A stretch of 64,000 nt of DNA from Candidatus Hydrogenedens sp. (lineage in GTDB: Bacteria; Hydrogenedentota; Hydrogenedentia; Hydrogenedentales; Hydrogenedentaceae). The notes below the pieces were generated by a model, which saw only the letters and a list, made by a program, of their open reading frames with translations, was not told where the DNA came from and searched no databases. Positions within the stretch are counted from its first letter, which is position 1. Each line of letters begins with the position of its first letter. The stretch spans positions 12,152 to 76,151 of the forward strand of contig JBMFRC010000014.1 in the NCBI GenBank assembly GCA_049968235.1, read 5' to 3'. Positions 1 through 64,000 of this stretch are shown piece after piece. A program made the position numbers and the translations under genes.

Positions 1-683
1 TGTTTAAGTATTGCTGCACTCAAATTAGCACCAGATAAATCGGCTTCTATAAGTAATGCTTCATGAAGATTTGCCGCCGATAAATTAGCTCCGACCAGTT
101 TTGCTTTTCGAAAATCTGCATACATTAAACAGGCTTGTTTAAGATTGGAATAGGTGAGGTCAGCACCGGAAAACTTTGCGGAACTGGCATTAACTTCTCG
201 CAAATCAGCCCCTTTAAGTCTTCCAGCACTGAAATCCGCATCCTTCAAATTAGCACCTCTTAAAACGGCATCATAGAGTTTACATCGAAACAAAACACAA
301 TTCATTAAATCTGCATGAATGAGTCGTGCCTTTTTCATATTGCAATCCGTTAGATTGGCATGACGAAGAATTGTTTTTGAAAGATTTGCATCGGAAAGAT
401 TGGCATCCGTTAGGTCTGTAGAAATAAGATTGGCTCCTTCCAAATCAGCACCTTCCAAATTTGCCCGTATTAATCTTGCCCCCATCAAACAAGCCCCTTT
501 CAGATTTGCAAACCTTAAATCCGCCCCCATCATTTCTGCCTTTGTTAAATCCAATCCCTCAAGATTAAAATGAGGTAATGTTACTCCCGCAAGGTCAAGA
601 TTCTTATGCGGATTTAATGCACGCCAACGGGCAATAGCCTCTTGTCCTTGTTTTACTATTTCTACATGAGAAACATTTGCCAT
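1..683 (-). CDS. Pentapeptide-repeat protein, truncated at the window edge (C-terminus missing)
   Basis: Reverse-strand translation from ATG at 681-683 gives MANVSHVEIVKQGQEAIARW... followed by tandem A(D/N)LxxA pentapeptide repeats (ADLRFANLKGACLMGARLIRANLEGADLEGANL...). Not in the ORF table because it runs off the window. Confidence 0.75.
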   Translation of the reverse strand, partial: MANVSHVEIVKQGQEAIARWRALNPHKNLDLAGVTLPHFNLEGLDLTKAEMMGADLRFANLKGACLMGARLIRANLEGADLEGANLISTDLTDANLSDANLSKTILRHANLTDCNMKKARLIHADLMNCVLFRCKLYDAVLRGANLKDADFSAGRLKGADLREVNASSAKFSGADLTYSNLKQACLMYADFRKAKLVGANLSAANLHEALLIEADLSGANLSAAILK

Positions 684-973
684 AATATTTATTCTTATAA
701 ATATATCACCAATTTTCCAATCTAATTATACAAATACCTGTAATAAAAATCAATATTATTAAAATAAATTTATTTCATAATTAATAATATTGATAATTGT
801 TTGCTGTAGTTCGATTTCCTTTTTCTTATGATGAAAATTTTATCTATATTATGTATATGTTATATAAATAAAGAATACAAAACTTATTTTTACAAACTAT
901 AAAATGGAAGCGTTAATTGGTATTTCGTTAAAATATTAAACATATTATAAAGAACGAACAAAGGAGTTTTATT

Positions 974-1804
974 ATGGGCGAAGCAATAGTAAACTGGCAG
1001 GAAGCAAAAAAATATACAGAAATTTTCTATCACAAAGCAGAAGGAATATCGAAAATTACCATCAATCGTCCTCATCGTCGGAATGCCTTTACTCCGATTA
1101 CCTTAGATGAAATTAGTGATGCTCTTGCAGATGCGAGATTTGACCCTGCAGTAGGAGTGATTATTCTTACCGGAGAAGGAGAAAAAGCGTTTTGTTCCGG
1201 AGGTGACCAGAAGTTCCGCGGAGAAGCCGGGTATATAGACCCACGCACAGGACATCATCGTTTAAATGTGCTGGATTTATATCGTCAAATACGAACCTGT
1301 CCAAAACCTGTTATAGCAATGGTTGCAGGATATGCTATTGGTGGTGGAAATATTTTAGCAATGGTATGTGATTTGACCATTGCTGGAGATAATGCCATAT
1401 TTGGACAAACAGGGCCCAAAGTCGGTTCCTTTGATGCAGGTTATGGTTCTGCCCATTTAGCGAGAATTGTGGGGCAGAAAAAAGCACGGGAGATATGGTT
1501 TCTATGCAAGCAATACAATGCTCAAGAAGCATTACAGATGGGATTGGTAAACACAGTTGTGCCTCTGGAAGAGTTAGAAGCCACTACGGTAGCATGGTGT
1601 CGCCAAATATTAAAGATGTCTCCAATTGCTCTTCGCTGTATCAAATCTGCAATGAATGCAGATGAAGATGGACAGGCAGGGCTAACTGAATTAGCAGGCA
1701 ACGCTACCATGCTTTTTTACATGACCGAAGAGGGACAGGAAGGGCGTAATGCCTTTCTTGAAAAAAGAGAGCCTGATTTTTCAAAGTTTCCACGAAAACC
1801 ATGA
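974..1804 (+). CDS. menB: 1,4-dihydroxy-2-naphthoyl-CoA synthase
   Basis: 276-aa crotonase-fold protein with near-identity to MenB blocks ([54 protein letters not shown]). AAAGGAG RBS 7 nt upstream. Confidence 0.9.
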
Positions 1805-1837
1805 GATTAAACTTTTTATTTGATTTGTATAATCATT

Positions 1838-2731
1838 ATGCCAGTAGAGAAACCTTCAATTCTAAAAATTTTATTCTTAACTGCACGTCCCAAAACATTA
1901 GGAGCAAGTATTGCCCCTGTTATAATGGGAACTGCCATTGCAGTAAGAGATGGAAATTTGCACATGATTTCTGCCATGTGTGCTTTGTTAGGTGCGGTAC
2001 TAATTCAAATATTGTCCAATTATGCTAATGACTATTTTGATTTTTTAAAAGGTGCTGACCGTGAAAATCGTATAGGTCCGTTGCGTGCAACCAGTTCAGG
2101 TTGGCTTACACCCAGACAAATGCAATTAGCATTAGTTGTTCTCGTGCTTGCATCTTTACTCCCCGGAGGGTATTTGATTTATAGAGGGGGGGTGCCTATT
2201 GTAATTATTGGTGTAGTTTCACTAATACTTGCTTTTGCTTATACCGCAGGACCCATACCTCTTGCTTATCTAGGGTTGGGTGATTTATTTGTCTTTATAT
2301 TTTTTGGTCCTGTCGCAGTGATGGGAACAGAATATGTCCAATCTTTTCAAATCTCATCACACGGGCTTTTAGCAGGAATTTCCGCAGGATGTTTCTCTGT
2401 AGCCATTCTTACAGTAAACAATTATCGCGATGTTGAGAATGATGCTGTTGTCGGTAAACGAACGCTCGCAGTCCGTTTCGGTAAAGAGTTTGCAATAGTT
2501 GAATATATAACAATGCTTTTTGCGAGTGTTGTACTCATTCCTCTTATTCTGGCGTTTAGTAAAGGTGGACAGAAAGACATTCTGTTATTAATCGTTCTAA
2601 TAATTCCTTCTATACTTCTAATAAGGTCGATGGTTCAACTTAAAGGCGGTGAGTTAAATTTATTATTAGCCAATACAGCAAAATTACTGTTAGTATATAG
2701 CTTCCTTTTTTCTATATCGTGGATTATTTAA
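1838..2731 (+). CDS. menA: 1,4-dihydroxy-2-naphthoate polyprenyltransferase (UbiA family)
   Basis: Polytopic membrane protein with UbiA-type motifs (NDYFDFLKGADR, YRDVENDAVVGKRTL). The ATG at 1838 is preferred over the TTG at 1820 in the ORF table. Directly follows menB. Confidence 0.85.
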   Translation: MPVEKPSILKILFLTARPKTLGASIAPVIMGTAIAVRDGNLHMISAMCALLGAVLIQILSNYANDYFDFLKGADRENRIGPLRATSSGWLTPRQMQLALVVLVLASLLPGGYLIYRGGVPIVIIGVVSLILAFAYTAGPIPLAYLGLGDLFVFIFFGPVAVMGTEYVQSFQISSHGLLAGISAGCFSVAILTVNNYRDVENDAVVGKRTLAVRFGKEFAIVEYITMLFASVVLIPLILAFSKGGQKDILLLIVLIIPSILLIRSMVQLKGGELNLLLANTAKLLLVYSFLFSISWII

Positions 2732-3774
2732 TGAGAAAACCTGTTTCTATTCAAAAATTATCTATTTATCGTTATGAAATCCCACTAAAGATAAAGGTTT
2801 TTATTCGAGGCATTTCATTTTCTTGCAAACGAGGACTGCTCGCAAAGTTTGAGGATACGGAAGGCAATGAATCTTGGGGAGAAATCTCTCTCTTACCACC
2901 AACAGAAGAAAAAATAAAGACCTGTATAGAATGGGTAGAAAAAAATTACCATTATCTTTTAGGTGAAATTGACTTTTCTTCTCTGGATACATACCCGGAG
3001 ATAAAATTCGCCATTATTAGTGCTCTTGATTACTTTAATTACGATACATCTGATTTTACAGATATTCCTGTGAAAGTAAATGCACTTCTTGCAGGTGAAT
3101 TCTATACTATTCTCGAAGAAGCGGAGAGAAAAAGAAGCCAGGGTTATTCAGTTTTTAAAATAAAAATGGGGGAATATTCTTTAACAACCGCAGTTGATTT
3201 GATATCCCGGATACAAACAATTCTTGGAAATGAAATACAAATTGTTTTAGACTTAAACCGGCAATGGGCATTACATAAAACATTAGACCTTATAGAACAG
3301 ATTGCAGATACAAGGATATTGTATATCGAAGACCCAGTTAGGAAATTAGAAGAATTGCCAAACTACTTCAATTTATCACCTATTAAAGCAGGAATTGATG
3401 AATTCCTTGAAGGATGGAATATTAAATTAGAAGAGATGTGCAAAAATTATTCGGAGAAAATAATCTTTGTAATGAAACCTTCTATACTTTATGGAACGGA
3501 AGTATGGCAAAAACTATGGACCAACAAATCTATTATGAAAGTTTTTACATCTGCATGGGAGACAGGTATCGGTTTGCGAGGAATACTAAATTTAATCTTC
3601 AAAAACAGAACGAATGTGGAATTTGTTGGTCTGGACACTTATTCCTACCTTAAAAATGACATAGTGAAACCTTTCCTACCAATCTTATTCCCTCAAATAA
3701 GCCCGCATATACTCAAAAAACCGTTTTCAATCATTGAAGAACAATTAGAAAAAATCCATTCATGGGAAGTATAA
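2731..3774 (+). CDS. menC: o-succinylbenzoate synthase (enolase superfamily)
   Basis: Enolase-superfamily catalytic pattern KxK (FKIKMG), DLNRQW, IEDP, GIDEF and MKPS. The ATG at 2731 overlaps the menA stop as TAATG (the ORF table begins at GTG 2719). men context. Confidence 0.75.
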   Translation: MRKPVSIQKLSIYRYEIPLKIKVFIRGISFSCKRGLLAKFEDTEGNESWGEISLLPPTEEKIKTCIEWVEKNYHYLLGEIDFSSLDTYPEIKFAIISALDYFNYDTSDFTDIPVKVNALLAGEFYTILEEAERKRSQGYSVFKIKMGEYSLTTAVDLISRIQTILGNEIQIVLDLNRQWALHKTLDLIEQIADTRILYIEDPVRKLEELPNYFNLSPIKAGIDEFLEGWNIKLEEMCKNYSEKIIFVMKPSILYGTEVWQKLWTNKSIMKVFTSAWETGIGLRGILNLIFKNRTNVEFVGLDTYSYLKNDIVKPFLPILFPQISPHILKKPFSIIEEQLEKIHSWEV

Positions 3775-3880
3775 AATTACTAAGGGTACTGTTTTTACAG
3801 AAAGATAAATACAATACAGGATAGTAGCAGAGGCACTCTTACCTGGAATTTTTGATTACATCTCTGTAAAGAAGTATGTA

Positions 3881-4669
3881 CTACCGCATTTCCTGTCCAC
3901 CGGTGACATTAATTGCCTGTCCGGTCATATAACTGGATTCATCACTGGCTAAAAATACGACCACATTGCATACATCTTCATATCGGCAGGGTCGTTTCAT
4001 AGGAACCTGGTCAATATACTTCTTCCGCACTTCTTCCTCAGTAATCCCCTGGTTTTTTGCATATTGTTTGAAAAGGCTTTCCGTCCATAATGGAGAGTCC
4101 AATAAATTTCCGGGACAAATCGCATTGACACGAATCCCATACTCGGCGAATTCCAGAGCCAGACTTTGTGTTACTCCAATCCCTCCAAATTTAGCTGCTG
4201 CGTAAGCGGAATTTTTGAAACTCCCTTTCTTACCGGATTTAGAGTTAATTTGTATCACGGTCCCATATCTATGGGGTAACATAACACGTATACCTTCACG
4301 AGCACAAATAAAATATCCGACCAGGTCAATATCAATAACCTTCCGCCATGCGGAAATATCAAAATTAATGGAATCCCCGGATATGAGAATTCCTGCATTA
4401 CATACCATGAGGTCAAGACCACCGAGGAGTTCAACTGCTTTATCTACTGCATTTTTAACCATTTCGGCATCAGTAATATCTACCTTCTCAGCGAAGATTT
4501 TGCGACCTGTTTGTTCTGCTATCCGTTTTGCAGTTTCCGACATTTTTTCAATGTTTATATCCCAGCCTACTGCGTCCGCACCTTCCTGTGCGAGTCGTTG
4601 CAATATGGCTTCACCCAAACCTTGAGCCGAACCTGTTACAATTGCTTTTCTACCTTTTAATCGTTCCAT
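3881..4669 (-). CDS. Short-chain dehydrogenase/reductase (SDR) family oxidoreductase
   Basis: TGSAQGLG Rossmann motif at the N-terminus, NAG, and the YAAAK catalytic Tyr-x3-Lys. Start chosen at MERLKGRK (GGAGAGG RBS upstream); the longer table ORF overlaps the upstream gene. Confidence 0.8.
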   Translation of the reverse strand: MERLKGRKAIVTGSAQGLGEAILQRLAQEGADAVGWDINIEKMSETAKRIAEQTGRKIFAEKVDITDAEMVKNAVDKAVELLGGLDLMVCNAGILISGDSINFDISAWRKVIDIDLVGYFICAREGIRVMLPHRYGTVIQINSKSGKKGSFKNSAYAAAKFGGIGVTQSLALEFAEYGIRVNAICPGNLLDSPLWTESLFKQYAKNQGITEEEVRKKYIDQVPMKRPCRYEDVCNVVVFLASDESSYMTGQAINVTGGQEMR

Positions 4670-6288
4670 GGCAAATACCTCTCCAATAATTTTTCTTCTG
4701 CTTGTTCTGTCCATGTTCCATCTTTTGAAAGATATTCACCCACTTCGGGTAGTATTTCCGGTATCTTTTCCAGTGGTATCAATGGCAAATCAGGTATTTG
4801 TGGATAAATGACAACTTTACCGGGAAACCGGGCTTCTTTAACCGCTTTCAGCCCCTCATGAGCAGAGAAAAGCCCTCCAATTGCAGCAACACTTCGATTT
4901 GTATCCCGAGAACCATTTTCTACGGATTGTAATACATGGTTTAAATCCGAAATTCTACTTCCACTACAACCAATAATTTTTACGCCCTCGCAAATCTTTT
5001 TTATTGAAACATTCGCAATAGTCCCTATTCCCAATCCGGCAAAAAGATTTACAAAACCGCAAGGTGCAGAAAAATCAACCGCTTGTGTTACCAGGGCAGG
5101 TACCGGTGCCAATAAAACGACATCTGTATAACCCTCCGGAGCAAATGATTCGAGATGCTTATTTAAGGCAGATGTGTCTGGAAAATCTTTAGTACAAACT
5201 GTAATCAATTCAACATTTCTTTTCTTTAATAATTCTGCCGACCGTTCTCGTAAATGTTCTAATCTTCCTTTATCTAAATCAGTAACTACTACCTTTTGGG
5301 GTCCATCTATTTTCTCTAAGGCTCGTTGGACATGCATCTGTCCCATCGGTCCACCGGCGCCAATAAACAAAGCAGTTCCATCGGGTAGTAGGTCTGACCG
5401 CATATTCTTTTCTTTTATTTCTTTTACAGTTATTCCTCCCCCAATAATTCGTTTATATTCATAATGAATAGACCCAACATCTACAGAAATATGTGTATGA
5501 GGCATTTCATCTGCGGAACCTAACACATAGATTGTTCCATGTGGGGCTAAATATTTAAACCACGCCTCAATCTCTTTTCCATTAGATACCTGCATGATAA
5601 TATCTCTGGATGTTTGTCCTTCTCCAGGGAATTGATTTGGAGCAAACATTTTAGCATGTGGAAAATCTTTTAATATCTGAGGGTCAGGATTTGTTGTAAT
5701 ATACCAGGGACTATCCGTATCAGGATAAATATGGTCTTCCAATCGATAGGACATTTCCACACATGCCCATGGTTCTGCTAATGCGGAGGCACTGTATCCA
5801 GTAGTAGATTTAACAGGTAATAAATAGCAACCATCATCCCCTGCTAAGGCTTTTTCATCTAAATAAGTATATTGTTGCATACCACCGGGAATAAGATACC
5901 CAAAGGCATATCCCACACCCTTATAATATATATCTGCCTGAACAATAAAACGGTCCCCCTTCTTAAAAGTTTTAGCCCACTGCGACCCTGCTTTTACAAC
6001 TGTTACCGCACATTCATGTCCCAATACGATAGGGTCTTCTGCCAAATTTCTACCCCGAAGACGAGGGTGATTGCCGCCCAGATTGATAATTTTAATATCT
6101 GAAAGACATATCCCTAACGCATCAATTCGTAATAAAATTTCATTATCGTTTGGTTCACGAAGAGGCAATAGAACAGGTTTGCCCTCTTTTCCAATATTTT
6201 CCAATCCGGAACCAAATACCTGCCATGCGTAATATTGTTCCGGAATAGGATGTTCAACATTTCGGAATTTTAATAACTTATTACTCAT
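4657..6288 (-). CDS. Long-form zinc-binding alcohol/polyol dehydrogenase (MDR family)
   Basis: GHECAVTV zinc-ligand motif, a downstream GAGGPMG Rossmann motif, and about 150 extra residues between the catalytic and NAD domains. Start at MSNKLLKF with GAGGAG RBS (the table ORF is longer). Confidence 0.75.
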   Translation of the reverse strand: MSNKLLKFRNVEHPIPEQYYAWQVFGSGLENIGKEGKPVLLPLREPNDNEILLRIDALGICLSDIKIINLGGNHPRLRGRNLAEDPIVLGHECAVTVVKAGSQWAKTFKKGDRFIVQADIYYKGVGYAFGYLIPGGMQQYTYLDEKALAGDDGCYLLPVKSTTGYSASALAEPWACVEMSYRLEDHIYPDTDSPWYITTNPDPQILKDFPHAKMFAPNQFPGEGQTSRDIIMQVSNGKEIEAWFKYLAPHGTIYVLGSADEMPHTHISVDVGSIHYEYKRIIGGGITVKEIKEKNMRSDLLPDGTALFIGAGGPMGQMHVQRALEKIDGPQKVVVTDLDKGRLEHLRERSAELLKKRNVELITVCTKDFPDTSALNKHLESFAPEGYTDVVLLAPVPALVTQAVDFSAPCGFVNLFAGLGIGTIANVSIKKICEGVKIIGCSGSRISDLNHVLQSVENGSRDTNRSVAAIGGLFSAHEGLKAVKEARFPGKVVIYPQIPDLPLIPLEKIPEILPEVGEYLSKDGTWTEQAEEKLLERYLPWND

Positions 6289-6310
6289 AGAAAACTCCTC
6301 AAAATATTTT

Positions 6311-7069
6311 TCAAAGTAATTTTTGACGATAATGTTCATCCGGTCGTGTATCAATTCTGCGAACCGCAGAATCACTTAAAAATTTAGGTCCACCACAAAC
6401 CGCAGTGCCTATAACAATCTGAGCACATTTCTCAGCCATAAGCGTTATCGCATGAACTTTACTGGGTGTAGGTCCCATAGCAATAAGTCCATGATTTTCC
6501 ATAAAGATAGCCTTAGGTAAAAATCCTTCAATTGCTATAAATTCCTTAACCTTATCACGAACAACACGCGCTAATGTAAGTCCCGGGTCAACATACGGAA
6601 TGAACACTGATTTTCTACCCAACACAACAATATGGTCGGGACATGTCCGTCCTTGAATATATTCCTCCGCTTTTTGGGAACATAAAATAGAGTTAACGAA
6701 TATAGGATGTGTATGCCCGATGAATATATATTGAGGGTATTGATATAAAACTGCATGTAATATTGTTTCTACAGATGGCATTCTTTTGTCATGGCTATCA
6801 GTTTTAGCCAACTGTAAAGTTTGTATCACATCTTCATCTGTTGCAGAAGGATTATCGAGCAAAGACAACACAGGTTCCATACGGACGCAAAGAAAATCCG
6901 TATTTTTTATTGTTTGCAATGTCGTGCCTGATGCTTTTATATAAAAATGTGCATCATCAATCCTTGCTGATGTATTCCCTTCTCCTAATATTGCCAGATG
7001 ATGTTCTGGTTGTCCTAAAAAATGACTCATACTTGTTAACTGTTCTAATATTTGTTCTGACATTGACAT
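6311..7069 (-). CDS. Class II aldolase/adducin-family protein (fuculose-/ribulose-phosphate-aldolase-like)
   Basis: GHTHP metal-binding motif and class II aldolase fold-like sequence. Start placed at MSMSEQ (AAGGA upstream). The 55-codon hydrophobic N-terminal extension in the table ORF looks spurious. Confidence 0.7.
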   Translation of the reverse strand: MSMSEQILEQLTSMSHFLGQPEHHLAILGEGNTSARIDDAHFYIKASGTTLQTIKNTDFLCVRMEPVLSLLDNPSATDEDVIQTLQLAKTDSHDKRMPSVETILHAVLYQYPQYIFIGHTHPIFVNSILCSQKAEEYIQGRTCPDHIVVLGRKSVFIPYVDPGLTLARVVRDKVKEFIAIEGFLPKAIFMENHGLIAMGPTPSKVHAITLMAEKCAQIVIGTAVCGGPKFLSDSAVRRIDTRPDEHYRQKLL

Positions 7070-7959
7070 ATCCTTCAAAGTTTGGCTCGTATTATATCGA
7101 ATTTTTGCCTTGAATTTGAAATGTGTCCCTTTACCTGCTTTGATAAGAGGAATATATATGACTGTTAAATAAAACATATATATAATAAAAAGATTATATA
7201 CAGAAAGGGTAAGTAGGAAAAAATAAAGCGACAAAAGGAATAGGTTAATTACCCGGTAAGGAAAAAATTAAAAGAAAAAAGGTAAATGTGCGATATGATG
7301 AAAGAGGTAAAGCAGGTGAGACTTTTAGATTATACAGTGTCACAACAAACACCGACATGATAAGAAAAATGATTGGGAGTGATGCAAGAGATAACCCTGT
7401 GGGAGAAATTGAAATGTAGATGAGTAGGAGGAAATGTATAGGATAAACGGGGGAGAGCGGAGGTTTCCATCCTTACTATTTTATGTATTGTTAAGAAGTG
7501 AGTAATGATTTCTCTGTGTTCTCTGTGGTTAATTATATTTTTTTCACCACGAAAGACATGGAGAGGCGTGGAGGATACAGAGGGTTACAGAGAGCATGGA
7601 GGTATTTATTTTATGATATGTATTTTTTTATTATTATTCCTTTTGAATTAAAAAGATTATGCCTTGTTTTTTTTATTTTAAGTTTTATAACAAGCATAAT
7701 ATAAATTCTACTAATATGCGGTATATGTAGATGCTATATATTTATTTGTAACTTTACACATGTGCATAATTTATAATAATTTAAATAATCTTTAAATTTT
7801 ATTTGACAAATATTGCTAAAGTATGTTAATTTTGTAAAAGACAATTGAATATTTATTAAGATTTATTTTTGATAAGGGCTAATTTGTGTGAGGACAGTAT
7901 CCTGCACTTATAGTTTGTTATGTTTATTAATCGAAACTTTTTAACAGAAGGAGTGGCTT

Positions 7960-10029
7960 ATGCAAAGGTTAAAATTGGTAATCGGTTTTCAATTATGTCT
8001 GTGGCTCTTTGTAATTGGAGCATGGGCTGATGCGCCCGCAAACTACACATGGACTAATGCCCCCGGAGGTGCATTTACTGCGTCAAGCGTGGATTTTGAA
8101 GCATGGATGACCAAATTGGCTCAATTCCAGTTTGGTGGTGATGCTGTCTTTGATTTCTTAGACCCGACGGATGCAGATAATAATGACAATGGTGTGCTGG
8201 ATGTATATGAGTTTGCTTTATTAACTGCAATTTGCAACGATACTTCACATCCGCTACACGACACAATTCATGAGGCTTTCAAAGCAAACTGGACTGCATT
8301 TCAATCTCATCAAGGTGCATTAGTTAATTCACTTGCCCCCGCATTGGCGATTATAGGTGGTGCGTATGCTACATTAGGCGATGGCGATTATGGCAGGACA
8401 CCTGCTGCATGGTTCTCAGGCTCCTGGGGCTCGGTAGCGGAAATTCTATATGGATTATCCTCCTACGGTTCTTCATGGGGTGCAGGTCAACCTGCGGAAC
8501 CACCGTATGTTCGTCGTCAATCATATATGTCTATGTGTGGCGACTTTGATAGTGATGGCGTAAAGAACATTAACGAATGGTACGGGCAGAGTGGCAATGT
8601 AGAAAACTATGTTTCTGCCGCAATGAACCCATCAGTTACCACAAGTGGAGAAGACCCGAACGGTGTCTGTGAGACAGGTTTACGCTGGGGCAAAACTTAT
8701 TTTTATAATCCTGCCAATCAACATGTATATTGGTTACAACCCTATAGTTTGCCATGGGAAATTGCTGAACAGGTTGCTACGGAACATAGCCTTGTGAACA
8801 ATTCAAGTGAAACTATAGCCATTCCAGGTCATCTGGTAACTATAGATGATTCTGCAGAAAATGCCTGGATTATGAGCACGGTGTATCCACAAATCAATAG
8901 TAACATGTGGATAGGTGCCACAGATAAACTTACAGAAGGACAGTGGATTTGGATTGGAACAGGTGAACAATTCTGGCAGGGTGCTGCCGATGGAACTCCC
9001 GTTGGTGGGAAGTATACGAATTGGAATTCAGGAGAACCTAATGATTCCAGTGGTGAAGATTATGGCGAAATTACCAGTAGTGGCGGTTGGAATGATAATA
9101 AAGCCAGTGCTACTCGTAGAGGTTTAGTTGAGTTCCCGAATGCATATCCCGATAGCAATACCAACGGTATTCCTGATTACTGGGAGCAATTCTCAGGAGG
9201 AGGTGGTGGCGAAGGAGAAGGAACCGTTGAAGGGACACCTGAAGGTACACCCGAAGGAACACCGGAAGGTGAAGCACCGTGTGAATTTGAAGGAAGGATA
9301 AATGACTCAACCTTAGGACAGGGTCCATTATTGGCTCAGACTTTAGAAAGTAATAGTTCGCAATTAAATGCCTTGCTAACTGCTTTAGATATGTTGAGTT
9401 GGTTCAACTGGGATATCGAGTATTTAGAAGAAGTTATTGCCATGATTCGTCCATATCCCGGAGATGGATTGAAAGATTCATGGAGTATGGCATTGTTAGA
9501 ATACTGCATCTGCCATCCCAATTTCCGCACCGATTTAAATATCCCGGCAGATTTTGATTACAACAAGACATTATTCGAGCAAGACTGCACATGGTTAGCC
9601 ACAAATGTTGACCCAATATTCGCTGTATTACCACCGATGGTAGGTGATGTAATGGCAGGGCTATTAGGTTCCAGTGTAGAAATGCGAACCACATGGAATG
9701 CTATATTCCTTGCATTAACAGGTGGTGCAGTCGGATTGCCGAGTGTAAATAACTACCGTATCTATGGAATGGCAAAGGCAAATGATGGTGCTATTGCAGC
9801 AAATGGTGACCTCGATGGTGACGGTAAGACGAACCTGCAAGAAGCACAGGAAGTCATTGCCGTGGGCGGTGGTATGGAATTATTTGTAAAAGCAGCCACA
9901 GATAAGACCAACATGTGGCCCGGCAATCCCGAAATTCCTGTCGGTGCAATTGCCATTATTGGTGCAATGACAGGTGTAATTGTGGCTGGAAGTTCATTAA
10001 TCTTAATTCGTCGACGTAAACAACTATAA
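7960..10029 (+). CDS. Secreted Ca-dependent C-type lectin domain protein with EF-hand-like loops and a PEP-CTERM-like C-terminal anchor
   Basis: Signal peptide ([25 protein letters not shown]). Canonical CTLD block [17 protein letters not shown]...NWNSGEPND...WNDNKA with EPN and WND motifs. Three 12-residue EF-hand/dockerin-like loops ([36 protein letters not shown]). (EGTP)n linker. C-terminus [44 protein letters not shown]. Confidence 0.6.
9229..9270 (+). repeat. Tandem 12-nt repeat encoding an (EGTP)n linker
   Basis: gaagggacacct / gaaggtacaccc / gaaggaacaccg / gaaggtgaagca, imperfect tandem copies inside the lectin gene. Confidence 0.8.
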
Positions 10030-10114
10030 TAACTTATTATTATGGCACCCGGTTGCTGTGATACCGGGTGCCAAAATGTGGTTTAATTTTAATATTAATG
10101 GAGGATATAGGCTT

Positions 10115-11008
10115 ATGAAACAGAGAAAAGGCTTTACTCTCATTGAACTTCTTGTTGTTATTGCCATTATTGGCATACTTGCGGCAATTTTATTGCCAGC
10201 ACTTGCTCGTGCTCGTGAGGCAGCGCGTCGTTCTTCCTGTCAGAATAACTTAAAGCAGATAGGTTTGTCTATGAAGATGTATGCTAACGAGGCAAAAGGA
10301 GAACGCTTCCCTACAGTAAGTATAGCAGGTGGAGATACTTGTGATGATATTCGCATTGATTTTATGTGGTGGGGACCGCAATTGTATCCAGAATATTTAT
10401 CAGACCTGAATGTTAATGTATGCCCATCCGATTCTGATGGTAAAAGGGCATATACCGATGGTCGCTGGCATTGCGGTGGGAATCCGGGTAATCCTATTTG
10501 CCCTTGCAGAATTGATGCTCTATCTTATATCTACATTTGCTGGACATTACGCGAACAGGATTATATGATGCCTGGTATGGACCCCAATGACCCAAATGTC
10601 TCTTCCTTCCAATTACCTATTAATTATATTAACCCGTTCTTCGTACAATTCCTTATGGACCTGGTAGCTGCGGTAAATGCTTCTCCAGATACAAGTACAG
10701 CACTGGGACTTGTAGATAAAGATTTTACATACAACACAGCAGATTCTCAAGGTAAGATAACCATGTATCGACTTCGTGAAGGAATAGAACGATTCCTTAT
10801 CACTGACATTAACAATCCTGCTGCAAGTACACAAGCACAAAGTGAAATTGCTTTCTTTTTCGATGGTATAGAAACAACTCCATCAGACTTCAATCATATT
10901 CCTGGTGGTGCTAATGTGCTTTATATGGATGGGCATGTGCAATTTGTTCGTTTCCCAACAGACCATCCTGCTAATAAAGTATTTGCTGCAATTATTGGAA
11001 ATGTCTAA
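10115..11008 (+). CDS. DUF1559 protein with N-terminal prepilin-type cleavage/methylation domain (pseudopilin-like, H-X9-DG-type C-terminus)
   Basis: [48 protein letters not shown]-terminus (class III signal, Gly-Phe cleavage site) and C-terminal [12 protein letters not shown] motif. GGAGGA RBS before the ATG at 10115. Confidence 0.8.
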
Positions 11009-11040
11009 TTAGATAAGATAAAAAATAATATTCTATATTG

Positions 11041-11078
11041 AAGACTGCTTCTATAAAAAGAAGCAGTCTTTCTTTTAA
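11041..11078 (+). terminator. Rho-independent terminator
   Basis: AAGACTGCTTCT-ataaaa-AGAAGCAGTCTT perfect 12-bp stem followed by TCTTTTAAT. Confidence 0.8.
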
Positions 11079-11131
11079 TATTGTTACTATGTTAAAATAA
11101 ACATGTGAGATATAATAAAGGTAAATAATTT

Positions 11132-12064
11132 ATGCAATGTAACCAAAGGGAAAAAGTGGAAGATATTCTTTCAGAACAGGCTATTGAAATTATCAAGAAT
11201 CTTGATGTAGGTGCTTATGTTGTTTCCCCCGAAAGAGAGATTCTTTTCTGGAATGATAAAGCGTCTGAAATAACGGGTTATAACGACAATGAGGTGGTAG
11301 GTTCTTTATGTCAGGACAATCTATTGCGTCATGTGGATGACAACGGAACAGAACTGTGTATTCACGGATGTCCTCTATTAGAAACAATTAAAGATGGACA
11401 AATCCGTAAGACTCGTGTTTATTTGCGACACAAAGCAGGCTATCGAATGCCTGTAAAAGTAGAGACTTTACCCATTAAGATAAACAATGAAATTAAAGGT
11501 GCTGTTGAATTTTTTCAGGAGGATACTGAAGAACTTAATTTATTAGAAGAACTTCGCAGAACCCGTGAAAAAGCCTTAATCTGTCCTCTAACCGAAATTG
11601 GAAATCGCAGGTACACGGAGCAGATGCTTAAAGACCGTTTAGAAGAAATGAATCGGTTAAAAAGTAGTTTAGGTTTGTTCTTTATTGATATCGATGATTT
11701 TAAGCATATCAACGATACTTATGGACATCCCATAGGCGATATCGTGTTGAAAATGGTTGCCCGAACCCTTGTAAGTATAATGCGTCCGTATGATTTTGTA
11801 GGACGATGGGGAGGCGAAGAAATTGTTGCAATAGTACCTCATGTAAAACAGGAAGAATTGTTTGAATTGGGAGAGAGATTCCGTAAATTGATTTCAGCCA
11901 GTAGTATAAAAACAATGCAGGGACGATTAGGTGTTACAGTCTCTATCGGTGCAACCGTTTCTTGTGTAGAAGATACAGTTTATTCTATTATTGAACGGGC
12001 AGATAGAATGATGTATGAAAGCAAACGTAACGGTAAAAATAGGGTTACTATTTATTCCTCTTAG
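11132..12064 (+). CDS. PAS-domain diguanylate cyclase (GGDEF domain, motif variant GGEEI)
   Basis: N-terminal PAS-like region and a C-terminal GGDEF domain (RWGGEEIVAIVP, KHINDTYGHPIGD, RADRMMYESKRNGKNRV). Confidence 0.8.
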   Translation: MQCNQREKVEDILSEQAIEIIKNLDVGAYVVSPEREILFWNDKASEITGYNDNEVVGSLCQDNLLRHVDDNGTELCIHGCPLLETIKDGQIRKTRVYLRHKAGYRMPVKVETLPIKINNEIKGAVEFFQEDTEELNLLEELRRTREKALICPLTEIGNRRYTEQMLKDRLEEMNRLKSSLGLFFIDIDDFKHINDTYGHPIGDIVLKMVARTLVSIMRPYDFVGRWGGEEIVAIVPHVKQEELFELGERFRKLISASSIKTMQGRLGVTVSIGATVSCVEDTVYSIIERADRMMYESKRNGKNRVTIYSS

Positions 12065-12069
12065 TGCTT

Positions 12070-12858
12070 TTATCCACGAGTTTCGATACGGTGATTTTTT
12101 CCAGCATAGTGAAGATTATCAAAATATTTCTGGGGATTGATAATTCTTCCATTTTGTGAAATTTCCAGATGTAAATGATTGCCTGTAGACCTTCCTGTTG
12201 AACCCACCTTCGCTATTTGTGTCGTTATATCAACTTGCTCTCCTTTTTTGACTAAATTTTTCTCGTTGTGAGCATAGAAACTACTTGTGCCATCTTCATG
12301 TTTTATTCTCACATAATTTCCATAACTTTTACTAAAACCTGTCTCTTCTACAATACCTGCTTTAACAGGATATATGGGTGCTCCTCGAGGTGCAGATATA
12401 TCTATTCCCTTATGAAAAGTTCTTTTCCCTGTAAATGGGTCATTTCTCCAGCCATATGTAGAGGAAACCCGTTTTTGTAATGGGACAATACCTGACAGCG
12501 GATTGGATGAATTTTTGTAGGTATTTTTTAGTTTCTGATTGAAATTTTTCAAAACTTTTACAGGAGGATTTGCTACACTTTTTAAGGAAGAAACTGAGTT
12601 CATATTACCTGAAAAAATATTATATGCTTCTAAATTTTTAGGATATGACAAAAGAATAGGGGGAAGGTTGCTGACATTTACAAAACTCGGAGAATTATTA
12701 GAAGAAATTTCTGAATCCATATTATTCAAGAGTATGTTCAAAAAGGAAGTATTTTGAATTTGCTGTAATAACGACAAATTGGATAGGGAAAATATTCCCG
12801 TATTTTTCTCTATCATATTGTTTTTCGTTGAATAAGAAATTGGAGAAATACGGTGCAT
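12070..12858 (-). CDS. M23 family metallopeptidase (LytM domain)
   Basis: HKGIDISAP...GNYVRIKHEDGTSSFYAHN...GSTGRSTGNHLHLEI. The HxxxD and HxH zinc motifs of M23 are present. N/S-rich N-terminal 130 residues without an obvious signal peptide. Confidence 0.75.
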   Translation of the reverse strand: MHRISPISYSTKNNMIEKNTGIFSLSNLSLLQQIQNTSFLNILLNNMDSEISSNNSPSFVNVSNLPPILLSYPKNLEAYNIFSGNMNSVSSLKSVANPPVKVLKNFNQKLKNTYKNSSNPLSGIVPLQKRVSSTYGWRNDPFTGKRTFHKGIDISAPRGAPIYPVKAGIVEETGFSKSYGNYVRIKHEDGTSSFYAHNEKNLVKKGEQVDITTQIAKVGSTGRSTGNHLHLEISQNGRIINPQKYFDNLHYAGKNHRIETRG

Positions 12859-13064
12859 AGGTTTATCCTGAAAGTTGATTATTTATAAGCAAAATATGTT
12901 CCAATTATATATTTTTTTAAGTCCTTGATAGAACATAATTAAAATAAGTTATACATGTAATATATCGGGAATTTTTTAACATATAAAGGAATTTTTTTCC
13001 AGATGTAATAGGTAACTTCGTAAATACAGATGATACATCTCTTTTGTTCGTTATTAAATTTTTT

Positions 13065-14027
13065 TTACATTTCATCCGAACAAATGAGGCAGGATGCACA
13101 AAGAGGATTTTTCGAGAAATCACCACGTATAAAATTCTGACGAATTTCTATAGCCCGTGGAGAATTCCATACATCGTAAATAGAACTTTCCGCCACATTC
13201 CCTAAAACCATTTTCTTGAAATAATCCGTGCAACATAAAACCATATCCCCATTAAATAGGATATAGGCTTGTTTAAATAAACGGGTGCAGTGTTTGAATG
13301 GAATTGCCTTGCCGGGATTTAATTTGCGGAAAGTAGAATTATTTCCGCCTCGATTTTCCAATGCAGTATATTTTGAATTAACACCCATTTTTTTCCAGTA
13401 ATTTACTGCTTTATCTACATCAATAAGATTTGTTTTAACCATAGTTATGGTGATTTTCAATTCGGGACAATGTTCATTTCGTTTTTGAATAAGATACTCA
13501 ACATTTCTTTTTGTCTCTTCAAATTTTAAACTTCCTCGCATTGTTTCTTCATAAGGTTCTTTTTCGATGCCCTGCATGGAAATAAATATGTGCTGGAAGG
13601 GATTATCTTTAATCAGGTCATCTACCACAGCAGGTGATAATTTCCCACCATTCGTTGTGATGATAATTCGTGATTTGGGGATAATTTTCTTGATATATCG
13701 TGAGCGTTCTAAAATTTTGGGGTCTAAAAAGGGTTCGTTCATTAAGTAGGGGCTGATACGGCGTGTTTTCTTATGTTGTGCGATTTCGTGAACAATTTTT
13801 TGAAATAACTCGTCGTTCATCGTTCCTTTTGGAACATGTTCTACACTTAAAACATAGGGGCAAAAAACACAAGCGCCATTACAACCGGTTTTCGTTTGTA
13901 TTTGCACTGTAAGTGGAAAATCAGGAACTTTACGAAGCATTAGAGATTTCACTGTATCAGCCCACCACCGTTCATCTGTGCCTTTTATATAAAAACTTTT
14001 CTTCCATTTTCTAATGAAATTTATCAT
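13065..14027 (-). CDS. Radical SAM enzyme with C-terminal SPASM/twitch-like Cys-rich auxiliary-cluster domain
   Basis: CNGACVFC (CxxxCxxC) at residues 49-56, an ITTNGG strand typical of the SPASM subfamily, and C-terminal Cys pattern C..CC...C..C..C (CTRLF...VLCCTD...CASCLIC). AAGGA RBS. Confidence 0.75.
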   Translation of the reverse strand: MINFIRKWKKSFYIKGTDERWWADTVKSLMLRKVPDFPLTVQIQTKTGCNGACVFCPYVLSVEHVPKGTMNDELFQKIVHEIAQHKKTRRISPYLMNEPFLDPKILERSRYIKKIIPKSRIIITTNGGKLSPAVVDDLIKDNPFQHIFISMQGIEKEPYEETMRGSLKFEETKRNVEYLIQKRNEHCPELKITITMVKTNLIDVDKAVNYWKKMGVNSKYTALENRGGNNSTFRKLNPGKAIPFKHCTRLFKQAYILFNGDMVLCCTDYFKKMVLGNVAESSIYDVWNSPRAIEIRQNFIRGDFSKNPLCASCLICSDEM

Positions 14028-14162
14028 CTGTATTCCTTAAATTTTAGATATAATTAACAATTAGTGAGTTAGAAGGTATTTATGTATTTTTTTCCTATCT
14101 CATTTCCACCATCGTATTCGTTTTGTCAGTTTATTCGTCTTATTTCGTAATTATATAGGTTT

Positions 14163-17100
14163 CTATTTAATAAAAATATCGTTCAGGGTAACATAACGCA
14201 AGTTACCAAATTGTGCAAGAGAGTCAGGGGTTATCCTGTTTAGTGGTAACATGACGCTGATAAGTCTCTTACTGGATTTAACTTTTTTATCATGGAACTG
14301 AATTAAATCTTGCAGGGTTAATTTCTGGATGCCTGCATACCATTGTTTTCTTGGGTCATCTTCAAACCCATGGAGATACCAGCCATATACACGTCCTAAT
14401 ATACTTCGGAATGGAACCTTATCCGTTTGATAGTCATTTAGGACAGATTCTTTCGCAAAACGGAAACGTTCTTCGGATACAGGTAGATTATCAAATAAAT
14501 GTAAAAAACATTCCAATGCATCTTTTAATTTATCGGGTTGTGTCTGGATAACACCAACCATTAAATCTTCATCACCTTTCCTGTATCCCCCAATATACTG
14601 GGCTCCTGCTACATAGGCTAATGCTCGTGCTTCCCTTAATTCTTGAAAAACAACTCCTGCCATACCACCACCAAAATATGAATTAAAAACCTCTATTACG
14701 GGTTCTTCTTCCATCGTAGATTCTTCCAATCCGAACTCTATTCGCACATTTGCCTGTGTGGTTTCTTTGTCCAGCATATACAACTGTGTGTTTTCTGGCT
14801 TTCGCGATTTTAAGTATATATAAGGGGGTGTATCTTTCAACAAGGATGAAAATTTTTTTGTTTTTTCTTTTTGTCCTAATTCCTTTTTTAAATAACTTTT
14901 ATAAAGTTTTGTTATATCTTTATGATTTAATGTGCCTGCATAAAAAATATGGTGTTTATAATTCAACAAATTTTTTGTTATATCCTGTAGTTCTTCAACA
15001 GATAATTTTTTCAAATCCTCTTCTGGAAGTAGGTTCAAATAGGCGGATTGTGTATCTAAACGGTTGAACTGCACCAATGCCCGCATCACCTCTTCCGGGT
15101 CCTTTTTGGAATCCTCTCGTTGAGTGAGAATAATTGCCTTTAACTCTTCCAGTACATCTTTTTCTACTTGAGGATGAAACATTACTTCCATTAATAAATC
15201 CATAGTTTCCTTAAAACGGTCGTCAAAGCCATTTAAGGAAATTACAGTTTCATTATTGATAGAACGGACATTAAATTCTGCTCCTAGTTTATACCATTCT
15301 TTTTTGAGGTCTTCTGCGGAAAGATAACGCGTTCCGGATTTTTCCAGTAATCGTAGAGCCACTGGAATTTTAGGATTGTGATAATTGCCTATATCTACCC
15401 GTATTTCAAAGCTGAAAATTTTATTCAACGGATTTTTGCAAAACCAGAAATCCAGTCCTTCTTTTTTCGGAAGATGAATGTAATCTTTCCCTTTTTTCAA
15501 GAAAACGGGTTTGCTTTCAGTCGTAGGAATGGATAAAATCTGCTGGGCAAAAGGAGAAAGTTTTGTGCTATCAATTGTTAATGGTGTTAACTTTGGTTTA
15601 GGGACATAGTTAATTTCACGCTCCCCATTCTTACGATAGCCTGCGACATATCCCTGCGAAAAATATTTTTTGGCAGTACTTATAATTTCATCTTTGGTTA
15701 TCTTTTCCATACGTTCAATTCGTTTCAAATGTTCCTGCCAATCTTCATGTGCGATGAACGCGTCCGTAAGTTCACTTACCCGTCCTTCGTTTGTTTCCCT
15801 CGAACGCTCCTTCATTTTTCGGAAGTCTGTAATAATTGCAGATAAAAGCCAATCTTCAAAGTTTCCTTCACAAAGCAGTTTTATTTGTTCTAACAATAAG
15901 TGTTCCACATCTTCCAAACTCTGTCCATCTTTCGGTACTCCCAATATATATTCAACACCTAAATCATTCAATTGCACAATAAAAGAGCCTGCTCTTCTAA
16001 CTTTTTGTTTTTGGGTCAGATTTAGATTAATTAGTCCTGCTACGGCGTTGTCTAAAATCATATCTATCAGAGCAATTTTATCGGCATCCGGGTGTAATTT
16101 GGGCACAGTGCGAAAAGCAAGTATTACTTCCGGTTCACCTTCAAATTGTATTTCTACCGAAATTCTTTCTTTCAACGGTTCATAACAATATGTAGAAATA
16201 GGCGAACAGATTTTGTTTCCTTCAATTTCCCTATTTGCTATTGGAGGTTTTTCCTTACTCCTTTCTTCGTTTGTTTTTTCTTTCCTTATTTCTGAAAAAT
16301 ACTTTGCAATAATTTCTATCGCCTCTGGAATCTTTATATCTCCAGATATTCCAATGGATAGATTTTCAGGCACATACCATTTCTCAAAGAAATTCTTGAT
16401 GTTCTTTATGGATGGATTTTTCAAGTGTTCTGGTTCGCCCAATACGGTTTGTGTCCCATAAGGATGGTCAGGGAACAACGCTTTATTGATTGTTTCCATC
16501 AACATTTGTTCACGATTATCCATAGCACGATTCTTTTCTTCATACACGGTTTCCAGTTCTGTCGCAAACAGACGGAAAATTGGTTTTGAGAATCGGTCGG
16601 ATTCTAACATTGCCCAGTGTTCTAAACACCCCGAAGGCAGTTCCACTTTGTATACTGTTTCATCAATCCATGTATGAGCATTAATCTTATCCCCTCCCAG
16701 TGATTTATAAACACGGTCCAATTCATTAGGAACTGCATATTTGCTTGCTTCTTGAGAAATTTGGTCAATTTCTTTGTAAATTTCTTCCCGTTTTTGTGTA
16801 TCTGTTGTTTGCCGATATTTTTCATACAACTCTTCAATTTTATCGAGTAGTTCCTTTTCTTTGGTGAAATCAATAGTTCCCAATCGTTCTGACCCTTTAA
16901 ACATCAGATGTTCAAAATAATGTGCTAAGCCGGTAGTTTCTGGCGGGTCATTCTGACTGCCTGTTCGAACAGCTATCTCTGCATAGAAACGAGGAACTTC
17001 ATGATTCTCTGTTAAATATACAGTTATTCCGTTGGCTAAACGATAAATATATACCTGCATGGAATCCTCAGGTTTGGGTTGATATACCAGTTGGTAGCCA

Positions 17101-17171
17101 TAAACGGAGCCTGTTGAACAGAAAACTACTGTGCTCATTGTTATTCCTATAAAAAAATGTTTCATATTCAT
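14163..17171 (-). CDS. Secreted M16 (insulinase/pitrilysin) family zinc peptidase, 1002 aa
   Basis: Signal peptide, then the inverted zinc motif HYFEHLMFKG (HxxEH) about 80 aa in. Its length fits a duplicated M16 active/inactive domain architecture. Confidence 0.8.
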   Translation of the reverse strand: MNMKHFFIGITMSTVVFCSTGSVYGYQLVYQPKPEDSMQVYIYRLANGITVYLTENHEVPRFYAEIAVRTGSQNDPPETTGLAHYFEHLMFKGSERLGTIDFTKEKELLDKIEELYEKYRQTTDTQKREEIYKEIDQISQEASKYAVPNELDRVYKSLGGDKINAHTWIDETVYKVELPSGCLEHWAMLESDRFSKPIFRLFATELETVYEEKNRAMDNREQMLMETINKALFPDHPYGTQTVLGEPEHLKNPSIKNIKNFFEKWYVPENLSIGISGDIKIPEAIEIIAKYFSEIRKEKTNEERSKEKPPIANREIEGNKICSPISTYCYEPLKERISVEIQFEGEPEVILAFRTVPKLHPDADKIALIDMILDNAVAGLINLNLTQKQKVRRAGSFIVQLNDLGVEYILGVPKDGQSLEDVEHLLLEQIKLLCEGNFEDWLLSAIITDFRKMKERSRETNEGRVSELTDAFIAHEDWQEHLKRIERMEKITKDEIISTAKKYFSQGYVAGYRKNGEREINYVPKPKLTPLTIDSTKLSPFAQQILSIPTTESKPVFLKKGKDYIHLPKKEGLDFWFCKNPLNKIFSFEIRVDIGNYHNPKIPVALRLLEKSGTRYLSAEDLKKEWYKLGAEFNVRSINNETVISLNGFDDRFKETMDLLMEVMFHPQVEKDVLEELKAIILTQREDSKKDPEEVMRALVQFNRLDTQSAYLNLLPEEDLKKLSVEELQDITKNLLNYKHHIFYAGTLNHKDITKLYKSYLKKELGQKEKTKKFSSLLKDTPPYIYLKSRKPENTQLYMLDKETTQANVRIEFGLEESTMEEEPVIEVFNSYFGGGMAGVVFQELREARALAYVAGAQYIGGYRKGDEDLMVGVIQTQPDKLKDALECFLHLFDNLPVSEERFRFAKESVLNDYQTDKVPFRSILGRVYGWYLHGFEDDPRKQWYAGIQKLTLQDLIQFHDKKVKSSKRLISVMLPLNRITPDSLAQFGNLRYVTLNDIFIK

Positions 17172-17330
17172 GTTAAAAACCTTTTAAAGTAGAATCATAT
17201 ATCTTCTCAAAATAGATATAAGAATGAAATATTATACTAATTTATCATATAATCAAAACCAAAAGTCTACTCAAATACTCTAATTATACACAATTACCAA
17301 TCAAAATCTCTGATAAGAAGGAACAACATC

Positions 17331-18965
17331 ATGTTTTCTCCCAATTCTTTTTTAGGAAGGCATCCTATTTTAAGATGGACACTAATAACCATTGTGTTAA
17401 TTATCGTTTTGTTCTTTTTATGGCTTTATTCACGCATGCGTGGACCATATCAAAATTATACACTTGACTTTTTAATTCCCGACCCTGCTTCTACACCGCA
17501 ACCCGGTGTCCTTGAAGTAGGCGTGGCTAAAAGGGATATTACTCCTATTCTTGACCTGTATGATACATGGGAAGATGTGAACAATAATGGGAAATTTGAC
17601 CCGGGTGTGGATACTTATGTAGATAAGAACAATAATGGGAAATTTGATGGTATATGGATAGCGGGTTTTGGGACTAATCGTCCTGCAAAAGGAATCCATG
17701 ACCCGCAATGGGTTCGTGCTATTGCGTTTCGTAATAATGGTGTTACTCTGGTTATGGCAAGTTTTGATGCCATCGGTATCTATCATAATGACTTTATAAC
17801 CATTCGCAAAAGTATAGACCCCGGTTTAAAGATAGACCATGTTCTGTTTTCATCTACCCACTGCCATGAAGTAGTGGACACCATGAAAATCTGGACTTTC
17901 TGGAAACGAATTAAAGGACTGGATATTCCGGGTTTCGGTTATGATGATAGGCACATGAAATTTATTCAGAAGCTGGCTAAAGAGGCGATAGAAGAAGCAG
18001 TCCGTAATCTGCAACCTGCGGATATGTATTGCACGAAAGTAGAAGTAGGACCGGAAGGATTTATTCGCGATTCTCGAAAACCGGAGGTAATAGACCCTTA
18101 TATGTATTTATTCCGATTCACGAAACCTAATACAGACGAAACTATAGCCACCTTTGTGTCATGGGGTAATCATCCAGAATCGTCAGGAAGTGAAAATAAT
18201 TACCTTTCCTCGGATTTCTGTCATACTCTTCGTGAAGGATTAGAAAATGGTGTCCCCGAACCCAATGGTGCCCCCGGTTTTGGTGGTATGTGTTTATATT
18301 TTCAGGGAATGGTTGGCGGTCTTATGACACAACTGGGGGTTGAAGTTCCAGACCGTTCCGGGAAGACAACATATAAAGAATCCTCGTTAGAAAAAGGCGA
18401 AGCATTGGGATATAATGTAGCCCTTGTAGCAATTAATGCACTCCGCGGACCCAATGTCTGGAAAAATGAAAACCCTCTGCTAGCAGTTTCTGCTAAAACA
18501 TATCTCGCTCCTATGCAGGGACACTTCAAATATGCAATTATGTTAGGACTTATTCATGAAGGATATTATTGGGGCGGTAAATCGAAAACGGAAGTCAATG
18601 TTGTGCGTATTGGCGATGTTATGATTACTACTGTTCCGGGCGAATTATACCCCGAAATTGTTCAGGGTAATATTGAAGCACTGCCGGGTAATGATTTCAA
18701 CCTGACTGCTCCTGTAGAAAATCCCCCTTTACGAATGGAAATGGAAAAAGAATCTAGGATGGCATTCGTTATCGGTTTAGCCAATGATGAGATTGGATAT
18801 ATACTTCCCCAATCGCAATGGGATACAAAGCCTCCATTTGTATATGGAAAGAGTCAATATGGTGAAGAGAACTCTGGCGGACCTGAAGTGGGGACAACCT
18901 ACCACAAGAACGCATTGGAACTTATCCGGCGAATGAATAAAGCCTATCCACGAAAGACGAATTAA
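17331..18965 (+). CDS. Membrane-anchored neutral/alkaline ceramidase-like hydrolase (tentative)
   Basis: N-terminal TM helix. GVAKRDITP...[13 protein letters not shown]...SSTHCHEV resembles the neutral ceramidase N-terminal catalytic region (GKADIT..., ATHTHSGP). Internal NNNGKFD duplication. Confidence 0.45.
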
Positions 18966-19008
18966 TAATCATAAACAAGCAAACCGACGAGAGGAAGGAT
19001 GTAACGAG

Positions 19009-20436
19009 ATGAGCAAAGGAATAACCAAACGCTCTGAAGATTATTCTCAATGGTATATTGACATTGTATTGAAAGCGGAATTGGCAGATTATAGTCCTGT
19101 AAAAGGTTGTATGGTTATCCGACCTAACGGTTATGGTATCTGGGAGAATATTCAGAAGAACCTCGACCGTATGTTTAAGGAAACGGGGCATGTCAATGCA
19201 TATTTCCCTATGCTCATTCCTGAAAGTTTCCTGAAAAAAGAGGCAGAACATGTAGAAGGTTTCGCTCCAGAGTGTGCTGTAGTAACACATGGTGGGGGAA
19301 AGCCCCTGGAGGAACCGTTAGTAATACGACCAACCTCAGAAACAATTATCTGGGCTACTTATAAAGATTGGATAAGTTCTTACCGTGATTTGCCGTTGCT
19401 TATTAATCAATGGGCAAATGTCTGCCGTTGGGAAATGCGAACACGACTTTTCCTTCGTACCACAGAATTCCTATGGCAGGAAGGGCATACCGCTCATGCT
19501 TCCTATGAAGAAGCAGAAGAAGAAGCCCTTCGAATGATTCGTGTATATCAGAGATTTGCAGAGGATTATCTTGCTATGCCTGTGATTGTAGGTAAGAAAA
19601 CGGATTCCGAAAAATTTGCTGGTGCTGTCCATACCTATTGCATCGAAGCACTCATGCAGGATGGGAAAGCCTTGCAGGCGGGGACATCTCATAATTTAGG
19701 ACAAAATTTCGCAAAGGCGTTTGATGTAAAATTTCAGGATAAAGATAAAGAATTGAAATATGTATATGCTACAAGTTGGGGTGTTTCGACGCGACTTATT
19801 GGTGGAATGATAATGACACATTCCGATGACCAGGGACTTGTTGTCCCGCCGAAATTGGCGCCCCTACCTGTAGTAATTGTTCCCATCTGGAGAAGTGATG
19901 AGGAGCAACAAAAAGTTTCTGAATTTGCACAAAATATTACCAGAGATTGGGACCCTCTTTTTTATAAATTTGATGACCGTGACCAGTACAAACCCGGTTA
20001 TAAATTCAATGAATGGGAACTGAAAGGTGTCCCTCTACGCATTGAAATAGGTCCTCGTGATATACAGAATAAACAGGTAGTACTTGTGAGAAGAGATAAT
20101 GCGGAAAAAATAACTTTGAGTATTGATAACTTGAAAGAACATGTAGAAAATACTCTTGCAGATATACAAAATAACCTATTTAAAAAAGCCAAGGAAAGAA
20201 CTGAAGCGAATACATTCACTGTTGATTCTTATAATGAATATAAAGAACGGATTGAAAAGGGTGGATTCTTCCGTGTGTTCCTTGACCATACCAATCCGGA
20301 AGTGGAACAGCGATTAAAGGAAGAAACAAAATCAACCATTCGTTGTATCCCCTTTGATGTACCTGAAGAAGAAGGTCCCTGTATGATAACGGGTAAACTT
20401 TGTAAATATCGTGTTATCGCCGGGCAAGCGTATTAA
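19009..20436 (+). CDS. proS: Proline--tRNA ligase (archaeal/eukaryote-like type)
   Basis: Class II aaRS motifs and full-length similarity to ProRS ([56 protein letters not shown]). Confidence 0.9.
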
Positions 20437-20481
20437 TACAAAAAAAAAAGAATTTTATATTTGTTATAATGTATAAAAAAT

Positions 20482-20511
20482 AGAGCAGGAATTCGTTTGA
20501 ACTCCTGCTCT
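20482..20511. terminator. Bidirectional rho-independent terminator between convergent genes
   Basis: AGAGCAGGA-N12-TCCTGCTCT hairpin flanked by an A-run upstream and GTTTAGTT downstream. Serves proS (+) and the DUF1559 gene (-). Confidence 0.65.
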
Positions 20512-20538
20512 GTTTAGTTAAAACCTAACCAAAAATCT

Positions 20539-21444
20539 TTAATCACCACCGGTTTGACTATCCAGGAAACAAGCCCATAAACGAGAAACAGGGTTTGTTC
20601 CAGGATAACGCACAAACTCCACATGTCCGTCCATATATAAAACATTTCCGCCACCGGGAACATGATTCATATATTCGGGTTGGGAATTAACATCATCGGA
20701 CAATATCCATACTTCACTTTGGGCTTTGTTGGAAGCAGCAGGATTGTTAATATCTGTTATCAGGAATCGTTCAATCCCTTCGCGAAGCCGATATATTGTA
20801 ACAGTTCCTTGTTTTGCATCGGAGTCCAACAAACTAGCGTCTCCATTATTTGCCCAGTTTGCATAACCATTGTTGATTATCGTTAAAATGGCGGTTAAGA
20901 AGTCTGGGTTGAAATAGTTCATTGCATTAGTTTCATTAATTGCCGGGTCATTAACATCCTGTCCGGGTAGAACCATATCCTCATCCATTATTGCCCAACC
21001 ATAATAATTGTATGATTCCGCACTGAAACGACATGGATTTTTCTCATCCAGATTGGGGTCAGCATTACGGTTCCACCAACCATCTACAGTAACATGTGTT
21101 CGTGCAGTCGAATCCGATGGACATATTAAGATATTTGTATCTGTTAAATATTCTGGATACACAGCCCGTGCATTGAAAAATGCTTCAATAGAACCCCGCC
21201 TTTTGCAATCATCAGGCATAGTACGGTCCCCCTGCCATATTTGAATTGAGGGGTATCTTTCCCCTTTCGATTCATTTGAATACATCTTGAACACCAAACC
21301 TAATTGTTTAAGATTGTTTTGACAGGAAGACCGCCGTGCCGCTTCACGGGCACGAGCCAGCGCTGGTAAAAGGATAGCAGCAAGTATTCCGATTATCGCT
21401 ATCACAACCAGCAGTTCAATGAGAGTAAAACCTTTTTTTAACAT
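20539..21444 (-). CDS. DUF1559 protein with prepilin-type N-terminal domain (second paralog)
   Basis: [50 protein letters not shown] and C-terminal [12 protein letters not shown]. The N-terminal 45 aa are near-identical to the 10115 paralog but use different codons. Confidence 0.8.
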
Positions 21445-21781
21445 ATTTTTACTCCAAATTAAAAGTTAATAGTAATAAATACATATATATGTAAACCCAT
21501 GTTTAGTTTACTAAAAATATATAATAATACATTTTATATTAAAAATCAATATTGTATGTAATAATTATATATTTATAAATAATCAAATCTTGAGGGATAT
21601 TTAATAAATATCTAATTTGTTTATATTATTTCTTAGTTACTTTGTTTTTTTCGTAAAATTCGGGTTAAAAAACTATGAGTTATATTTGTGGTTTAGTTAA
21701 CAAATAAAAGGTTTTAGTTAAAAGGGTTTTGTTTTTTGGGAATAGATATAATGGATATGTATGTGAGAATATTTGTGTTGA

Positions 21782-22621
21782 TTAGTTAAAATTGAAAATG
21801 GTACCAGCGGGGGCTGGTAAACAGGGAAAAGGTAGGTGCTTGTTAAAATAGCAAAGTGATTTAAACCCGGAACAGTGGCACGCGTATAAGGAATTAATAT
21901 TTAACGACGATAATGCGTTAGATGTCATTTGTAGTCGTTCTTCCGTAGCACTATGTAGATGTAATCCCCCAATAACAATTATTTCCTTTGCTGATTTTAT
22001 TAGATTATTACGCAGATAGGTAAGGGTATTTATTAAGCCTGCGTGTGTACAACCCAGAAGGACAATTCCATATTTTTTACCATCGATAAACAAACATTGG
22101 TCATCATGGAAAGTATCTAATTGAGTGCATTGAGCGTCAAGGAAGAAATGAGGTTCTGGGCTTTCAAAAGGGGTTATTCGGGGTATTGTTCCAGAAATAA
22201 AGATATTATTTTTTATTTTTGTAGGTGTCGTGGTAGGAGTGAACTGAGTTATTTTTTTATTTAATATTTTTGGAGAAGGACCTCTATAACCAATCTCTCG
22301 GATTTTTCCATCAGAATCTTTAACATACCTTTTACGGAAGGCATCGGGATGTGCAAATACTTTCTGAATGTTAGCAACTTTAAAAAGTTTTTTCATTCCT
22401 CCGGTATGGTCGTAGTGTCCATGACTGAGAATAAGGTAGTCAACAGAAGATAAAGGTAAATTTAATTTTTTGCTATTATGAATGATTGTGTATCCAGCAC
22501 CTGTATCAAATAATAAAATGTGGTTGTCGGTCTGGATGAAAAAGGATAATCCATGTTCTCCTAACAATCCTGTTTTTCCGACAGTGTTTTCGCATAATGT
22601 TATTATAGAAATGTGTGGCAT
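21782..22621 (-). CDS. MBL-fold metallo-hydrolase
   Basis: LILSHGHYDHTGG (HxHxDH motif) and downstream His/Asp ligands. Confidence 0.7.
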   Translation of the reverse strand: MPHISIITLCENTVGKTGLLGEHGLSFFIQTDNHILLFDTGAGYTIIHNSKKLNLPLSSVDYLILSHGHYDHTGGMKKLFKVANIQKVFAHPDAFRKRYVKDSDGKIREIGYRGPSPKILNKKITQFTPTTTPTKIKNNIFISGTIPRITPFESPEPHFFLDAQCTQLDTFHDDQCLFIDGKKYGIVLLGCTHAGLINTLTYLRNNLIKSAKEIIVIGGLHLHSATEERLQMTSNALSSLNINSLYACHCSGFKSLCYFNKHLPFPCLPAPAGTIFNFN

Positions 22622-22656
22622 TTTTTGACGATGTTAGGCAATATAAGGAGATATTA

Positions 22657-23622
22657 TTAGTTTGGGTACAGAATTTTTTGAATTTCAGGGTCGTTTAGAT
22701 TTTCAGGAGTAACAACGGTAACGCCGGTGTCAATTCTTTTTTCAACAGGTTTTCCCTGTATTGCATCGTAGGCACTTTTTACACCGAGGTAACCCATTTT
22801 GAATGGATTTTGTACAATGAGTGCTTGAATAACACCTTCTTTCAATGCTTGAATTTCTTCTTCTGCTGCATCAAAAGCCACGATTTTTATCTGTCCAGAT
22901 TTCCCTTTGCTCCTAATGGCTTGAGCACAACCTACCGCACTGGATTCATTAGCGGCGAAGATTCCTTTAATGTTAGGGAAAGATGTCAACATGTCATTAG
23001 TAACATCCATAGCCTTTGCAACATTGCTATCGCTATATAAGGTAGAAACTAACTTAATATTGGGGTATGCGGATATACCTTCTTTAAATCCTCGTTCCCG
23101 CATCTCAGAAGTGGCTGCACCTGCAACGAAAGGTATTAACCCGACTTCCCCCTCTTTACCAATAAGTTTTGCAAGAGTATCGGCAGCGATTTTGGCACCT
23201 GCAATATTGTCTGTTGCTACAAAGGACATAGGCTTGTCAGAATTAACACCGGAGTCTATGGTTATGACAGGAATACCTTTATTGATGGCTGTTTCCACAA
23301 TTCCTACGAGTGCATTAGCATCACTGGCGGCAAGAACAATTGCAGATACTCCTCGATTAATCATATCCTGGACGATATTAATTTGTTGTTCAATTTCTGT
23401 TTCTTTGGCTGTTCCCTGCCATACAATTTTGACACCTAATTCTTTTCCTGCTTGTTCTGCTCCTGCTTTTACAGTTAACCAGAATTGATGTGAGAATGAT
23501 TTGGGTATAACTGCTATTTCAATTGTCTTTTTTCCGGGTTCTGTGGCTGTATTTTTTTGAGATGGACCACATGATACAAAAATGCAGGATATTAGCAACA
23601 TCAATAACATTTTTTTTACCAT
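22657..23622 (-). CDS. Sugar ABC transporter substrate-binding lipoprotein (periplasmic binding protein type I, RbsB-like), orphan
   Basis: Lipobox LLISCIFVSCG, then a type I PBP fold pattern (IAVIPKS..., VSAIVLAASD, PVITIDSG, IKIVAFD). No permease or ATPase genes adjacent. Confidence 0.8.
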   Translation of the reverse strand: MVKKMLLMLLISCIFVSCGPSQKNTATEPGKKTIEIAVIPKSFSHQFWLTVKAGAEQAGKELGVKIVWQGTAKETEIEQQINIVQDMINRGVSAIVLAASDANALVGIVETAINKGIPVITIDSGVNSDKPMSFVATDNIAGAKIAADTLAKLIGKEGEVGLIPFVAGAATSEMRERGFKEGISAYPNIKLVSTLYSDSNVAKAMDVTNDMLTSFPNIKGIFAANESSAVGCAQAIRSKGKSGQIKIVAFDAAEEEIQALKEGVIQALIVQNPFKMGYLGVKSAYDAIQGKPVEKRIDTGVTVVTPENLNDPEIQKILYPN

Positions 23623-23669
23623 ATTTTTACTCCTTTATCAATAAAACTGTTTAAACATTTTATTCATGC

Positions 23670-24866
23670 TTAACGAGGCACATAATAGCGTTCGCCTGTG
23701 CCGACTACTTCAATGGCAATTCCGTGTGTTTTAACATCCAATAATCGAACGGATGTGCCGGGAATCATTTCCCCTACGTATACCTTTGTGAGATTAATAA
23801 TGGCTAATCCATGTGGATTTTTAGGACCTGCTTCGCGAAGAACATTTAGTTTCATATCATCCAACCCTAAACGAGTTCTATCCGATGTTCTCAATACTGG
23901 TAGTCTTGTCATATCTACGGCTTCTTCAACTTTCGGTTTAGGTGATGATAATGCCTGCTGAAATTGTTCAGGTTTTAATGAAGGAGGTGGTTCTAAATCT
24001 TTTGTAATTACAGGTGGAGGTGGTGTATTTTGTGTTGATGTAGCAGGTTGAGAAGCAGATGACGCTTGTAAAGTGGCAGAATTTGTTAGTTCATTATTTT
24101 TTGTAATATTTTCATTAGGAGAGGGAAGCACGGATGAAGAAGTTTCCCGGAGTAATTCCGTGGGAGTTTCTTTTTTTATTTCTGGAACCGTAGGATGAGG
24201 TGTTTCCGTTTTTTCTTCTTTTATAATTGGAGGTGACGATTCGTGAGGTATATTTTTAGCAACCTGAACGGGCGGTTCGGGAGTATTGGTAGGCGGTTCG
24301 TCAGGGGCGGATACTTCAGGGGTCTTTTCTAAGGGGGGTGTTTTTGCTTTTTCTAATTTATCAGAAGGATTTGTAGTAGGTGGAGATGTATGAGGTTCAG
24401 ATACAATTGTTTTCTGTTTTACTTTATTGGCTGTATTGTCAGGGGTAGGGGGGGGTGATGTTGTTTCTTTATTTTCTGTTGTTATTTCCTGATTCTGTGT
24501 ATCTTTCTCCGATTGACTTGGAGGGACTGCTTCTTCTGTTGTTTTCTGATTTAATGAGATTGTCTTTGTCGGAATAGTTGAAATTGTGTTTTTTGCAATT
24601 TGTGTTTTTACGACCCATAAAGATGCTGATATAGAAATAATACTTATTACAATAACGAATATAACCACTCCGGTTATAATGAATTTGGGTGATATAGTGA
24701 AAGTTGCCGTATCTTGAAGTGGAATAGGTTTTTCCGGTTTTGCTATTGCAGAGATAGAAATAGGTTCTGATAATTCTTGTTCCTCTTCCTCTTCTTTTTC
24801 GAGTAGTTTTAACTGTCGTTGTTTTTCTTCCTCGAGTTTTTTTAGTGCATCGAGGATGGAACTCAT
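23670..24866 (-). CDS. Single-pass membrane protein with Pro/Thr-rich linker and GspB-like N- and C-terminal modules (tentative)
   Basis: MSSILDALKKLEEEK N-terminus, one TM helix, about 250 aa of P/T/S/E-rich low complexity, and a conserved-looking C-terminal 75 aa (LPVLRTSDRTRLGL...GIAIEVVGTGERYYVPR). Confidence 0.35.
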   Translation of the reverse strand: MSSILDALKKLEEEKQRQLKLLEKEEEEEQELSEPISISAIAKPEKPIPLQDTATFTISPKFIITGVVIFVIVISIISISASLWVVKTQIAKNTISTIPTKTISLNQKTTEEAVPPSQSEKDTQNQEITTENKETTSPPPTPDNTANKVKQKTIVSEPHTSPPTTNPSDKLEKAKTPPLEKTPEVSAPDEPPTNTPEPPVQVAKNIPHESSPPIIKEEKTETPHPTVPEIKKETPTELLRETSSSVLPSPNENITKNNELTNSATLQASSASQPATSTQNTPPPPVITKDLEPPPSLKPEQFQQALSSPKPKVEEAVDMTRLPVLRTSDRTRLGLDDMKLNVLREAGPKNPHGLAIINLTKVYVGEMIPGTSVRLLDVKTHGIAIEVVGTGERYYVPR

Positions 24867-25088
24867 AGTGTTTATCTCCTTAAAATATATTTTCAGTTAA
24901 TATTTTACAAAAATGAAGAAAAAGAAAAAAAGTAGCAATTCATCGTATTGATTTTTTATCCTTTATTTTATTACACTATTTTACCTATGGACAAGCAAAG
25001 AGAGGAAATGAAAAAGAAATATTTTATTTAATAGTAAAGAAATATTTATGAATATTTTTTGATATATTAAATTATAAAATCAGGTTAA

Positions 25089-26213
<1,125 letters not shown>

Positions 26214-26293
26214 AGGTTGAGGTGTAAGTAGATTTATAAAGTGTGCTACTTATTTTTGTCCTTTACCGAATAAATCTTAAGAAAGGTATTTTT

Positions 26294-26674
26294 ATGTGGC
26301 GATTTCTTTTTGCACAGAGCGAAGAAGCAGTTCCACAGCAGGTCGTTTCCACAGCACAAAGTGCTGGTGAACAAACGACGGCAAGTCCTCCCAGCCTATG
26401 GGGAAGTATGCTTCCGATGATTTTAGCATTTATTGCGATTATGTATTTTTTAATGATACGTCCTCAACAGAAGCGAGAGAAAGAAAGGCGCGAAATGTTG
26501 AATTCATTAGCAAAAGGAGATAAAGTAGTAACTACAGGGGGTATGTATGGGACGGTTGTGGATTTGTCTGAGGAGAAGGTAACCCTTCGTGTAGATGATA
26601 AAGTAGAAATTGATTTTGTTCGCAGTGCCGTAGCACAAATTATCTCAAAGGTGAATGAAGATAAAAAGAAATAA
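26294..26674 (+). CDS. yajC: Preprotein translocase subunit YajC
   Basis: LPMILAFIAIMYFLMIRPQQKREKE...GDKVVTTGGMYGTV. Start at ATG 26294 (the table ORF starts at an upstream GTG). Confidence 0.85.
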   Translation: MWRFLFAQSEEAVPQQVVSTAQSAGEQTTASPPSLWGSMLPMILAFIAIMYFLMIRPQQKREKERREMLNSLAKGDKVVTTGGMYGTVVDLSEEKVTLRVDDKVEIDFVRSAVAQIISKVNEDKKK

Positions 26675-26737
26675 TTTTTAAACATATAAAAAGTAAAAGA
26701 TTTAACAATAAACTAAAAAAGGAGCAAAATTAGGTCC

Positions 26738-29467
26738 ATGAATATTCCGTATCGTGCATTAATTATCTGGATTGTGATTATCTGGTCAATGGTTCAGGTG
26801 TATCCAACTATAGGTTGGCTTACTTTATCCGATAAGGCTCGTCAAGCCCGTCTGGAGAGGTGGCGTCAGGAAGATGATGAATGGGCAAAAAGAAAACATA
26901 GTTATACGGAAGAAATGTGGAAAACAATTCGGAGGTGGGCGGAGTTTGACCGTGACCGTGTTATAAATCTCGGATTAGACTTGCAGGGTGGTGTCCACAT
27001 GGTATTGCGGTTTGATATTAATGATTTGCCACCGGAACGGCTACAGGAGTACCGGGACCGCCGTTATACAGATGCGAATATTGAGAAAGAAGTGCAGGAA
27101 ATTGTACTTCAGCAAATACGGAGAAGAGTAAATGAGTTCGAAGCGAAAGAGCCTGTTATTCAAGCATTAGGTAGCAATCAGATTCAAATTCAATTGCCGG
27201 GTGAAAAAAATGTAGAACGTGCAAAAAATCTGGTAAAGAAGACTGCCCAATTAAATTTCCATATCGTAGCGGAAATGACGGATATTATTCAGGTTTTTCA
27301 AAAGATAAAAGATAAATATCCGGAGGAATTTAATGCCTTTATTCAGCGTCCTAAATTAAAAGGAGACCATTTTACAGTTCGAGTTGAGAATTATGACCGT
27401 GTTCGTCGTTTGATTGAAGCCTGTGAGAAGGAGGGAATTATCCCTGAAGATAAAATGCTGGCATTCAGTCAACCTCCGAAGCCCTATGAAGACCAGGTTT
27501 ATAAATTATATTACATAGATAGAAAACCAATTGCCTCTGGGGATGGATTGCGTTCAGCAGTGGCTATTCCTGACCAGAACAATCCCCCTAACTGGAAAAT
27601 TCTATTTGAATTTAACAATTCCGCAGGGGCTCTTTTTGGTGAAGCGACTGAGAAAAATATCAATAAAGCCATGGCAATTGTTCTCGATGGTATGGTTTGT
27701 TCGGCACCGGTTATTAGAGACCGTATTACGACGAGAGGTGAGATAACCGGAAACTTTGAGCAACCTGAAGCGACAGATTTAGCAATTGCCTTAAATTCGG
27801 GCTCGATGTTTGTTCCTGTTAAAGAAGAATTTACACGTATTGTTGGAGCAAGTCTGGGTGCTGATGCAGTAAATAAAAGTATATCTTCAGCGGTTATATC
27901 ACTGATAATTGTAAGCGGTTTTATGGTTATTTACTACCTCTGGGCAGGGCTCGTTGCTCTTATTGGACTTGTTGTGAACTTCTTGATAATTCTTGCTTTG
28001 ATGGCGTATTTTGAGATGACGCTTACACTCCCGGGTGTGGCGGGTCTTATTTTGACTATTGGTATGGCGGTGGATGCCAATGTTCTTATTTATGAACGCA
28101 TTCGTGAAGAATTGAAATTAGGTCATGCTCTTGCCACAGCGGTTAGTAATGGTTTTACAAGGTCTGCGGTAACAATTCTTGACGCAAATATTACAACATT
28201 GATAGCCTCAGCGGTATTATTACAGTTTGGCACAGGTCCAATTGAAGGATTTGCTATAACATTAAGTGTAGGTGTATGTGCCAGTGTCTTTGCTGCATTA
28301 GTTGTCTGTCGTGCTTTATTTGACTTTTTATTAGACCGCAGATTAATAAAGTCTTTGCCGATGTTGAGCCTTATTCCAATGAAACCCAAGATTCCATTTT
28401 TGCAACTTAGATATTATGCCTTTTCTTTTAGTGCAATATTAATTGTGGTAGGTATGGCAGTATTCGTATGGAGAGGAAAGGAAAATCTGGGGGTTGATTT
28501 TGTTCAGGGAACAAACATTAATATACAGATAAACAACGACCAGCCGATACAACCGGGAGCCGTAAGGGAAGCATTAGCAAAAAATGGATTTGGGAAAGCC
28601 ATTGTTCAATTAACCAGTGAAGAAGATGTGGAAGCAGGGAATCGCTTTTTGATTCGTATTGCTGAAACGGATATAAAAGGATTATCTCCTAATTCAACAT
28701 CATCCGCAGAAAAGGGAGGAAACAATAGCAATACGGCACCTTTGATGGCAGGCATGTCAGGTGGGGTGGAAGGAGGAGATATTGGCGGAATGATTCAGAA
28801 AGCACTGGCACCTCTTACAAAGAGTGGGAAATCCGAAGATGTAGCAATCGAAGACCAACAAACTGTTGGTCCGGCAGTCGGATCACAGTTACGAACGGAT
28901 GCTATTAAGTGTATTTTCTGGTCTTTTGTATTTATTATTATGTATCTCTGGTTCCGATTCGAACTTAAATTTGGTGTTGCTGCTGTTCTAGCATTAGTGC
29001 ATGATGTTCTAATTACATTAGGAACTTTTGCTGTGTTGCGTCGGCAAATTGATATGAGTGTTATCGCAGCAATATTAACTATTATTGGTTATTCGTTGAA
29101 TGATACTATTGTCGTCTTTGACCGTGTTCGTGAAAATATGAAGTTATATCGTGGTAAGGGATATAAATATATAGATATTCTTAATATATCTATCAATGAA
29201 ACATTAAGTAGAACCATTTTAACTTCTTTAACTACATTATTTTCCGTAGCAGTATTATTTATATTTGGTGGTATTGCTATTCACGATTTTGCATTAGCAT
29301 TGCTTGTAGGAATTGTAATAGGAACATATTCTTCTATCTTTGTTGCTTCACCTATTGTGCTTATCTGGCAGGAGAAGAGTGAACAGAGACAATTGCGGAT
29401 GGCGGGACAGACAAAGTCCAGTTCTGTTAAGAAAACCCCACAAGTAAAAGCAGGAGCAAAAATATAA
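26738..29467 (+). CDS. secDF: Fused protein translocase subunit SecDF
   Basis: 909 aa with two 6-TM RND-like halves and a periplasmic domain. Follows tgt-yajC as in the conserved operon. Confidence 0.9.
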   Translation: MNIPYRALIIWIVIIWSMVQVYPTIGWLTLSDKARQARLERWRQEDDEWAKRKHSYTEEMWKTIRRWAEFDRDRVINLGLDLQGGVHMVLRFDINDLPPERLQEYRDRRYTDANIEKEVQEIVLQQIRRRVNEFEAKEPVIQALGSNQIQIQLPGEKNVERAKNLVKKTAQLNFHIVAEMTDIIQVFQKIKDKYPEEFNAFIQRPKLKGDHFTVRVENYDRVRRLIEACEKEGIIPEDKMLAFSQPPKPYEDQVYKLYYIDRKPIASGDGLRSAVAIPDQNNPPNWKILFEFNNSAGALFGEATEKNINKAMAIVLDGMVCSAPVIRDRITTRGEITGNFEQPEATDLAIALNSGSMFVPVKEEFTRIVGASLGADAVNKSISSAVISLIIVSGFMVIYYLWAGLVALIGLVVNFLIILALMAYFEMTLTLPGVAGLILTIGMAVDANVLIYERIREELKLGHALATAVSNGFTRSAVTILDANITTLIASAVLLQFGTGPIEGFAITLSVGVCASVFAALVVCRALFDFLLDRRLIKSLPMLSLIPMKPKIPFLQLRYYAFSFSAILIVVGMAVFVWRGKENLGVDFVQGTNINIQINNDQPIQPGAVREALAKNGFGKAIVQLTSEEDVEAGNRFLIRIAETDIKGLSPNSTSSAEKGGNNSNTAPLMAGMSGGVEGGDIGGMIQKALAPLTKSGKSEDVAIEDQQTVGPAVGSQLRTDAIKCIFWSFVFIIMYLWFRFELKFGVAAVLALVHDVLITLGTFAVLRRQIDMSVIAAILTIIGYSLNDTIVVFDRVRENMKLYRGKGYKYIDILNISINETLSRTILTSLTTLFSVAVLFIFGGIAIHDFALALLVGIVIGTYSSIFVASPIVLIWQEKSEQRQLRMAGQTKSSSVKKTPQVKAGAKI

Positions 29468-29499
29468 ATTTGTATATGATGAAAATTCTTTAGAGAATT

Positions 29500-29534
29500 A
29501 TCAGGGAGAGATTTAATCTCCCTGATTTGTTTTT
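29500..29534 (+). terminator. Rho-independent terminator after secDF
   Basis: ATCAGGGAGA-gatttaa-TCTCCCTGAT hairpin followed by TTGTTTTT. Confidence 0.8.
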
Positions 29535-29561
29535 AGGAATCCATTATTATAAGTTAATTTT

Positions 29562-31547
29562 ATGGATATATCTATTCTTATATATTTAGGTATTCTCTTT
29601 GGTACTGCATTGATTATAGCACTGTTATTCCGAGCCATTCGTTTTCCTTCTATTATCGGCTTTATACTTGCAGGTATTATATTAGGACCCTCGGGATTAG
29701 GGTTATTTTCAAGAATATGGGTTCCTTATTTTATTGATTGGGGGGCTGTGCTTTTGTTATTTATTATCGGTCTTGAATTAAGTCATTCTCTTTTTTTGAA
29801 ATCTGTGGGAAGTTTGTTGAAAGCAGGTAGTTTGCAAATCGCTATTTCTTTTGTCATTTTTGCTCTATTTATTTATGGATTCACAGAATTAGGTTTGGGA
29901 TTAGATGTTATTGTTTTAAGTTTTATCCTGTGTCTTAGTAGTACGGCAGTAGTTATTCGGTACCTTCAGGACCGAGGTGAAGTGGAGACTGTATATGGAT
30001 TGTTAACAACCACACTCTTAATCTTTCAAGATATTGCGACCCTCATTTTTCTTATACTAATTTCATTCGTATCAGCCGATTCTTCATCTCAAGGAGTAAT
30101 AGTAGGAAAGGTATTTGGTCTGGTTGTAGGTTTTCTAATACTTATAAGTATTATTCCTGGCAGAAATGTTATTCCTCATGTGGTTTCATATATTGCGTTT
30201 CGTGGAGGACAAGATTTACTTACTTTATTTGCCTTGTTTTGTGCTATTTTAGGAGCGTTAGTGGCTCATTATTTGGGTTGGTCTGCTGGTCTGGGAGCAT
30301 GCATTGCTGGACTTTTAGTAGGGCAATCTGATGAACGGCATCAGTTGGTTGCGGAAGTGCAACCTTTTCAGGATGTTATTTATGCACTTTTCTTTATTTC
30401 TTTAGGAATGGCTTTCCCTCTGGAATGGGTTATTTCACATTTCTCCATATTTGTAATGATTATAATTGCTATATTATTCGCTCGATTTCTGTTAAATGCA
30501 GTAGCATTAAAAATAGCAGGGATTCCGAATCGGCTTGCAATCCTTGTTGCTGTTCAATTATTACCTCTCAGTGAATTCGGTTTTATTATTTGTCGTGAAT
30601 TCTCAAAAAGCGATTACATTTCACCAGATTTTTTAAATGGAGTAACCGCTATTACCACAATTACAATGATACTGGGGAGTGTTTTCCTGCTGTATATTGA
30701 ACCTTTAAACCGTCTTTTAACACAATGGTTTTCCTCAGATAAGGAAGAAGAAGATAATCAAGAGCATATTGGTCCGCATGTAGTCATTATTGGGTTTGGT
30801 TTGACAGGAGAAAACCTATCCAAAGTTCTAAAATCTACAGGAATTCCTTTTGTAGTAATAGAGATGAACAAAGAATTAGCTCAGAAAGCCAAAGAAATGT
30901 CTCCTGCTAAATTGATTGTAGGTGATGCGATACAAAGAACGATTTTAAGTCAGGCTGATTTAGATACCGCACAAGCAGTTGTCGTGGCGATAAATGACCC
31001 TGTAGCATGCCGAAAAATTGTTGGAAAAATTGCTTCACGATATCCTCATCTTTATGTACTGGTAAAGACACGGTTTGTTCATGAAATTGAACCTTTGAAA
31101 AAATTGGGAGCAAAACAGGTTATTCCGGAAGATTTTGAAACCTCCATTGAAGTTATTGCTCATATCTTAAAGCGATGTGGTGTCCCTGATAATATTGTGG
31201 AAGCAGAAACTATCGCTGTGCGTGTAGATGGTTATGCCATGTTACGAGGCAAAGCCAGTTCGCGTGCAGGAATTGAGGAGATGATAAAAATTTTGGAACG
31301 CACTACGACGCAAACATATTATTTGGGGGATAAGAGTTTTGCGGTTGGGAAAACACTTTCGGAGATAAATTTAAGGAAGAGAACAGGCTGTTCCGTTATT
31401 GCTATTGTTCGGGCAGGTGTTCCTACGCCCAGTCCACCGGGAGATTTTATTTTACAGGCAAACGATGTGCTTGTCCTCGTTGGTGCCCATATCCAGATAG
31501 AGTCTGCTCGAAAACTTTTGGAAGAATCAGAAGATCCTGTCATTTAA
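29562..31547 (+). CDS. Monovalent cation:proton antiporter (CPA2, KefB/KefC-like) with C-terminal RCK (TrkA-N/TrkA-C) domains
   Basis: About 12 TM helices, then HVVIIGFGLTG Rossmann (RCK_N) and a TrkA-C-like C-terminus. Confidence 0.8.
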   Translation: MDISILIYLGILFGTALIIALLFRAIRFPSIIGFILAGIILGPSGLGLFSRIWVPYFIDWGAVLLLFIIGLELSHSLFLKSVGSLLKAGSLQIAISFVIFALFIYGFTELGLGLDVIVLSFILCLSSTAVVIRYLQDRGEVETVYGLLTTTLLIFQDIATLIFLILISFVSADSSSQGVIVGKVFGLVVGFLILISIIPGRNVIPHVVSYIAFRGGQDLLTLFALFCAILGALVAHYLGWSAGLGACIAGLLVGQSDERHQLVAEVQPFQDVIYALFFISLGMAFPLEWVISHFSIFVMIIIAILFARFLLNAVALKIAGIPNRLAILVAVQLLPLSEFGFIICREFSKSDYISPDFLNGVTAITTITMILGSVFLLYIEPLNRLLTQWFSSDKEEEDNQEHIGPHVVIIGFGLTGENLSKVLKSTGIPFVVIEMNKELAQKAKEMSPAKLIVGDAIQRTILSQADLDTAQAVVVAINDPVACRKIVGKIASRYPHLYVLVKTRFVHEIEPLKKLGAKQVIPEDFETSIEVIAHILKRCGVPDNIVEAETIAVRVDGYAMLRGKASSRAGIEEMIKILERTTTQTYYLGDKSFAVGKTLSEINLRKRTGCSVIAIVRAGVPTPSPPGDFILQANDVLVLVGAHIQIESARKLLEESEDPVI

Positions 31548-31794
31548 TAAATCCCTGCCTATTGCTGTTCTAATTAAATTCACCAAAAAGTTGTATTTCA
31601 CAACAAAATATTACATAAATGTAATGTTAGCATGGGATATTATTGTGCAAATAATTCTTATATTTTAATAAATCACTATTTAACAAGATGATATAAAATA
31701 ATTCTTAATTAGGCATGAAAATTGTTATTCCATTTTTAACTAAATTGTATTTAAATTATAAAAATTTAAATTATTGTAATTAAGGAGTTACTTA

Positions 31795-33201
31795 ATGGAA
31801 AAGAGAATGAGTTTCTTAATGAGATTATTATTAGTCCTTTCATTTTTAATTTTTCCTTGTTTGAGTTATGCAGAAGATGGGGAAGGAGGAGATGTTATTA
31901 CACAGAAAATAATTTTAGATACACTATGGGTTCTTATTACTGCCTTTCTTGTATTCTGGATGAATGCAGGATTTGCCTGTGTAGAAGCGGGATTTTGCAG
32001 AGCTAAAAATGCTGTAAATATTCTTACTGAAAATTTTGTTGTTTTTGGAATAACTCTGGTATGTTTTTGGGCAGTAGGCTTTGCATTAATGTTTAGTGAT
32101 GGAAATCCGTTTATAGGACTTAAAGGATTTTTCCTATTGGGTGCGGATAATAGCCCCTCCATAAGAGATTTTTATAAGGGAGTATATAAATCTTTGAACT
32201 GGACAGGCGTTCCTTTAGAAGCCAAGTTTTTCTTTCAGGTTGTTTTTTGCGGTACAGCGGCGACTATTGTTTCGGGTGCAGTAGCAGAAAGGATTCGTTT
32301 TTCTGCTTTTCTTTTATTTTCTGTGGTTATATCTGCTGTGATTTATCCTGTTGCAGGGCACTGGATATGGGGAGGCGGTTGGTTAAGTTCGTTTTTGAAT
32401 GTCGGATTTAAGGACTTTGCAGGTTCTACAGTAGTTCATTCGGTTGGGGGATGGTCTGCTTTAGTAGGAGCATGGTTATTAGGTCCTCGTTTGGGCAAGT
32501 ATGGGAAAAAAGGGGAAATTTCCCCTATTCCCGGACATAATCTGGCATTGGCAACATTGGGAGCATTAATTTTATGGTTAGGATGGTTTGGATTTAATCC
32601 AGGGAGTACGATGGAAGCAAATCCTATTAAAATTGCCCATGTTGCATTAACGACTGCAATGTCAGCGAGTATAGGAATCGTTGCATCTTGTTTGTATGCA
32701 TGGATTCGGTTAGGAAAGCCTGATTTAACTATGATAATAAACGGTTCCTTAGCGGGTCTGGTGGCTATTACCGCACCGTGTGATGGTGTGAGTATTTTTG
32801 GAAGTCTGCTCATCGGAGTTATTGCAGGTTTTATTGTCGTAGAAAGTGTTTTGTTTTTTGACCGTATTAAAATAGACGACCCCGTAGGTGCTATTTCCGT
32901 ACATCTTGTTAATGGTATCTGGGGAACTTTAGCAGTTGGGTTATTTGATGTAGATAAGGGATTATTTTATGGTGGAGGTTATAAATTATTACTTGTTCAG
33001 TTTGTAGGTGTTGTATCTGTCGGACTTTTTGTCTTGTGTTCTGCTACGGTTGCATGGTTACTCATCCGTATGATATTAGGTTTAAGAGTTAATGCTAACG
33101 AAGAATATTTAGGTCTGGATAAAAGTGAAATGGGATTGGAGGCATATCCTGAAGAACGGGTTATACCGGAATACACAATAGCACAAGACGCATATATGTA
33201 A
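31795..33201 (+). CDS. amt: Ammonium transporter (Amt family) with signal peptide
   Basis: Amt signature regions (DTLWVLITAFLVFWMNAGFACVEAGF, WGGGW..., VHLVNGIWGTLAVGLF). Confidence 0.9.
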   Translation: MEKRMSFLMRLLLVLSFLIFPCLSYAEDGEGGDVITQKIILDTLWVLITAFLVFWMNAGFACVEAGFCRAKNAVNILTENFVVFGITLVCFWAVGFALMFSDGNPFIGLKGFFLLGADNSPSIRDFYKGVYKSLNWTGVPLEAKFFFQVVFCGTAATIVSGAVAERIRFSAFLLFSVVISAVIYPVAGHWIWGGGWLSSFLNVGFKDFAGSTVVHSVGGWSALVGAWLLGPRLGKYGKKGEISPIPGHNLALATLGALILWLGWFGFNPGSTMEANPIKIAHVALTTAMSASIGIVASCLYAWIRLGKPDLTMIINGSLAGLVAITAPCDGVSIFGSLLIGVIAGFIVVESVLFFDRIKIDDPVGAISVHLVNGIWGTLAVGLFDVDKGLFYGGGYKLLLVQFVGVVSVGLFVLCSATVAWLLIRMILGLRVNANEEYLGLDKSEMGLEAYPEERVIPEYTIAQDAYM

Positions 33202-33704
33202 TTAATGAAATTTTAACATATAAAAAGTATTTTGCGGTTTTTGCAAGAAGTGGATTCCAGTTATATAAAAAGGAAAGGGACAATCCGTTGTTTGATATTA
33301 ATTTCCTATTACCGTGCAATGACCATTTTCGCTATAGGAAATGTGTGATAGTCATCATAGTTAAAAACTGAATTAACCGAAGTAAATTGATTATCCCGTC
33401 TTGTGCTTATAATCGGAACTGTGGGGATTATGATTTTTATATCCACCTCGATAAAATTCCCCTTGAAAGAATTTAATTATATTCCTATAGGAATAAAGTC
33501 AGAGCCACCATTCCAATTCATGTATGTATTATCAGTATTACTGGCAATCCATATTTTTCGTTTAGAGGAAAAGATGAATCATTTTCCTATTTATATTATA
33601 CTCCCTTCTTTTATGTTGTTGTGGGTATAAACAATCGTTTTTATTTTCGTTTTGTTTTTTTTCTTTTTTAATAAATATTGATGAAAAAAGTTGCTTTTTT
33701 ATAC

Positions 33705-33732
33705 TATATATAGTATTCTATATATAGTATTC
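33705..33732 (+). repeat. Perfect 14-bp tandem direct repeat (tatatatagtattc x2) 15 bp upstream of murC
   Basis: Read directly at 33705-33718 and 33719-33732. Confidence 0.7.
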
Positions 33733-33746
33733 AAGGATAGTCGAAG

Positions 33747-35183
33747 ATGAACGGCGTTAAACGAAAAATACATTTTGTCGGTGTCGGTGGTATTGGAATG
33801 AGCGGTCTTGCAGAAATTCTGCTCAATCTCGGGTATGAAGTTTCCGGTTCCGATTTAAAATCCTCTGAAATTGTTGAACGACTGATAAGTTATGGATTGA
33901 AATTCTACGAGGGACATGCTTCTGAGCATGTAAAGAACGCAGGAATTGTAGTTCGTTCCGCTGCTGTTTCGGATGATAATATTGAGATAATTACAGCTCG
34001 GCAGTTGGGTATTCCTGTAATTCATCGTAGTGATTTACTTGCTGACCTGATTCGTCTCAAACCTAATGCTATAGCGGTAGGTGGAACTCATGGTAAAACT
34101 ACAACAACATCCATGATAGCCTCGTTTTTAGAGCATGCTAACATCGGTGCTACAAGCATAGTCGGTGGGATATTACACCGTAGTGGCACGAATGCTCGTT
34201 GGGGAACTGGAAATTATCTCGTAGCAGAGGCGGATGAGCATGATGGTTCGTTTTTGAGATTACATCCAACGATAGCGGTTGTAACAAGTATTGATGCAGA
34301 GCATCTGGAATATTATGGAACATTAGACCGTATCAAAAAAGCCTTTATTGATTTTTGCAATGATGTTCCATTTTATGGTTATTCAATTCTTTGTGGTGAT
34401 GACCCGAATATAAAATCTATTATTCCAGAGATTGAAAGTGTCTGTATCACTTATGGATTGGAGGAGCATTGTTCTTTGCGTGGGATAGATGTAAGAATAG
34501 AAGTTCCTCCCAAAAAAGATTCCATTCGAGATTTCCTTGCGGGGATTAAAACACGGTTTACAGTAATAAGTCAGGATGAAAAGTTAGGTGTTAAGGGGAG
34601 ATTGGGGGAATTAACCATTCATACATTAGGTATTCATAATGTTCGTAATGCTTTGGGTGCGTGTGCTGTTGGTATTTGTTTAGGACTTCGTTTCGGGTTG
34701 ATTATGGATGGGCTATATCAATTTGCTGGTGTGCAAAGAAGACTTCAGTTCTGTGGAGAAGAAAAGGGCATTGCGGTTGTTGAAGATTATGCACATCATC
34801 CCACAGAAATAGCGAGTACAATGGAAGCTCTTCAATGGATAGAACCGCAACGACTGATTGTTGTTTTTCAACCGCATCTATATAGTAGAACGAGATTTTT
34901 TGCAGAAGATTTTGCTCGTGTTTTATCGAAAGCCGATATGGCAGTTATAACAGATATTTATGCTTCGCGTGAAACTCCTATCAATGGAGTAACTTCGGAT
35001 TTGATTGTCGATTCTGCCCGAGAACAGGGAGCCAATAATGTGTTTCTTGTCCGAGATATGTATGAAGTTCCTGATTTCTTGATAAAGCATATAAAATTAG
35101 GTGATGTAGTTCTTATCCTAGGTGCTGGAAATATCAATAAAATTGCAGAACCGCTTCTTAAAAAGATACAGGGATTAGTATAA
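33747..35183 (+). CDS. murC: UDP-N-acetylmuramate--L-alanine ligase
   Basis: IHFVGVGGIGMSGLAEIL, GTHGKTTTTSM and Mur ligase C-terminal blocks. Confidence 0.9.
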   Translation: MNGVKRKIHFVGVGGIGMSGLAEILLNLGYEVSGSDLKSSEIVERLISYGLKFYEGHASEHVKNAGIVVRSAAVSDDNIEIITARQLGIPVIHRSDLLADLIRLKPNAIAVGGTHGKTTTTSMIASFLEHANIGATSIVGGILHRSGTNARWGTGNYLVAEADEHDGSFLRLHPTIAVVTSIDAEHLEYYGTLDRIKKAFIDFCNDVPFYGYSILCGDDPNIKSIIPEIESVCITYGLEEHCSLRGIDVRIEVPPKKDSIRDFLAGIKTRFTVISQDEKLGVKGRLGELTIHTLGIHNVRNALGACAVGICLGLRFGLIMDGLYQFAGVQRRLQFCGEEKGIAVVEDYAHHPTEIASTMEALQWIEPQRLIVVFQPHLYSRTRFFAEDFARVLSKADMAVITDIYASRETPINGVTSDLIVDSAREQGANNVFLVRDMYEVPDFLIKHIKLGDVVLILGAGNINKIAEPLLKKIQGLV

Positions 35184-36008
35184 ATGGCTAAGGTTCATTT
35201 AATCACTTCACCCTTTGCAGGTGCACAGCCCAGGAAAAGACAAAATACTCGTATTCGAAAAGGAAAATCTATTTTCAGTAGTGTAATTGCAAATTTGCTT
35301 AAGATAGTATGTTTTCTGCCTCTATTTGTATTATTTTCACTTGTTTTTAGATTGGTAGATGACCCGAGATATAGAGTAAAAGAAATTCAAATTGATGGTT
35401 TGAAATACTTTTCCGATGTAGAGGTAAAAAAAAGTGTGGATATGTTTTTAAATTGTAAAATTATTTCATTAAATACGGATGATGTAAAACATAAATTAAA
35501 TCAGATTCCTTTTATTGAAGATTGTTCTGTAGAAAAGGATACGAAATTGGGAAAGATTATCATTCATGTCCAAGAAATGTCCCCTTATGCTACGCTTTTT
35601 ATTGATGACCAGATGTTTCTTATTTCGCATACAGGTAAAATATTAAAGAAAATAATGAATATTAAAGAAGCGGTAGGTCCCTTGATAACGGGAGTATCAC
35701 GACAGAATATTTTGGAACCTGGTGCTTACATAAATGATGAAAATCTATGGTCTGCACTCAACTTCTGGTATGAATATAATCAGGTGCCTAAAAATAAAGA
35801 TATAAGGATATCTGAGATTGTAATTGACACTCATGAAAATTTGAAAGTATTTTTTGATGAAATTCCCTGCGAAACAAGGTGGAAAACGGAAAACTTAAAA
35901 CGGCAAATTCAGAATTTTTCAATAGCCTTAAATAAAGTAGATATAACTCAAATTCAATGTAATGAATATATAGATATGAGATTTAATGATGATATTATTT
36001 ATAAATAG
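35184..36008 (+). CDS. ftsQ: Cell division protein FtsQ/DivIB-like (POTRA domain)
   Basis: Cytoplasmic basic N-terminus, one TM helix and a POTRA-like region (VKEIQIDGLKYFSDVEV). Sits between murC and ftsZ. Confidence 0.7.
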   Translation: MAKVHLITSPFAGAQPRKRQNTRIRKGKSIFSSVIANLLKIVCFLPLFVLFSLVFRLVDDPRYRVKEIQIDGLKYFSDVEVKKSVDMFLNCKIISLNTDDVKHKLNQIPFIEDCSVEKDTKLGKIIIHVQEMSPYATLFIDDQMFLISHTGKILKKIMNIKEAVGPLITGVSRQNILEPGAYINDENLWSALNFWYEYNQVPKNKDIRISEIVIDTHENLKVFFDEIPCETRWKTENLKRQIQNFSIALNKVDITQIQCNEYIDMRFNDDIIYK

Positions 36009-36072
36009 GAGAATTTGAAGTAACAAAACCATTAAAATATACACATGGGACGCACCCCTGGAGGATAAGTTT

Positions 36073-37422
36073 ATGACACAGCGTTTTACATTACTAGATT
36101 CAGATGATTTCGGTAAAGAACCTGACAACAAAAAGGTTGGGAAGGTGAGTAATCCGGGTTCAGTGGTAGGCTTTTCAGGTGTAATGTCTGGGAAGGAAGA
36201 GTTTCCCGGTAAGAAAATCCTTATTAAAGTTTGTGGTGTAGGCGGAGGAGGAGGAAATGCCATTGAACGGATGATAGAACAAAAGATGGAAGAGGTGGAT
36301 TTCATTGCTATTAACACCGATGCTCAGGCATTGTCCAAATCTACCGCTCCTATCAAGATACAGATAGGTGTAGGTATCACAGGAGGATTGGGAGCGGGTT
36401 CTCTTCCGGACTGTGGTGCTTGTGCGGCAGAAGAGGACCGGGAAACCATCCGTGAGGCTTTGGAAGGAGCCCACATGGTTTTCTTGACTTCGGGAATGGG
36501 TGGAGGAACAGGAACAGGTGCGGCTCCCATTGTGGCTGAAATTGCCAAGGATTTAGGTGCCCTTACCGTGGCGGTTGTTACTTTACCGTTTGAGTTTGAA
36601 GGTCCGGTAAGGAAACGAAATGCGTATGAAGGGATACAGAGGTTAAGAGAACATGTAGATGCTTTAATTACCATTCCGAATGACCGTGTATCAACATTAA
36701 AAGATTTGACTGTAAAAGAAGCATTTTTGAAAGTAGATGAGGTTTTGCATAATGGAATACGTGCAATAACTGACCTTATCAAGATTCCTCAACTTATCAA
36801 TATTGATTTTGCAGATGTGCGTACAATTCTTCAAAATAGTGGGAAAGCCCATCTGGGTATTGGTTTGGCTCGAGGGGAAAAAAGACCGGAGGAAGCGGTC
36901 CTTCGTGCTATTGAATGTAATTTACTAGATACAAAAAGTGTAGTTGGAGCCAAAGGGGCTATATTAAATATTCATGGTGGTTCTGATATGAAAATGGCAG
37001 AAGTGCTTCGTGCAGGTGATAAATTGAGAGAAATGTTGGGCCCTGATGCGAATGTGATATTTGGTGCAATGATAAGTGAAGGAGAAAGAGAAGATATTTG
37101 TGTTACAGTTATTGCTGCAGGTTTTCCGGAAGAACAAAAATCAAGTGAATTTATTCCATCCGCAATTACTAATATTACCAAAGAACAACAGGTTACTTCT
37201 TCAATATCTTCTATAAATAAAGGGGATACGCTACAGATAAAAGAGAAGAAAGAAGAAGCAATTCCTAAGGAAGAAAAGAAACCGGAGCATGGAGAAGAAC
37301 TCTTTTCTAAAGAAGAATTGAAAAAAGCAAATGAAACACCACCCAAAAAAGATGAAAAACCAACTTTAGACCCGAAACCTCCATGGCTTCGTCAATTTTT
37401 TGAAAAAAACTCGGATAGATGA
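36073..37422 (+). CDS. ftsZ: Cell division GTPase FtsZ (with ~45-aa N-terminal extension and long acidic/basic C-terminal tail)
   Basis: GVGGGGGNA, FLTSGMGGGTGTGAAP (tubulin signature) and NDRV... Confidence 0.9.
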   Translation: MTQRFTLLDSDDFGKEPDNKKVGKVSNPGSVVGFSGVMSGKEEFPGKKILIKVCGVGGGGGNAIERMIEQKMEEVDFIAINTDAQALSKSTAPIKIQIGVGITGGLGAGSLPDCGACAAEEDRETIREALEGAHMVFLTSGMGGGTGTGAAPIVAEIAKDLGALTVAVVTLPFEFEGPVRKRNAYEGIQRLREHVDALITIPNDRVSTLKDLTVKEAFLKVDEVLHNGIRAITDLIKIPQLINIDFADVRTILQNSGKAHLGIGLARGEKRPEEAVLRAIECNLLDTKSVVGAKGAILNIHGGSDMKMAEVLRAGDKLREMLGPDANVIFGAMISEGEREDICVTVIAAGFPEEQKSSEFIPSAITNITKEQQVTSSISSINKGDTLQIKEKKEEAIPKEEKKPEHGEELFSKEELKKANETPPKKDEKPTLDPKPPWLRQFFEKNSDR

Positions 37423-37435
37423 CAAAAGGTTTTTT

Positions 37436-38548
37436 ATGAGCATATCACCTGTTCGGAACGAGTTTATAAAACTCTTACAACGCGCTATTCAAAAAGATGC
37501 TTCAGATATACATTTAAAAACGGGAAGTCCTCCTTATTTCCGCGTGAATGGAGAATTATCCCCGATAGGTGAAGAACCTATATATCCCGAAACTATGTCT
37601 CAAATCTTGAGTGTTATGCTCAACGATGAACAGATGCGTATTTTTTCTCAACGGGGAGATTTAGATTTTGCTTTTTCAGAAAAAGGAGTAGGCCGTTTTC
37701 GTGTGAGTATTTTCCGTCAGAGGGGAACGATTTCCTGTGTAATGCGGAAAATTAAAACCCGTATTCAGACTTTTGAAGAATTACATCTTCCCCCTCAGAT
37801 AGTGCGATTTACCGAGTTACAACGAGGATTAATTTTAATTGCAGGGACTACAGGCAGTGGAAAATCAACTACCCTTGCAGCAATTGTGGAATATATTAAT
37901 CAAACACGTCCGTGTCATATTATTACTATTGAAGACCCAATAGAATTTATTCATGTAGATAAAAAAGCAGTTATCAATCAACGGGAAGTGTCTATTGATA
38001 CGCATGATTTTAATTCCGCTTTGCGAACGGTGATGAGGCAGGACCCGGATGTAATCGTGATTGGTGAAATGCGAGACCATGAAACTTTCATGGCGGCGGT
38101 AAGTGCAGCCGAAACGGGACACCTTGTTTTTAGCACCTTACATACAACGAATGTAATGCAAACGATGGATCGAATTATTGACTTTTTCCCTACCAATATG
38201 CATGACCAGGTGCGTTCTCAGTTATCACTAAATCTGAAAGCGATTATGTGTATGCGTCTTATTCCGCGTGCAGATGGGCGTGGTCGGGTGCCTGCATGTG
38301 AGATTTTATTTAATACACCGATTGTCCGAAAATTAATAAAAGAAAATCGTATGACTCAAATGGATACAGTTCTTCAACAGGGGAAGGAAGAAGGTATGCA
38401 AACTTTTAACGATAGCCTTTTTCAATTAGTAAAGGAATCTCTCATTACACTGGATATGGCTATTGATATGTCGGACAATCCGGAAGAACTTCAGATGATG
38501 TTGCAGGGGATACGATTAAGTTCCCGACGGGGAAGTATCCTTAAATAG
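37436..38548 (+). CDS. pilT: Type IV pilus retraction ATPase PilT
   Basis: Walker A GTTGSGKST, PilT-specific AIRNLIRE-like blocks and the HLVFSTLHT His box. ATG at 37436 is 14 nt after the ftsZ stop (the table ORF begins at TTG 37400). Confidence 0.85.
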   Translation: MSISPVRNEFIKLLQRAIQKDASDIHLKTGSPPYFRVNGELSPIGEEPIYPETMSQILSVMLNDEQMRIFSQRGDLDFAFSEKGVGRFRVSIFRQRGTISCVMRKIKTRIQTFEELHLPPQIVRFTELQRGLILIAGTTGSGKSTTLAAIVEYINQTRPCHIITIEDPIEFIHVDKKAVINQREVSIDTHDFNSALRTVMRQDPDVIVIGEMRDHETFMAAVSAAETGHLVFSTLHTTNVMQTMDRIIDFFPTNMHDQVRSQLSLNLKAIMCMRLIPRADGRGRVPACEILFNTPIVRKLIKENRMTQMDTVLQQGKEEGMQTFNDSLFQLVKESLITLDMAIDMSDNPEELQMMLQGIRLSSRRGSILK

Positions 38549-41500
38549 CCGAATCTATGTCAGGATATTGCTCTTCTAAAAGTTCGATGAATTCTTCCAG
38601 TGTTTCAATTAGTTTTTCAAATTGGCTCTTAATATGTGTATTATCAATATTTTTTAGGTCTTTCGTTGCTTCCTCTATTTCCTTTGTTATTTGGGCTACT
38701 CTAATTGCTCCCAAATTGCTTGTAGAACCTTTAATTGTATGTATTGTTTTATGAAAACCTTCAAAGTCTTTGTTCTCAAGTTGTATCCGTGCTTGATGTA
38801 AATAGGTAGGAATGTTCTCTAAAAATACTTTTATTACCGACAGGAGTAAATTGTAGTCATTATCCATACGGTTTAACACCGCCGTTTTGTCAAATATAGA
38901 AGAAGATTGAGTTACGGAGTTTAATTCCGTAGAAGATGGGAAAGACGAATATCTTTGTGCAAGTATTTTCGTAACTGTTTTTACAAGTTTTTCAGGATGT
39001 ATAGGTTTGGTAAGGTAATCGTCCATTCCAATCTCTAAACAATAATTTTTCTTTTCTTCAAAAGCATAAGCAGTCAGTGCAATAATCGGAATATGATTCT
39101 CTGTTTGTGATTCCATTTCCCGTATTTTTTGGGTCGTCTGGATGCCATCCATATCTGGCATTTCTACATCCATTAGGATTAAATGATACTGCTCTTTTTG
39201 AATTTTTTCCAAAACTTCATTACCGGATTGTGCAACATCTACTTGATATCCTCTTCGGGTTAAAAATTCCTTCATCACGGTTTGGTTTATAGGATTATCT
39301 TCTGCTAACAAAATTCGTATCTTACTAGGGGGTATATTTATGGATATTTCTTCTTTTACATCCGGGAATTCATTTGCAACTACTGTAAGAATATTGGCAA
39401 ATTCATTTTTATCTGTTGGGTAAGGGATTTGAATTTTTATATCTATTTCCTTTGATGATGATAGATTTTCAGGATGGAGCAAAATTACAGGTAAATTGTA
39501 TTGTGAGATTATAGATAGAATATCAGGATTATTATAGTAAGCCTTAATATCGAGCAGAACAACGGTTTCTTTTTTATTGCCTTCCTGTTTGAAATTGTTT
39601 GTAAATTCTTCTGATGACTTAGAAACAATAAGTCGAATACCCCAGGAAAGGATATATTCTTCTATAGTTTTTATTAAACTTTTATTGTTTGTTATTAGAT
39701 ATAATATTTTTTGAGGTGGTACAAATTCTCCATTATCATTTAATAATAGAAGTTTTAATTCAAACCAGAATGCTGTTTTTCCATCTGCTCTTTTTTCTAC
39801 ACCTATTTTTCCTTTCATAAGTTCTACTAACTGCTTACTTATAGTTAAACCTAATCCTGTTCCTTCGAACTTTTTGCCATCAGAGCGATTTGCTTGTCCG
39901 AATGCTTCAAAAATTTGGTCTATTTCAGTTTCCGGGACGCCAATACCAGTATCTGTTACTTCAAAACGAAGTATGACATTATCTATATTTTGTTTTACCA
40001 CATGAATTTCAATGCAAACTTCCCCTTTATCCGTGAACTTGATAGCATTTCCTACAAGATTGATTAATATCTGTTTTATCTTATCAGGGTCTCCAATAAC
40101 CTGTGTTGGAATATCTCGAGATAAAAGGCAACCTAATTCCAAATTTTTATCGTGAGCACGTTGCCAGAACATTTGAATAACATCGTCAGCAATCTGTCGG
40201 GGAAAGAAAGGTTTGTTTTGTACAGAAACATTGCCTGCTTCTATTTTAGATAAATTCAACAAATTGTTGAGTAGCGAAAGCAGAGCCTCCGCATTGGATA
40301 AAGCCATGCTAACGAATTGGAGATTTTGTTCCTCTTTGATACTTTCTTTAAGTAGATGCAAAGCACCAATAATCCCGTTCAGAGGTGTGCGAATCTCGTG
40401 ACTCATATTCGCAAGGAAAAAAGATTTGTATTTATTCGCTATTTCTGCTTTCATTGCTAATCGGTTGGACTGTTCAATGAGTTCTAAAAGTTCTTTATTC
40501 TTTTGTTCTAATATCTCCTTTGCTTTTGTTATCTCCTGTTCCATGCGTCGGTGTTCTGTCAGGTCATTTCCAACACATAGTATTTCTATTATGTTTCCTT
40601 CTTCATCATATAGGGCTTTATTCGACCATGAAATCCATACCCGTTCTCCATTCTTTTTCATGTTTTCATTCTCATTATTGATATATTTTTCCGGATTTTT
40701 ACCAATGTCTAAAATCATTTCTAATAGATTTCTTTGATTGGAATCTGTGAGGGGAACAATAGTCCCCACGACATTTTGTCCAATCAATTCCCCGGGTTTA
40801 TACATGAAAAATTGTTCTGCAAAACGGTTGATGAAAATAATCGTACCATTGGGAGACATGCGCAAAATAATACTATTTACATTTTGCACCAATTGTTCAT
40901 AACGAAGTTCTTCCTTACGCAAAAAGTCCTCAGTTTCTTTTCGCTTGAGAATTTCTTTCTCAAGGTCCATCTGTTGAATCATTACCTGATTTTGAAGGGT
41001 ATTCTGCACAGAACTTAATTCTGTCAATTTCTTATCAATTTCATCAAGAAGTTCATCAATACAGAGACCTAATTGCCCGATTTCGCTCTCCGGGCGTAGA
41101 TTATTTCTGATAGAAAAATTCCGGGTTGTTAATACCAAATCCATATTTTTTATTATTTGTTCTATAGGTCCTATTAGAAGATTAAACATTATCCGTAGGA
41201 GTATAAAAATACCTATGAATGAGAGCACAGAGAGTATTGTTGTTAGTAGAATTTTATTTAATAAAACAGAATATAAGGAATATGTGGGCAGATATAAGTA
41301 AAGAGTTCCAAAATTTTGAGAATTAGTTTTTAAAGGTTTTGAATACCAGATTTTTACATCTCTATAATAAAAGCCTTCTTGAGGTAAATTACTGACTTCC
41401 GGCGACTCTAATAGAAAATCAGAAAGTTCTTTTGTAATGATTTCATCCTTTGATGAAATAAATAAGCCCGTCGTTAAATCATTTTTTTTGCAAGTTTTGT

Positions 41501-41699
41501 AGATTTCTTTTAGAGATTCAAAGTTCCTGTCTATCAGGTGTGATATAGTCAATTCAGATAAAAATTCTGCTCTTTGTTGTAATAGGTACTCTGCATTTTT
41601 TTGAAATATCCGATAATCATAAATTGTTACAATAAGAATGTAGAGTATATGAAAAAGGATAATAGGGATTAAAAGAAATAAATATAATTTGTTCTTCAT
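38541..41699 (-). CDS. Hybrid sensor histidine kinase/response regulator (TM-PAS-HisKA-HATPase-REC-HPt)
   Basis: H-box LANMSHEIRTPLNGIIG, HATPase G-boxes, receiver domain (LLAEDNPINQ...LMDVEMPDMDG) and HPt (HTIKGSTSNLGA). Confidence 0.85.
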   Translation of the reverse strand: MKNKLYLFLLIPIILFHILYILIVTIYDYRIFQKNAEYLLQQRAEFLSELTISHLIDRNFESLKEIYKTCKKNDLTTGLFISSKDEIITKELSDFLLESPEVSNLPQEGFYYRDVKIWYSKPLKTNSQNFGTLYLYLPTYSLYSVLLNKILLTTILSVLSFIGIFILLRIMFNLLIGPIEQIIKNMDLVLTTRNFSIRNNLRPESEIGQLGLCIDELLDEIDKKLTELSSVQNTLQNQVMIQQMDLEKEILKRKETEDFLRKEELRYEQLVQNVNSIILRMSPNGTIIFINRFAEQFFMYKPGELIGQNVVGTIVPLTDSNQRNLLEMILDIGKNPEKYINNENENMKKNGERVWISWSNKALYDEEGNIIEILCVGNDLTEHRRMEQEITKAKEILEQKNKELLELIEQSNRLAMKAEIANKYKSFFLANMSHEIRTPLNGIIGALHLLKESIKEEQNLQFVSMALSNAEALLSLLNNLLNLSKIEAGNVSVQNKPFFPRQIADDVIQMFWQRAHDKNLELGCLLSRDIPTQVIGDPDKIKQILINLVGNAIKFTDKGEVCIEIHVVKQNIDNVILRFEVTDTGIGVPETEIDQIFEAFGQANRSDGKKFEGTGLGLTISKQLVELMKGKIGVEKRADGKTAFWFELKLLLLNDNGEFVPPQKILYLITNNKSLIKTIEEYILSWGIRLIVSKSSEEFTNNFKQEGNKKETVVLLDIKAYYNNPDILSIISQYNLPVILLHPENLSSSKEIDIKIQIPYPTDKNEFANILTVVANEFPDVKEEISINIPPSKIRILLAEDNPINQTVMKEFLTRRGYQVDVAQSGNEVLEKIQKEQYHLILMDVEMPDMDGIQTTQKIREMESQTENHIPIIALTAYAFEEKKNYCLEIGMDDYLTKPIHPEKLVKTVTKILAQRYSSFPSSTELNSVTQSSSIFDKTAVLNRMDNDYNLLLSVIKVFLENIPTYLHQARIQLENKDFEGFHKTIHTIKGSTSNLGAIRVAQITKEIEEATKDLKNIDNTHIKSQFEKLIETLEEFIELLEEQYPDIDSAI

Positions 41700-41840
41700 A
41701 AGCCAATTATAAAAATTATAAATTCTGATTTATAACATAATTGTAATAAACATTTTATATAGAAAAACTTTACCCTTACTCTTATATATTACTACAAATG
41801 AAAGGAAGAAAAAAGCGATTTTTTAATAAATAGGGTTAAT

Positions 41841-42479
41841 TTAAGAGATAGCAGACTTGTATAATTGTGCTGTTTCCGTTATAAGCGTGTAGTTCTCACT
41901 TGCAAGTAATTTTTTGTTTGCCAGGTTCCCCCCCACACCTAAAGCCACAGCCCCAGCCTCTAAAAATTTTCGAGCATTTTCATGATGAATTCCGCCGGTT
42001 GGGACAATTGGCAGATGAGGAAGAGGACCTAAAACCGCTTTGATATATTCAGGACCACCCACACTTGCGGGGAAAAGTTTTACAAAATCAGCACCGGTTT
42101 GCCATGCATGGAATAGTTCTGTAGGAGTGAAGCCTCCACACATACTTACAACACCGTAATTTTTCGCTGTGCTAATTACTTCGGGTAATAATGTGGGTGT
42201 AACAATGAAATCGCTTCCTGCAAGAATGGCTAAACGACAGGTTGTTGTATCGATGACAGTACCAGTTCCTATAAGTATTTCCTTTCCATCCCACTCCTTT
42301 TTTAAACTTTCAATAAGAGTTAATGCTCCGGGGGTGGTCATGGTAATCTCAATACAACGAATTCCCCCTTCAAAAAGGGCATGAACAGCCTTAAAAAAAA
42401 GTTCATGTTTCAAATCTGCACGAATAACGGCTATAATCTTTTCCGATTTGATAAAATCGATTACTTCATCTCTCGACAT
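41841..42479 (-). CDS. eda: KDPG/KHG aldolase
   Basis: IIAVIRAD...GGIRCIEIT...VKLFPA (Schiff-base Lys)...PTGGI. Confidence 0.85.
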   Translation of the reverse strand: MSRDEVIDFIKSEKIIAVIRADLKHELFFKAVHALFEGGIRCIEITMTTPGALTLIESLKKEWDGKEILIGTGTVIDTTTCRLAILAGSDFIVTPTLLPEVISTAKNYGVVSMCGGFTPTELFHAWQTGADFVKLFPASVGGPEYIKAVLGPLPHLPIVPTGGIHHENARKFLEAGAVALGVGGNLANKKLLASENYTLITETAQLYKSAIS

Positions 42480-42503
42480 AACGAAATTCCCTTTTACTGG
42501 AAA

Positions 42504-43727
42504 TTACTTTTCTTCAAAAAAACCCGCTTTATTTCGAACCCGTAATCGTAAAGCATTTAGCCGGATAAATCCTGTTGCATCGGCTTGATTATATGCTCCT
42601 GCATCTTCTTCAAATGTGCTAATCTGTGGGTCATACAAAGTCTTTTCTGCTTTTCTTCCGACAACAATGCAAGAGCCTTTATATAGTTTAAGTCGTGCTG
42701 TGCCTGTAACATTTTTTTGGCTTTCATCTACGAATTTGTTTAATGCTTCCATTTCGGGGGAGAACCAGAAACCGTTATAAATAAGTTGGGCTATCTTGGG
42801 AGATAGTTGGTCACGTAAGAGCATAACTTCACGGTCCATAGTTATGGATTCGACTGCTCGATGCGCTGAATACAAAAGTGTCCCGCCTGGTGTTTCATAA
42901 ACGCCTCTTGATTTCATACCTACGAACCGATTTTCGACCATATCTACTCGTCCTATACCATGTTTCCCGCCAAGTTTATTTAAATAAGCCAGCAAATCTT
43001 CAGGTTCCATCTCCTTCCCATTTACCGCTTTAGGATAACCCTGTACGAAATCAATTTCTACATATTCCGGGGTATCAGGTGCCCTGGTTGGGTCAGTAGT
43101 TAATACAAACATATCTTCGGGGGGTTCCATCCATGGGTCTTCTAAAATTCCACCTTCAAAAGAAATATGGAGTAAATTGCGATCTGAAGAATAAGGTTTA
43201 CTTTTGGAGACAGGAACGGGAATACCATGTTTTTCTGCGTAAGCAATCATTTTTTCTCTACTATTTAATGTCCAGCGTGGGTCACGCCATGGAGCAATTA
43301 TCTGGATTGTTGGTTCAAATGCCATACAGGTCAATTCAAAACGAACCTGGTCGTTTCCTTTTCCTGTGGCACCATGTGCAACAGCGTCTGCTTTCTTATT
43401 GCGGTATACCTCGATCTGGCCTTTGGCAATGATAGGACGGGCAATACTTGTACCTAACAAATAACATCCTTCGTAAATAGCATTGGCACGCATTGCTTTG
43501 AAAACGAAATCGCGGACAAATTCACGCTTTAGGTCTTTTACTACTGCATCTATCGCACCTGTTGCTAATGCTTTTTTTCGTGCTACTTCCAATTCTTCAC
43601 CTTGACCAATATCTGCGATATAAGCGATTACCTCTGCGTTGAATGTCTCGATGAGCCATTTTAAAATAACAGAAGTATCCAGCCCCCCTGAATATGCGAG
43701 GACAATTCGTTTTGGTTGTTTTTCCAT
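42504..43727 (-). CDS. argG: Argininosuccinate synthase
   Basis: [11 protein letters not shown]-loop and full-length ArgG similarity. Confidence 0.9.
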
Positions 43728-43746
43728 GGAATCAACTCCTTTTTAT

Positions 43747-44664
43747 TTAATGGGGATTATATCCTAATAATGTGACCATAATTGCTTTCTGGACATGCAA
43801 ACGATTTTCCGCCTGGTCATAGACTAAAGATTGGGGACTATCAATAACCTCTGAAGTTACTTCCATTCCTCTGTGTGCGGGGAGACAGTGCATAAATTTT
43901 GCCCCCGGTTTGGCAAGAGACATAAGTTTTTCATTGACTTGATAAGGGGCAAAAATTTTAGAGCGTTTTTCCTGCTCATTTTCCTGACCCATGCTCGCCC
44001 AAACATCCGTATAGATAACATCGGCATCTTTGATACCTTTATGAACGTCATGAGTAATCATGAGCCTACTACCCGCTTTCTCTTTTATTTTATTTAAAAG
44101 ATGGACATCTCCTGAATATCCTTCCGGGCATACCAGACGCAGTTGTATTGGAAAATGGATTAAAGATTCTGCCCAGGAATGGAATACATTATTTCCATCG
44201 CCTACAAAAACAACCAATAAATTTTCTATCTTTTCCTTGAAATGTTCCTGCAAGGTCATAATATCCGCCATAATTTGACAGGGATGTAGTAAATCACTTA
44301 ATGCATTTATGACAGGGATACGGGCATTCTTTGCCAGACAGACTAAATCATCATGGCTGAAGGTTCTCGCCACAATTAAGTCTACCCAACGTGCTAAATT
44401 TCTGGCGACATCTGGCACAGACTCTCGTTCTCCCAATCGCATATCCATTACAATTGTCTCACCCCCTAAATGAAACATACCAATCTGGAAGGTAAGTTTT
44501 GTTCGCAAACTGGGCTTTTCAAAAATCATGGCTTGTGTTTTGCCCCGTAACCAGCGATGGGGAAGCCCTTTTTTCTGCAGAGTTTTTAGTTCATGGGAAA
44601 GATTTAATATTTTGTGAATCTCTTCTGTGGAGAAATCAAGAAAGGAAAGAAAGTCTTTTACCAT
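43747..44664 (-). CDS. argF: Ornithine carbamoyltransferase
   Basis: FEKPSLRTK carbamoyl-phosphate site, HCLP and DVWASMG motifs. Confidence 0.9.
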   Translation of the reverse strand: MVKDFLSFLDFSTEEIHKILNLSHELKTLQKKGLPHRWLRGKTQAMIFEKPSLRTKLTFQIGMFHLGGETIVMDMRLGERESVPDVARNLARWVDLIVARTFSHDDLVCLAKNARIPVINALSDLLHPCQIMADIMTLQEHFKEKIENLLVVFVGDGNNVFHSWAESLIHFPIQLRLVCPEGYSGDVHLLNKIKEKAGSRLMITHDVHKGIKDADVIYTDVWASMGQENEQEKRSKIFAPYQVNEKLMSLAKPGAKFMHCLPAHRGMEVTSEVIDSPQSLVYDQAENRLHVQKAIMVTLLGYNPH

Positions 44665-45851
44665 CCCAGCACTCCTAATGCTTTTTGTAAAGATTCTAAT
44701 GCTTTTGTTAATTCATCTTTTTCAATAATTAGTGGAGGCAGAAATCTCAAAACATTGGGTCCTGCAGAGCCACATATTATCCCTTGTGATAATAGTTGAC
44801 TTATAAGGGGGGACACAGGTTCATCAAATTCTACCCCCATCATCATTCCAAGTCCGCGAACCTCTATAATTTTACTGTGAGATTTTGCAAGTTCCTTAAG
44901 TCCGTTGATAAAGTAATTTCCCAATTCCTGTACCCTGTCCAGAAAACCGTGTTTTGTTAGTTCATTCATAACTGTTAAAGCCGTTGCTGTACTTAATGGA
45001 TTCCCTCCGAAAGTACATGCATGAGAGCCAGGACTAAATCCCTGGGCAACTTCTTCTGTACAGCCCATTGCCCCAATAGGTACTCCATTTGCCAAGCCTT
45101 TGGCTAAAGTAATTATGTCAGGTTCCACTCCATATCTATGGTGAGCAAATAAGTATCCTGTTCTACCTAAGCCTGTCTGAACTTCATCAAAAATAAGTAG
45201 AATATTGTGTTTATTGCAAATTTCACGGACTTCTTTTAAGTAATTAGGCGAAGGGACGCGAACACCTCCTTCCCCTTGAATTGGTTCTAATAATACTGCA
45301 CCTGTTTCTTCTGTAATGGCTTTTTCCAATGCGGAAGAGTCGTTGTAAGGAATATAACTGAAGCCTGACATCATAGGTTCAAAACCTTTGTGATATTTTG
45401 GTTGTCCTGTCGCCGTAATTGTAGCTAAGGTTCGACCATGAAAGGACTGTTCCGCTGTAATAATATGGGGTTTATACATGCCCTTAATTGTCCAGTAACG
45501 CCGTGCAATTTTAATCCCTGCTTCATTCGCTTCTGCTCCACCATTACAAAAAAACCATTTTTTAGCAAAACAGCAATCGCTTAACTTTTTTGCTAACAAA
45601 ACTTGAGGTTCTATGTTGTATAAATTAGATACATGCAACAATTTTTGTGCCTGTTCTATGATAGTTTGTGTAACCGAAGGAAAGCAATGTCCTAAATTAC
45701 AAACTGCAATCCCTGAAAACAAATCAATATATTCTTTCCCATCCGCATCCCATACATGGGTTCCTTTACCATATACTAAAGTAAGATTCCGCGAACCATA
45801 AGTATTTATAAGGTATTGGTCTGCTAATTTTTTTACTTCTTCATTGGTCAT
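44658..45851 (-). CDS. argD: Acetylornithine aminotransferase (class III PLP aminotransferase)
   Basis: Class III aminotransferase blocks, LIFDEVQTGLGRTG, and the PLP-lysine region TLAKGLANG. Confidence 0.85.
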   Translation of the reverse strand: MTNEEVKKLADQYLINTYGSRNLTLVYGKGTHVWDADGKEYIDLFSGIAVCNLGHCFPSVTQTIIEQAQKLLHVSNLYNIEPQVLLAKKLSDCCFAKKWFFCNGGAEANEAGIKIARRYWTIKGMYKPHIITAEQSFHGRTLATITATGQPKYHKGFEPMMSGFSYIPYNDSSALEKAITEETGAVLLEPIQGEGGVRVPSPNYLKEVREICNKHNILLIFDEVQTGLGRTGYLFAHHRYGVEPDIITLAKGLANGVPIGAMGCTEEVAQGFSPGSHACTFGGNPLSTATALTVMNELTKHGFLDRVQELGNYFINGLKELAKSHSKIIEVRGLGMMMGVEFDEPVSPLISQLLSQGIICGSAGPNVLRFLPPLIIEKDELTKALESLQKALGVLGW

Positions 45852-45909
45852 GGTTTTTCCTTTTAAAATAATTTAAAATATTAGAAAATGTAATTAAAGT
45901 ATTGTTTTA

Positions 45910-46212
45910 TTACGAAGTTTTTGATGCAGAAGTGGTTTCCTTATTACTTGTTTTAGTTTCTGTTGATGTTTTTCCATTTCCGTTACCAGAACTTGTGCTT
46001 TTACTGTGAGAACCGTTCCCATTGCTCCCTTTTTTCTTATAGTCCGTTTCGTAAAAACCACTTCCTTTAAAAATTATTCCCGAACCATTACCAATCAAAC
46101 GCTCACACTTCCCTTTACATTTTTCACATACGACTTTTGGTGTTGCTGTAATCGAATGAAAATAGTCAAAGCGATAACCACAAATTATGCATTCATAAGT
46201 ATAGGTCGGCAT
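45910..46212 (-). CDS. FmdB-family zinc-ribbon protein with G/S/N/T-rich tail
   Basis: MPTYTYECIICGYRFDYFHSI...CEKCKGKCERL (CxxC...CxxC). GGAGGA RBS 7 nt upstream of the ATG at 46212. Confidence 0.6.
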   Translation of the reverse strand: MPTYTYECIICGYRFDYFHSITATPKVVCEKCKGKCERLIGNGSGIIFKGSGFYETDYKKKGSNGNGSHSKSTSSGNGNGKTSTETKTSNKETTSASKTS

Positions 46213-46565
46213 AAACGACTCCTCCTTCAGTAAAAGAAAACCTCCTACATTATTCAAAACGAGAAATCAATAGGCAGGTAATACAAAAAATTGAAAATGA
46301 ATATTATTTAATGGAAACAATATCTCAATAATACTGCACATAATTTATCACTTTCTTTACTTCAGTGTCAAATGTGCATTTGAATTTGTTTTCTATGGGA
46401 ATAGACTGTTTTCTTAAAAATTTCTTACATTTATGTATTTTAAGAGTTGTAGGTAATACATTTATGTATATTGTATTATCCAGAATTTGAATTTTAATTA
46501 ATAAATAAGACATAAAAACGCATATTTGTTGGTAATTTTTATGCACATGACATTTCTATCAAACT

Positions 46566-46582
46566 TTGGCATTTATATTGCT
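46566..46582 (+). promoter_or_regulatory. Candidate sigma-54 (-24/-12) promoter for glnB-glnA
   Basis: tTGGCATttataTTGCT: GG and GC separated by exactly 10 nt as in TGGCAC-N5-TTGCW, about 100 bp upstream of glnB. Confidence 0.55.
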
Positions 46583-46680
46583 AAATAATAAAGTAATAAA
46601 CGAAAAATTTCTATTTGTTATAATATGGTTCATCTTTTATCTAAACTCTGAACTATAAATCAAACATAAGGCGTGGATAG

Positions 46681-47022
<342 letters not shown>

Positions 47023-47056
47023 AATAAATTAAAAAATTATACAAAGGAGAAATAAT

Positions 47057-48481
47057 ATGTATAAAGATTTAACCCCCAAAGATGTATTAAAGATGATTCG
47101 TGAAAAAAATATTGTGTTTGTTGACCTTCGTTTTATGGATTTTCCAGGTCTTCAGCAGCACTTTACCTTTCCTGTATCACAAATAGATGAAGATGTTTTT
47201 GAGTCAGGAATTGGTTTCGATGGCTCAAGTATTCGGGGTTGGCAAAGTATTCATGAAAGCGATATGCTTGTATTGCCCGACCCAAGAACCGCTTTTATTG
47301 ACCCATTTTCGAATATTCCTACTTTGGTGTTATATTGTAATATTTTGGACCCCATTACAAAGGAGCGTTATACACGAGACCCACGAAACATTGCACAAAA
47401 GGCGGAGAATTATCTGTTATCCACCGGTCTTGCAGATACATGTTATATAGGACCTGAGGCAGAATTTTTTATTTTTGATAATATTCGATATGACCAAACA
47501 CCGAACAGTGGATATTATTTTATTGATAGTGATGAAGGTATTTGGAATAGTGGCAGGGACGAGAAACCAAATTTAGGTTATAAACTTCGTTATAAAGAAG
47601 GGTATTTCCCAATACCTCCTTCGGATGCCACACACAATATCCGTAGCGAAATGGTCAAATTGATGTTAGATTGTGGAATTGAAGTGGAATGTCATCATCA
47701 TGAAGTGGCGACAGGAGGGCAGGCGGAAATTGATATGCGTTATGCTCCTTTGACACAAATGGCAGACCAATTGACACTTTATAAATACATTATAAAAAAT
47801 GTAGCCCATAAGAACGGAAAAACGGTAACATTTATGCCCAAACCTTTGTTTAGTGATAATGGTTCGGGTATGCATTGTCATATTTCATTATGGAAAGGTG
47901 GTAAACCTATTTTTGCAGGGAATAAATATGCCGGATTAAGTCAGGAAGCACTCTGGTTTATTGGCGGATTACTAAAACATGCTCATGCACTTGTTGCTCT
48001 TACCAATCCTACAACGAATAGTTATAAGCGACTGGTTCCCGGTTATGAAGCCCCTGTCAATATTGCTTACTCTGCACGCAATCGTAGTGCCTGCTGTCGT
48101 ATTCCCATGTATTCACCCAGTCCCAAAGCCAAACGGATTGAATTCCGTGTTCCGGACCCGTCATGTAATCCTTATATGGCATTTGCAGCTCTTTTAATGG
48201 CAGGTTTAGATGGTATTCAGAATAAGATTGACCCTGGTGAACCTATGGATAAAGATTTATATGACCTTCCTCCTGAAGAAAAGGCACTTATTCCACAAGT
48301 TCCCGGGAGTCTTGCGGAAGCTCTGAATGCATTGTCCAGAGACCATGACTTCCTTACCAAAGGAGATGTATTTACTGAAGATGTTCTTAAAACATGGATA
48401 GAATACAAACGTGTTCGTGAGGTTGAAGCAGTTAATTTGAGACCCCATCCTTATGAGTTTATGCTGTATTTTGATATTTAG
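47057..48481 (+). CDS. glnA: Glutamine synthetase type I
   Basis: GS-I blocks ([36 protein letters not shown], the adenylylation-region-like NLYDLP). Confidence 0.9.
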
Positions 48482-48536
48482 AGTGTATATTTAAGTATTT
48501 CCTGAGATATGCTTCTTATGTAATAAGTTCGTTGAT

Positions 48537-48580
48537 AAGGCACAGGGAAAGATAAAATCTTTTGCTGTGCCTTTTTATTC
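48537..48580 (+). terminator. Rho-independent terminator after glnA
   Basis: AAGGCACAG...CTGTGCCTT stem followed by TTTTATT. Confidence 0.7.
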
Positions 48581-48658
48581 TGGATAATTTTTAATGGTTA
48601 TATGTGATTCCACCGTATTGTATTTTTGTTTATCCCTTTTATTATTTTTCCCTGTGTT

Positions 48659-51600
48659 TTATACGCCTTCATCATGGAGTTTTTCTAAGTAAGTTATTAA
48701 AAGGTTCAAATATTTTTCGGGATTATTTCCTACGGGACATTCTAAATAAGGGTATTCTTCTAATCCTGCATCTATATCCTTGCCAAAAATCTCAAATGCA
48801 TATTTTTTTCGTAAAGGAGAAACAGGATGATAGGTATCAAATTGGATATATAAAATATTTTTATTCAAAATTAATTTTTTTACTCCTAAATCTACAGCCA
48901 GTATGCGTGATCTCATAATTTTTACCAGGTTTTCAACGGTCGTAGGTATGGGTCCATATCTGTCTTTGAGTTCTTCTATTAACTCTTCACATTCTTCGGG
49001 TGTCTGAACAGCAGAAATTCGTTGGTACCATTGCATTTTTTCAAGGGAGTTATAAATGTAATCATCCAGTATGCGTGCCGAAATATTGGTCTCAAACGGA
49101 GGCAATTTTTTACGAATAAGAGGTTGCCCTTTCATTTCCGCAATGGCTTCCTCAATTAGTTCGCGATAGGTATCAAAACCGACTGCGTTTATATGTCCAC
49201 TCTGTTCGGGTCCTAATAAATCTCCCGCACCTCGTATCTCTAAATCCTTTAAAGCGACCTGTAAGCCGGAACCTAATGTGGAGAAATCCTGAATGGCTTT
49301 TAATCGTTCCTGAGCATCTTTAGTGAGAGATTTATCGGAGGGTATTAACAAATATGCAAAGGCACGGTGTTTGTATCTTCCGACCCTACCCCGGATTTGA
49401 TAAAGTTCGCTCAATCCGAAAAGGTCTGCACGGTCTACAATAATTGTGTTTACATTGGGAATATCTATACCGGATGCGATAATGGTAGTACACACCAGCA
49501 CATCAATCTCTCGATTAATAAAAGCGGTCATCACTTTTTCCAGTTCATTTTTAGACATCTGTCCATGGCCAATACCTATTCGTGCTCCTGGAACCAATTG
49601 TTGAATTTTCATCGCGGTATATTCAATGGTCTGCACACGATTATGTAAATAATATACCTGTCCTTCTCGTCGTAATTCTCTTTCAATGGCTTCTTTAATA
49701 ATTTCTGGAGAATAATTTGCGATGCAGGTATGGATGGGTAAACGGTCATTCGGCGCTGTGTTAATAACGCTCATATCGCGAATACCTGATAAGCAAAATT
49801 GTAAGGTTCGGGGTATTGGTGTTGCGGTTAAAGTAAGTGTATCCACATGTTCTCGAAGTTTCTTCAATTGTTCTTTATGTCTCACACCAAATCGTTGCTC
49901 TTCATCAATTATAAGCAATCCCAAGTCTTTAAATTGGACATCTTTTGACAGTAAACGGTGTGTACCGATAACAATATCTACTTCCCCAGTAAGTAATCCT
50001 TCCAGAACTTGTTTTATATCTTTTGTTGCGCGTAATCGACTTAATGATTCAATACGAATAGGAAACCCTGCCATACGTTCCTGAAAAGTATGCCAATGCT
50101 GATGAACAAGTACTGTGGTAGGAGCCAGCACTGCAACTTGTTTGCCATCCATGACTGCCTTAAAACTTGCTCTTATGGCAACTTCGGTTTTTCCAAAGCC
50201 GACATCACCACAAATCAAGCGGTCCATAGGTTGGGGAGTTTCCATATCCCGTTTTGTTTCTTCAATGGCACGATATTGGTCAGGTGTCTCATCATAATCA
50301 AAGGCTTCTTCCATCTGCCTTTGCCAAGGTGTATCTGGTGAAAATGCAAAACCCTTTGAATGATGCCGTTTGGCATATAATTTGAGTAATTCTTCTGCAA
50401 ATTGTTTAACGGATTCCCTTACTTTATCTTTCGTCTTGCTCCATGTTCTTCCACCAATTTTATCAAGGTTAGGAGTAACATCTTCCCCTGCTATGTATTT
50501 TCGTATCTGGTCTATTTGTGTAACAGGAATATACAGCATATCTCCATCCCGATACACTACAGCAAGGTAATCACTGGATTTATTTTCCAAACGATGAAGC
50601 CCTGTAAATTTACCTATCCCATGAATTTCATGAACAACATAATCGCCCGGTTTTAAATCACTTAACGAGTAAAGGCGAGTCCCTTTGCGGAAAAACCTTC
50701 CTCTCCGTCGAACAAATTTCCTTCCAAACAGTTCCTTCTCACTTAATAGGACAAATTTCTCTTCAGGATAAATAAAACCTGAACGAATCCTACCTAATTC
50801 GATTTTCAAGTCAAAGGGGTCTTTATCAAGCCGATACCCCTGTTCTGAGATTAATTCATACATGCGCAATTGTTCGGAAGGAGTATTACAAAGAATTCGC
50901 ACATGGTATTGCCCAATGTCCCATTGTTTTAATTGTTCCCAGAATTCATTCAAATTTTTTGTCCAGATTTGAATAGAATTCATAGGGATAACAAGACGGG
51001 GTACAGATCGTTCCGGCAGTGATAGGGACGCTATTTCTATATTTTTGAATTTACTGAATTTACCTGCAATCTCATCCTGTGTAAAAGTATATGGGGTTTC
51101 TCCAAATTCAGATTCAATTTTCTGCATCTCTTCGAATATATTCAATGGTTCTTCCCATACTATCAATGTATCTTTCGATAAATAATCCAATAAACAAATT
51201 TTTTGAGATAAGGAATTATTTTTAATGAGAAGGTCTTTTTCTGTTTTTAGGACGATATCCACATATTCCAGAGGGGCAATACTTTTTTGAGTTTCCGGGT
51301 CAAATTCTCGTATAGATTCGATAATGTCAGCGAAAAATTCCATGCGAACGGGTAATTCTCGGGCATAGGGGAAAATATCTAATATACCTCCTCTACGGCT
51401 AAATTCGCCGTGTTGAGATACACTGGCTTCACGTTGATAACCCGAATTAATAAGTAAAGTAGTTAATTTTTCAAGGTCATATTCTTGTTCTTTATTTAAA
51501 TGTAATCGTTGTTCTTCCAGGGCTTTTGGTGAGGGGACTACCTGTAATAATGATCGTATGGAGGTAACGATGATTTTTGGATATTGTTTACCAGCAACAA

Positions 51601-51916
51601 TTCGAGTTAACAAATGAAGTCGTTCAGAAACAATATCCTCTGCAGGGTCAATAAAATCTGTAGGTAATGTTTCCCATGGGGGGAAAAATGCACAATTTTC
51701 CTCTGAAGCAAATGTTATAAAATCTTCATATATTTCCTCTGCACTATGATTATCCGAAGCAATTACTAAGATAGGTGTTTTCAGTTCCGAATGGATAGTA
51801 TAAGAGATAACACTTTTCCCCGTTCCCCATGGTCCGGCAATTTGCACCCATGAAGATTTTTCTATCTTTTCAATAATCTGGCTTATAATTTTAAATCTTA
51901 GTAGTGATACACTCAT
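48659..51916 (-). CDS. mfd: Transcription-repair coupling factor
   Basis: 1085 aa with UvrB-homology N-terminus, RNAP-interaction domain, superfamily 2 helicase motifs (GDVGFGKTEVA, DEEQRFG) and TRG motif. Confidence 0.9.
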   Translation of the reverse strand: MSVSLLRFKIISQIIEKIEKSSWVQIAGPWGTGKSVISYTIHSELKTPILVIASDNHSAEEIYEDFITFASEENCAFFPPWETLPTDFIDPAEDIVSERLHLLTRIVAGKQYPKIIVTSIRSLLQVVPSPKALEEQRLHLNKEQEYDLEKLTTLLINSGYQREASVSQHGEFSRRGGILDIFPYARELPVRMEFFADIIESIREFDPETQKSIAPLEYVDIVLKTEKDLLIKNNSLSQKICLLDYLSKDTLIVWEEPLNIFEEMQKIESEFGETPYTFTQDEIAGKFSKFKNIEIASLSLPERSVPRLVIPMNSIQIWTKNLNEFWEQLKQWDIGQYHVRILCNTPSEQLRMYELISEQGYRLDKDPFDLKIELGRIRSGFIYPEEKFVLLSEKELFGRKFVRRRGRFFRKGTRLYSLSDLKPGDYVVHEIHGIGKFTGLHRLENKSSDYLAVVYRDGDMLYIPVTQIDQIRKYIAGEDVTPNLDKIGGRTWSKTKDKVRESVKQFAEELLKLYAKRHHSKGFAFSPDTPWQRQMEEAFDYDETPDQYRAIEETKRDMETPQPMDRLICGDVGFGKTEVAIRASFKAVMDGKQVAVLAPTTVLVHQHWHTFQERMAGFPIRIESLSRLRATKDIKQVLEGLLTGEVDIVIGTHRLLSKDVQFKDLGLLIIDEEQRFGVRHKEQLKKLREHVDTLTLTATPIPRTLQFCLSGIRDMSVINTAPNDRLPIHTCIANYSPEIIKEAIERELRREGQVYYLHNRVQTIEYTAMKIQQLVPGARIGIGHGQMSKNELEKVMTAFINREIDVLVCTTIIASGIDIPNVNTIIVDRADLFGLSELYQIRGRVGRYKHRAFAYLLIPSDKSLTKDAQERLKAIQDFSTLGSGLQVALKDLEIRGAGDLLGPEQSGHINAVGFDTYRELIEEAIAEMKGQPLIRKKLPPFETNISARILDDYIYNSLEKMQWYQRISAVQTPEECEELIEELKDRYGPIPTTVENLVKIMRSRILAVDLGVKKLILNKNILYIQFDTYHPVSPLRKKYAFEIFGKDIDAGLEEYPYLECPVGNNPEKYLNLLITYLEKLHDEGV

Positions 51917-52076
51917 ATAAAATGAATATTATTATATCCCATGTTTTAAGATAATCAGGATATAGAATATAAAAATAATAAATTGTAATTGGAAAAATTA
52001 AGATTAAAGAAGATAACTGAATGATATTTTATAAGTATTGTATTGGTGTTATTTTTAATGTTTAGTTTTATCAAAA

Positions 52077-53345
52077 TCAACGCACAATTAATGCTTCGCG
52101 TTCAGGTCCTACAGAAATATATTTAATTGGACATGACACACGTTTTTCTATTTCCAGAACATAATTCTGTGCATTTGTAGGTAAGTCTTCAAACCGACGC
52201 ACTTTGGTAATATCATCATTCCACCCCGGAAGTTCAATGTACACGGGTTCTGATTTTTCAAGTATAGGATTGATTGGAAAATTATCGAATGTCTTGTCTT
52301 CAAATTTGTAATGAGTGCAAATCTTTAATATTTTTCTACCTGTAAGACTATCTAATTTGGTTAAGGCTATTTCTGTAGCACCCTGTACTTTTACACCGTA
52401 TTTTGTTGCTACAGCATCAAAATGACCGATTGTACGAGGTCTACCCGTTGCTGCTCCATATTCCTTAGCAATTTCTCGTAACTGGTCTGCTTCTTTTTTT
52501 TCCATTAGTGTTACAAAAGGACCTTCTCCAACACAGGTTGAAAAAGCCTTGACAACCGCAATGACTCTATCCGGTGGGTAGCCAAAAAGTCCTCCACCGA
52601 TAGGGGCAAAAGCAGATAATGTGCAGGAGGAGGTTGTGTAAGGATAAATTCCGAAATATAGGTCCCTCAGTGTTCCTAACTGTGCTTCAAAAAGTATCTT
52701 TTTGCCTTCCTTGACTGCTTGTTCCAGAATCTCATTTGTATCTTTAATATAAGGTAGTAATGGTTGACTCCATTTTTGTGTCCATTCCCAGATTTCTTCA
52801 AAGGTAAAAGGATTTTCTTTCCCATATACTCCTCGGGCTATTTGTAACTTCCAGTCTACAATTTGTTTCAATCTCTTTTCCAGATATTCCGGATAGAAAA
52901 GGTCACCCATTAAAATGGCTTTTTTGATGGTTCGGTCCCCATAAACCGGGGCAATTCCTCTTCGTGTGGAGCCATAGGCGTTTTTACCCAATCGTTCTTC
53001 TTCCCATATATCTTCATAACGGTGATAAGGGAAGCAAATTACTGCTCGTTCTGAAATGTATATTTGAGGTTCTATACCTTTATCTTTAAAACCTTGTATT
53101 TCTTCTACAAGGCTTTTAAGGTCAATGACCATTCCGGGCCCTAATATATTGATTGTCTTTTTACTAAAAACGCCGGATGGAATAAGATGCAGTTTGAATT
53201 CGCCAAATTCATTAATAACTGTATGTCCTGCATTATTGCCCCCCTGATAACGGATAACAAAATCTGCATCCTGTGCAAAATAATCTACCATGCGACCTTT
53301 TCCTTCGTCGCCCCAATTGGCTCCCACAATAACTTCAATACTCAT
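52077..53345 (-). CDS. purA: Adenylosuccinate synthetase
   Basis: GANWGDEGKGRMVD P-loop, GGNNAGHT and full-length PurA similarity. Confidence 0.9.
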   Translation of the reverse strand: MSIEVIVGANWGDEGKGRMVDYFAQDADFVIRYQGGNNAGHTVINEFGEFKLHLIPSGVFSKKTINILGPGMVIDLKSLVEEIQGFKDKGIEPQIYISERAVICFPYHRYEDIWEEERLGKNAYGSTRRGIAPVYGDRTIKKAILMGDLFYPEYLEKRLKQIVDWKLQIARGVYGKENPFTFEEIWEWTQKWSQPLLPYIKDTNEILEQAVKEGKKILFEAQLGTLRDLYFGIYPYTTSSCTLSAFAPIGGGLFGYPPDRVIAVVKAFSTCVGEGPFVTLMEKKEADQLREIAKEYGAATGRPRTIGHFDAVATKYGVKVQGATEIALTKLDSLTGRKILKICTHYKFEDKTFDNFPINPILEKSEPVYIELPGWNDDITKVRRFEDLPTNAQNYVLEIEKRVSCPIKYISVGPEREALIVR

Positions 53346-53379
53346 TTACCATACCCTTTATATAAGTATTCAATTTTCA

Positions 53380-53411
53380 CAAAAAAACGGGTCGAAATCA
53401 AACTCGACCCG
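53380..53411 (-). terminator. Rho-independent terminator after rpsD (minus strand)
   Basis: CGGGTCGA-aatcaaac-TCGACCCG hairpin. On the minus strand it is followed by a T7 run. Confidence 0.75.
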
Positions 53412-53438
53412 TTCACCTTATTCAATTATACAAAAAAA

Positions 53439-54047
53439 CTATCTTGAGTAGAACCCGATGACTCCCGGAGTATCTTCAAGGAAGGGAAGATTTTCTTCTG
53501 CCGGGACAGAAACAACATGCCCTTCAAATGATTTTGTCTCGCGGGAAAGATGCGGAGGAATCTCCTGATATGGGTTTTCTGCTCCTTCCGCTATCATCGG
53601 AATAGTTCTGCTCTTCTCACGGACTGTAATTTTCATTCCCGGTTTAACTGTAAAGGATGGAATGTTTACTTTCTTACCATCTACCAGGAAATGACAATGA
53701 GTTACGAGTTGGCGTGCTGAAGAGATGGTTGGTGCGAAACCTAAACGGTAAACCACCGTATCAAGCCTGCATTCCAAAAGTCTTATCAAATTTACACCTG
53801 TATCACCCGTAATACGCTTGGCTTCCTGGAAGGTTTTCCACATTTGCCGTTCCATTAAACCGTAGTGCATACGAATTTTTTGTTTTGCTAACAATTGCCG
53901 GGCATAAACGGATAACTTTCCTTTCGGGTCTCTTCCATGTTGTCCCGGTCTGAATGGACGTTTTTTGGATGGGCATTTCGGGCTTCCCCATATACAGGAA
54001 CCCAAACGCCGACATAACTTGTGTTTTGGACCTAAGTATCTTGCCAT
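53439..54047 (-). CDS. rpsD: 30S ribosomal protein S4
   Basis: MARYLGPKHKLCRRLG...; S4 N-terminal and S4-domain blocks. Confidence 0.9.
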   Translation of the reverse strand: MARYLGPKHKLCRRLGSCIWGSPKCPSKKRPFRPGQHGRDPKGKLSVYARQLLAKQKIRMHYGLMERQMWKTFQEAKRITGDTGVNLIRLLECRLDTVVYRLGFAPTISSARQLVTHCHFLVDGKKVNIPSFTVKPGMKITVREKSRTIPMIAEGAENPYQEIPPHLSRETKSFEGHVVSVPAEENLPFLEDTPGVIGFYSR

Positions 54048-54218
54048 AGGTTGTGTTTGTTCCTTACTTTAATTTAATTTTTTCTTGCACAAAACGAGAC
54101 ACACGCTCTCTTTTACAGCCGCGGAAAAGATAGAGGTGTAAATAATAATCTTTTTTGAGGTGACATATTATATGATTTTTAAAAAAGTAAAAACAAATTA
54201 AAAGTGTTGTTGCTTTTC

Positions 54219-54665
54219 CTAATCTCTCTTATTAATACTGTTGAACTTGTTAGACTCGTCTGATTTTAATAATCGTTTGCCCTCTTCATTATAAGGAAGA
54301 ACCCCTAATTGTAGTATTTCTTGCCCTGAAGTATTCATCTTTAAGTGAGTAACTGTTTCCCAAAGGTATGCCAGAGGAAATCCTGCTTTCTTTAATTGTT
54401 CACACTTTAGTAAAAATTCATCATATCTCCTATCTGCATAATCTTTCCATAGAGGTTTTAACAGATGTGCTATATAAAAATTCTTTTTTGTTAGATTATC
54501 AAATGTTTTTTCTGCATTCGCTATTTCTCCATTTTCGGTTAATGCGAGTATTAGACCAATAGTTGCCCAACTTGTTTGTTCTTTGAAATATTCACACAAA
54601 GTTTGTATTTCACGATTTTTATTCATTGCGGTAAATTGAAATACAAGTTGGGGAATTGTATTCAA
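54219..54665 (-). CDS. Hypothetical protein (148 aa)
   Basis: Intact ORF with coding-like composition and no recognisable motifs. Lies downstream of the disrupted glycosyltransferase. Confidence 0.4.
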   Translation of the reverse strand: MNTIPQLVFQFTAMNKNREIQTLCEYFKEQTSWATIGLILALTENGEIANAEKTFDNLTKKNFYIAHLLKPLWKDYADRRYDEFLLKCEQLKKAGFPLAYLWETVTHLKMNTSGQEILQLGVLPYNEEGKRLLKSDESNKFNSINKRD

Positions 54666-54708
54666 ACCGGCTGTTCCATCCGGAAAAACTAACCAATTAA
54701 GTAATTCT

Positions 54709-56228
54709 TCATCTATATGTTTCGTCTCTCCCTAATTTTTCTAAAATATTCCTCATATTACTTTTTCTAATTTGTTTTTCTTCCTCCCAGTTATACTCTG
54801 CATTACAATAGTAAATAGAGTCAAAAGAAGTTGTTATACTGTTTTCTTTTTTAGTTTCAGGCTGTATTTTGTAGCAGGCAATTCCCTCAAAGGCTGGGAA
54901 AATTTTTTCATGGAAACCAATACCTCTTTTTTTTAATTCCTCTCTGAGGATGCAGGGGATTTTATCATTCCATTGCATACTATAAACCAGCCAGATAGTA
55001 GAAGATGGGTGTTGGTTCTGCAGGAAAGGAATTCCATCCATTGCCGATTTTATTGAAGTAGTATATAAGATAGGTGTGTTATCTGAATCAGGAAATACAT
55101 ACTCCAATGCCAATGCTTCCTCAAACCTACCTGTAATAATGATGTCCTCTTTTCCGTATGAATTCTGTATATATTTTGCACAGGAGTTCCAATCTGAATA
55201 AGGGGAACAACTTCGATAAAGAACATAATGATGAATGAAGAAAAGAATAGCAACGATGGTTAGAAAATATTGAAGTGGTTTACTTGTAATTGAATTTATT
55301 AGAACGAACAAAAGAGCAATTTTGCATATCCATGATAAATAAAAATACCGTGCCATCAGGATATTTGTCCCTGATATAGTTTGGACGAGTGCAAAAAAGA
55401 TAGGTATTATAATCCCAAAATACAAAAGATAAAAGGTTATATCCGTTAGTAATGATTTATTTTTCAAGATACATATTATTTTTTTTATAATAGATAGAAT
55501 AAAAGAAAAGAGAGAAGAATATTCCCCGTGTATATAATTACTAATGGAGCAACCCCGAGTAAGGAATTTAACCACATGGGTATCGGGTTATGGACGAAAA
55601 ATAAGGGTTGAACATAAATCGCCCACGAATTTATCGAGGAAATTTCAAAATCCAGTAAACCCAAAACGGTAAATACCAATTGTTTAATTCCTTTCTCCGG
55701 AACAAAATCAATATTATTTGTGTGGATGACAAAAACAAGATAAAAAATAACCCCACCTATTATTAAGAAATTTATCGTGAGAAAAGCAATGGTTCGTTTT
55801 TCTAACTTCTTATCAAATAATAAAAACAGACATTCTGCGAATGGTATCTAGAAAAAGATGTAATGAGTGAAAATAAGTGCAACAGAACAGGAAGTTAAAA
55901 AAGCCGTTTTCGTGTCAACGAGTTTTGAGATAGTTAGATAAATGAAAAGACAACTTAATAAACAACATAATACAGAAAAATATCGAAATTTTTCTTGTAG
56001 TATATGCAGATATTTTGTATTTATGTATAGTATTAGAGGATAAACAGGTGCTACTTCTGGACCTACACTCCACTGAACCGAAAGAAATTCCTCAATAGAA
56101 GAAGCATGGGTAAATGATACTCCACCCAGCAATTCATCACTCCAAAATGAAGGTCTCTGGGATAATAATAGTATTGCGACACATGATATAAAAAATAAAA
56201 TAAAGATAAGATAATATTTTTTTCTCAT
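54709..56228 (-). pseudogene. Disrupted GT-C family (ArnT/PMT-like) membrane glycosyltransferase: in-frame TAG plus a frameshift
   Basis: The three table ORFs 56228..55848, 55679..55485 and 55575..54709 form one ~505-aa polytopic protein. Its N-terminus (SQRPSFWSDELLGG) resembles the DE-motif first loop of GT-C transferases. Fragments 1 and 2 are in the same frame, separated only by TAG at 55848-55850. Fragments 2 and 3 overlap by 91 nt in different frames around an A8 run (55471-55479). Confidence 0.5.
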
Positions 56229-56405
56229 AGCCCATTAAAACTATAATGAATATCTGTTTTCTCATAATATAACATTTTTAGCAATAAGGATTGATTTTAT
56301 AAATTATGGGTATTGTAATGACTGTATTCTTTCTTATTGTTTTTTTGTTATGCTATATAAATAGTCTATGTTACATAATAAAAAGTTCTATATAGAAAGG
56401 AAAAA

Positions 56406-57161
56406 ATGATGAGAAAAAGTGTTTTGAGAAGTAGTTTAATTAGTACTACACTATTGTTTGTTTTTCTGTGTATGTTTGCAACTATTGCAGATTCACAGGT
56501 TCGTGTTGCTATTATTACAGGTGGACACGGTTATGATAAAGAGCCGTTTGAAGCGATGTGGGCAAGCATAAAGGATATTAAGCCTGAATATTTTGATTAT
56601 GCAGGAGGAAAATGTGTCTTTTTTGATAATGATAAATATAAAGATTTTGATACAATTGTTCTTTATAATTTTCACCACAAAATATCAAAGAAACAGCAGA
56701 AAAATTTCTTAGACATGTTAAATAGCGGGAAAAAAATTATTGTTATGCATCACGCTCTTTCTGCTTTTCCCGACTGGAATGAGTTTTCAAAAATTATTGG
56801 AGCAAAATATTTTTTGGAAGATATGGAATGGGAAGGGAAAAAATACGAAAGGTCAAAATACAAACATGATATAAAAATTCCGGTTCATGTTGTGGATAAG
56901 AACCATCCTATAACGCAAGGGGTAGAAGACTTTGAAGAGATAGATGAAGTTTATAGCCAATTCTATATCTCGCCGGATGTACATGTTCTACTTACCACCA
57001 ATCATCCTGACAGTGCCTCTTTTTTAGCCTGGGTAAATAAATACAGTAATTCGGAAGTATTCTTTATGCAATTGGGGCATGGTCCCCAGATATTTGCAAA
57101 TGAACAATTTCGTAAACTTATTAGCAATGCAATTAAATGGTCAGTAGAAAAAAATAAATAA
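56406..57161 (+). CDS. ThuA-like (trehalose-utilisation / class I glutamine-amidotransferase-like) secreted protein
   Basis: Signal peptide, RVAIITGGHGYD...IIVMHHA pattern of the ThuA family, about 250 aa. Confidence 0.55.
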   Translation: MMRKSVLRSSLISTTLLFVFLCMFATIADSQVRVAIITGGHGYDKEPFEAMWASIKDIKPEYFDYAGGKCVFFDNDKYKDFDTIVLYNFHHKISKKQQKNFLDMLNSGKKIIVMHHALSAFPDWNEFSKIIGAKYFLEDMEWEGKKYERSKYKHDIKIPVHVVDKNHPITQGVEDFEEIDEVYSQFYISPDVHVLLTTNHPDSASFLAWVNKYSNSEVFFMQLGHGPQIFANEQFRKLISNAIKWSVEKNK

Positions 57162-57178
57162 CAGAAAGGAAGAATAAA

Positions 57179-58711
57179 ATGAAAAGAACAGTTATAGGAC
57201 TTACCTTAATCATTTTATGCGATAGCGTGGCGTGTTTTGCTGAAAACTCCCCATTTTTTAATGAATTTTTTGCTATGGATACTGCAACACGGGATGCGGA
57301 ACATTCAACGCCTGATTTACAGGTATCCTTTGCTAAAGAATTAGGTTTTACAGGAATCAGTTGGACAGGCTTTGACCAGATGGCAGAACTTAAAAATGCT
57401 TTGCAGTCGCATGGATTAAAACTATATGCGGTTTATTTTTGGGGAACAATAGAAAAGGAAGGTTTTCAAATCCAACCGGGTCTGGCAGATATTCTTGAAA
57501 TAATGAAAGGAAATGAGTATTTCCTCTGGTTAACTATAAATAGCCAGACATGGAAATCTAATGAAGCGGAATCATATCAACAAGCACTTGCTCTTATTCG
57601 TAATGTAGCAGACCAGGCATTGCCTTATGGTGTGAAAATAGCCCTATATCCTCATGCGGGGTGCTGGCTTGATAAAACGGAACAAGCCTATCAATTAGCA
57701 CAGGATTCCGGTAAGCCGAATGTAGGTATATCGTTTAATCTCTGTCACTGGTTAAAGGTAGATGGTCCCGACACAAATCTGGACTTGCTAATCCGTAAAG
57801 TAAAGCCTAAATTGTTCGTAGTTACTTTAAATGGTGCAGAACCGCCCGGTGATTGGGATAAATTAATCCAATCGATGGATAAAGGTACTTACGACTTAAA
57901 ACCTTTATTAAAAACATTGAAATCTGTCGGCTATACGGGTCCGGTAGGTTTACAGGGCTATGGTATCCAGGAACCTGTAAAAGAACATTTGCCACGTTCT
58001 ATGAAAGCTTGGAAAGAATTAATATCCTCTGTCTCTACCTATGAGCCTGTTCGTGTTTCTACAGACGATTTAAGTGCTTTCCGTGAACCAACGGGGACAT
58101 GGTATAGTGGAAGTGATGCGATGACAGACCCTCAAAATGAAGCATTACTTACATCATTGCCCGGGGTAGGTGTACTTATTAATGGGAAGGATGGTAAAAC
58201 AAATCATCTTATTACAAAAGAAGAATGGGGAGATATTGAATTACACATTGAGTTCATGGTTCCAAAGGGCTCTAATTCTGGTGTGTATTTTCAGGGAAGA
58301 TATGAAATTCAAGTGCTGGACAGTTGGGGTATTGCAGAGCCTAAACATAGTGATTGCGGAGGAATATATCAGCGTTGGCATGAAGAACCGGGTATTCCCG
58401 ATGACCAGCGAGGATATGAAGGCAGACCGCCGCGTATTAATGCATCCCGTCCGCCCGGAATATGGCAAAGTTTTGATGTGATTTTCAAGGCCCCTAAATT
58501 TGATGCTGAAGGTAAAAAGACTGCCAATGCCCAATTTGTTCGTGTTATTCATAATGGTATTGTTGTGCATGAAAATCAAGAATTATCCGGTCCAACACGG
58601 GCACCTTTATTTGATAATGAATCTGCAAAGGGACCATTGATGATGCAAGGAGACCATGGTCCTGTTGCGTATAGAAATATCTGGGTGCGACCCTTAACAG
58701 AACAAGAATAA
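57179..58711 (+). CDS. Secreted fusion: xylose-isomerase-like TIM-barrel (sugar phosphate isomerase/epimerase family) + DUF1080 (3-keto-disaccharide-hydrolase-like jelly-roll)
   Basis: N-terminal half with AP-endonuclease-2/xylose isomerase-like TIM-barrel features. C-terminal half with DUF1080 blocks (GDIELHIEFMVPKGSNSGVYFQGRYEIQVLDSWG...GPLMMQGDHGPVAYRNIWVRPL). Confidence 0.65.
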   Translation: MKRTVIGLTLIILCDSVACFAENSPFFNEFFAMDTATRDAEHSTPDLQVSFAKELGFTGISWTGFDQMAELKNALQSHGLKLYAVYFWGTIEKEGFQIQPGLADILEIMKGNEYFLWLTINSQTWKSNEAESYQQALALIRNVADQALPYGVKIALYPHAGCWLDKTEQAYQLAQDSGKPNVGISFNLCHWLKVDGPDTNLDLLIRKVKPKLFVVTLNGAEPPGDWDKLIQSMDKGTYDLKPLLKTLKSVGYTGPVGLQGYGIQEPVKEHLPRSMKAWKELISSVSTYEPVRVSTDDLSAFREPTGTWYSGSDAMTDPQNEALLTSLPGVGVLINGKDGKTNHLITKEEWGDIELHIEFMVPKGSNSGVYFQGRYEIQVLDSWGIAEPKHSDCGGIYQRWHEEPGIPDDQRGYEGRPPRINASRPPGIWQSFDVIFKAPKFDAEGKKTANAQFVRVIHNGIVVHENQELSGPTRAPLFDNESAKGPLMMQGDHGPVAYRNIWVRPLTEQE

Positions 58712-58734
58712 ATCTTATTATAAAGGGATTTCCT

Positions 58735-60066
58735 ATGGGGACCAGCAATAAAAAACATATAGTATCGAGACGCAGTTTCATAAAGACAACTGCTTTGCTT
58801 GCGTCTTTCCCTTTAATCCCTTCCTTTTCTCTCTTCGGCAAAGACCCCAAACCTTCTGAAAAAGTAGGCGTGGCTGTTATTGGCACCGGAGAACGAGGAA
58901 GGTATCTGATGAATGCTTTAATGTCAGTTAAAGAAGTTCAAATCAGGGCTTTATGTGATGTTCGGAAAGAAGACATAGATGAGGCTAATGATGATGTTCG
59001 TAAGAAATTCAAAGATGTAGCACTCTATAGAGACTTCCATGATGTCTTATCTCGTTCAGATATTGATGCGGTAGTTATTGCCACCAACGACCACTGGCAT
59101 GGAATTCTTACCGTTTTGTCTGCACAGGCAGGGAAAGATATGTATGTTGAAAAACCTCTATGTATTTCTATTCAGGACGATTTGAAAGTTACAGAAGCAG
59201 TAAAAAAGCATAACCGTATTTTCCAGTTCGGAACTCAACAGCGTTCTAATGACGATTTTCGATTTGCCTGCGAATTAGTTCGGAATGGCTATATTGGCGA
59301 ATTAAAGAAAATCCGTGTTGGTGTTCCCGGCGGTATTGTGGGTCCTGCATGTGGAGAAGAACCTGTTCCCGCTGTATCTGATTTTGATTATGAAATGTGG
59401 TTAGGACCTGCCCCTACGGTTCCATATTGCAAAGCACGAACCGTAAGACCCAACTGGTACCATATTGCAGATTATGCTATGGGCTTTATCGGAGGTTGGG
59501 GAATTCATCATGTAGATATTGCCCAATGGGGACACGGCAATGATGAAACATCAGGTCCGATTGAGTATGAAGGGAAAGGGGAATTCCCAAAAGAAGGTAT
59601 TTGCGATTGTGCGATGGCATGGGATGTCCAGATGAAATATGCTGACGGGATTGTCGTTCATTTCACCAATGAACAAACAGCAAAAAAAGAACCCAACCTG
59701 AACCCTACAGGAATAACCTTCGAAGGGACAGAAGGAACTGTGTATGTCAATCGTGAAACACTTCAGGCAAAACCTGAAAAATTACTGGATATTAAATTAA
59801 AGCCAACAGATGTACATCTATATCAGAGTAAACATCACTTAAAAAACTTTATTGAATGTGTACAAACACGAAAACAAACAATAGCCAATATTGATATTGC
59901 AGTCCGCTCCAACGCACTTTGTCTGCTAAGCGATATTGCAATTCGGACTCAAAAAATTATCCGTTGGGACCCCGAAAAAGAAGTCATAACAGACCCATCT
60001 CCCTTACCCGATAATGTCCAGCAACTCATCCACCGTCCCAAAAAGCAACCCTGGAATGTTATTTAA
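58735..60066 (+). CDS. Tat-secreted Gfo/Idh/MocA-family NAD(P)-dependent oxidoreductase
   Basis: Twin-arginine signal (SRRSFIKTTALLAS), VGVAVIGTGERGR Rossmann motif, and a Gfo/Idh/MocA C-terminal alpha/beta domain. Confidence 0.8.
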   Translation: MGTSNKKHIVSRRSFIKTTALLASFPLIPSFSLFGKDPKPSEKVGVAVIGTGERGRYLMNALMSVKEVQIRALCDVRKEDIDEANDDVRKKFKDVALYRDFHDVLSRSDIDAVVIATNDHWHGILTVLSAQAGKDMYVEKPLCISIQDDLKVTEAVKKHNRIFQFGTQQRSNDDFRFACELVRNGYIGELKKIRVGVPGGIVGPACGEEPVPAVSDFDYEMWLGPAPTVPYCKARTVRPNWYHIADYAMGFIGGWGIHHVDIAQWGHGNDETSGPIEYEGKGEFPKEGICDCAMAWDVQMKYADGIVVHFTNEQTAKKEPNLNPTGITFEGTEGTVYVNRETLQAKPEKLLDIKLKPTDVHLYQSKHHLKNFIECVQTRKQTIANIDIAVRSNALCLLSDIAIRTQKIIRWDPEKEVITDPSPLPDNVQQLIHRPKKQPWNVI

Positions 60067-60081
60067 AGGAAAGCAAGGATT

Positions 60082-60468
60082 GTGGAAGATAAAGTTGTTA
60101 AAATTGAGTGGGAACGGCTTGTTTCGGAGGAGGAGACCTGCCCGAGGTGTCGTATGACAGAGGAAGAATTGGAGAAGGCGATTTTGCAACTCCAATTGTT
60201 ACTTAATCCCAGGGGGATACAAGTTGTTCTCGAGAAGAAGGAAATAACACCGGAACAAATTCAGAAAAATCCACTTCAATCTAACAGGATTATCATCAAT
60301 GGGCGATTATTGGAAGAGTATATTAATGCAGAGACAGGAAAAAGCCCATGTTGTAGTGTTTGCGGTCCCAGAGATTGCAGAACGGTGATTATAAATGATA
60401 AAGAAATCCACGAATTTATACCCGTAGAACTTATAATCAAAGCAAGTTTAATATCTATTTCCTATTAA
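60082..60468 (+). CDS. Small Cys-rich protein (CPRC ... CCSVCGPRDC), possible metal/redox-binding protein
   Basis: 128-aa ORF with GTG start and AAGGA-like RBS; two Cys clusters 75 residues apart. Family not recognised with confidence. Confidence 0.4.
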   Translation: MEDKVVKIEWERLVSEEETCPRCRMTEEELEKAILQLQLLLNPRGIQVVLEKKEITPEQIQKNPLQSNRIIINGRLLEEYINAETGKSPCCSVCGPRDCRTVIINDKEIHEFIPVELIIKASLISISY

Positions 60469-60539
60469 TAGTTACACGAAAATATTATAAATTCTATGAA
60501 TGTGAAAATAATCGTTTGTAAATAAATAAGAGGTGGAAA

Positions 60540-61388
60540 TCAATTTTTTGTAGCGATTTTATTCTTTAGTTTTTCGGAGACTGTCTTCGTTATCATCTCC
60601 ACTTCTTCATTTTTATTTTGTTTCCTAAGAAACTGGACATAACTCAGTCCCAGAAGCCGAAGTCGTTCCTCCAGTTTGGGGTCATTTAAATCGGGCAAAG
60701 AAGAGATATTTTGCCATGCTTGTTGAAAATATTGTTCTGCGGATGCCATATCTCCCTGAGAGTTTTTTATCTGTGCCAATAACCATTGTGTTTCAGAAAG
60801 CACACCTTTATCTGCTGTATTCTGCTCTGTGATTTCTTCCAACTTTTTTGTTGCCCAATCTGTTAACCCTTTTGAAATAAGGGATTCGAGGTGGTCTTTT
60901 AATACCTCTAACTTTTTCTCTTGTGACGATAAATTGTCAATTAATTTGTTTAAAGGTTCTTCTACATTATTTTCTGGAGTTTGTTGATTATCAGGTATAG
61001 ATTGTAAAAGTCGTTCTAAATCCTTAGGTATATTTGCTTCAACTTGTTCCTTTTTCAATGTATTTTCTTCTGTTTCTCCATTTATTGAATTTGTTTCTTT
61101 TTCTCCCTCATCTTTCCCCAATTGTGCTGAATACACTTTATTTATTTGAGCGGTGTCTTTATTCTGTTCATCTGACTCTACATTTCCAAATGTGTCTTCC
61201 CTTTTTTTACTTACAAGCAGAAGGGGGTTATCCCTTGTTTTCCCCGGCGCTGCAGAAAACCTTTTGGATGTAGATTTGTCTTTTATAGGAGAATTTCCTG
61301 ATGATAAAAATGCTACTACCACCGAAAGAATAATTATAATTAGCGTTACGGAAACCACTATCAAAATTTCTTGTTTATTCATAAACAA
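60540..61388 (-). CDS. Hypothetical membrane-anchored coiled-coil protein
   Basis: N-terminal TM helix (ILIVVSVTLIIIILSVVVAFL), E/K/Q-rich coiled-coil-like remainder. No catalytic motifs. Confidence 0.4.
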   Translation of the reverse strand: MFMNKQEILIVVSVTLIIIILSVVVAFLSSGNSPIKDKSTSKRFSAAPGKTRDNPLLLVSKKREDTFGNVESDEQNKDTAQINKVYSAQLGKDEGEKETNSINGETEENTLKKEQVEANIPKDLERLLQSIPDNQQTPENNVEEPLNKLIDNLSSQEKKLEVLKDHLESLISKGLTDWATKKLEEITEQNTADKGVLSETQWLLAQIKNSQGDMASAEQYFQQAWQNISSLPDLNDPKLEERLRLLGLSYVQFLRKQNKNEEVEMITKTVSEKLKNKIATKN

Positions 61389-61428
61389 CCCGTTTTAAGT
61401 TTCTATTGTAATTATACCCCAAAAGGTA

Positions 61429-62391
61429 TTAAGAAACAGCAAATCCTAATTCTTTTAATGATTGTATTCCCTGTTTCACTTCTTCCACTGATTTCATTAA
61501 TGCAATTTTATTTTCATTAGAAAGGGGCAACTCGATAATCTTTTCCACACCTTGTGCTCCCAGTATGCAGGGCAATCCCACAAATACTCCTGAGATTCCA
61601 TACTCTCCTTGTGTATATACCGCACAGGGTAGTAATGCTTTTTCATCATGCAAAATAGCCTCAACCATTCTTGCGGAACTTGCTGCGGGTGCATAATAAG
61701 CACTACCTGTTTTTAAGAGTGATACGATTTCTGCACCACCTTTTCTTGTCCTTTCGATAATCTGTTCCAATCGTTCTTTGGGAATAAGTTCTTTTACAGA
61801 AACTCCGGCAACAGTGGTGTAATCCGGTATTGGCACCATTAAATCTCCATGAGAACCTAATACCATTGCATTTACTTGCTTTTGGCTCACATTGATTTCT
61901 TCAGCAATGAAGGAACACATCCTTGCATTATCCAGACAACCTGCCATCCCCATTATTTTTGATGGAGGGTGATTTAGCAAATGAAAAGCCAATTGTACCA
62001 TTATGTCCAGAGGGTTTGTTATAACAATTACAATCGCATTAGGTGCAAATCGCTGTATATAATCACAAATATTGGCGATAATTTTCCCGTTCTTTTCTAA
62101 TAAATCGAGACGGCTCATACCCGGTTTTCGCGGAAAGCCTGCAGAAATAACGATAATATCTGCATTCTTCATATCTGAAAAATCGTTACTACCTTGTATG
62201 GAAACACTATAACCACGAACAATACCTGCCTGCATCAAATCTAATGCTTTCCCTTGGGGTAATCCTTCCACAATGTCCAATAACAACACATCACCTAATT
62301 GCATCTCTGCACAGTACTGTGCAAAAGTTGCTCCAACATTTCCTGCTCCAATGGATACAATTTTAGGTCTGCTAAATTTACTTGTAACCAT
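61429..62391 (-). CDS. mdh: Malate dehydrogenase (LDH-like MDH family)
   Basis: IGAGNVG Rossmann motif, GFPRKPGMSRLDLL with Arg (not Gln) at the substrate-specificity position, and the catalytic His region. Confidence 0.85.
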   Translation of the reverse strand: MVTSKFSRPKIVSIGAGNVGATFAQYCAEMQLGDVLLLDIVEGLPQGKALDLMQAGIVRGYSVSIQGSNDFSDMKNADIIVISAGFPRKPGMSRLDLLEKNGKIIANICDYIQRFAPNAIVIVITNPLDIMVQLAFHLLNHPPSKIMGMAGCLDNARMCSFIAEEINVSQKQVNAMVLGSHGDLMVPIPDYTTVAGVSVKELIPKERLEQIIERTRKGGAEIVSLLKTGSAYYAPAASSARMVEAILHDEKALLPCAVYTQGEYGISGVFVGLPCILGAQGVEKIIELPLSNENKIALMKSVEEVKQGIQSLKELGFAVS

Positions 62392-62434
62392 AATTTACTC
62401 CTTATTTATTTCTGTATGAGGAATTAAAAATTAT

Positions 62435-63091
62435 TTATCGTTTTTCCGGAAAAAAATGTGCTTCTACCATAGCACATAAGGCATGCCATATTGGCTGATG
62501 TCCTTCCTGAATTACTTTGGTGCTATTTCCGGGTGTCTTAATGCAGATATGACTGTGTTGAGCTATAAGACCGCCCGACGGACCGGTCAATCCGATGACA
62601 ATCCCATTATTTGCTCTTGCCACACTAATAGCATATAAACAGTTTTTGGCATTACCTGATGTTGATATAGCAAGCAAAACATCCCCCGGTCTAATTAATA
62701 CACTTAACTCCTGTGCAAAAGCAATATCTCGCAATGGGCAATCATTTTCAATGGCTGTTTTTAATGCACTGTTCATCCCTAAGGGAATAGCCCGTAATCC
62801 CGCTTCAAGATATTTTCCAATCTCTTCACCGGCAAATTCATTTGATAACTTTTCAAATAATAATTTGCCAATAGGTCGCTTTCGTTCAAAACTCTTAACC
62901 AATTCCCCCGCAATATGGAGAGCATCTGCGTAAGAGCCACCATTCCCACAGGTGAATAAAGTTCCACCCTGAGAAAAGCAATGAACCAGAATTTCATGTG
63001 TCCTCAAAATATCATCTGCACAAGTTTTAAGGTCGGGTCGGCGAGTTAATAAATCATCAAAAATTTCCCGTTCAAGTATAGATAAATTCAT
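62435..63091 (-). CDS. gmhA: SIS-domain phosphoheptose isomerase (GmhA/DiaA-like)
   Basis: TCGNGGSYADALH, ISTSGN and a C-terminal His/Glu region typical of GmhA. Confidence 0.7.
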   Translation of the reverse strand: MNLSILEREIFDDLLTRRPDLKTCADDILRTHEILVHCFSQGGTLFTCGNGGSYADALHIAGELVKSFERKRPIGKLLFEKLSNEFAGEEIGKYLEAGLRAIPLGMNSALKTAIENDCPLRDIAFAQELSVLIRPGDVLLAISTSGNAKNCLYAISVARANNGIVIGLTGPSGGLIAQHSHICIKTPGNSTKVIQEGHQPIWHALCAMVEAHFFPEKR

Positions 63092-63235
63092 ATAAAAAAT
63101 CCTTATATTTTTTACGAATTTTAAAAACGAGATAATTATAGCAATTCAGTAAATAAAAACGAGAAATATATAAAGTTTTGACTCTTCTGAAATTTCTTAT
63201 TGAATTGGTAGAAGTTTTGATAATAAGGGATGAAG

Positions 63236-63265
63236 TTGACAAAAAGAAAAAACATTTGATACAAT
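63236..63265 (+). promoter_or_regulatory. Sigma-70-type promoter of the tRNA-tuf operon
   Basis: TTGACA-N18-TACAAT (TTGACA at 63236-63241, TACAAT at 63260-63265), about 30 bp upstream of the first tRNA. Confidence 0.6.
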
Positions 63266-63294
63266 TATTCTTCCCTGAAGAACAGAAGTAGTTC

Positions 63295-63370
63295 GCTGGC
63301 GTAGCTCAGCAGGTAGAGCAGCTGACTTGTAATCAGCAGGTCGGGGGTTCGATTCCCTTCGCCAGCTCCA
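63295..63370 (+). tRNA. tRNA-Thr (anticodon UGU)
   Basis: Cloverleaf read by hand: acceptor GCTGGCG/CGCCAGC, anticodon stem GCTGA/TCAGC with loop CTTGTAA, T-loop TTCGATT, encoded CCA. Confidence 0.9.
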
Positions 63371-63393
63371 CGAAATTGAATATATAATTTTGT

Positions 63394-63479
63394 GGTGGGC
63401 TGCCCGAGTGGTTAAAGGGGACGGGCTGTAAACCCGTTGGCTAGCGCCTACGTTGGTTCGAATCCAGCGCCCACCACCA
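63394..63479 (+). tRNA. tRNA-Tyr (anticodon GUA), class II with long variable arm
   Basis: Acceptor GGTGGGC/GCCCACC, anticodon loop CTGTAAA, long variable arm, TTCGAAT T-loop, encoded CCA. Closely resembles E. coli tRNA-Tyr. Confidence 0.9.
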
Positions 63480-63522
63480 ATTTGAGATAAAACGCACAAA
63501 AGCGTTTATAATATACGCATTT

Positions 63523-63599
63523 GCGGGAGTAGCTCAGTTGGTAGAGCGTCAGCCTTCCAAGCTGAGGGTCACGGGTTCGAATCCCGCCTCCCGCTCCAG
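63523..63599 (+). tRNA. tRNA-Gly (anticodon UCC)
   Basis: Acceptor GCGGGAG/CTCCCGC, anticodon stem TCAGC/GCTGA with loop CTTCCAA, TTCGAAT T-loop, CCA. Confidence 0.9.
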
Positions 63600-63604
63600 A
63601 TTTT

Positions 63605-63680
<76 letters not shown>

Positions 63681-63757
63681 TTGGTTATTAAAGTTTATGT
63701 AAATAAGTAAAAAAAGTTTAACAAAAAAACAAAACCTAAAAAAGAAGGAATACAGCG

Positions 63758-64000
63758 ATGTCGAAGCAGAAATTTGAGCGGAAGAAGCCGCATGTGAACA
63801 TTGGAACGATAGGACATGTGGACCATGGAAAGACGACATTGACGAGTGCGATAACGAAGATATTAGCGAGACAGGGTTTGGCGGAGGTGATGGAATTTGA
63901 CCAGATAGATAAGGCGCCGGAAGAGAAAGAGCGGGGAATAACGATAAATATAGCGCATGTGGAATATGAGACGCCGAATCGGCACTATGCGCATGTGGAC
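63758..64000 (+). CDS. tuf: Elongation factor Tu (5' part; continues past window end)
   Basis: [32 protein letters not shown]...[42 protein letters not shown]. Confidence 0.9.

Follow-up and report, generated by a model that had tools for sequence, protein, structure and literature searches.

The gene under study, which lies in a 64,000-nucleotide stretch of Candidatus Hydrogenedens DNA (the window), encodes a protein composed of a signal-peptide-like segment, a first copy of a helical module, a C-type lectin domain, a flexible linker, a second copy of the helical module and a tripartite C-terminal tail (Table 1). The open reading frame and the motifs quoted in the original prediction (WIGATD, EPN, WND, EGTP, NPEIPV and RRRKQL) were all found in the sequence. 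The orthologues in Candidatus Hydrogenedens genomes share 78–88% identity.

Table 1. Coordinates of the features at the lectin locus, numbered along the window
Feature	Position	Strand	Basis or remark
Shine-Dalgarno-like AAGGAG	7948..7953	+	direct sequence reading; ATG 6 nt downstream
Lectin protein gene, ATG to TAA, 689 aa	7960..10029	+	ORF list
Signal-peptide-like N-terminus, residues 1-23	7960..8028	+	read from sequence; probable cleavage between AWA and DAP
Loop 1, residues 73-84	8176-8211	+	start of helical module copy 1; PROSITE PS00018 match
Helical module copy 1, residues 74-225	8179..8634	+	HHalign against copy 2; helices in model
Loop 2, residues 195-206	8542-8577	+	end of helical module copy 1
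C-type lectin domain, about residues 245-392	8692..9135	+	Pfam PF00059, PDB phmmer, Foldseek
WIGATD, residues 317-322	8908-8925	+	lectin core motif
EPN, residues 359-361	9034-9042	+	lectin Ca2+/sugar site
WND, residues 377-379	9088-9096	+	lectin Ca2+/sugar site
Fourth DxDxDG-type loop, residues 398-409	9151..9186	+	pattern match; missed by the original prediction
Flexible Gly/Glu/Thr/Pro-rich linker, residues 413-440	9196..9279	+	repeat, low pLDDT
Helical module copy 2, residues 441-650	9280..9909	+	AlphaFold2, HMM; degenerate loop at residues 499-508
Loop, residues 617-628	9808-9843	+	within helical module copy 2
Juxtamembrane motif, residues 653-662	9916..9945	+	kept in the family and in 93 cluster representatives
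Gly/Ala-rich transmembrane helix, residues 663-683	9946..10008	+	hydrophobic run; model
Basic cluster RRRKQL, residues 684-689	10009..10026	+	direct sequence reading
Stable RNA hairpin, 16 nt past the lectin stop codon	10044..10073	+	fold of 10028-10115: -25.6 kcal/mol, z -2.45
Prepilin-type gene, DUF1559 / H-X9-DG domain, downstream of lectin gene	10116..11008	+	Pfam and NCBIfam
Strong terminator-like site	11040-11071		terminator consensus scan

The hairpin behind the lectin gene was devoid of a clean U-run and was not called a terminator by the consensus scan; a role as a weak terminator or attenuator ahead of the next gene is possible. This next gene, of the prepilin type (Pfam N_methyl and SBP_bac_10, NCBIfam TIGR02532 and TIGR04294), may be co-transcribed with the lectin gene. 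The DUF1559 gene adjoined the lectin gene in close relatives only, at loci L080 and L081 and not at L082 and L084. DUF1559 and GGDEF neighbours were common to the closest relatives only and absent beside distant family members, and the comparison of flanks found no neighbour gene kept across the distant members of the lectin family. Horizontal transfer of the lectin gene was considered and rejected, as its GC3 of 0.345 stands only about 1.5 standard deviations above the window mean of 0.294, which is not evidence of transfer.

The first 23 residues, with a basic n-region, a hydrophobic core and an A-x-A motif, have the layout of a signal peptide, and D24, the residue that would follow the cleavage, was nearly invariant in the 10-sequence family alignment. 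The protein would therefore be secreted, as the original prediction had proposed. The predicted (EGTP)n linker was also present: a DNA repeat at positions 9217–9269, with a period of 12 nt and 4.4 copies, encodes it, three EGTP units occupying residues 424–435. The whole linker was modelled at a pLDDT below 50, and its length differed between orthologues.

Four DxDxDG..D..E loops, where the original prediction had seen three EF-hand-like ones, start at residues 73, 195, 398 and 617; the three loops first quoted were present and the one at residue 398 had been missed. A shuffled protein would contain the pattern [DN]x[DN]x[DN]Gxx[DN]xx[ED] 0.002 times on average. PROSITE PS00018 fitted loop 73–85 exactly, while the loops at 195, 398 and 617 failed at pattern position 8 and are of the DxDxDG type, not strict EF-hands. 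In loop 398–409, D398, G403 and P405 were invariant and I404, D406 and E409 nearly so among the ten aligned family sequences. A helix begins after each loop, near loop position 9, in the predicted models. The loops bounding the helical modules probably hold structural Ca2+.

The helical module is duplicated inside the lectin protein. The two copies are homologous, with an HHalign probability of 96.7% and an E-value of 3.4e-10 over 139 columns. This profile–profile comparison was needed to see the duplication, as BLASTP of the N-terminal against the C-terminal half matched the loop region only (E 0.016). Copy 2 together with the tail was confidently modelled by AlphaFold2 from a 50-sequence alignment (pLDDT 94.7, pTM 0.88). 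No Pfam or NCBIfam model covered copy 2, and no fold relative of its model was found in the PDB. Word-index searches with the C-terminal module and with the module core returned only 5 and 6 matches, mostly fragments, and an exhaustive profile search was required.

The C-type lectin domain lies between the two copies of the module. Pfam Lectin_C (PF00059) matched residues 290–383 with 40.5 bits for a cutoff of 22.6 (E 5e-10), in agreement with the EPN/WND domain that had been predicted. The best-scoring solved relatives by PDB phmmer were CEL-I (1.6e-11), MBP-A (4.6e-8), DC-SIGNR and SP-D. In these alignments E359, N361, E366, N378 and D379 line up with the Ca2+-site-2 ligands of MBP-A (E185, N187, E193, N205 and D206), and D362 and D367 align with site-1 residues. 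E359, P360, N361, E366, W377, N378 and D379 were all invariant in the 10-sequence family alignment, which spans 35–85% identity. On these alignments the lectin domain is genuine, with a predicted Ca2+ site complete in EPN, E366 and WND. All 50 Foldseek matches listed against the PDB were C-type lectin domains, although with a weak query model (E 5e-4 to 7e-3, target TM-score 0.5–0.68), in which residues 320–368 have a pLDDT below 50. The geometry of the sugar site in this long-loop region consequently rests on a weak predicted model. The whole-protein AlphaFold2 model, built from 10 sequences, was poor (pLDDT 61.5) and was kept out of the assessment of the sugar site.

The description of the domain as "textbook animal-type" was overstated: the full EPN/E/WND site is there, but the four canonical cysteines are absent. 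No cysteine was found between residues 238 and 440, so that both disulfides are lacking. Y368, A382 and V390 occupy three of the canonical Cys positions of MBP-A, and the fourth Cys is missing too. The two disulfides are a mark of the canonical animal form, not of the C-type lectin fold itself. A bacterial-specific insertion with an invariant QFW motif is located in the long-loop region. The original prediction went too far also in calling EPN-type domains uncommon in bacteria: with the narrow NWNxGEPN / WND pattern, in bacterial data holding one genome per species, at least 510 confirmed genome loci were counted over many phyla. Literature searches on bacterial EPN lectins, or on a lectin combined with PEP-CTERM, gave nothing relevant.

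Proteins, ice or minerals are the ligands of many C-type lectin-like domains, and the domain described here might likewise bind no sugar, in which case the protein could be a structural component of the envelope. The absence of both disulfides, the bacterial-specific insertion within the long-loop region and the poor modelling of that region would fit such a role. C-type lectin-like domains devoid of sugar binding generally lose the Ca2+-site-2 residues, whereas all five ligands are present here, along with the aligned D362 and D367, and they stay invariant down to 35% identity. We therefore regard a domain without sugar binding as quite improbable, and Ca2+ and sugar binding as the likely function of the site.

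The tail begins with NPEIPV (residues 656–661), followed by 22 hydrophobic residues (662–683) and the final RRRKQL; in the model of copy 2 with the tail, the helix at model positions 221–248 corresponds to residues 661–688. P660 was invariant, and W653, G655, N656, P657 and the loop residues were at least 90% conserved in the 10-sequence family alignment. Over 101 motif-aligned tails, made up of family members and matches to the tail profile, the conserved motif W-P-G-N-P-x-[LI]-P-[VA]-[AG]-G gave the consensus WPGNPxLPVAG, and the complete tail reads FWPGNPxLPVAG, a Gly/Ala-rich membrane helix and RRKK. Among 102 proteins examined from the family and the tail-bearing set, 94 had three to five Arg or Lys residues within their last eight positions.

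When 1.84 billion proteins were searched with a 38-position profile of the tail only, 93 cluster representatives were recovered at E<=1e-3. Their lengths ranged from 41 to 1212 aa, and nearly all of them matched at the very C-terminal end. The Pfam domains of the carriers included Lectin_C, Ig, PKD, Big_2, beta-helix, LRR, Laminin_G, Peptidase_M43 and CBM9, C-type lectin domains being the most frequent recognisable cargo, and tail-bearing lectin genes were found in tandem at two loci (L086 and L023). Signal-peptide-like N-termini were seen in 49 of the 65 tail-profile proteins of at least 250 aa that start with M. An HMM of the helical module matched 74 of 89 tail-bearing representatives; in some carriers the tail came directly behind Ig-type domains, with no helical module. 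Most of the labelled tail-bearing members belong to Hydrogenedentota, the exceptions being three bins titled Nitrospiraceae/Nitrospirales. Judging by its sequence and distribution, this is an uncatalogued anchor tail, usually placed after a helical module, on many kinds of Hydrogenedentota surface proteins.

We consider it rather probable that the gene encodes an envelope-displayed, Ca2+-dependent lectin of Candidatus Hydrogenedens equipped with a lineage-specific anchoring or sorting cassette. In this model, the protein would be exported by the Sec pathway through its signal peptide (residues 1–23). The exported part would consist of module copy 1, the lectin domain, the (EGTP)n linker and the membrane-proximal module copy 2. 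Through a Ca2+ ion, the EPN / E366 / WND site is expected to bind sugars whose 3- and 4-hydroxyls are equatorial, of the mannose, GlcNAc, fucose or glucose type. The tripartite end would then place WPGNPxIPVG before the Gly/Ala-rich membrane helix, with RRRKQL facing the cytoplasm. Usually combined with the helical module, the tail would act as the lineage-specific cassette on many Hydrogenedentota extracellular domains. Its stereotyped sequence suggests recognition by a dedicated partner, which by analogy with exosortase, archaeosortase and sortase would most likely be an enzyme for processing or transfer. If an outer membrane exists and the tail stays unprocessed, the lectin would face the periplasm instead of the outside. 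A surface glycan-binding adhesin, as first predicted, remains the best reading of the protein, although the anchoring system differs from the predicted one and is not catalogued.

We advance more tentatively the stronger proposal that the helical Ca-loop module and the FWPGNPxLPVAG/Gly-Ala helix/RRKK tail form an undescribed, Hydrogenedentota-specific sorting system with its own enzyme. This enzyme might belong to a new family or be an exosortase or archaeosortase that has diverged strongly, and the helical module would be a new-fold pedestal or an envelope-attachment domain. No exosortase or other sorting enzyme was found among the 43 non-nested window ORFs of at least 150 aa; 35 of these were searched with Pfam or NCBIfam models, and eight were identified by their sequence alone. 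The surroundings of some 30 tail-bearing genes, namely the neighbours of P0002, P0005 and P0009 and, at 24 metagenome loci, the polytopic ORFs next to the tail-bearing gene, contained no such enzyme either; only transporters, a PMT_2 glycosyltransferase and ABC permeases came to light there. Over 1.6 Mb of loci, ORFs were also screened crudely for at least five membrane helices together with CSG[ILMVF], and the single match was a ribose ABC permease. As no sorting enzyme was found, any processing of the tail is something we infer.

The same searches would agree with an ordinary, uncleaved type I membrane anchor, in which the motif and the helix oligomerise and make the lectin multivalent at the cytoplasmic membrane. 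Gly and Ala recur at a regular small-xxx-small spacing in the helix (GLGLLAGACALGGA), and the matches to known models are confined to the helix and the basic part. Simple anchors, however, rarely keep a 10-residue extracytoplasmic motif such as the one conserved here, and rarely end as these proteins do, 0–3 residues from the basic cluster. The tail is moreover conserved though the rest of the carriers share at most 30% identity or are unrelated, and it occurs behind Ig-type domains with no helical module, as portable sorting signals behave. A plain anchor seems to us somewhat doubtful.

The original prediction had assigned the tail to the PEP-CTERM class, which would imply that an exosortase of the XrtA/EpsH type cleaves the tail and attaches the lectin to exopolysaccharide or the cell surface. 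Its three-part layout of motif, helix and basic cluster stands, with the Arg/Lys residues at the very C-terminus and a Gly/Leu/Ala-rich helix like those of PEP-CTERM. Planctomycete lectin-domain proteins do bear PEP-CTERM, and sub-threshold matches to midcut_by_XrtH and IPTL-CTERM were seen at E 0.02–0.06. Nonetheless, HMM scoring alongside a positive control led us to reject membership of the class. Among the NCBIfam sorting models, none of the PEP-CTERM or another exosortase type reached its cutoff on 19 family tails. The PEP-CTERM model TIGR02595 was not listed at E<=10 for the window tail and the first nine family tails, and in the second set of ten tails four scored, with at most 10.8 bits for a cutoff of 16, as against 28.9 bits for the planctomycete control tail (L037). 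No P-E-P stands right before the helix, where the window protein reads N-P-E-I-P-V-G, and the conserved motif is WPGNPxLPVAG instead. The exosortase-dependent processing that had been expected found no counterpart in the window ORFs or in the flanks scanned, none of which gave an exosortase family match. The literature search returned no relevant paper joining Hydrogenedentes with exosortase or with any sortase. The PEP-CTERM assignment is accordingly improbable.

Very improbable, finally, is the reading of [LI]P[VA][AG]G as a variant of LPXTG or LPXAG by which a sortase-type transpeptidase would link the protein to the cell wall: the LPVAG consensus does look like these signals, and LPXTG_anchor (TIGR01167) gave the sole above-cutoff score on the isolated 39-aa tail (16.8 bits, cutoff 15.9), but this alignment covers model positions 12–33, that is the helix and basic tail and not the motif, the score falls to 14.9 bits on an 84-aa fragment and is unlisted for the full protein, the window motif is IPVGA and not LPXTG, the conservation reaches upstream into FWPGNP, unlike sortase signals, and no Sortase family match was found among the annotated neighbours.

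The uncultured phylum Hydrogenedentota is common in sediments and anaerobic digesters, and to our knowledge nothing has been described of its cell surface. The portable C-terminal cassette would mark the surface proteome of the phylum, the 38-position profile being specific among the 1.84 billion proteins searched. It provides an annotation handle for proteins now labelled "hypothetical" and a concrete target for tracing the partner sorting enzyme by phylogenetic profiling. The module adds an all-helical domain, confidently predicted, to which no solved structure was found to be related. The lectin domain, free of disulfides but with a full predicted EPN Ca2+/sugar site, would be a useful point of comparison in lectin engineering and in studies of how the C-type lectin fold evolved outside animals.

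The anchoring cassette resembles PEP-CTERM in its extreme C-terminal place, Pro-containing motif, Gly/Leu/Ala-rich helix and Arg/Lys cluster, and in its presence on many unrelated secreted proteins within one lineage. It differs by its FWPGNPxLPVAG motif, with no HMM match at threshold and no exosortase identified, and by the conserved helical module of about 170–300 aa which usually precedes it and is not found in PEP-CTERM proteins. A parallel in architecture is given by two secreted planctomycete proteins of about 740 aa, L037 (Thermoguttaceae) and L075 (Planctomycetota), which likewise combine an EPN/WND lectin domain with a sorting tail at the C-terminus. They carry a true PEP-CTERM with canonical VPEP at the same position (the TIGR02595 score given above refers to L037 only), and their match to the Hydrogenedens protein is reported for the lectin domain only (tblastn query residues 194–406 and 258–392). 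Other NCBIfam sorting domains (PGF-CTERM/archaeosortase A, IPTL-CTERM, VPXXXP-CTERM, Loki-CTERM, GlyGly-CTERM/rhombosortase and LPXTG/sortase) follow the same general logic, in which a brief signature is combined with a membrane helix and a cluster of basic residues, each domain being confined to one lineage and borne by multiple cargo. The exosortase-, archaeosortase- and rhombosortase-type models were nevertheless below cutoff on 19 of 19 tails, and all alignments of known models to the tails span only the helix and the basic part.

The Ca-type loops have the 12-residue D/N-x-D/N-x-D/N-G-x-x-D/N-x-x-E pattern of the EF-hand (PS00018), the dockerin and the TSP3 repeat (PF18884). They are not, however, paired EF-hands or the duplicated segment of a dockerin, and the Pfam TSP3_bac and Dockerin models did not score on the protein. 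Unlike in these three systems, the loops cap a larger, unclassified helical domain.

The lectin domain has in common with the animal carbohydrate-recognition domains of MBP-A, DC-SIGN/DC-SIGNR, SP-D and CEL-I the WIGxTD core and the same EPN, Glu five residues further on, and WND, which make up the entire ligand set of Ca2+ site 2. The "EDYGQF" of CEL-I is aligned opposite the "EDYGEI" of the lectin protein. The fold matches to C-type lectin domains come from a weak model of the domain. The Hydrogenedens domain differs by its lack of cysteine and its QFW-bearing insertion. Finally, where the animal domains have a collagen or coiled-coil neck as neighbour, the Hydrogenedens lectin domain is flanked on either side by a copy of the bacterial helical module.

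The lectin gene was preceded by an AAGGAG motif 6 nt 5' of its ATG, as read from the sequence, and its GC3 (0.345) lay within about 1.5 standard deviations of the window mean. All the motifs named in the original prediction (WIGATD, EPN, WND, EGTP, NPEIPV and RRRKQL) were found at the expected residues. The three EF-hand-like loops were also present, but their actual number is four, and only the first one fitted the strict EF-hand pattern PS00018. The chance expectation of the loop pattern was 0.002 per shuffled protein of the same composition.

Features of the lectin protein (residues) and of its surroundings (window positions)
Feature	Position	Remark
AT-rich intergenic region	7235–7959	725 bp, upstream of the lectin gene
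Lectin gene	7960–10029 (+)	ATG start, TAA stop, 689 aa (ORF list)
The three predicted DxDxDG-type loops	start at residues 73, 195, 617	
WIGATD	residues 317–322	
EPN	residues 359–361	
WND	residues 377–379	
Fourth DxDxDG-type loop	starts at residue 398	
EGTP x3	residues 424–435	encoded by a 12-nt tandem repeat, 9217–9269
NPEIPV	residues 656–661	
Hydrophobic stretch	after NPEIPV, up to residue 683	
RRRKQL	residues 684–689	
Hairpin	10044–10073	16 nt past the lectin stop codon
Prepilin-type gene	10058–11008	N-terminal methylation motif, DUF1559 / H-X9-DG domain; next downstream of the lectin gene
Double M16 peptidase	14163–17171	1002 aa
Block reversed in Ca. H. terephthalaticus	16090–28089	
Ceramidase-like protein	17331–18965	Pfam Ceramidase_alk, 29.2 bits (cutoff 32.1)
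Second prepilin-type gene	20539–21444	N-terminal methylation motif, DUF1559 / H-X9-DG domain
GmhA-like sedoheptulose-7-phosphate isomerase	62435–63091	125 bits, under the equivalog cutoff

Pfam Lectin_C (PF00059) matched the protein at 40.5 bits for a cutoff of 22.6, in agreement with the predicted C-type lectin domain. The closest solved structures by sequence were CEL-I (1.6e-11), MBP-A, DC-SIGNR, SP-D and Mincle. In the alignment with MBP-A, residues E359, N361, E366, N378 and D379 occupied the sugar-ligand positions of Ca2+ site 2, and D362 and D367 two positions of site 1. The site-2 ligands were all invariant across the family alignment of ten sequences, down to 35% identity. In C-type lectins, EPN selects equatorial 3,4-diols (mannose, GlcNAc, fucose, glucose). 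The description as a textbook animal-type domain held for the Lectin_C match and the aligned site-2 ligands but not for the cysteines: the domain contains none, three of the canonical positions being taken by Y368, A382 and V390. The whole-protein AlphaFold2 model had low confidence for residues 320–368 of the long-loop region (pLDDT below 50), though all 50 listed Foldseek matches in the PDB were C-type lectin domains. A lectin-like domain devoid of sugar binding would be the less likely alternative; the lack of cysteines speaks for it and the invariant site-2 ligands against it.

Such domains had been thought uncommon in bacteria. A search of a one-genome-per-species bacterial collection with the narrow patterns NWN[SGD]GEPN and ...G[GT]WND retrieved 588 stretches, of which 510 were confirmed, in many phyla; record titles included Planctomycetota, Verrucomicrobiota, Bacteroidota, Cyanobacteria, Patescibacteria, Alphaproteobacteria, Myxococcota and others. 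The protein's lectin domain adds one more member to a bacterial group that is already known and fairly widespread.

On either side of the lectin domain lies one copy of a duplicated region, as HHalign showed (residues 74–225 against 499–650, probability 96.7%, E 3.4e-10, 139 columns). Both copies of this helical module start and end with a DxDxDG-type loop, the starting loop being degenerate in copy 2. No Pfam or NCBIfam model covered the module. A related genome encodes, on a 236-kb NCBI contig, a protein of just 213 aa (P0119) with 88% identity to the module core; truncation of a paralogue, a split gene or a pseudogene may account for it.

The window DNA was 82–86% identical to a contig of Candidatus Hydrogenedens terephthalaticus, with the same gene order except for one inversion. 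On that contig the reversed block is inverted relative to the lectin-gene block, a sign that the two species differ by an inversion or rearrangement. The neighbours of the lectin gene were ordinary chromosomal genes (menaquinone biosynthesis, dehydrogenases, a GGDEF protein, an M23 peptidase, SecDF, FtsQ/Z and others). The ceramidase-like and M16 peptidase genes were both kept beside the locus in relatives. Planctomycetota-like genomes typically carry prepilin-type DUF1559 / H-X9-DG genes; the adjacency of one of them to the lectin gene was restricted to close relatives and absent from distant family members. The stable hairpin between these two genes possessed a perfect 9–11 bp stem (GGCACCCGG...CCGGGTGCC; -25.6 kcal/mol, z -2.45) and no clean U-tract after it, and may serve in attenuation or in stabilising the RNA. 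A strong terminator-like site was located downstream of the DUF1559 gene. The upstream intergenic region contained several promoter-like hexamer pairs, not above chance expectation, and a 68-aa ORF that is probably spurious. The GmhA-like gene weakly hints at heptose or LPS-type envelope chemistry, relevant to the possible presence of an outer membrane.

Outside the lectin domain, the best-conserved element of the family alignment was the tail, W-P-G-N-P-x-[LI]-P-[VA]-G followed by a helix and RRKK. A tail-only profile of 38 positions, searched exhaustively against 1.84 billion representative proteins, gave 93 matches at E ≤ 1e-3. The matched proteins measured 41–1212 aa, and in nearly every one the profile aligned to the final residues. 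Their tails were strikingly uniform: FWPGNPxLPVAG, a Gly/Ala-rich helix (e.g., GLGLLAGACALGGA) and IRRKK, with the proline of LPV usually 26–27 residues from the C-terminal end. Lectin_C was the commonest cargo domain in the 71 matches scanned with Pfam (8 proteins), along with Ig_3, PKD, Big_2, Big_7, beta-helix, LRR, Laminin_G_3, Peptidase_M43 and CBM9. Among the tail bearers, 65 start with M and have at least 250 aa; a crude test recognised a signal-peptide-like N-terminus in 49 of them. A short, stereotyped, strictly C-terminal element on secreted proteins with unrelated cargo behaves like a sorting signal. An HMM of the C-terminal module copy matched 74 of 89 tail-bearing representatives, so the usual cassette joins the module to the tail, although the tail can also occur without the module (15 cases).

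Most taxon-labelled tail bearers were Hydrogenedentota, a phylum in which tail and module together mark out a repertoire of predicted surface proteins; three co-assembly bins with the tail bear the titles Nitrospiraceae or Nitrospirales. Tandem pairs of tail-bearing lectin genes occurred at two loci. In metagenome contig Ga0272441_10000283 (L086, 3732–10640), the pair (lectin, PKD, module, tail) is directly followed by a polytopic PMT_2 glycosyltransferase, dolichyl-phosphate-mannose protein mannosyltransferase-like; this single case of a mannosyltransferase beside putative mannose-type lectins is suggestive. At L023 (5565–7571, bin title Nitrospiraceae), two ~280-aa proteins with a signal peptide, an EPN/WND lectin domain and an Ig domain end in a minimal tail (APGTLPVGG or LPASG, Gly/Ala-rich helix, RRR), without the WPGNP motif or the module.

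Judging from sequence, the best reading is that the lectin protein would be a Sec-exported, envelope-anchored, Ca2+-dependent lectin with predicted sugar binding. We propose that the lineage-specific cassette would anchor it, and that a dedicated partner probably recognises the tail. The data show directly the domain composition, the conserved ligands, the internal duplication and the reuse of the tail on different proteins; export, binding of sugar, exposure at the surface and processing of the tail are inferred. A less likely rival makes the protein a very divergent exosortase substrate; neither the window nor the flanks of about 30 related genes yielded a sorting enzyme. Alternatively, the tail would be a plain type I anchor that oligomerises through its Gly/Ala-rich helix; the uniform motif preceding that helix speaks against this reading. 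A sortase-like LPXAG-type signal fares worst: LPXTG_anchor reached 16.8 bits with the isolated 39-aa tail and 14.9 with an 84-aa fragment, was unlisted for the full protein and, like all matching models other than TIGR02595, spanned the helix and basic part only.

The C-terminus had been predicted to fit PEP-CTERM. The TIGR02595 model was run on the full lectin protein and on 19 isolated tails of the class, its own and 18 more. The window tail and nine family tails were unlisted at E ≤ 10, and in a second set of ten tails the model gave at most 10.8 bits, in four of them, for a cutoff of 16; a planctomycete lectin-protein tail, run as a positive control alongside the nine family tails, scored 28.9 bits. 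PEP-CTERM membership was rejected on these scores, none of the 19 tails giving an above-cutoff match. The Loki-, IPTL-, VPXXXP- and CoaP-CTERM models and midcut_by_XrtH all remained under their cutoffs. The observation behind the original prediction was confirmed, and its interpretation held in part, for the lectin domain and not for PEP-CTERM. Planctomycetota lectin-domain proteins, in contrast, carry a genuine PEP-CTERM where the tail sits in the lectin protein: two ~740-aa proteins (L037 and L075) have canonical ends (VPEP...RRRR). The predicted combination therefore exists in another phylum, which backs an analogy for the tail and not membership. Together, tail and module represent a variation on known C-terminal sorting signals that is absent from Pfam 2025 and NCBIfam 20.0.

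Follow-up and report, generated by a model that had tools for sequence, protein, structure and literature searches.

The window, as we call the whole stretch of DNA analysed here, comprises 64,000 nt of Candidatus Hydrogenedens sp. (GCA_049968235.1, contig JBMFRC010000014.1, positions 12,152 to 76,151, forward strand); the loci of relatives, designated by L numbers, were read with flanks of ±10 kb. The plus strand carries in succession a gene for a C-type lectin, a gene for a DUF1559 protein (DUF1559a), an intrinsic terminator and a gene for a PAS-GGDEF protein, followed by a convergent radical SAM gene, and a paralog of DUF1559a (DUF1559b) lies elsewhere in the window (Table 1). An earlier note on this DNA had listed the lectin, the 85-nt gap behind it, the DUF1559 gene, the terminator, the PAS-GGDEF gene, the paralog and a PilT gene, and all of them were found in place. 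At the gathering threshold, Rfam detects four tRNAs in the whole window and nothing else; a riboswitch or other known RNA element near these genes was rejected, no Rfam match being obtained over 7100-12200 even at E<=1.

Table 1. Coordinates of genes, motifs and signals in the window
Feature	Position	Strand	Evidence or remarks
Promoter-like element 5' of the lectin gene	7803..7832	+	TTGACA, 17-18 nt, TG-n-TAATTT; kept in window, L012, L010, L001
Imperfect inverted repeat, presumed 5' UTR	7886..7907	+	GTGTGAGGACAGTATCCTGCAC; four A-clade genomes
Lectin gene, 689 aa	7960..10029	+	Pfam Lectin_C (PF00059), 40.5 bits vs cutoff 22.6
C-type lectin domain core, aa 290-383	8827..9108	+	Pfam Lectin_C
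EPN of lectin, aa 359-361	9034-9042	+	Invariant in 9 homologs
WND of lectin, aa 377-379	9088-9096	+	Invariant in 9 homologs
C-terminal tail of lectin	9916..10026	+	Motif, ~20 hydrophobic residues, RRRKQL; motif-TM-R/K layout kept in all homologs
Weak promoter-like match	10011-10040		Just 5' of the intercistronic gap
Intercistronic GC-rich hairpin	10044..10072	+	GGCACCCGG...CCGGGTGCC; z = -2.6; no U-tract behind
GGAGGA	10100-10105		Precedes DUF1559a ATG
DUF1559a, 297 aa	10115..11008	+	True ATG 10115; PF07963 N_methyl, PF07596, TIGR02532, TIGR04294
Identical 43-aa block in DUF1559a	10130-10258	+	GFTLIELL...NNLKQ; sequence comparison
H-X10-DG motif of DUF1559a, aa 261-273	10895-10933	+	H261, D272-G273
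Intrinsic terminator ending the lectin-DUF1559a unit (putative)	11040..11079	+	13-bp perfect stem, then CTTTT
PAS-GGDEF, predicted diguanylate cyclase	11132..12064	+	GGDEF (PF00990) 143 bits, PAS_9 37.7 bits
Radical SAM/SPASM gene	13065..14027	-	Pfam; converges on GGDEF gene, 3' end of block
DUF1559b, 301 aa	20539..21444	-	51% identical overall to DUF1559a
Identical 43-aa block in DUF1559b	21432-21304	-	Sequence comparison
PilT ATPase	37400/37436-38548		TIGR01420, 455.7 bits vs cutoff 319.1

The lectin and the pilin-like proteins

The lectin, for which a search of 5.8 billion proteins yielded only 17 homologs, consists of a signal peptide (aa 1-23, with cleavage read by eye at AWA/DAP), N-terminal DxNxNG and DxDxDG loops, the C-type lectin domain, a linker rich in Gly, Glu, Thr and Pro, a C-terminal region that is helical, and an anchor at the C-terminus. 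Both the profile match and the residues of Ca2+ site 2 identify the C-type lectin domain: E359-P360-N361, E366 and W377-N378-D379 are invariant across nine aligned homologs and line up, in a profile alignment, with the residues that bind Ca2+ and sugar in SP-D and DC-SIGNR. The profile of the lectin family aligns with the CRDs of SP-D (4m17), DC-SIGNR (1xph) and MBP-A at E values of 1e-11 to 1e-14, and EPN, Glu and WND fall into register. Unlike these animal mannose-type domains, the Hydrogenedens domain is bacterial, its sugar binding is a prediction, and it makes up only part of a 689-aa protein whose N- and C-terminal regions are uncharacterised and which ends in an anchor. The canonical disulfide cysteines are absent at the aligned positions (WNDNKASAT, for instance, instead of WND..C) and, judging from this alignment, the domain is CTLD-like without canonical disulfides. 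By the EPN/QPD rule, EPN is the mannose-type motif (PMC5379193), and the complete EPN/E/WND site would put the sugar class of the lectin at mannose/GlcNAc/glucose. The predicted structure of the lectin, derived from a 9-sequence alignment, has a pLDDT of 49.9, too poor to judge other domains.

In all aligned homologs the lectin ends in a consensus GNPxLPV(A/G)G, a TM segment and an R/K tail, which together look like a sorting signal or membrane anchor. Scanned in isolation, the tail scores marginally with LPXTG_anchor (16.7 bits vs 15.9) and the tails of homologs give IPTL-CTERM matches below cutoff, while the full-length protein matches no sorting-domain profile; no sortase or exosortase is encoded in the window. 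As the matches are marginal only, we do not accept the tail as PEP-CTERM, LPXTG or IPTL-CTERM. Nor do we read the elevated GC content of the gene (0.444) as evidence of horizontal transfer, since the excess lies mainly at codon position 2 and GC3 is raised by just 1.5 SD.

DUF1559a and DUF1559b belong to the DUF1559 / H-X9-DG prepilin-type proteins (PF07596 SBP_bac_10; TIGR04294), which are best known from Planctomycetota. Both carry a class III (prepilin) signal made of a short basic leader (MKQRKG/FTLIE in DUF1559a, with Glu at +5, and MLKKG/FTLIE in DUF1559b), Gly, Phe, Glu+5 and a hydrophobic stretch of about 20 residues. Both also exceed the cutoffs of PF07963 N_methyl (39.1 bits for DUF1559a and 33 bits for DUF1559b, cutoff 21.2), TIGR02532 (36.6 and 37 bits, cutoff 16.3), PF07596 (49.9 and 42.8 bits, cutoff 23.3, covering just model positions 2-40 and 2-29 of 268) and the H-X9-DG model TIGR04294 (28.7 and 26.1 bits, cutoff 19, the match beginning after the His). 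They differ from the family as generally known in their Hydrogenedentota host, in the clade-specific lectin partner of DUF1559a and in the His-to-DG spacing: H261 and D272-G273 of DUF1559a, invariant in 65 homologs, are separated by 10 residues, not 9 (HxPGGxNxxxxDG).

DUF1559a has a pilin fold, with a long N-terminal alpha1 helix (50 residues) packed on an enlarged beta-sheet head; four cysteines are invariant in a 65-member sample of the DUF1559 family. In contrast to GspG/EpsG (PDB 4lw9) and type IV pilins, the protein is twice their size (297 vs about 120-150 aa), about 150 residues of its head have no structural counterpart, and its gene lies outside any gsp or pil operon. Its identification as GspG was rejected, as TIGR01710 gives 40 bits vs a cutoff of 88.85, from alpha1 alone, and no gsp genes lie nearby. 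Besides PilT, the window holds no PilD/GspO prepilin peptidase, secretin, assembly ATPase or other T2SS/T4P core gene, so the PilD and core machinery that the earlier note had considered did not turn up there. The PilT gene to which it had drawn attention is genuine, but lies 26 kb from the lectin-DUF1559a pair, directly after ftsQ/ftsZ in a dcw neighbourhood, which weakens its link to the pair.

Transcription signals and synteny

We infer that the promoter-like element upstream of the lectin gene acts as a promoter; its -10 hexamer is too weak for a consensus scan to list. The inverted repeat behind it has no Rfam match, and keeps its location and pairing potential in the four A-clade genomes despite base changes. 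Exactly 85 nt separate the lectin stop from the ATG of DUF1559a, and the hairpin in this gap recurs in L012, L001 and L010, whereas L005, L006 and L091 have another GC hairpin at that position. The terminator after DUF1559a has a fold z-score of -4.9 for the stem and CTTTT (11040-11071), none of 200 shuffles folding as well, and is retained in six genomes although the stems have diverged: a stem and U-tract of other stem sequence stand at the same position in L012, L001, L005, L006 and L091. The layout fits an operon, with both genes on the same strand, a short gap whose hairpin has no U-tract, and a conserved 3' terminator; the weak promoter-like site just before the gap speaks against it. 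Lectin and DUF1559a most likely form one transcription unit.

The synteny on which the earlier note had staked its proposal is present in related genomes. Six relatives preserve lectin, DUF1559a, terminator and PAS-GGDEF together with the convergent radical SAM gene, and do so in two contexts (A and B) that are otherwise unrelated; this supports a real lectin-DUF1559a operon. When the window is compared with context-B loci L005 and L091 over ±10 kb, the lectin, DUF1559a, GGDEF and radical SAM genes are the only ones shared out of 19 tested, all 15 other neighbours being different. Synonymous sites are saturated between the A and B clades, and even L012 and L001 show rearrangements immediately next to the block. 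Two GH38 alpha-mannosidase genes flank the block in context B; in the A clade, an M23 peptidase gene lies between the GGDEF and radical SAM genes.

The pairing is limited to relatives with a lectin identity of at least 74%, which form one genus-level clade; no gene for a pilin-like protein lies within 10 kb of the full-length lectin homologs at 27-50% identity (L003, L007, L008, L015-L019). The lectin-positive loci may all stem from one ancestral juxtaposition, and would then not be independent observations. L173 and L174 keep DUF1559a, GGDEF and radical SAM genes without the lectin; hence DUF1559a does not need the lectin. In L173 the leader before the DUF1559a start is similar to that of the lectin (77% over 52 nt, E 3e-4), as would be expected if the stretch between the shared GGCTTATG start regions had been deleted and DUF1559a were expressed from the lectin promoter. 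The single lectin-DUF1559-cyclase module that the earlier note had suggested is partly supported, by synteny in six genomes and two flanking contexts, but the lectin is missing in L173 and restricted to one clade, and a conserved terminator parts the GGDEF gene from the lectin-DUF1559a pair.

The PAS-GGDEF gene is syntenic in all relatives, the lectin-less L173 included. Its product is a predicted diguanylate cyclase by its GGDEF-domain motifs: GGEEI (aa 227-231), an RxxD I-site (RPYD, aa 218-221) five residues upstream and an invariant DIDDFKxIND. In the ortholog alignment the active-site motif is GGEEI across the A clade, whereas B-clade sequences have GGEEF, and C60, H67, C76 and C80 of the PAS domain are invariant.

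Possible roles of the pair

The reading that we tentatively prefer, with a confidence that stops just short of even, is that this clade-specific two-gene unit is a lineage-specific envelope module for the capture of, or adhesion to, mannose-type glycans. The pair would be read from the conserved promoter-like region 5' of the lectin, past the intercistronic hairpin, to the intrinsic terminator. The lectin (~690 aa) would be exported by Sec, be held on the envelope by its motif-TM-basic tail and bind mannose-type glycans at the surface. In favour of this reading, the GH38 alpha-mannosidase genes flanking the block in context B fit an EPN (mannose-type) lectin, and sulfatases, glycoside hydrolases and LacI/TetR regulators adjoin other DUF1559 genes. 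DUF1559a, once processed by a prepilin peptidase, would work with the lectin in the envelope, whether as a periplasm-facing protein retained in the inner membrane or as part of a short T2SS/T4P-type fibre. The PAS-GGDEF gene would be transcribed separately and could plausibly supply a c-di-GMP regulatory input.

Pilin scaffolds and carbohydrate binding are combined in modular type IV pilins with lectin modules, such as PilB/PilC of Streptococcus sanguinis, and c-di-GMP is tied to pilus function in MSHA/type IV pili under its control. In Hydrogenedens, unlike the former, lectin and pilin-like protein are separate polypeptides, the lectin having its own Sec signal and anchor; unlike the latter, the pair has no linked pilus machinery and no identified c-di-GMP receptor.

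It is also possible, if somewhat doubtful, that the two genes are neighbours by descent alone and are not functionally coupled, the lectin having landed by one of many DUF1559 paralogs in an ancestor of the clade and the two having stayed together since, each protein acting on its own. Chance neighbours are expected of so enormous a family, which counts 88,139 clusters at 50% identity (E<=1e-10) and 68-74 paralogs per planctomycete genome (PMC10632474, PMC2754498). The earlier note had called it hugely expanded in PVC-type genomes and of no established function; size and lack of function stand (PMC10632474, PMC2754498), but the host here, Candidatus Hydrogenedens, belongs to Hydrogenedentota and not to PVC. 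Confinement of the pairing to one clade and retention of DUF1559a after loss of the lectin in L173 speak for such uncoupled adjacency. So do the surroundings of 40 other DUF1559 genes: Lectin_C is found in 0/55 neighbours. With the distant lectin homologs (<=50% identity) also devoid of a pilin-like neighbour, the recurrent DUF1559-lectin neighbourhood that the note had envisaged was not found, and neither these 55 neighbours nor 79 C-type lectin domain loci reveal a general association. Against mere inheritance, the four-gene block persists while 15/15 other neighbours differ and synonymous sites have become saturated between clades; spacing, intercistronic hairpin and terminator keep their positions while their sequences diverge; and what looks like a leader fusion in L173 points to a promoter common to both genes.

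An envelope module of lectin and DUF1559a must further be weighed against a c-di-GMP-linked unit of DUF1559a and PAS-GGDEF, perhaps with the radical SAM/SPASM protein and possibly modified cysteines, to which the lectin would be a dispensable add-on. DUF1559a, GGDEF and radical SAM genes are indeed the deepest-conserved set, present in contexts A, B and lectin-less L173, the four DUF1559 cysteines are invariant, and the cyclase keeps an intact I-site beside GGEEF/GGEEI. We nevertheless regard such a unit as unlikely: the conserved intrinsic terminator stands between DUF1559a and the GGDEF gene, the convergent radical SAM gene cannot be co-transcribed, its product reaches the curated cutoff of no NCBIfam family, and neither GGDEF nor radical SAM is among the leading families in the 55 neighbours of other DUF1559 genes.

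A broader proposal, which we consider quite improbable, is that DUF1559/H-X9-DG proteins are substrate-specific subunits of a T2SS/T4P-type glycan capture or uptake apparatus, the Hydrogenedens locus pairing one subunit with its cognate mannose-type lectin under one promoter. If true, a family of tens of thousands of sequence clusters would gain its first partner that is concrete and open to test, and the conserved neighbouring cyclase and radical SAM enzyme could contribute control by c-di-GMP and modification of cysteines. DUF1559 ranks among the largest protein families of unknown function, and a conserved operon partner with a readable activity, such as an EPN-type lectin, would give an experimental way into it. 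In the literature searched on DUF1559, H-X9-DG and Hydrogenedens pilins, DUF1559 is mentioned just as a paralog family of unknown function; two paralogs are essential in P. limnophila (PMC10632474). Because it is found in a single small clade and a close relative does without it, the lectin link serves as a local hypothesis and does not unlock the family as a whole.

Age of the DUF1559 duplication

The earlier note had described a near-identical 45-aa N-terminus shared by the two paralogs in different codons. The synonymous codons are there, but the identical run is 43 aa (44 with the preceding K), and DUF1559b lies on the minus strand, which had gone unstated. Within this block, nucleotide identity is 77%. 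Synonymous sites are saturated (pS 0.74-0.80), so the duplication is old, and the note was right to see long-standing purifying selection here. Recent duplication or gene conversion, which 43 consecutive identical residues might suggest, is refuted by the codon comparison and has next to no probability, since 28/43 codons differ, pS reaches 0.80 within the block against 0.72 outside it, and L012 and L001 contain separate orthologs of the two paralogs. The DUF1559b orthologs adjoin ProRS in L012 and L001, a position where L173 has none. The 43-aa N-terminus is invariant across 65 DUF1559 family members and is therefore a family signature, with nothing specific to these two paralogs.

Layout and conservation of the lectin-DUF1559a-cyclase block

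The lectin gene and its neighbours possibly form a clade-specific envelope module, a reading that we favour tentatively. In such a module an anchored, calcium-dependent lectin of mannose type would be co-transcribed with DUF1559a, the pilin-like protein encoded 3' of it, and the product of the nearby PAS-GGDEF gene, a predicted diguanylate cyclase, would be a possible regulator. Each component belongs to a known family, and their combination here is specific to the lineage; its importance would rise if the pairing offered a way into the function of the DUF1559 family. All features listed in an earlier note, made from the sequence alone, were found in place in the window (table below), so that its observation is confirmed; its interpretation is partly supported.

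Positions of features in the window and in loci of other genomes
Feature	Sequence	Position	Strand	Remarks
Promoter-like element 5' of lectin	window	7803-7832		TTGACA/TG-n-TAATTT; common to four clade-A genomes
Imperfect inverted repeat	window	7886-7907		presumed lectin 5' UTR; common to four clade-A genomes
Lectin ORF	window	7960-10029	+	689 aa; Pfam Lectin_C at residues 290-383
Lectin C-terminal tail	window	9916-10026		ends RRRKQL
GC-rich hairpin	window	10044-10072		in the 85-nt gap from lectin stop to DUF1559a
RBS	window	10100-10105		GGAGGA; same gap
DUF1559a gene	window	10115-11008		ATG start
Terminator	window	11040-11071		13-bp perfect stem then CTTTT; fold z-score -4.9
PAS-GGDEF gene	window	11132-12064	+	profile-based
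Radical SAM/SPASM gene	window	13065-14027	-	converges on PAS-GGDEF
DUF1559b gene	window	20539-21444	-	51% identity overall to DUF1559a
ftsQ-ftsZ-PilT region	window	36073-38548
PilT/PilU-family ATPase gene	window	37400-38548		listed TTG start 37400 overlaps ftsZ end 37422
Four-tRNA-gene cluster	window	63295-63677		window end
DUF1559a leader like that of lectin	L173	6208-6296		also in L174
GH38 alpha-mannosidase genes	L091	1-2094; 15254-18646		context B
GH38 alpha-mannosidase gene	L005	8109-11522		context B
GH38 alpha-mannosidase gene	L006	822-3620		context B
Tandem DUF1559 pair	L092	10001-12164
Tandem DUF1559 pair	ENA ERZ1426840	10001-11872		63-kb contig
MshEN-domain gene	L003	7382-8335		317 aa
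Distant lectin-family locus	L007	313-2310
Distant lectin-family locus	L008	7742-9682

The earlier note proposed looking for this neighbourhood in relatives, and the order lectin, DUF1559a, PAS-GGDEF is indeed kept in related loci of two flanking gene settings. Context A, with SDR-ADH-aldolase genes upstream of the block, comprises L012, L001/L002/L013 and the truncated L010/L011; context B comprises L005, L006 and L091, where the flanks carry GH38 alpha-mannosidases, a sulfotransferase, an APS kinase and a WbsX glycosyltransferase. When 19 window genes were compared by tblastn, only the lectin, DUF1559a, GGDEF and radical-SAM/SPASM (rSAM) genes recurred in context-B loci, and rearrangements occur directly beside the block even in L012 and L001. 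In all contexts, that of a relative lacking the lectin among them, the rSAM and GGDEF genes are convergent.

A stem-loop without U-tract lies between lectin and DUF1559a; the hairpin is the same throughout clade A, and clade B has another GC hairpin there. A stem with U-tract follows DUF1559a in 6/6 genomes, with differing stem sequences. These elements, and the promoter-like element and inverted repeat upstream of the lectin (no Rfam match), have thus kept their positions while their sequences diverged, which supports a predicted transcription unit of lectin and DUF1559a, and separate transcription of the cyclase.

A lectin-less relative and the reach of the pairing

In the L173/L174 locus, a DUF1559a ortholog (P0023, about 71% identical) lies in context A followed by PAS-GGDEF and rSAM genes, and no lectin, M23 gene or DUF1559b, the second paralog of the window, was found. 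Neighbour-joining trees of GGDEF and rSAM group L173 with clade A and leave the lectin-bearing clade B outside, a placement under which loss of the lectin is the simpler history. The 52 nt 5' of the L173 DUF1559a start are closer to the window lectin leader (77%, E 3e-4) than to the DUF1559a leader, and GGCTTATG is common to both start regions. This single case, with its short AT-rich match, suggests that the lectin ORF was cleanly removed, so that DUF1559a came to lie downstream of the lectin promoter.

The existence of this relative, together with the huge size of the DUF1559 family, is what speaks for the main alternative, namely that the adjacency was inherited without functional coupling; we regard it as a serious explanation, albeit a somewhat doubtful one. 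A functional grouping of DUF1559a with the cyclase and rSAM genes, the more deeply conserved set, appears improbable to us.

The recurrent DUF1559-lectin neighbourhood envisaged in the earlier note turned out to be restricted to one clade. Among 79 genomic loci with C-type lectin domains, the pairing occurs only in the Hydrogenedens clade; no prepilin-type gene lies within 10 kb of the full-length lectin homologs at 27-50% identity (L003, L007, L008/L009, L015-L019). Likewise, Lectin_C is absent from the 55 immediate neighbours of 40 other metagenome DUF1559 genes, the commonest families there being TetR (4), sulfatase (3) and LacI-type regulators (3). The nearest non-orthologous DUF1559 relatives (63-64% identical), seen in two loci, are arranged as tandem pairs and have a sulfatase, a DUF4838 protein and glycoside hydrolases as neighbours.

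Some of the distant lectin loci have features of their own. About 2 kb upstream of the 50%-identical homolog in L003 lies a gene whose product carries an MshEN (T2SS-E N-terminal) domain only. In both L007 and L008, a gene of about 650 aa without Pfam match stands before the lectin-family gene and may be its tandem paralog, one in which no lectin domain is recognisable.

Properties of the lectin and the cyclase

The lectin family is rare, with 17 matches in 5.8 billion proteins, only about six of them full length. EPN (359-361), E366 and WND (377-379) are invariant in the homolog alignment and line up with the residues of the calcium and sugar site in SP-D and DC-SIGNR. The canonical CTLD cysteines are missing. 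Since EPN goes with mannose-type specificity (PMC5379193), the lectin is predicted to be of this type. The GH38 flanks of context B fit this motif, and together with the carbohydrate-related neighbours of other DUF1559 genes they agree with a role in glycan handling.

At the lectin C-terminus, all homologs share a GNPxLPV(A/G)G motif, a hydrophobic stretch and an R/K tail. This three-part tail resembles a sorting signal, with only marginal profile matches; none was firm enough to place it with LPXTG, PEP-CTERM or IPTL-CTERM, and the window encodes no sorting enzyme. The AF2 model of the full-length protein is unreliable (pLDDT 49.9).

The cyclase carries a GGEEI motif, which reads GGEEF in more distant orthologs, and an RPYD I-site. 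In its PAS domain, C60, H67, C76 and C80-P81 are invariant in five orthologs, and this Cys/His set may constitute a metal or Fe-S sensing site. The rSAM protein reached no curated NCBIfam cutoff.

DUF1559 paralogs and pilus machinery

The DUF1559a N-terminus (MKQRKG/FTLIELL, Glu at +5) is one on which we infer that prepilin processing would act, and the mature protein might interact with the lectin. N_methyl, PF07596, TIGR02532 and TIGR04294 all match over cutoff. With the equivalog model for GspG, DUF1559a reaches 40 bits (cutoff 88.85); it thus has a pilin fold and is pseudopilin-like without being a GspG. The C-terminal motif is H-X10-DG instead of the H-X9-DG of the namesake family.

DUF1559a and DUF1559b share an identical uninterrupted run of 43 residues (GFTLIELL...NNLKQ), in which 28/43 codons differ and nucleotide identity is 77%. 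Synonymous sites are saturated (Nei-Gojobori pS 0.80 in this block, 0.72 in the remaining gene; dN/dS about 0.15 overall) and separate orthologs of the two paralogs exist in Ca. H. terephthalaticus (L012) and L001 (78-93% and 92-94% identity). The duplication is therefore old, as the earlier note had proposed, and gene conversion is ruled out by the codon differences and the per-paralog orthologs. The note was right about identity under different codons, but the block is not peculiar to this pair: it is invariant among 65 aligned family members and identical in every ortholog fetched, and is hence a family signature, consisting of prepilin signal and alpha1 helix.

Among 1.84 billion cluster representatives, DUF1559a matched 264,288 at E<=1e-3, 88,139 at E<=1e-10 and 1,017 at E<=1e-30. 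In the literature DUF1559 appears solely as a large family of paralogs whose function is unknown (PMC10632474, PMC2754498), with 68 copies, two of them essential, in Planctopirus limnophila (PMC10632474) and 74 in Rhodopirellula baltica (PMC2754498). The PVC-type setting assumed at first does not apply to the window, which is from Hydrogenedentota: DUF1559a is 100% identical to an NCBI protein of a Candidatus Hydrogenedens sp. MAG, and the lectin 88% identical to a locus in Ca. H. terephthalaticus.

As for the suggested link to pili, a PilT gene is present, but it lies 26 kb from the pair, directly after ftsQ-ftsZ on the same strand, and neither a prepilin peptidase nor another T2SS/T4P core gene was found in the window. 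A retraction ATPase gene is not usually found beside ftsQ-ftsZ.

Of two long database proteins, P0153 (1239 aa) matches the DUF1559a query in 8 separate stretches and P0245 (579 aa) in 4, and the best of these align to the C-terminal part of the query (residues ~203-293); the stretches may be fused or repeated DUF1559 head domains.

What the first reader, a model, noticed from the sequence alone, without database searches (positions are those of the whole stretch)
56406..60066. ThuA-like + (sugar isomerase TIM-barrel::DUF1080 fusion) + Tat-exported Gfo/Idh/MocA oxidoreductase: a periplasmic oxidative (3-keto) glycoside cleavage module
All three products carry export signals (two Sec, one twin-arginine). 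Gfo/Idh/MocA enzymes oxidise glycosides at C3 (ThuB, glycoside 3-dehydrogenases). Xylose-isomerase-like TIM-barrel proteins act as 3-keto-glycoside lyases or isomerases. DUF1080 has been characterised as 3-keto-disaccharide hydrolase. ThuA partners ThuB in trehalose 3-oxidation. Here the TIM-barrel and DUF1080 units are fused into one 510-aa polypeptide, an arrangement that puts two proposed downstream activities on one protein. The substrate is unknown.
Basis: partly seen in the sequence, partly recalled or inferred. Interest (0 to 1): 0.5.

Follow-up and report, generated by a model that had tools for sequence, protein, structure and literature searches.

The report
Exported three-gene oxidative glycoside-cleavage operon
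A Candidatus Hydrogenedens genome carries a small operon of three exported enzymes that most likely cuts sugar linkages by oxidising, eliminating and re-hydrating rather than by ordinary hydrolysis; it is an uncharacterised but widespread fused variant of a pathway described in gut bacteria in 2024.

Summary
Three tightly spaced same-strand ORFs lie exactly at 56406-60066. They are a ThuA-like protein, a 510-aa xylose-isomerase-like TIM barrel::DUF1080 fusion, and a twin-arginine Gfo/Idh/MocA oxidoreductase. All three carry export signals.

- The Gfo protein's best solved relative is AL3, the glycoside 3-dehydrogenase of the Bacteroides/Alistipes oxidation-elimination-hydration pathway.
- The DUF1080 half keeps the active-site motifs of BT2157, which is now known to be a lyase/hydratase, not a hydrolase.
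- The fusion is not unique. It is a large family found in both domain orders, and 25 of 28 sampled loci have an adjacent Tat-Gfo gene.
- ThuA adjacency holds only in the Hydrogenedens clade. Elsewhere, ThuA::DUF1080 fusions and ThuA-Gfo pairs exist.
- The TIM half is a confident TIM barrel, but the canonical Glu/Asp/His/Glu metal ligands are replaced family-wide. It is no closer to known 3-keto-glycoside lyases than to sugar epimerases.
- The downstream DUF2703 ORF is a lineage-specific insertion.
- No transporter or regulator is adjacent, and the substrate is unknown.

Verdict: a new variant of a known kind, of moderate interest.

The parts
56229..56405 (+). AT-rich 177-nt intergenic region upstream of the operon. 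It presumably holds the promoter and the ribosome-binding site (GAAAGGAAAAAATG).
   Evidence: Sequence read. The consensus promoter scan found no more sites than shuffled sequence, so promoter function is inferred only from position.
56406..57161 (+). ThuA-like protein, 251 aa, with a Sec-type signal peptide (about residues 1-28, likely cleavage after ATIA). It has a GATase-1-like fold without a Cys nucleophile. Its clade has invariant His41, His115, His116, His167, Asp180, Glu181, Tyr183 and His225.
57179..57241 (+). Sec-type signal peptide of the fusion protein (about residues 1-21, MKRTVIGLTLIILCDSVACFA).
   Evidence: Signal heuristic. 113 of 120 family members have a comparable hydrophobic N-terminus.
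57245..58054 (+). Xylose-isomerase-like TIM-barrel half of the fusion (residues 23-292). It belongs to a non-canonical subfamily with motifs AMDT, ALYPH, FNLCH, VTxNGA[DE] and GLQxYGI. The canonical Glu/Asp/His/Glu metal-ligand positions read gap/Asn187/Thr216/Gln259. Tyr86, Tyr157, His159, Asn181 and His190 are invariant.
58058..58708 (+). DUF1080 (PF06439) beta-jelly-roll half of the fusion (residues 294-510). Invariant motifs are GSNSG (Asn366), YEIQ (Glu376, Gln378), CGGIY (Tyr397) and QGDHG (Gln490, His493).
   Evidence: Pfam 9.4e-33. PDB matches 4qhz at 4e-25 and 8v31 (BT2157) at 4e-5. Invariant columns in A1 and A3.
58735..60066 (+). Tat-exported Gfo/Idh/MocA oxidoreductase, 443 aa. It has a twin-arginine motif S11-RRSFIK-17, a Rossmann GxGxxG, Asp75, the EKP Lys140, His258 and Asp261.
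   Evidence: Pfam PF01408 and PF19051. NCBIfam best match BT_2158_fam, 1.6e-39. PDB best match 8tdf/AL3, 7.5e-23 for the single sequence and 3.9e-37 for the family profile. Conserved residues.
60082..60468 (+). DUF2703 ORF, 128 aa, with Cys motifs and no signal peptide. It is co-oriented and lies 15 nt after the Gfo gene. It is probably co-transcribed but is not a conserved part of the module.
   Evidence: Pfam PF10865, 1.7e-33. Window 60068-60564 is replaced by about 65 nt in the collinear relative L001. The ORF is absent from the gene lists of L001 and L002.

Best explanation
This is a compact operon for non-hydrolytic ('non-Koshland') cleavage of glycosides outside the cytoplasm, built on the logic shown for Bacteroides BT2156-2159 and Alistipes AL1-4.

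Step 1 (inferred from homology). The Gfo/Idh/MocA enzyme is folded with tightly bound NAD and exported by the Tat pathway. It oxidises the 3-hydroxyl of a terminal sugar to a 3-keto-glycoside.

Step 2 (inferred). The keto group acidifies H-2. The fusion protein then eliminates the aglycone across C1-C2 to give a 2-hydroxy-3-keto-glycal, and adds water to it to give the free 3-keto sugar. The DUF1080 half is the best candidate for both activities. The TIM half either supplies the lyase for the other anomer, as AL1/BT1 does, or acts as a second hydratase, isomerase or binding site with a non-canonical active site.

Step 3 (inferred). The NADH left on the Gfo enzyme reduces the 3-keto sugar, so the overall reaction is a redox-neutral hydrolysis.

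The ThuA-like protein is a clade-specific accessory of unknown chemistry with a His-rich conserved site.

What the tools established: gene order, domain identities, folds, export signals, conserved residues, and the conserved fusion+Tat-Gfo pairing. Not shown: any activity, the substrate, cofactor binding, or the cellular location.
For: Domains and folds. Export signals.

Gfo protein:
- Its best solved relative is 8tdf, at 7.5e-23 and 3.9e-37 with the family profile. I verified that 8tdf is AL3: chain index +29 reproduces Gln161, Arg192, Trp195, Asp248 and His252 of the preprint.
- The best NCBIfam match is BT_2158_fam, 'glycoside 3-dehydrogenase', aligned over residues 11-414.
- The EKP lysine and the equivalent of His252 (His258) are invariant.

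DUF1080 half: the motifs GSNSG, E-x-Q, GGIY and Q-x(2)-H are invariant. They align to Glu164/Gln166 and Gln273/His275 of BT2157 (8v31, chain index +19), directly and through 3s5q and 3imm.

Functional coupling:
- The TIM and DUF1080 domains are fused in both orders, with at least 2-6 order switches on neighbour-joining trees.
- 25 of 28 fusion loci have an adjacent same-strand Gfo gene, against 6 of 52 loci with standalone DUF1080 of the same subfamily (Fisher p = 4.7e-12).
- Almost all full-length partner Gfo proteins carry RRxFLK.
- ThuA::DUF1080 and ThuA-HEAT-DUF1080 fusions exist, the latter flanked by Tat-Gfo genes.
- ThuA relatives at 47% and 38% identity lie directly upstream of Gfo genes of the PF19051 type.

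The trio is syntenic in L001/L002 (84% identity), L003 (70%) and L005 (77%).

Reference biochemistry: Nasseri et al. and Liu et al. 2021, PMC8121099.
Against: - No component reaches equivalog level. Gfo scores 135.8 bits against a 750-bit cut-off.
- AL3's Arg192/Trp195 loop is a gap in the window protein, and Asp248 is Gly254 in the window clade.
- The DUF1080 half is closer to the uncharacterised 4qhz than to BT2157. Equivalents of BT2157 Glu103 and Lys245 could not be placed.
- ThuA has no counterpart in the characterised BT/AL clusters.
- The operon sits among housekeeping genes with no transporter, regulator or glycoside hydrolase nearby. Nothing points to a substrate.
- A subclade of fusions (L004, P0011) has no adjacent Gfo gene and sits next to GH38 and GH95 genes instead.
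Confidence: 0.6

Rival explanations
1. Same chemistry at the start, but a net oxidative pathway rather than a redox-neutral one. The Tat-Gfo enzyme, helped by ThuA as in rhizobial ThuAB, hands its electrons to an external acceptor such as a cytochrome, an Fe-S protein or a quinone. 3-Keto sugars or their breakdown products then leave the pathway instead of being reduced back.
For: - ThuA accompanies Gfo here and in L087 and L088. In L088 a 391-aa Fer4 (Fe-S) protein sits between ThuA and two Gfo genes.
- The ThuA clade has a conserved His-rich site that could bind a metal.
- Nasseri et al. note that re-oxidation in vivo might occur through cytochromes.
- Liu et al. describe ThuAB as a cytochrome-c-dependent dehydrogenase system.
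Against: - No cytochrome, Fe-S or quinone-linked gene lies in or next to the window operon.
- Most fusion+Gfo pairs lack ThuA altogether, so the core pair must work without it.
- No biochemical role for ThuA is documented in the papers searched.
Confidence: 0.15
2. The module does not cleave glycosides. It oxidises and isomerises free cyclitols or monosaccharides, in the manner of inositol catabolism: a Gfo protein like IolG plus a TIM barrel like IolI or IolE.
For: - The N-terminal domain of Gfo matches IolG TIGR04380 at 2.2e-23 and myo-inositol dehydrogenase 3cea.
Against: - The IolG and IolE matches are far below the family cut-offs (82.6 against 355 bits; 15.6 against 290 bits) and cover only the generic Rossmann or barrel parts.
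- The metal ligands that IolI and IolE need are absent.
- All three proteins are exported, whereas inositol catabolism is cytoplasmic (established knowledge).
- This reading gives no role to the obligate DUF1080 partner, whose characterised members act on 3-keto-glycosides.
Confidence: 0.1
3. The Gfo enzyme alone is a GH109- or GH4-like NAD-dependent glycosidase that does oxidation, elimination, hydration and reduction in one active site. The fusion protein is then mainly a carbohydrate-binding or scaffolding partner, made of a TIM pseudo-enzyme and a lectin- or CBM66-like DUF1080.
For: - GH109 enzymes are Tat-exported Gfo/Idh/MocA proteins, and they match the family profile (2ixa at 5.7e-17; 6t2b at 6e-6 for the single sequence).
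- The TIM half has lost the canonical catalytic metal site.
- The DUF1080 and CBM66 models overlap, according to PMC5673643.
Against: - AL3 is a much better match than GH109.
- The DUF1080 half keeps the invariant polar residues that line the catalytic channel of BT2157.
- The TIM half keeps invariant His, Tyr and Asn residues at strand ends across 1,168 relatives, which suggests a working site.
Confidence: 0.07
4. The DUF1080 half is a GH16-like endo-glycanase, as reported for Thermogutta THTE_1561 (endo-xanthanase/lichenase). The Gfo and TIM parts process the released sugars.
For: - DUF1080 has a GH16-like beta-jelly-roll fold.
- NCBI names several family members 'family 16 glycoside hydrolase'.
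- THTE_1561 is cited as an endo-xanthanase/lichenase, and DUF1080 genes are up-regulated on xanthan in Thermogutta.
Against: - The GH16 catalytic motif E-[ILV]-D-[IVAF]-[VILMF](0,1)-E is not present. The corresponding stretch reads D-I-E-L-H-I-E-F. Its first Glu varies (E, R, K, A or Q in alignment A1) and the Asp position is an invariant His356.
- Nasseri et al. likewise found no GH16 motif in BT2157.
Confidence: 0.03

Closest known systems
Bacteroides thetaiotaomicron BT2156-BT2159 and Alistipes AL1-AL4 oxidation-elimination-hydration glycoside cleavage pathway (Liu et al. 2021, PMC8121099; Nasseri et al. 2024, bioRxiv 10.1101/2024.03.25.586180 / Nature 631:199)
   Same: - The same three protein classes, all exported: a Tat Gfo/Idh/MocA dehydrogenase, a xylose-isomerase-like TIM barrel and a DUF1080 protein.
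- AL3 is the best solved relative of the window Gfo protein.
- The E-x-Q, Tyr and Q..H motifs of the DUF1080 domain are retained.
   Different: - The TIM and DUF1080 parts are one polypeptide here.
- The TIM half is a different subfamily (9% identity to AL1) that lacks the metal ligands and the catalytic Glu position.
- There is only one Gfo gene, with no cytosolic BT2159/AL4 counterpart.
- There is no SusR/DUF6377 regulator.
- A ThuA-like gene is added.
- The host belongs to Hydrogenedentota, not gut Bacteroidota.
- All sequence similarities are far below equivalog level.
Rhizobial and Agrobacterium ThuAB (thuEFGKAB), forming 3-keto-disaccharides from trehalose, sucrose isomers and maltitol (Ampomah et al. 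2013, as cited in PMC8121099)
   Same: A ThuA-family protein is encoded together with a Gfo/Idh/MocA oxidoreductase. The proposed chemistry is C3 oxidation of a glycoside.
   Different: - There is no ThuEFGK ABC transporter.
- The proteins here carry export signals.
- A lyase/hydratase fusion is inserted between the two genes.
- Orthology to rhizobial ThuA and ThuB was not tested; only Pfam family membership was.
Agrobacterium tumefaciens GlycDH / AtOGE / AtHYD system (Kumpf et al. 2023, PMC10628242; PDB 8bvk, 8ro4)
   Different: - The oxidase there is an FAD GlycDH, not a Gfo protein.
- There is no DUF1080 and no fusion.
E. coli YcjS/YcjR/YcjQ (D-glucoside 3-dehydrogenase and 3-keto-D-glucoside 4-epimerase; PDB 6wn6)
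   Different: - The E. coli system is cytoplasmic.
- YcjR is a metal-dependent epimerase.
- There is no DUF1080 or ThuA.
- Identity to the window TIM half is only about 15-17%.
Caulobacter LacABC plus DUF1080 (CCNA_01705) lactose route through 3'-ketolactose (Price et al. 2022, PMC9007349)
   Same: An exported DUF1080 protein acts downstream of a periplasmic glycoside 3-dehydrogenase.
   Different: The dehydrogenase is the membrane-bound, flavin and cytochrome-linked LacABC, not a Gfo protein. There is no TIM fusion.
GH109 / GH4 NAD-dependent glycosidases
   Same: Transient C3 (or C3-like) oxidation and elimination chemistry. GH109 enzymes are Tat-exported Gfo/Idh/MocA proteins.
   Different: In those enzymes all steps occur in one active site. 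Similarity to the window Gfo protein is much weaker than AL3's (6e-6 against 7.5e-23).

Membership tests
Pfam PF06283 ThuA / ThuA-like fold | HMM score above the gathering threshold, and a GATase-1-like ThuA fold | tested here: met
   [not shown]
Rhizobial ThuAB trehalose/disaccharide 3-dehydrogenase system | thuA encoded with a Gfo/Idh/MocA thuB gene | tested here: met
   ThuA and Gfo are in one operon, separated by the fusion gene. They are directly adjacent in L087.
Rhizobial ThuAB trehalose/disaccharide 3-dehydrogenase system | Embedded in a thuEFGK ABC-transporter operon | tested here: not met
   No transporter genes flank the operon. The neighbours are a PMT_2-like gene, rpsD, purA, a TPR-like ORF and mdh.
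Rhizobial ThuAB trehalose/disaccharide 3-dehydrogenase system | Forms 3-keto-trehalose or other 3-keto-disaccharides | not testable with these tools
   This needs an enzyme assay.
Xylose-isomerase-like TIM barrel superfamily (PF01261) | HMM score above the gathering threshold, and an eight-stranded barrel fold | tested here: met
   [not shown]
Xylose-isomerase-like TIM barrel superfamily (PF01261) | Canonical Glu/Asp/His/Glu divalent-metal ligands at the strand ends | tested here: not met
   In HMMER alignments to IolI, MJ1311 and ketose 3-epimerases these positions are an insertion gap, Asn187, Thr216 and Gln259. The same holds across fused and standalone family members.
AL1/BT2156-type 3-keto-beta-glucoside 1,2-lyase | Detectable sequence relationship to AL1 or BT1 | tested here: not met
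   [not shown]
AL1/BT2156-type 3-keto-beta-glucoside 1,2-lyase | His/Asp/His Co2+ site plus a catalytic Glu | tested here: inconclusive
   The canonical Asp, His and Glu positions are Asn, Thr and Gln here. His159 and His190 are invariant and could form a different site. No direct residue alignment to AL1 was possible.
DUF1080 / PF06439, BT2157 (AL2)-type 3-keto-alpha-glucoside lyase and glycal hydratase | HMM score above the gathering threshold | tested here: met
   114.3 bits against a 26.8-bit cut-off.
DUF1080 / PF06439, BT2157 (AL2)-type 3-keto-alpha-glucoside lyase and glycal hydratase | The conserved channel residues listed by Nasseri et al.: Glu103, Asn134, Glu164, Gln166, Tyr190, Lys245, Gln273, His275 | tested here: inconclusive
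   Equivalents of Glu164/Gln166 (Glu376/Gln378), Tyr190 (Tyr397), Gln273/His275 (Gln490/His493, with a one-residue insertion) and the GSNSG Asn (Asn366) are invariant. Part of this mapping is transitive, through 3s5q and 3imm. Equivalents of Glu103 and Lys245 could not be placed.
GH16 glycoside hydrolases (the name NCBI gives some family members) | Catalytic motif E-[ILV]-D-[IVAF]-[VILMF](0,1)-E | tested here: not met
   The stretch reads DIELHIEF. The first Glu varies across the family and the Asp position is an invariant His356.
BT2158/AL3-type glycoside 3-dehydrogenase (NCBIfam NF058561) | Equivalog HMM score of at least 750 bits | tested here: not met
   135.8 bits, E 1.6e-39. It is still the best NCBIfam match and spans residues 11-414.
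BT2158/AL3-type glycoside 3-dehydrogenase (NCBIfam NF058561) | Twin-arginine signal, implying export with a bound cofactor | tested here: met
   SRRSFIK at residues 11-17. RR and F are invariant in the partner family. Cofactor retention itself cannot be tested with these tools.
BT2158/AL3-type glycoside 3-dehydrogenase (NCBIfam NF058561) | AL3 sugar-pocket residues Gln161, Arg192, Trp195, Asp248, His252 | tested here: inconclusive
   Gln161 corresponds to Gln168 and His252 to His258 (invariant). Asp248 corresponds to Gly254 in the window clade but is Asp in most partner Gfo proteins. The Arg192/Trp195 loop is a gap.

The most novel reading that the evidence does not exclude
ThuA, the non-canonical TIM barrel, DUF1080, HEAT-repeat and beta-propeller domains, together with Tat-exported PF19051-type Gfo dehydrogenases, form a combinatorial toolkit of exported non-Koshland glycoside-cleaving enzymes in Hydrogenedentota, Planctomycetota and Verrucomicrobiota. 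This would explain the long-noted expansions of these families in those phyla.

Within the toolkit, the TIM subfamily would use a new catalytic apparatus based on His and Tyr, either metal-independent or with a relocated metal site. ThuA would be a His-rich metallo-component with a defined chemical step: cofactor re-oxidation, or a lyase/hydratase activity of its own.
Probability: 0.25. Interest if true: 0.7.

Novelty: new variant of a known kind. Interest (0 to 1): 0.45.

Why it matters
The oxidation-elimination-hydration route to glycoside cleavage was established only in 2024, and only for gut Bacteroidota.

This locus, and the comparative data gathered around it, indicate that a fused and sequence-divergent version is widespread in environmental phyla. 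I found 200 cluster representatives of the TIM subfamily at E up to 1e-30, and 556 of 600 scanned genome hits for the DUF1080 motifs were confirmed relatives.

Members of this family are currently labelled inconsistently as 'DUF1080', 'family 16 glycoside hydrolase' or 'sugar phosphate isomerase/epimerase'.

The two-gene core, Tat-Gfo plus the fusion, is a minimal and experimentally tractable system. It could be used to test:
- whether broad-specificity, anomer-independent glycoside cleavage operates outside the gut;
- how a xylose-isomerase-like barrel works without its usual metal ligands;
- what ThuA does. The papers searched give no biochemical role for it, although ThuA and ThuB are cited together as forming 3-keto-disaccharides.

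It would also improve the annotation of carbohydrate turnover in Planctomycetota, Verrucomicrobiota and Hydrogenedentota.

Tried and rejected
- The promoter and terminator consensus scan of 55500-61500 gave fewer sites than shuffled sequence. It says nothing about the limits of the operon.
- NCBIfam gave no family for ThuA or DUF2703, and only a sub-threshold IolE match for the fusion.
- A PDB sequence search with ThuA found nothing at E up to 0.01. The later fold search found only structural-genomics ThuA-like entries with no function.
- Literature searches for ThuA biochemistry returned no mechanistic study. A PNAS 2024 paper assigns 'dehydrogenation' to a ThuA-domain protein from annotation alone.
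- No paper in the searchable library describes the TIM::DUF1080 fusion.
- A geometric check of the TIM active site was not possible, because model coordinates are not exposed to the sandbox.
- HMMER's pairwise alignment of the window to 8v31 placed BT2157's E-Y-Q on the window's GG-IYQ. I rejected that register in favour of YEIQ, because 3s5q and 3imm carry both motifs and align EIQIADD to YEIQVLD.
- DUF2703 was considered as a fourth module component and rejected. It is an insertion relative to L001 and has no signal peptide.
- A search for a dedicated transporter or regulator in the window found only an orphan periplasmic sugar-binding protein 33 kb away.
- The GH16 hydrolase reading was rejected because the catalytic motif is absent.

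Full report
OBSERVATION

The three ORFs exist exactly as stated:
- 56406-57161, 251 aa
- 57179-58711, 510 aa
- 58735-60066, 443 aa

All are on the + strand, separated by 17 and 23 nt. Pfam assigns the following, each well above its curated cut-off:
- ORF1: PF06283 ThuA, 4.4e-28.
- ORF2: PF01261 (residues 50-262, 4.9e-18) plus PF06439/DUF1080 (residues 331-504, 9.4e-33).
- ORF3: PF01408 plus PF19051.

It is DUF2703 (PF10865, 1.7e-33).

The window is collinear at about 76% nucleotide identity with a relative, L001, over 49303-63892. The exception is 60068-60564, which L001 replaces with about 65 nt. DUF2703 is therefore a lineage-specific insertion and not part of the conserved module. It also has no signal peptide.

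EXPORT SIGNALS

No dedicated predictor was available, so I used a heuristic.
- ThuA (MMRKSVLRSSLISTTLLFVFLCMFATIA|DSQ) and the fusion (MKRTVIGLTLIILCDSVACFA|EN) each have a basic n-region followed by a 10-residue window of mean hydropathy about 3.0.
- Gfo has S-R-R-S-F-I-K followed by a milder hydrophobic stretch (1.9), as is usual for Tat substrates.
- purA, rpsD, the SIS protein and DUF2703 lack these features.
- 113 of 120 fusion-family proteins have a comparable N-terminus.
- RR and F of the Tat motif are invariant in the partner Gfo family.

ORGANISM AND SURROUNDINGS

A database protein 100% identical to ThuA (a partial entry), and close relatives of it, are labelled Candidatus Hydrogenedens sp.. 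The fusion's relatives at 70% identity are labelled Hydrogenedentes.

The operon sits between a PMT_2-like glycosyltransferase gene, rpsD, purA and mfd on one side, and a TPR-like ORF, mdh, an SIS-domain gene and a tRNA cluster on the other. The rest of the window is housekeeping: proS, secDF, amt, a Mur ligase, ftsZ, argG, glnA and tgt.

No transporter, regulator or glycoside hydrolase is adjacent. The consensus promoter and terminator scan was uninformative.

THE FUSION IS A LARGE FAMILY, IN BOTH DOMAIN ORDERS

- All 120 best database hits to the 510-aa protein carry PF01261 plus PF06439 and are about 500-520 aa long.
- Alignment A1 shows two architectures: signal-TIM-DUF1080, as here, and signal-DUF1080-TIM. 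The TIM halves are clearly orthologous, sharing the motifs NPFFAMDT, ALYPH, FNLCH, VTINGAD and GLQGYGI.
- Among the 120, 28 are TIM-first and 92 are TIM-last.
- On unbootstrapped neighbour-joining trees of 149 fusions, the domain order changes at least 2 times (DUF1080 tree), 6 times (TIM tree) or 4 times (concatenated). The two orders are therefore interleaved, not a single split. This is indicative only.
- An exhaustive search with the TIM half alone found 1,168 cluster representatives at E up to 1e-3 and 200 at E up to 1e-30.
- Those hits include many standalone proteins of about 295 aa with signal-like N-termini, and multidomain proteins: TIM+DUF1080+HEAT, TIM+HEAT, TIM+beta-propeller and a triple TIM.

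GENE-NEIGHBOURHOOD TEST

A scan of species-representative genomes returned 80 loci. I called ORFs in them and classified the ORFs with HMMs built from the window proteins.

- The focal DUF1080 protein was TIM-first in 6 loci, TIM-last in 22, fused to ThuA in 2, and standalone or otherwise combined in 50.
- A same-strand Gfo/Idh/MocA gene lies within about 180 bp, or overlaps the liberal ORF call, in 6 of 6 TIM-first loci and 19 of 22 TIM-last loci. Two of the three exceptions are short contigs.
- The corresponding figure for the other loci is 6 of 52. Fisher's exact test gives p = 4.7e-12.
- The partner Gfo proteins almost always carry RRxFLK. TIM-last loci often have a second Gfo gene in tandem.

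The conserved functional unit is therefore Tat-Gfo plus the fusion, whatever the domain or gene order.

ThuA is adjacent only in the window's own clade: L001/L002 at 84% identity, L003 at 70% and L005 at 77%. However:
- Pfam confirms true ThuA::DUF1080 (L023, 478 aa) and ThuA-HEAT-DUF1080 (L019, 1370 aa, with a Tat-Gfo gene on each side) fusions that involve the same DUF1080 subfamily.
- ThuA relatives at 47% and 38% identity lie directly upstream of PF19051-type Gfo genes and HEAT-repeat proteins (L087, L088).
- Two more distant ThuA relatives do not.
- One fusion subclade (L004, P0011) has no adjacent Gfo gene and instead neighbours GH38 and GH95 genes.

RESIDUE-LEVEL AND STRUCTURAL EVIDENCE

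Gfo protein
- The best solved relatives are 8tdf and 8tdh, at 7.5e-23 for the single sequence and 3.9e-37 for the family profile.
- 8tdf is AL3. Adding 29 to the chain index reproduces the Gln161, Arg192, Trp195, Asp248 and His252 reported by Nasseri et al..
- Window equivalents: Gln168 for Gln161, and His258 (invariant) for His252. Asp248 is Gly254 in the window clade but Asp in most partner Gfo proteins. The Arg192/Trp195 loop is absent.
- The EKP lysine (Lys140) and Asp261 are invariant.
- The best NCBIfam match is BT_2158_fam, 'glycoside 3-dehydrogenase', over nearly the full length. The score is 135.8 bits against a 750-bit cut-off.

DUF1080 half
- The best solved relative is the uncharacterised 4qhz (4e-25). 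BT2157 (8v31; chain index +19 reproduces Glu164/Gln166 and Gln273/His275) matches at 4e-5.
- Using 3s5q and 3imm as bridges, the invariant window residues correspond as follows: Asn366 (GSNSG), Glu376/Gln378 (YEIQ), Tyr397 (GGIY) and Gln490/His493 (QGDHG) match BT2157's Asn134/135, Glu164/Gln166, Tyr190 and Gln273/His275.
- Glu103 and Lys245 could not be placed.
- The GH16 motif is absent.

TIM half
- The AlphaFold2 model is confident (pLDDT 94.9, pTM 0.92).
- Identity is never above 20%, and there is no sequence-level link to any characterised 3-keto-glycoside enzyme.
- In three independent HMMER alignments (IolI, MJ1311, ketose 3-epimerase), the canonical Glu/Asp/His/Glu ligands fall on a gap, Asn187, Thr216 and Gln259.
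- This pattern is shared by fused and standalone members. The universally invariant polar residues are Tyr86, Tyr157, His159, Asn181 and His190.
- The TIM half thus has a conserved but non-canonical site. Whether it is catalytic cannot be decided here.

ThuA
- The model (pLDDT 91.3) matches only structural-genomics ThuA-like proteins and then generic GATase-1 folds.
- The clade lacks a Cys nucleophile. It has invariant His41, His115, His116, His167, Asp180, Glu181, Tyr183 and His225.

MECHANISM

The best-supported reading transfers the Nasseri/Withers scheme.
1. The Tat-exported Gfo enzyme, carrying tightly bound NAD, oxidises C3-OH of a terminal glycosyl residue.
2. [quoted passage not shown] The DUF1080 half is the safest assignment for this.
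3. The reduced cofactor is recycled by reducing the 3-keto sugar.

All chemical steps are inferred. What is shown is the set of domains, folds, signals and conserved motifs, and the statistically strong coupling of the fusion with Tat-Gfo genes. I put the confidence at 0.6.

Rival readings, each treated in its own entry with evidence for and against:
- a net-oxidative version with an external electron acceptor and a role for ThuA (0.15);
- cyclitol or monosaccharide metabolism (0.10);
- a GH109-like Gfo enzyme that works alone, with a non-catalytic partner (0.07);
- a GH16-like glycanase (0.03).

COMPARISON WITH KNOWN SYSTEMS, AND NOVELTY

The module works like BT2156-2159/AL1-4, but it is not a member at equivalog level for any component.

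It differs in these respects:
- a lyase/hydratase fused into one polypeptide;
- a TIM subfamily without the usual metal ligands;
- a single Gfo gene;
- an added ThuA gene;
- a host from an environmental phylum.

[quoted passage not shown] I found no paper that describes this fused family.

I therefore rate it a new variant of a known kind. It is of moderate interest because it offers a minimal two- or three-protein system in which to test this chemistry outside the gut, and to address the function of ThuA and of the atypical TIM site.

LIMITS

- Signal peptides were judged only by a heuristic.
- ORF calls in the loci are liberal.
- The trees are unbootstrapped.
- MAG taxonomic labels were taken as given.

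Noticed in passing
window 54265-56220 (-): The PMT_2-like glycosyltransferase gene just upstream of the operon is intact (720 aa) in relative L001. In the window it is split into three frame segments (aa 6-291, 313-554 and 554-709, at 53-59% identity). That implies at least two frameshifts: either a pseudogene or assembly error.
   Followed up: partly
window 60068-60564 (+), ORF 60082-60468: A DUF2703 ORF with Cys motifs and no signal peptide sits 15 nt after the Gfo gene. Collinear relative L001 has about 65 nt in place of this roughly 500-nt stretch, so it is a lineage-specific insertion.
   Followed up: yes
alignment A1; loci L005-L084: The TIM::DUF1080 fusion family exists in both domain orders (TIM-first and TIM-last) with orthologous halves. 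On simple neighbour-joining trees the order switches at least 2-6 times, which suggests repeated permutation or re-fusion.
   Followed up: partly
L023:9206-10642, L019:6545-10657, P0146, P0155, P0163, P0150, P0148: Further fusion permutations of the same parts occur: ThuA::DUF1080, ThuA-HEAT-DUF1080, TIM-DUF1080-HEAT (about 1200 aa), TIM-HEAT, TIM with a PQQ-like beta-propeller, and a triple-TIM protein. HEAT-repeat proteins also follow ThuA-Gfo pairs in L087 and L088.
   Followed up: partly
L086:5566-6135 and L088:6825-8000: In L086 a DJ-1/PfpI protein occupies the ThuA position upstream of two Gfo genes and a fusion. By my recollection DJ-1/PfpI belongs to the same GATase-1-like superfamily as ThuA. 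In L088 a 391-aa Fe-S (Fer4) protein sits between ThuA and two Gfo genes, which hints at electron transfer.
   Followed up: no
window 56406-57161 (ThuA), alignment A6: The ThuA clade has no GATase Cys. It has an invariant cluster of His41, His115, His116, His167, Asp180, Glu181, Tyr183 and His225, which suggests a metal or acid-base site of unknown function.
   Followed up: partly
L004:5180-12010 and the P0011 context: One subclade of TIM-first fusions (about 50% identity to the window protein) has no adjacent Gfo gene. It sits next to a divergent GH38 alpha-mannosidase gene and, in L004, directly upstream of a GH95 gene whose start overlaps its stop. This is a possible clue to substrate (mannoside or fucoside).
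   Followed up: no
window 58735-60066 (Gfo), residue 254: The Asp of the AL3-type D-x3-H dyad is Gly in the window clade (GGWGIHHVD) but Asp in most Gfo partners of the fusion (DWGAHLLD). A third partner subgroup (L007-L010, L017) is only about 20% identical to the window protein.
   Followed up: partly
window 7960-10029 (+): A 689-aa ORF carries a C-type lectin domain (PF00059, 5e-10), which by my recollection is uncommon in bacteria.
   Followed up: no
window 22657-23622 (-): A periplasmic sugar-binding protein (Peripla_BP_4, 1e-67) has no adjacent ABC permease or ATPase genes. Its neighbours are a metallo-beta-lactamase-fold protein and an unassigned ORF.
   Followed up: partly
window 63295-63680 (+): A tRNA cluster (Thr(tgt), Tyr(gta), Gly(tcc), Thr(ggt)). 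The 100-aa ORF listed at 63197-63499 (-) is an artefact of translating across these tRNA genes.
   Followed up: yes
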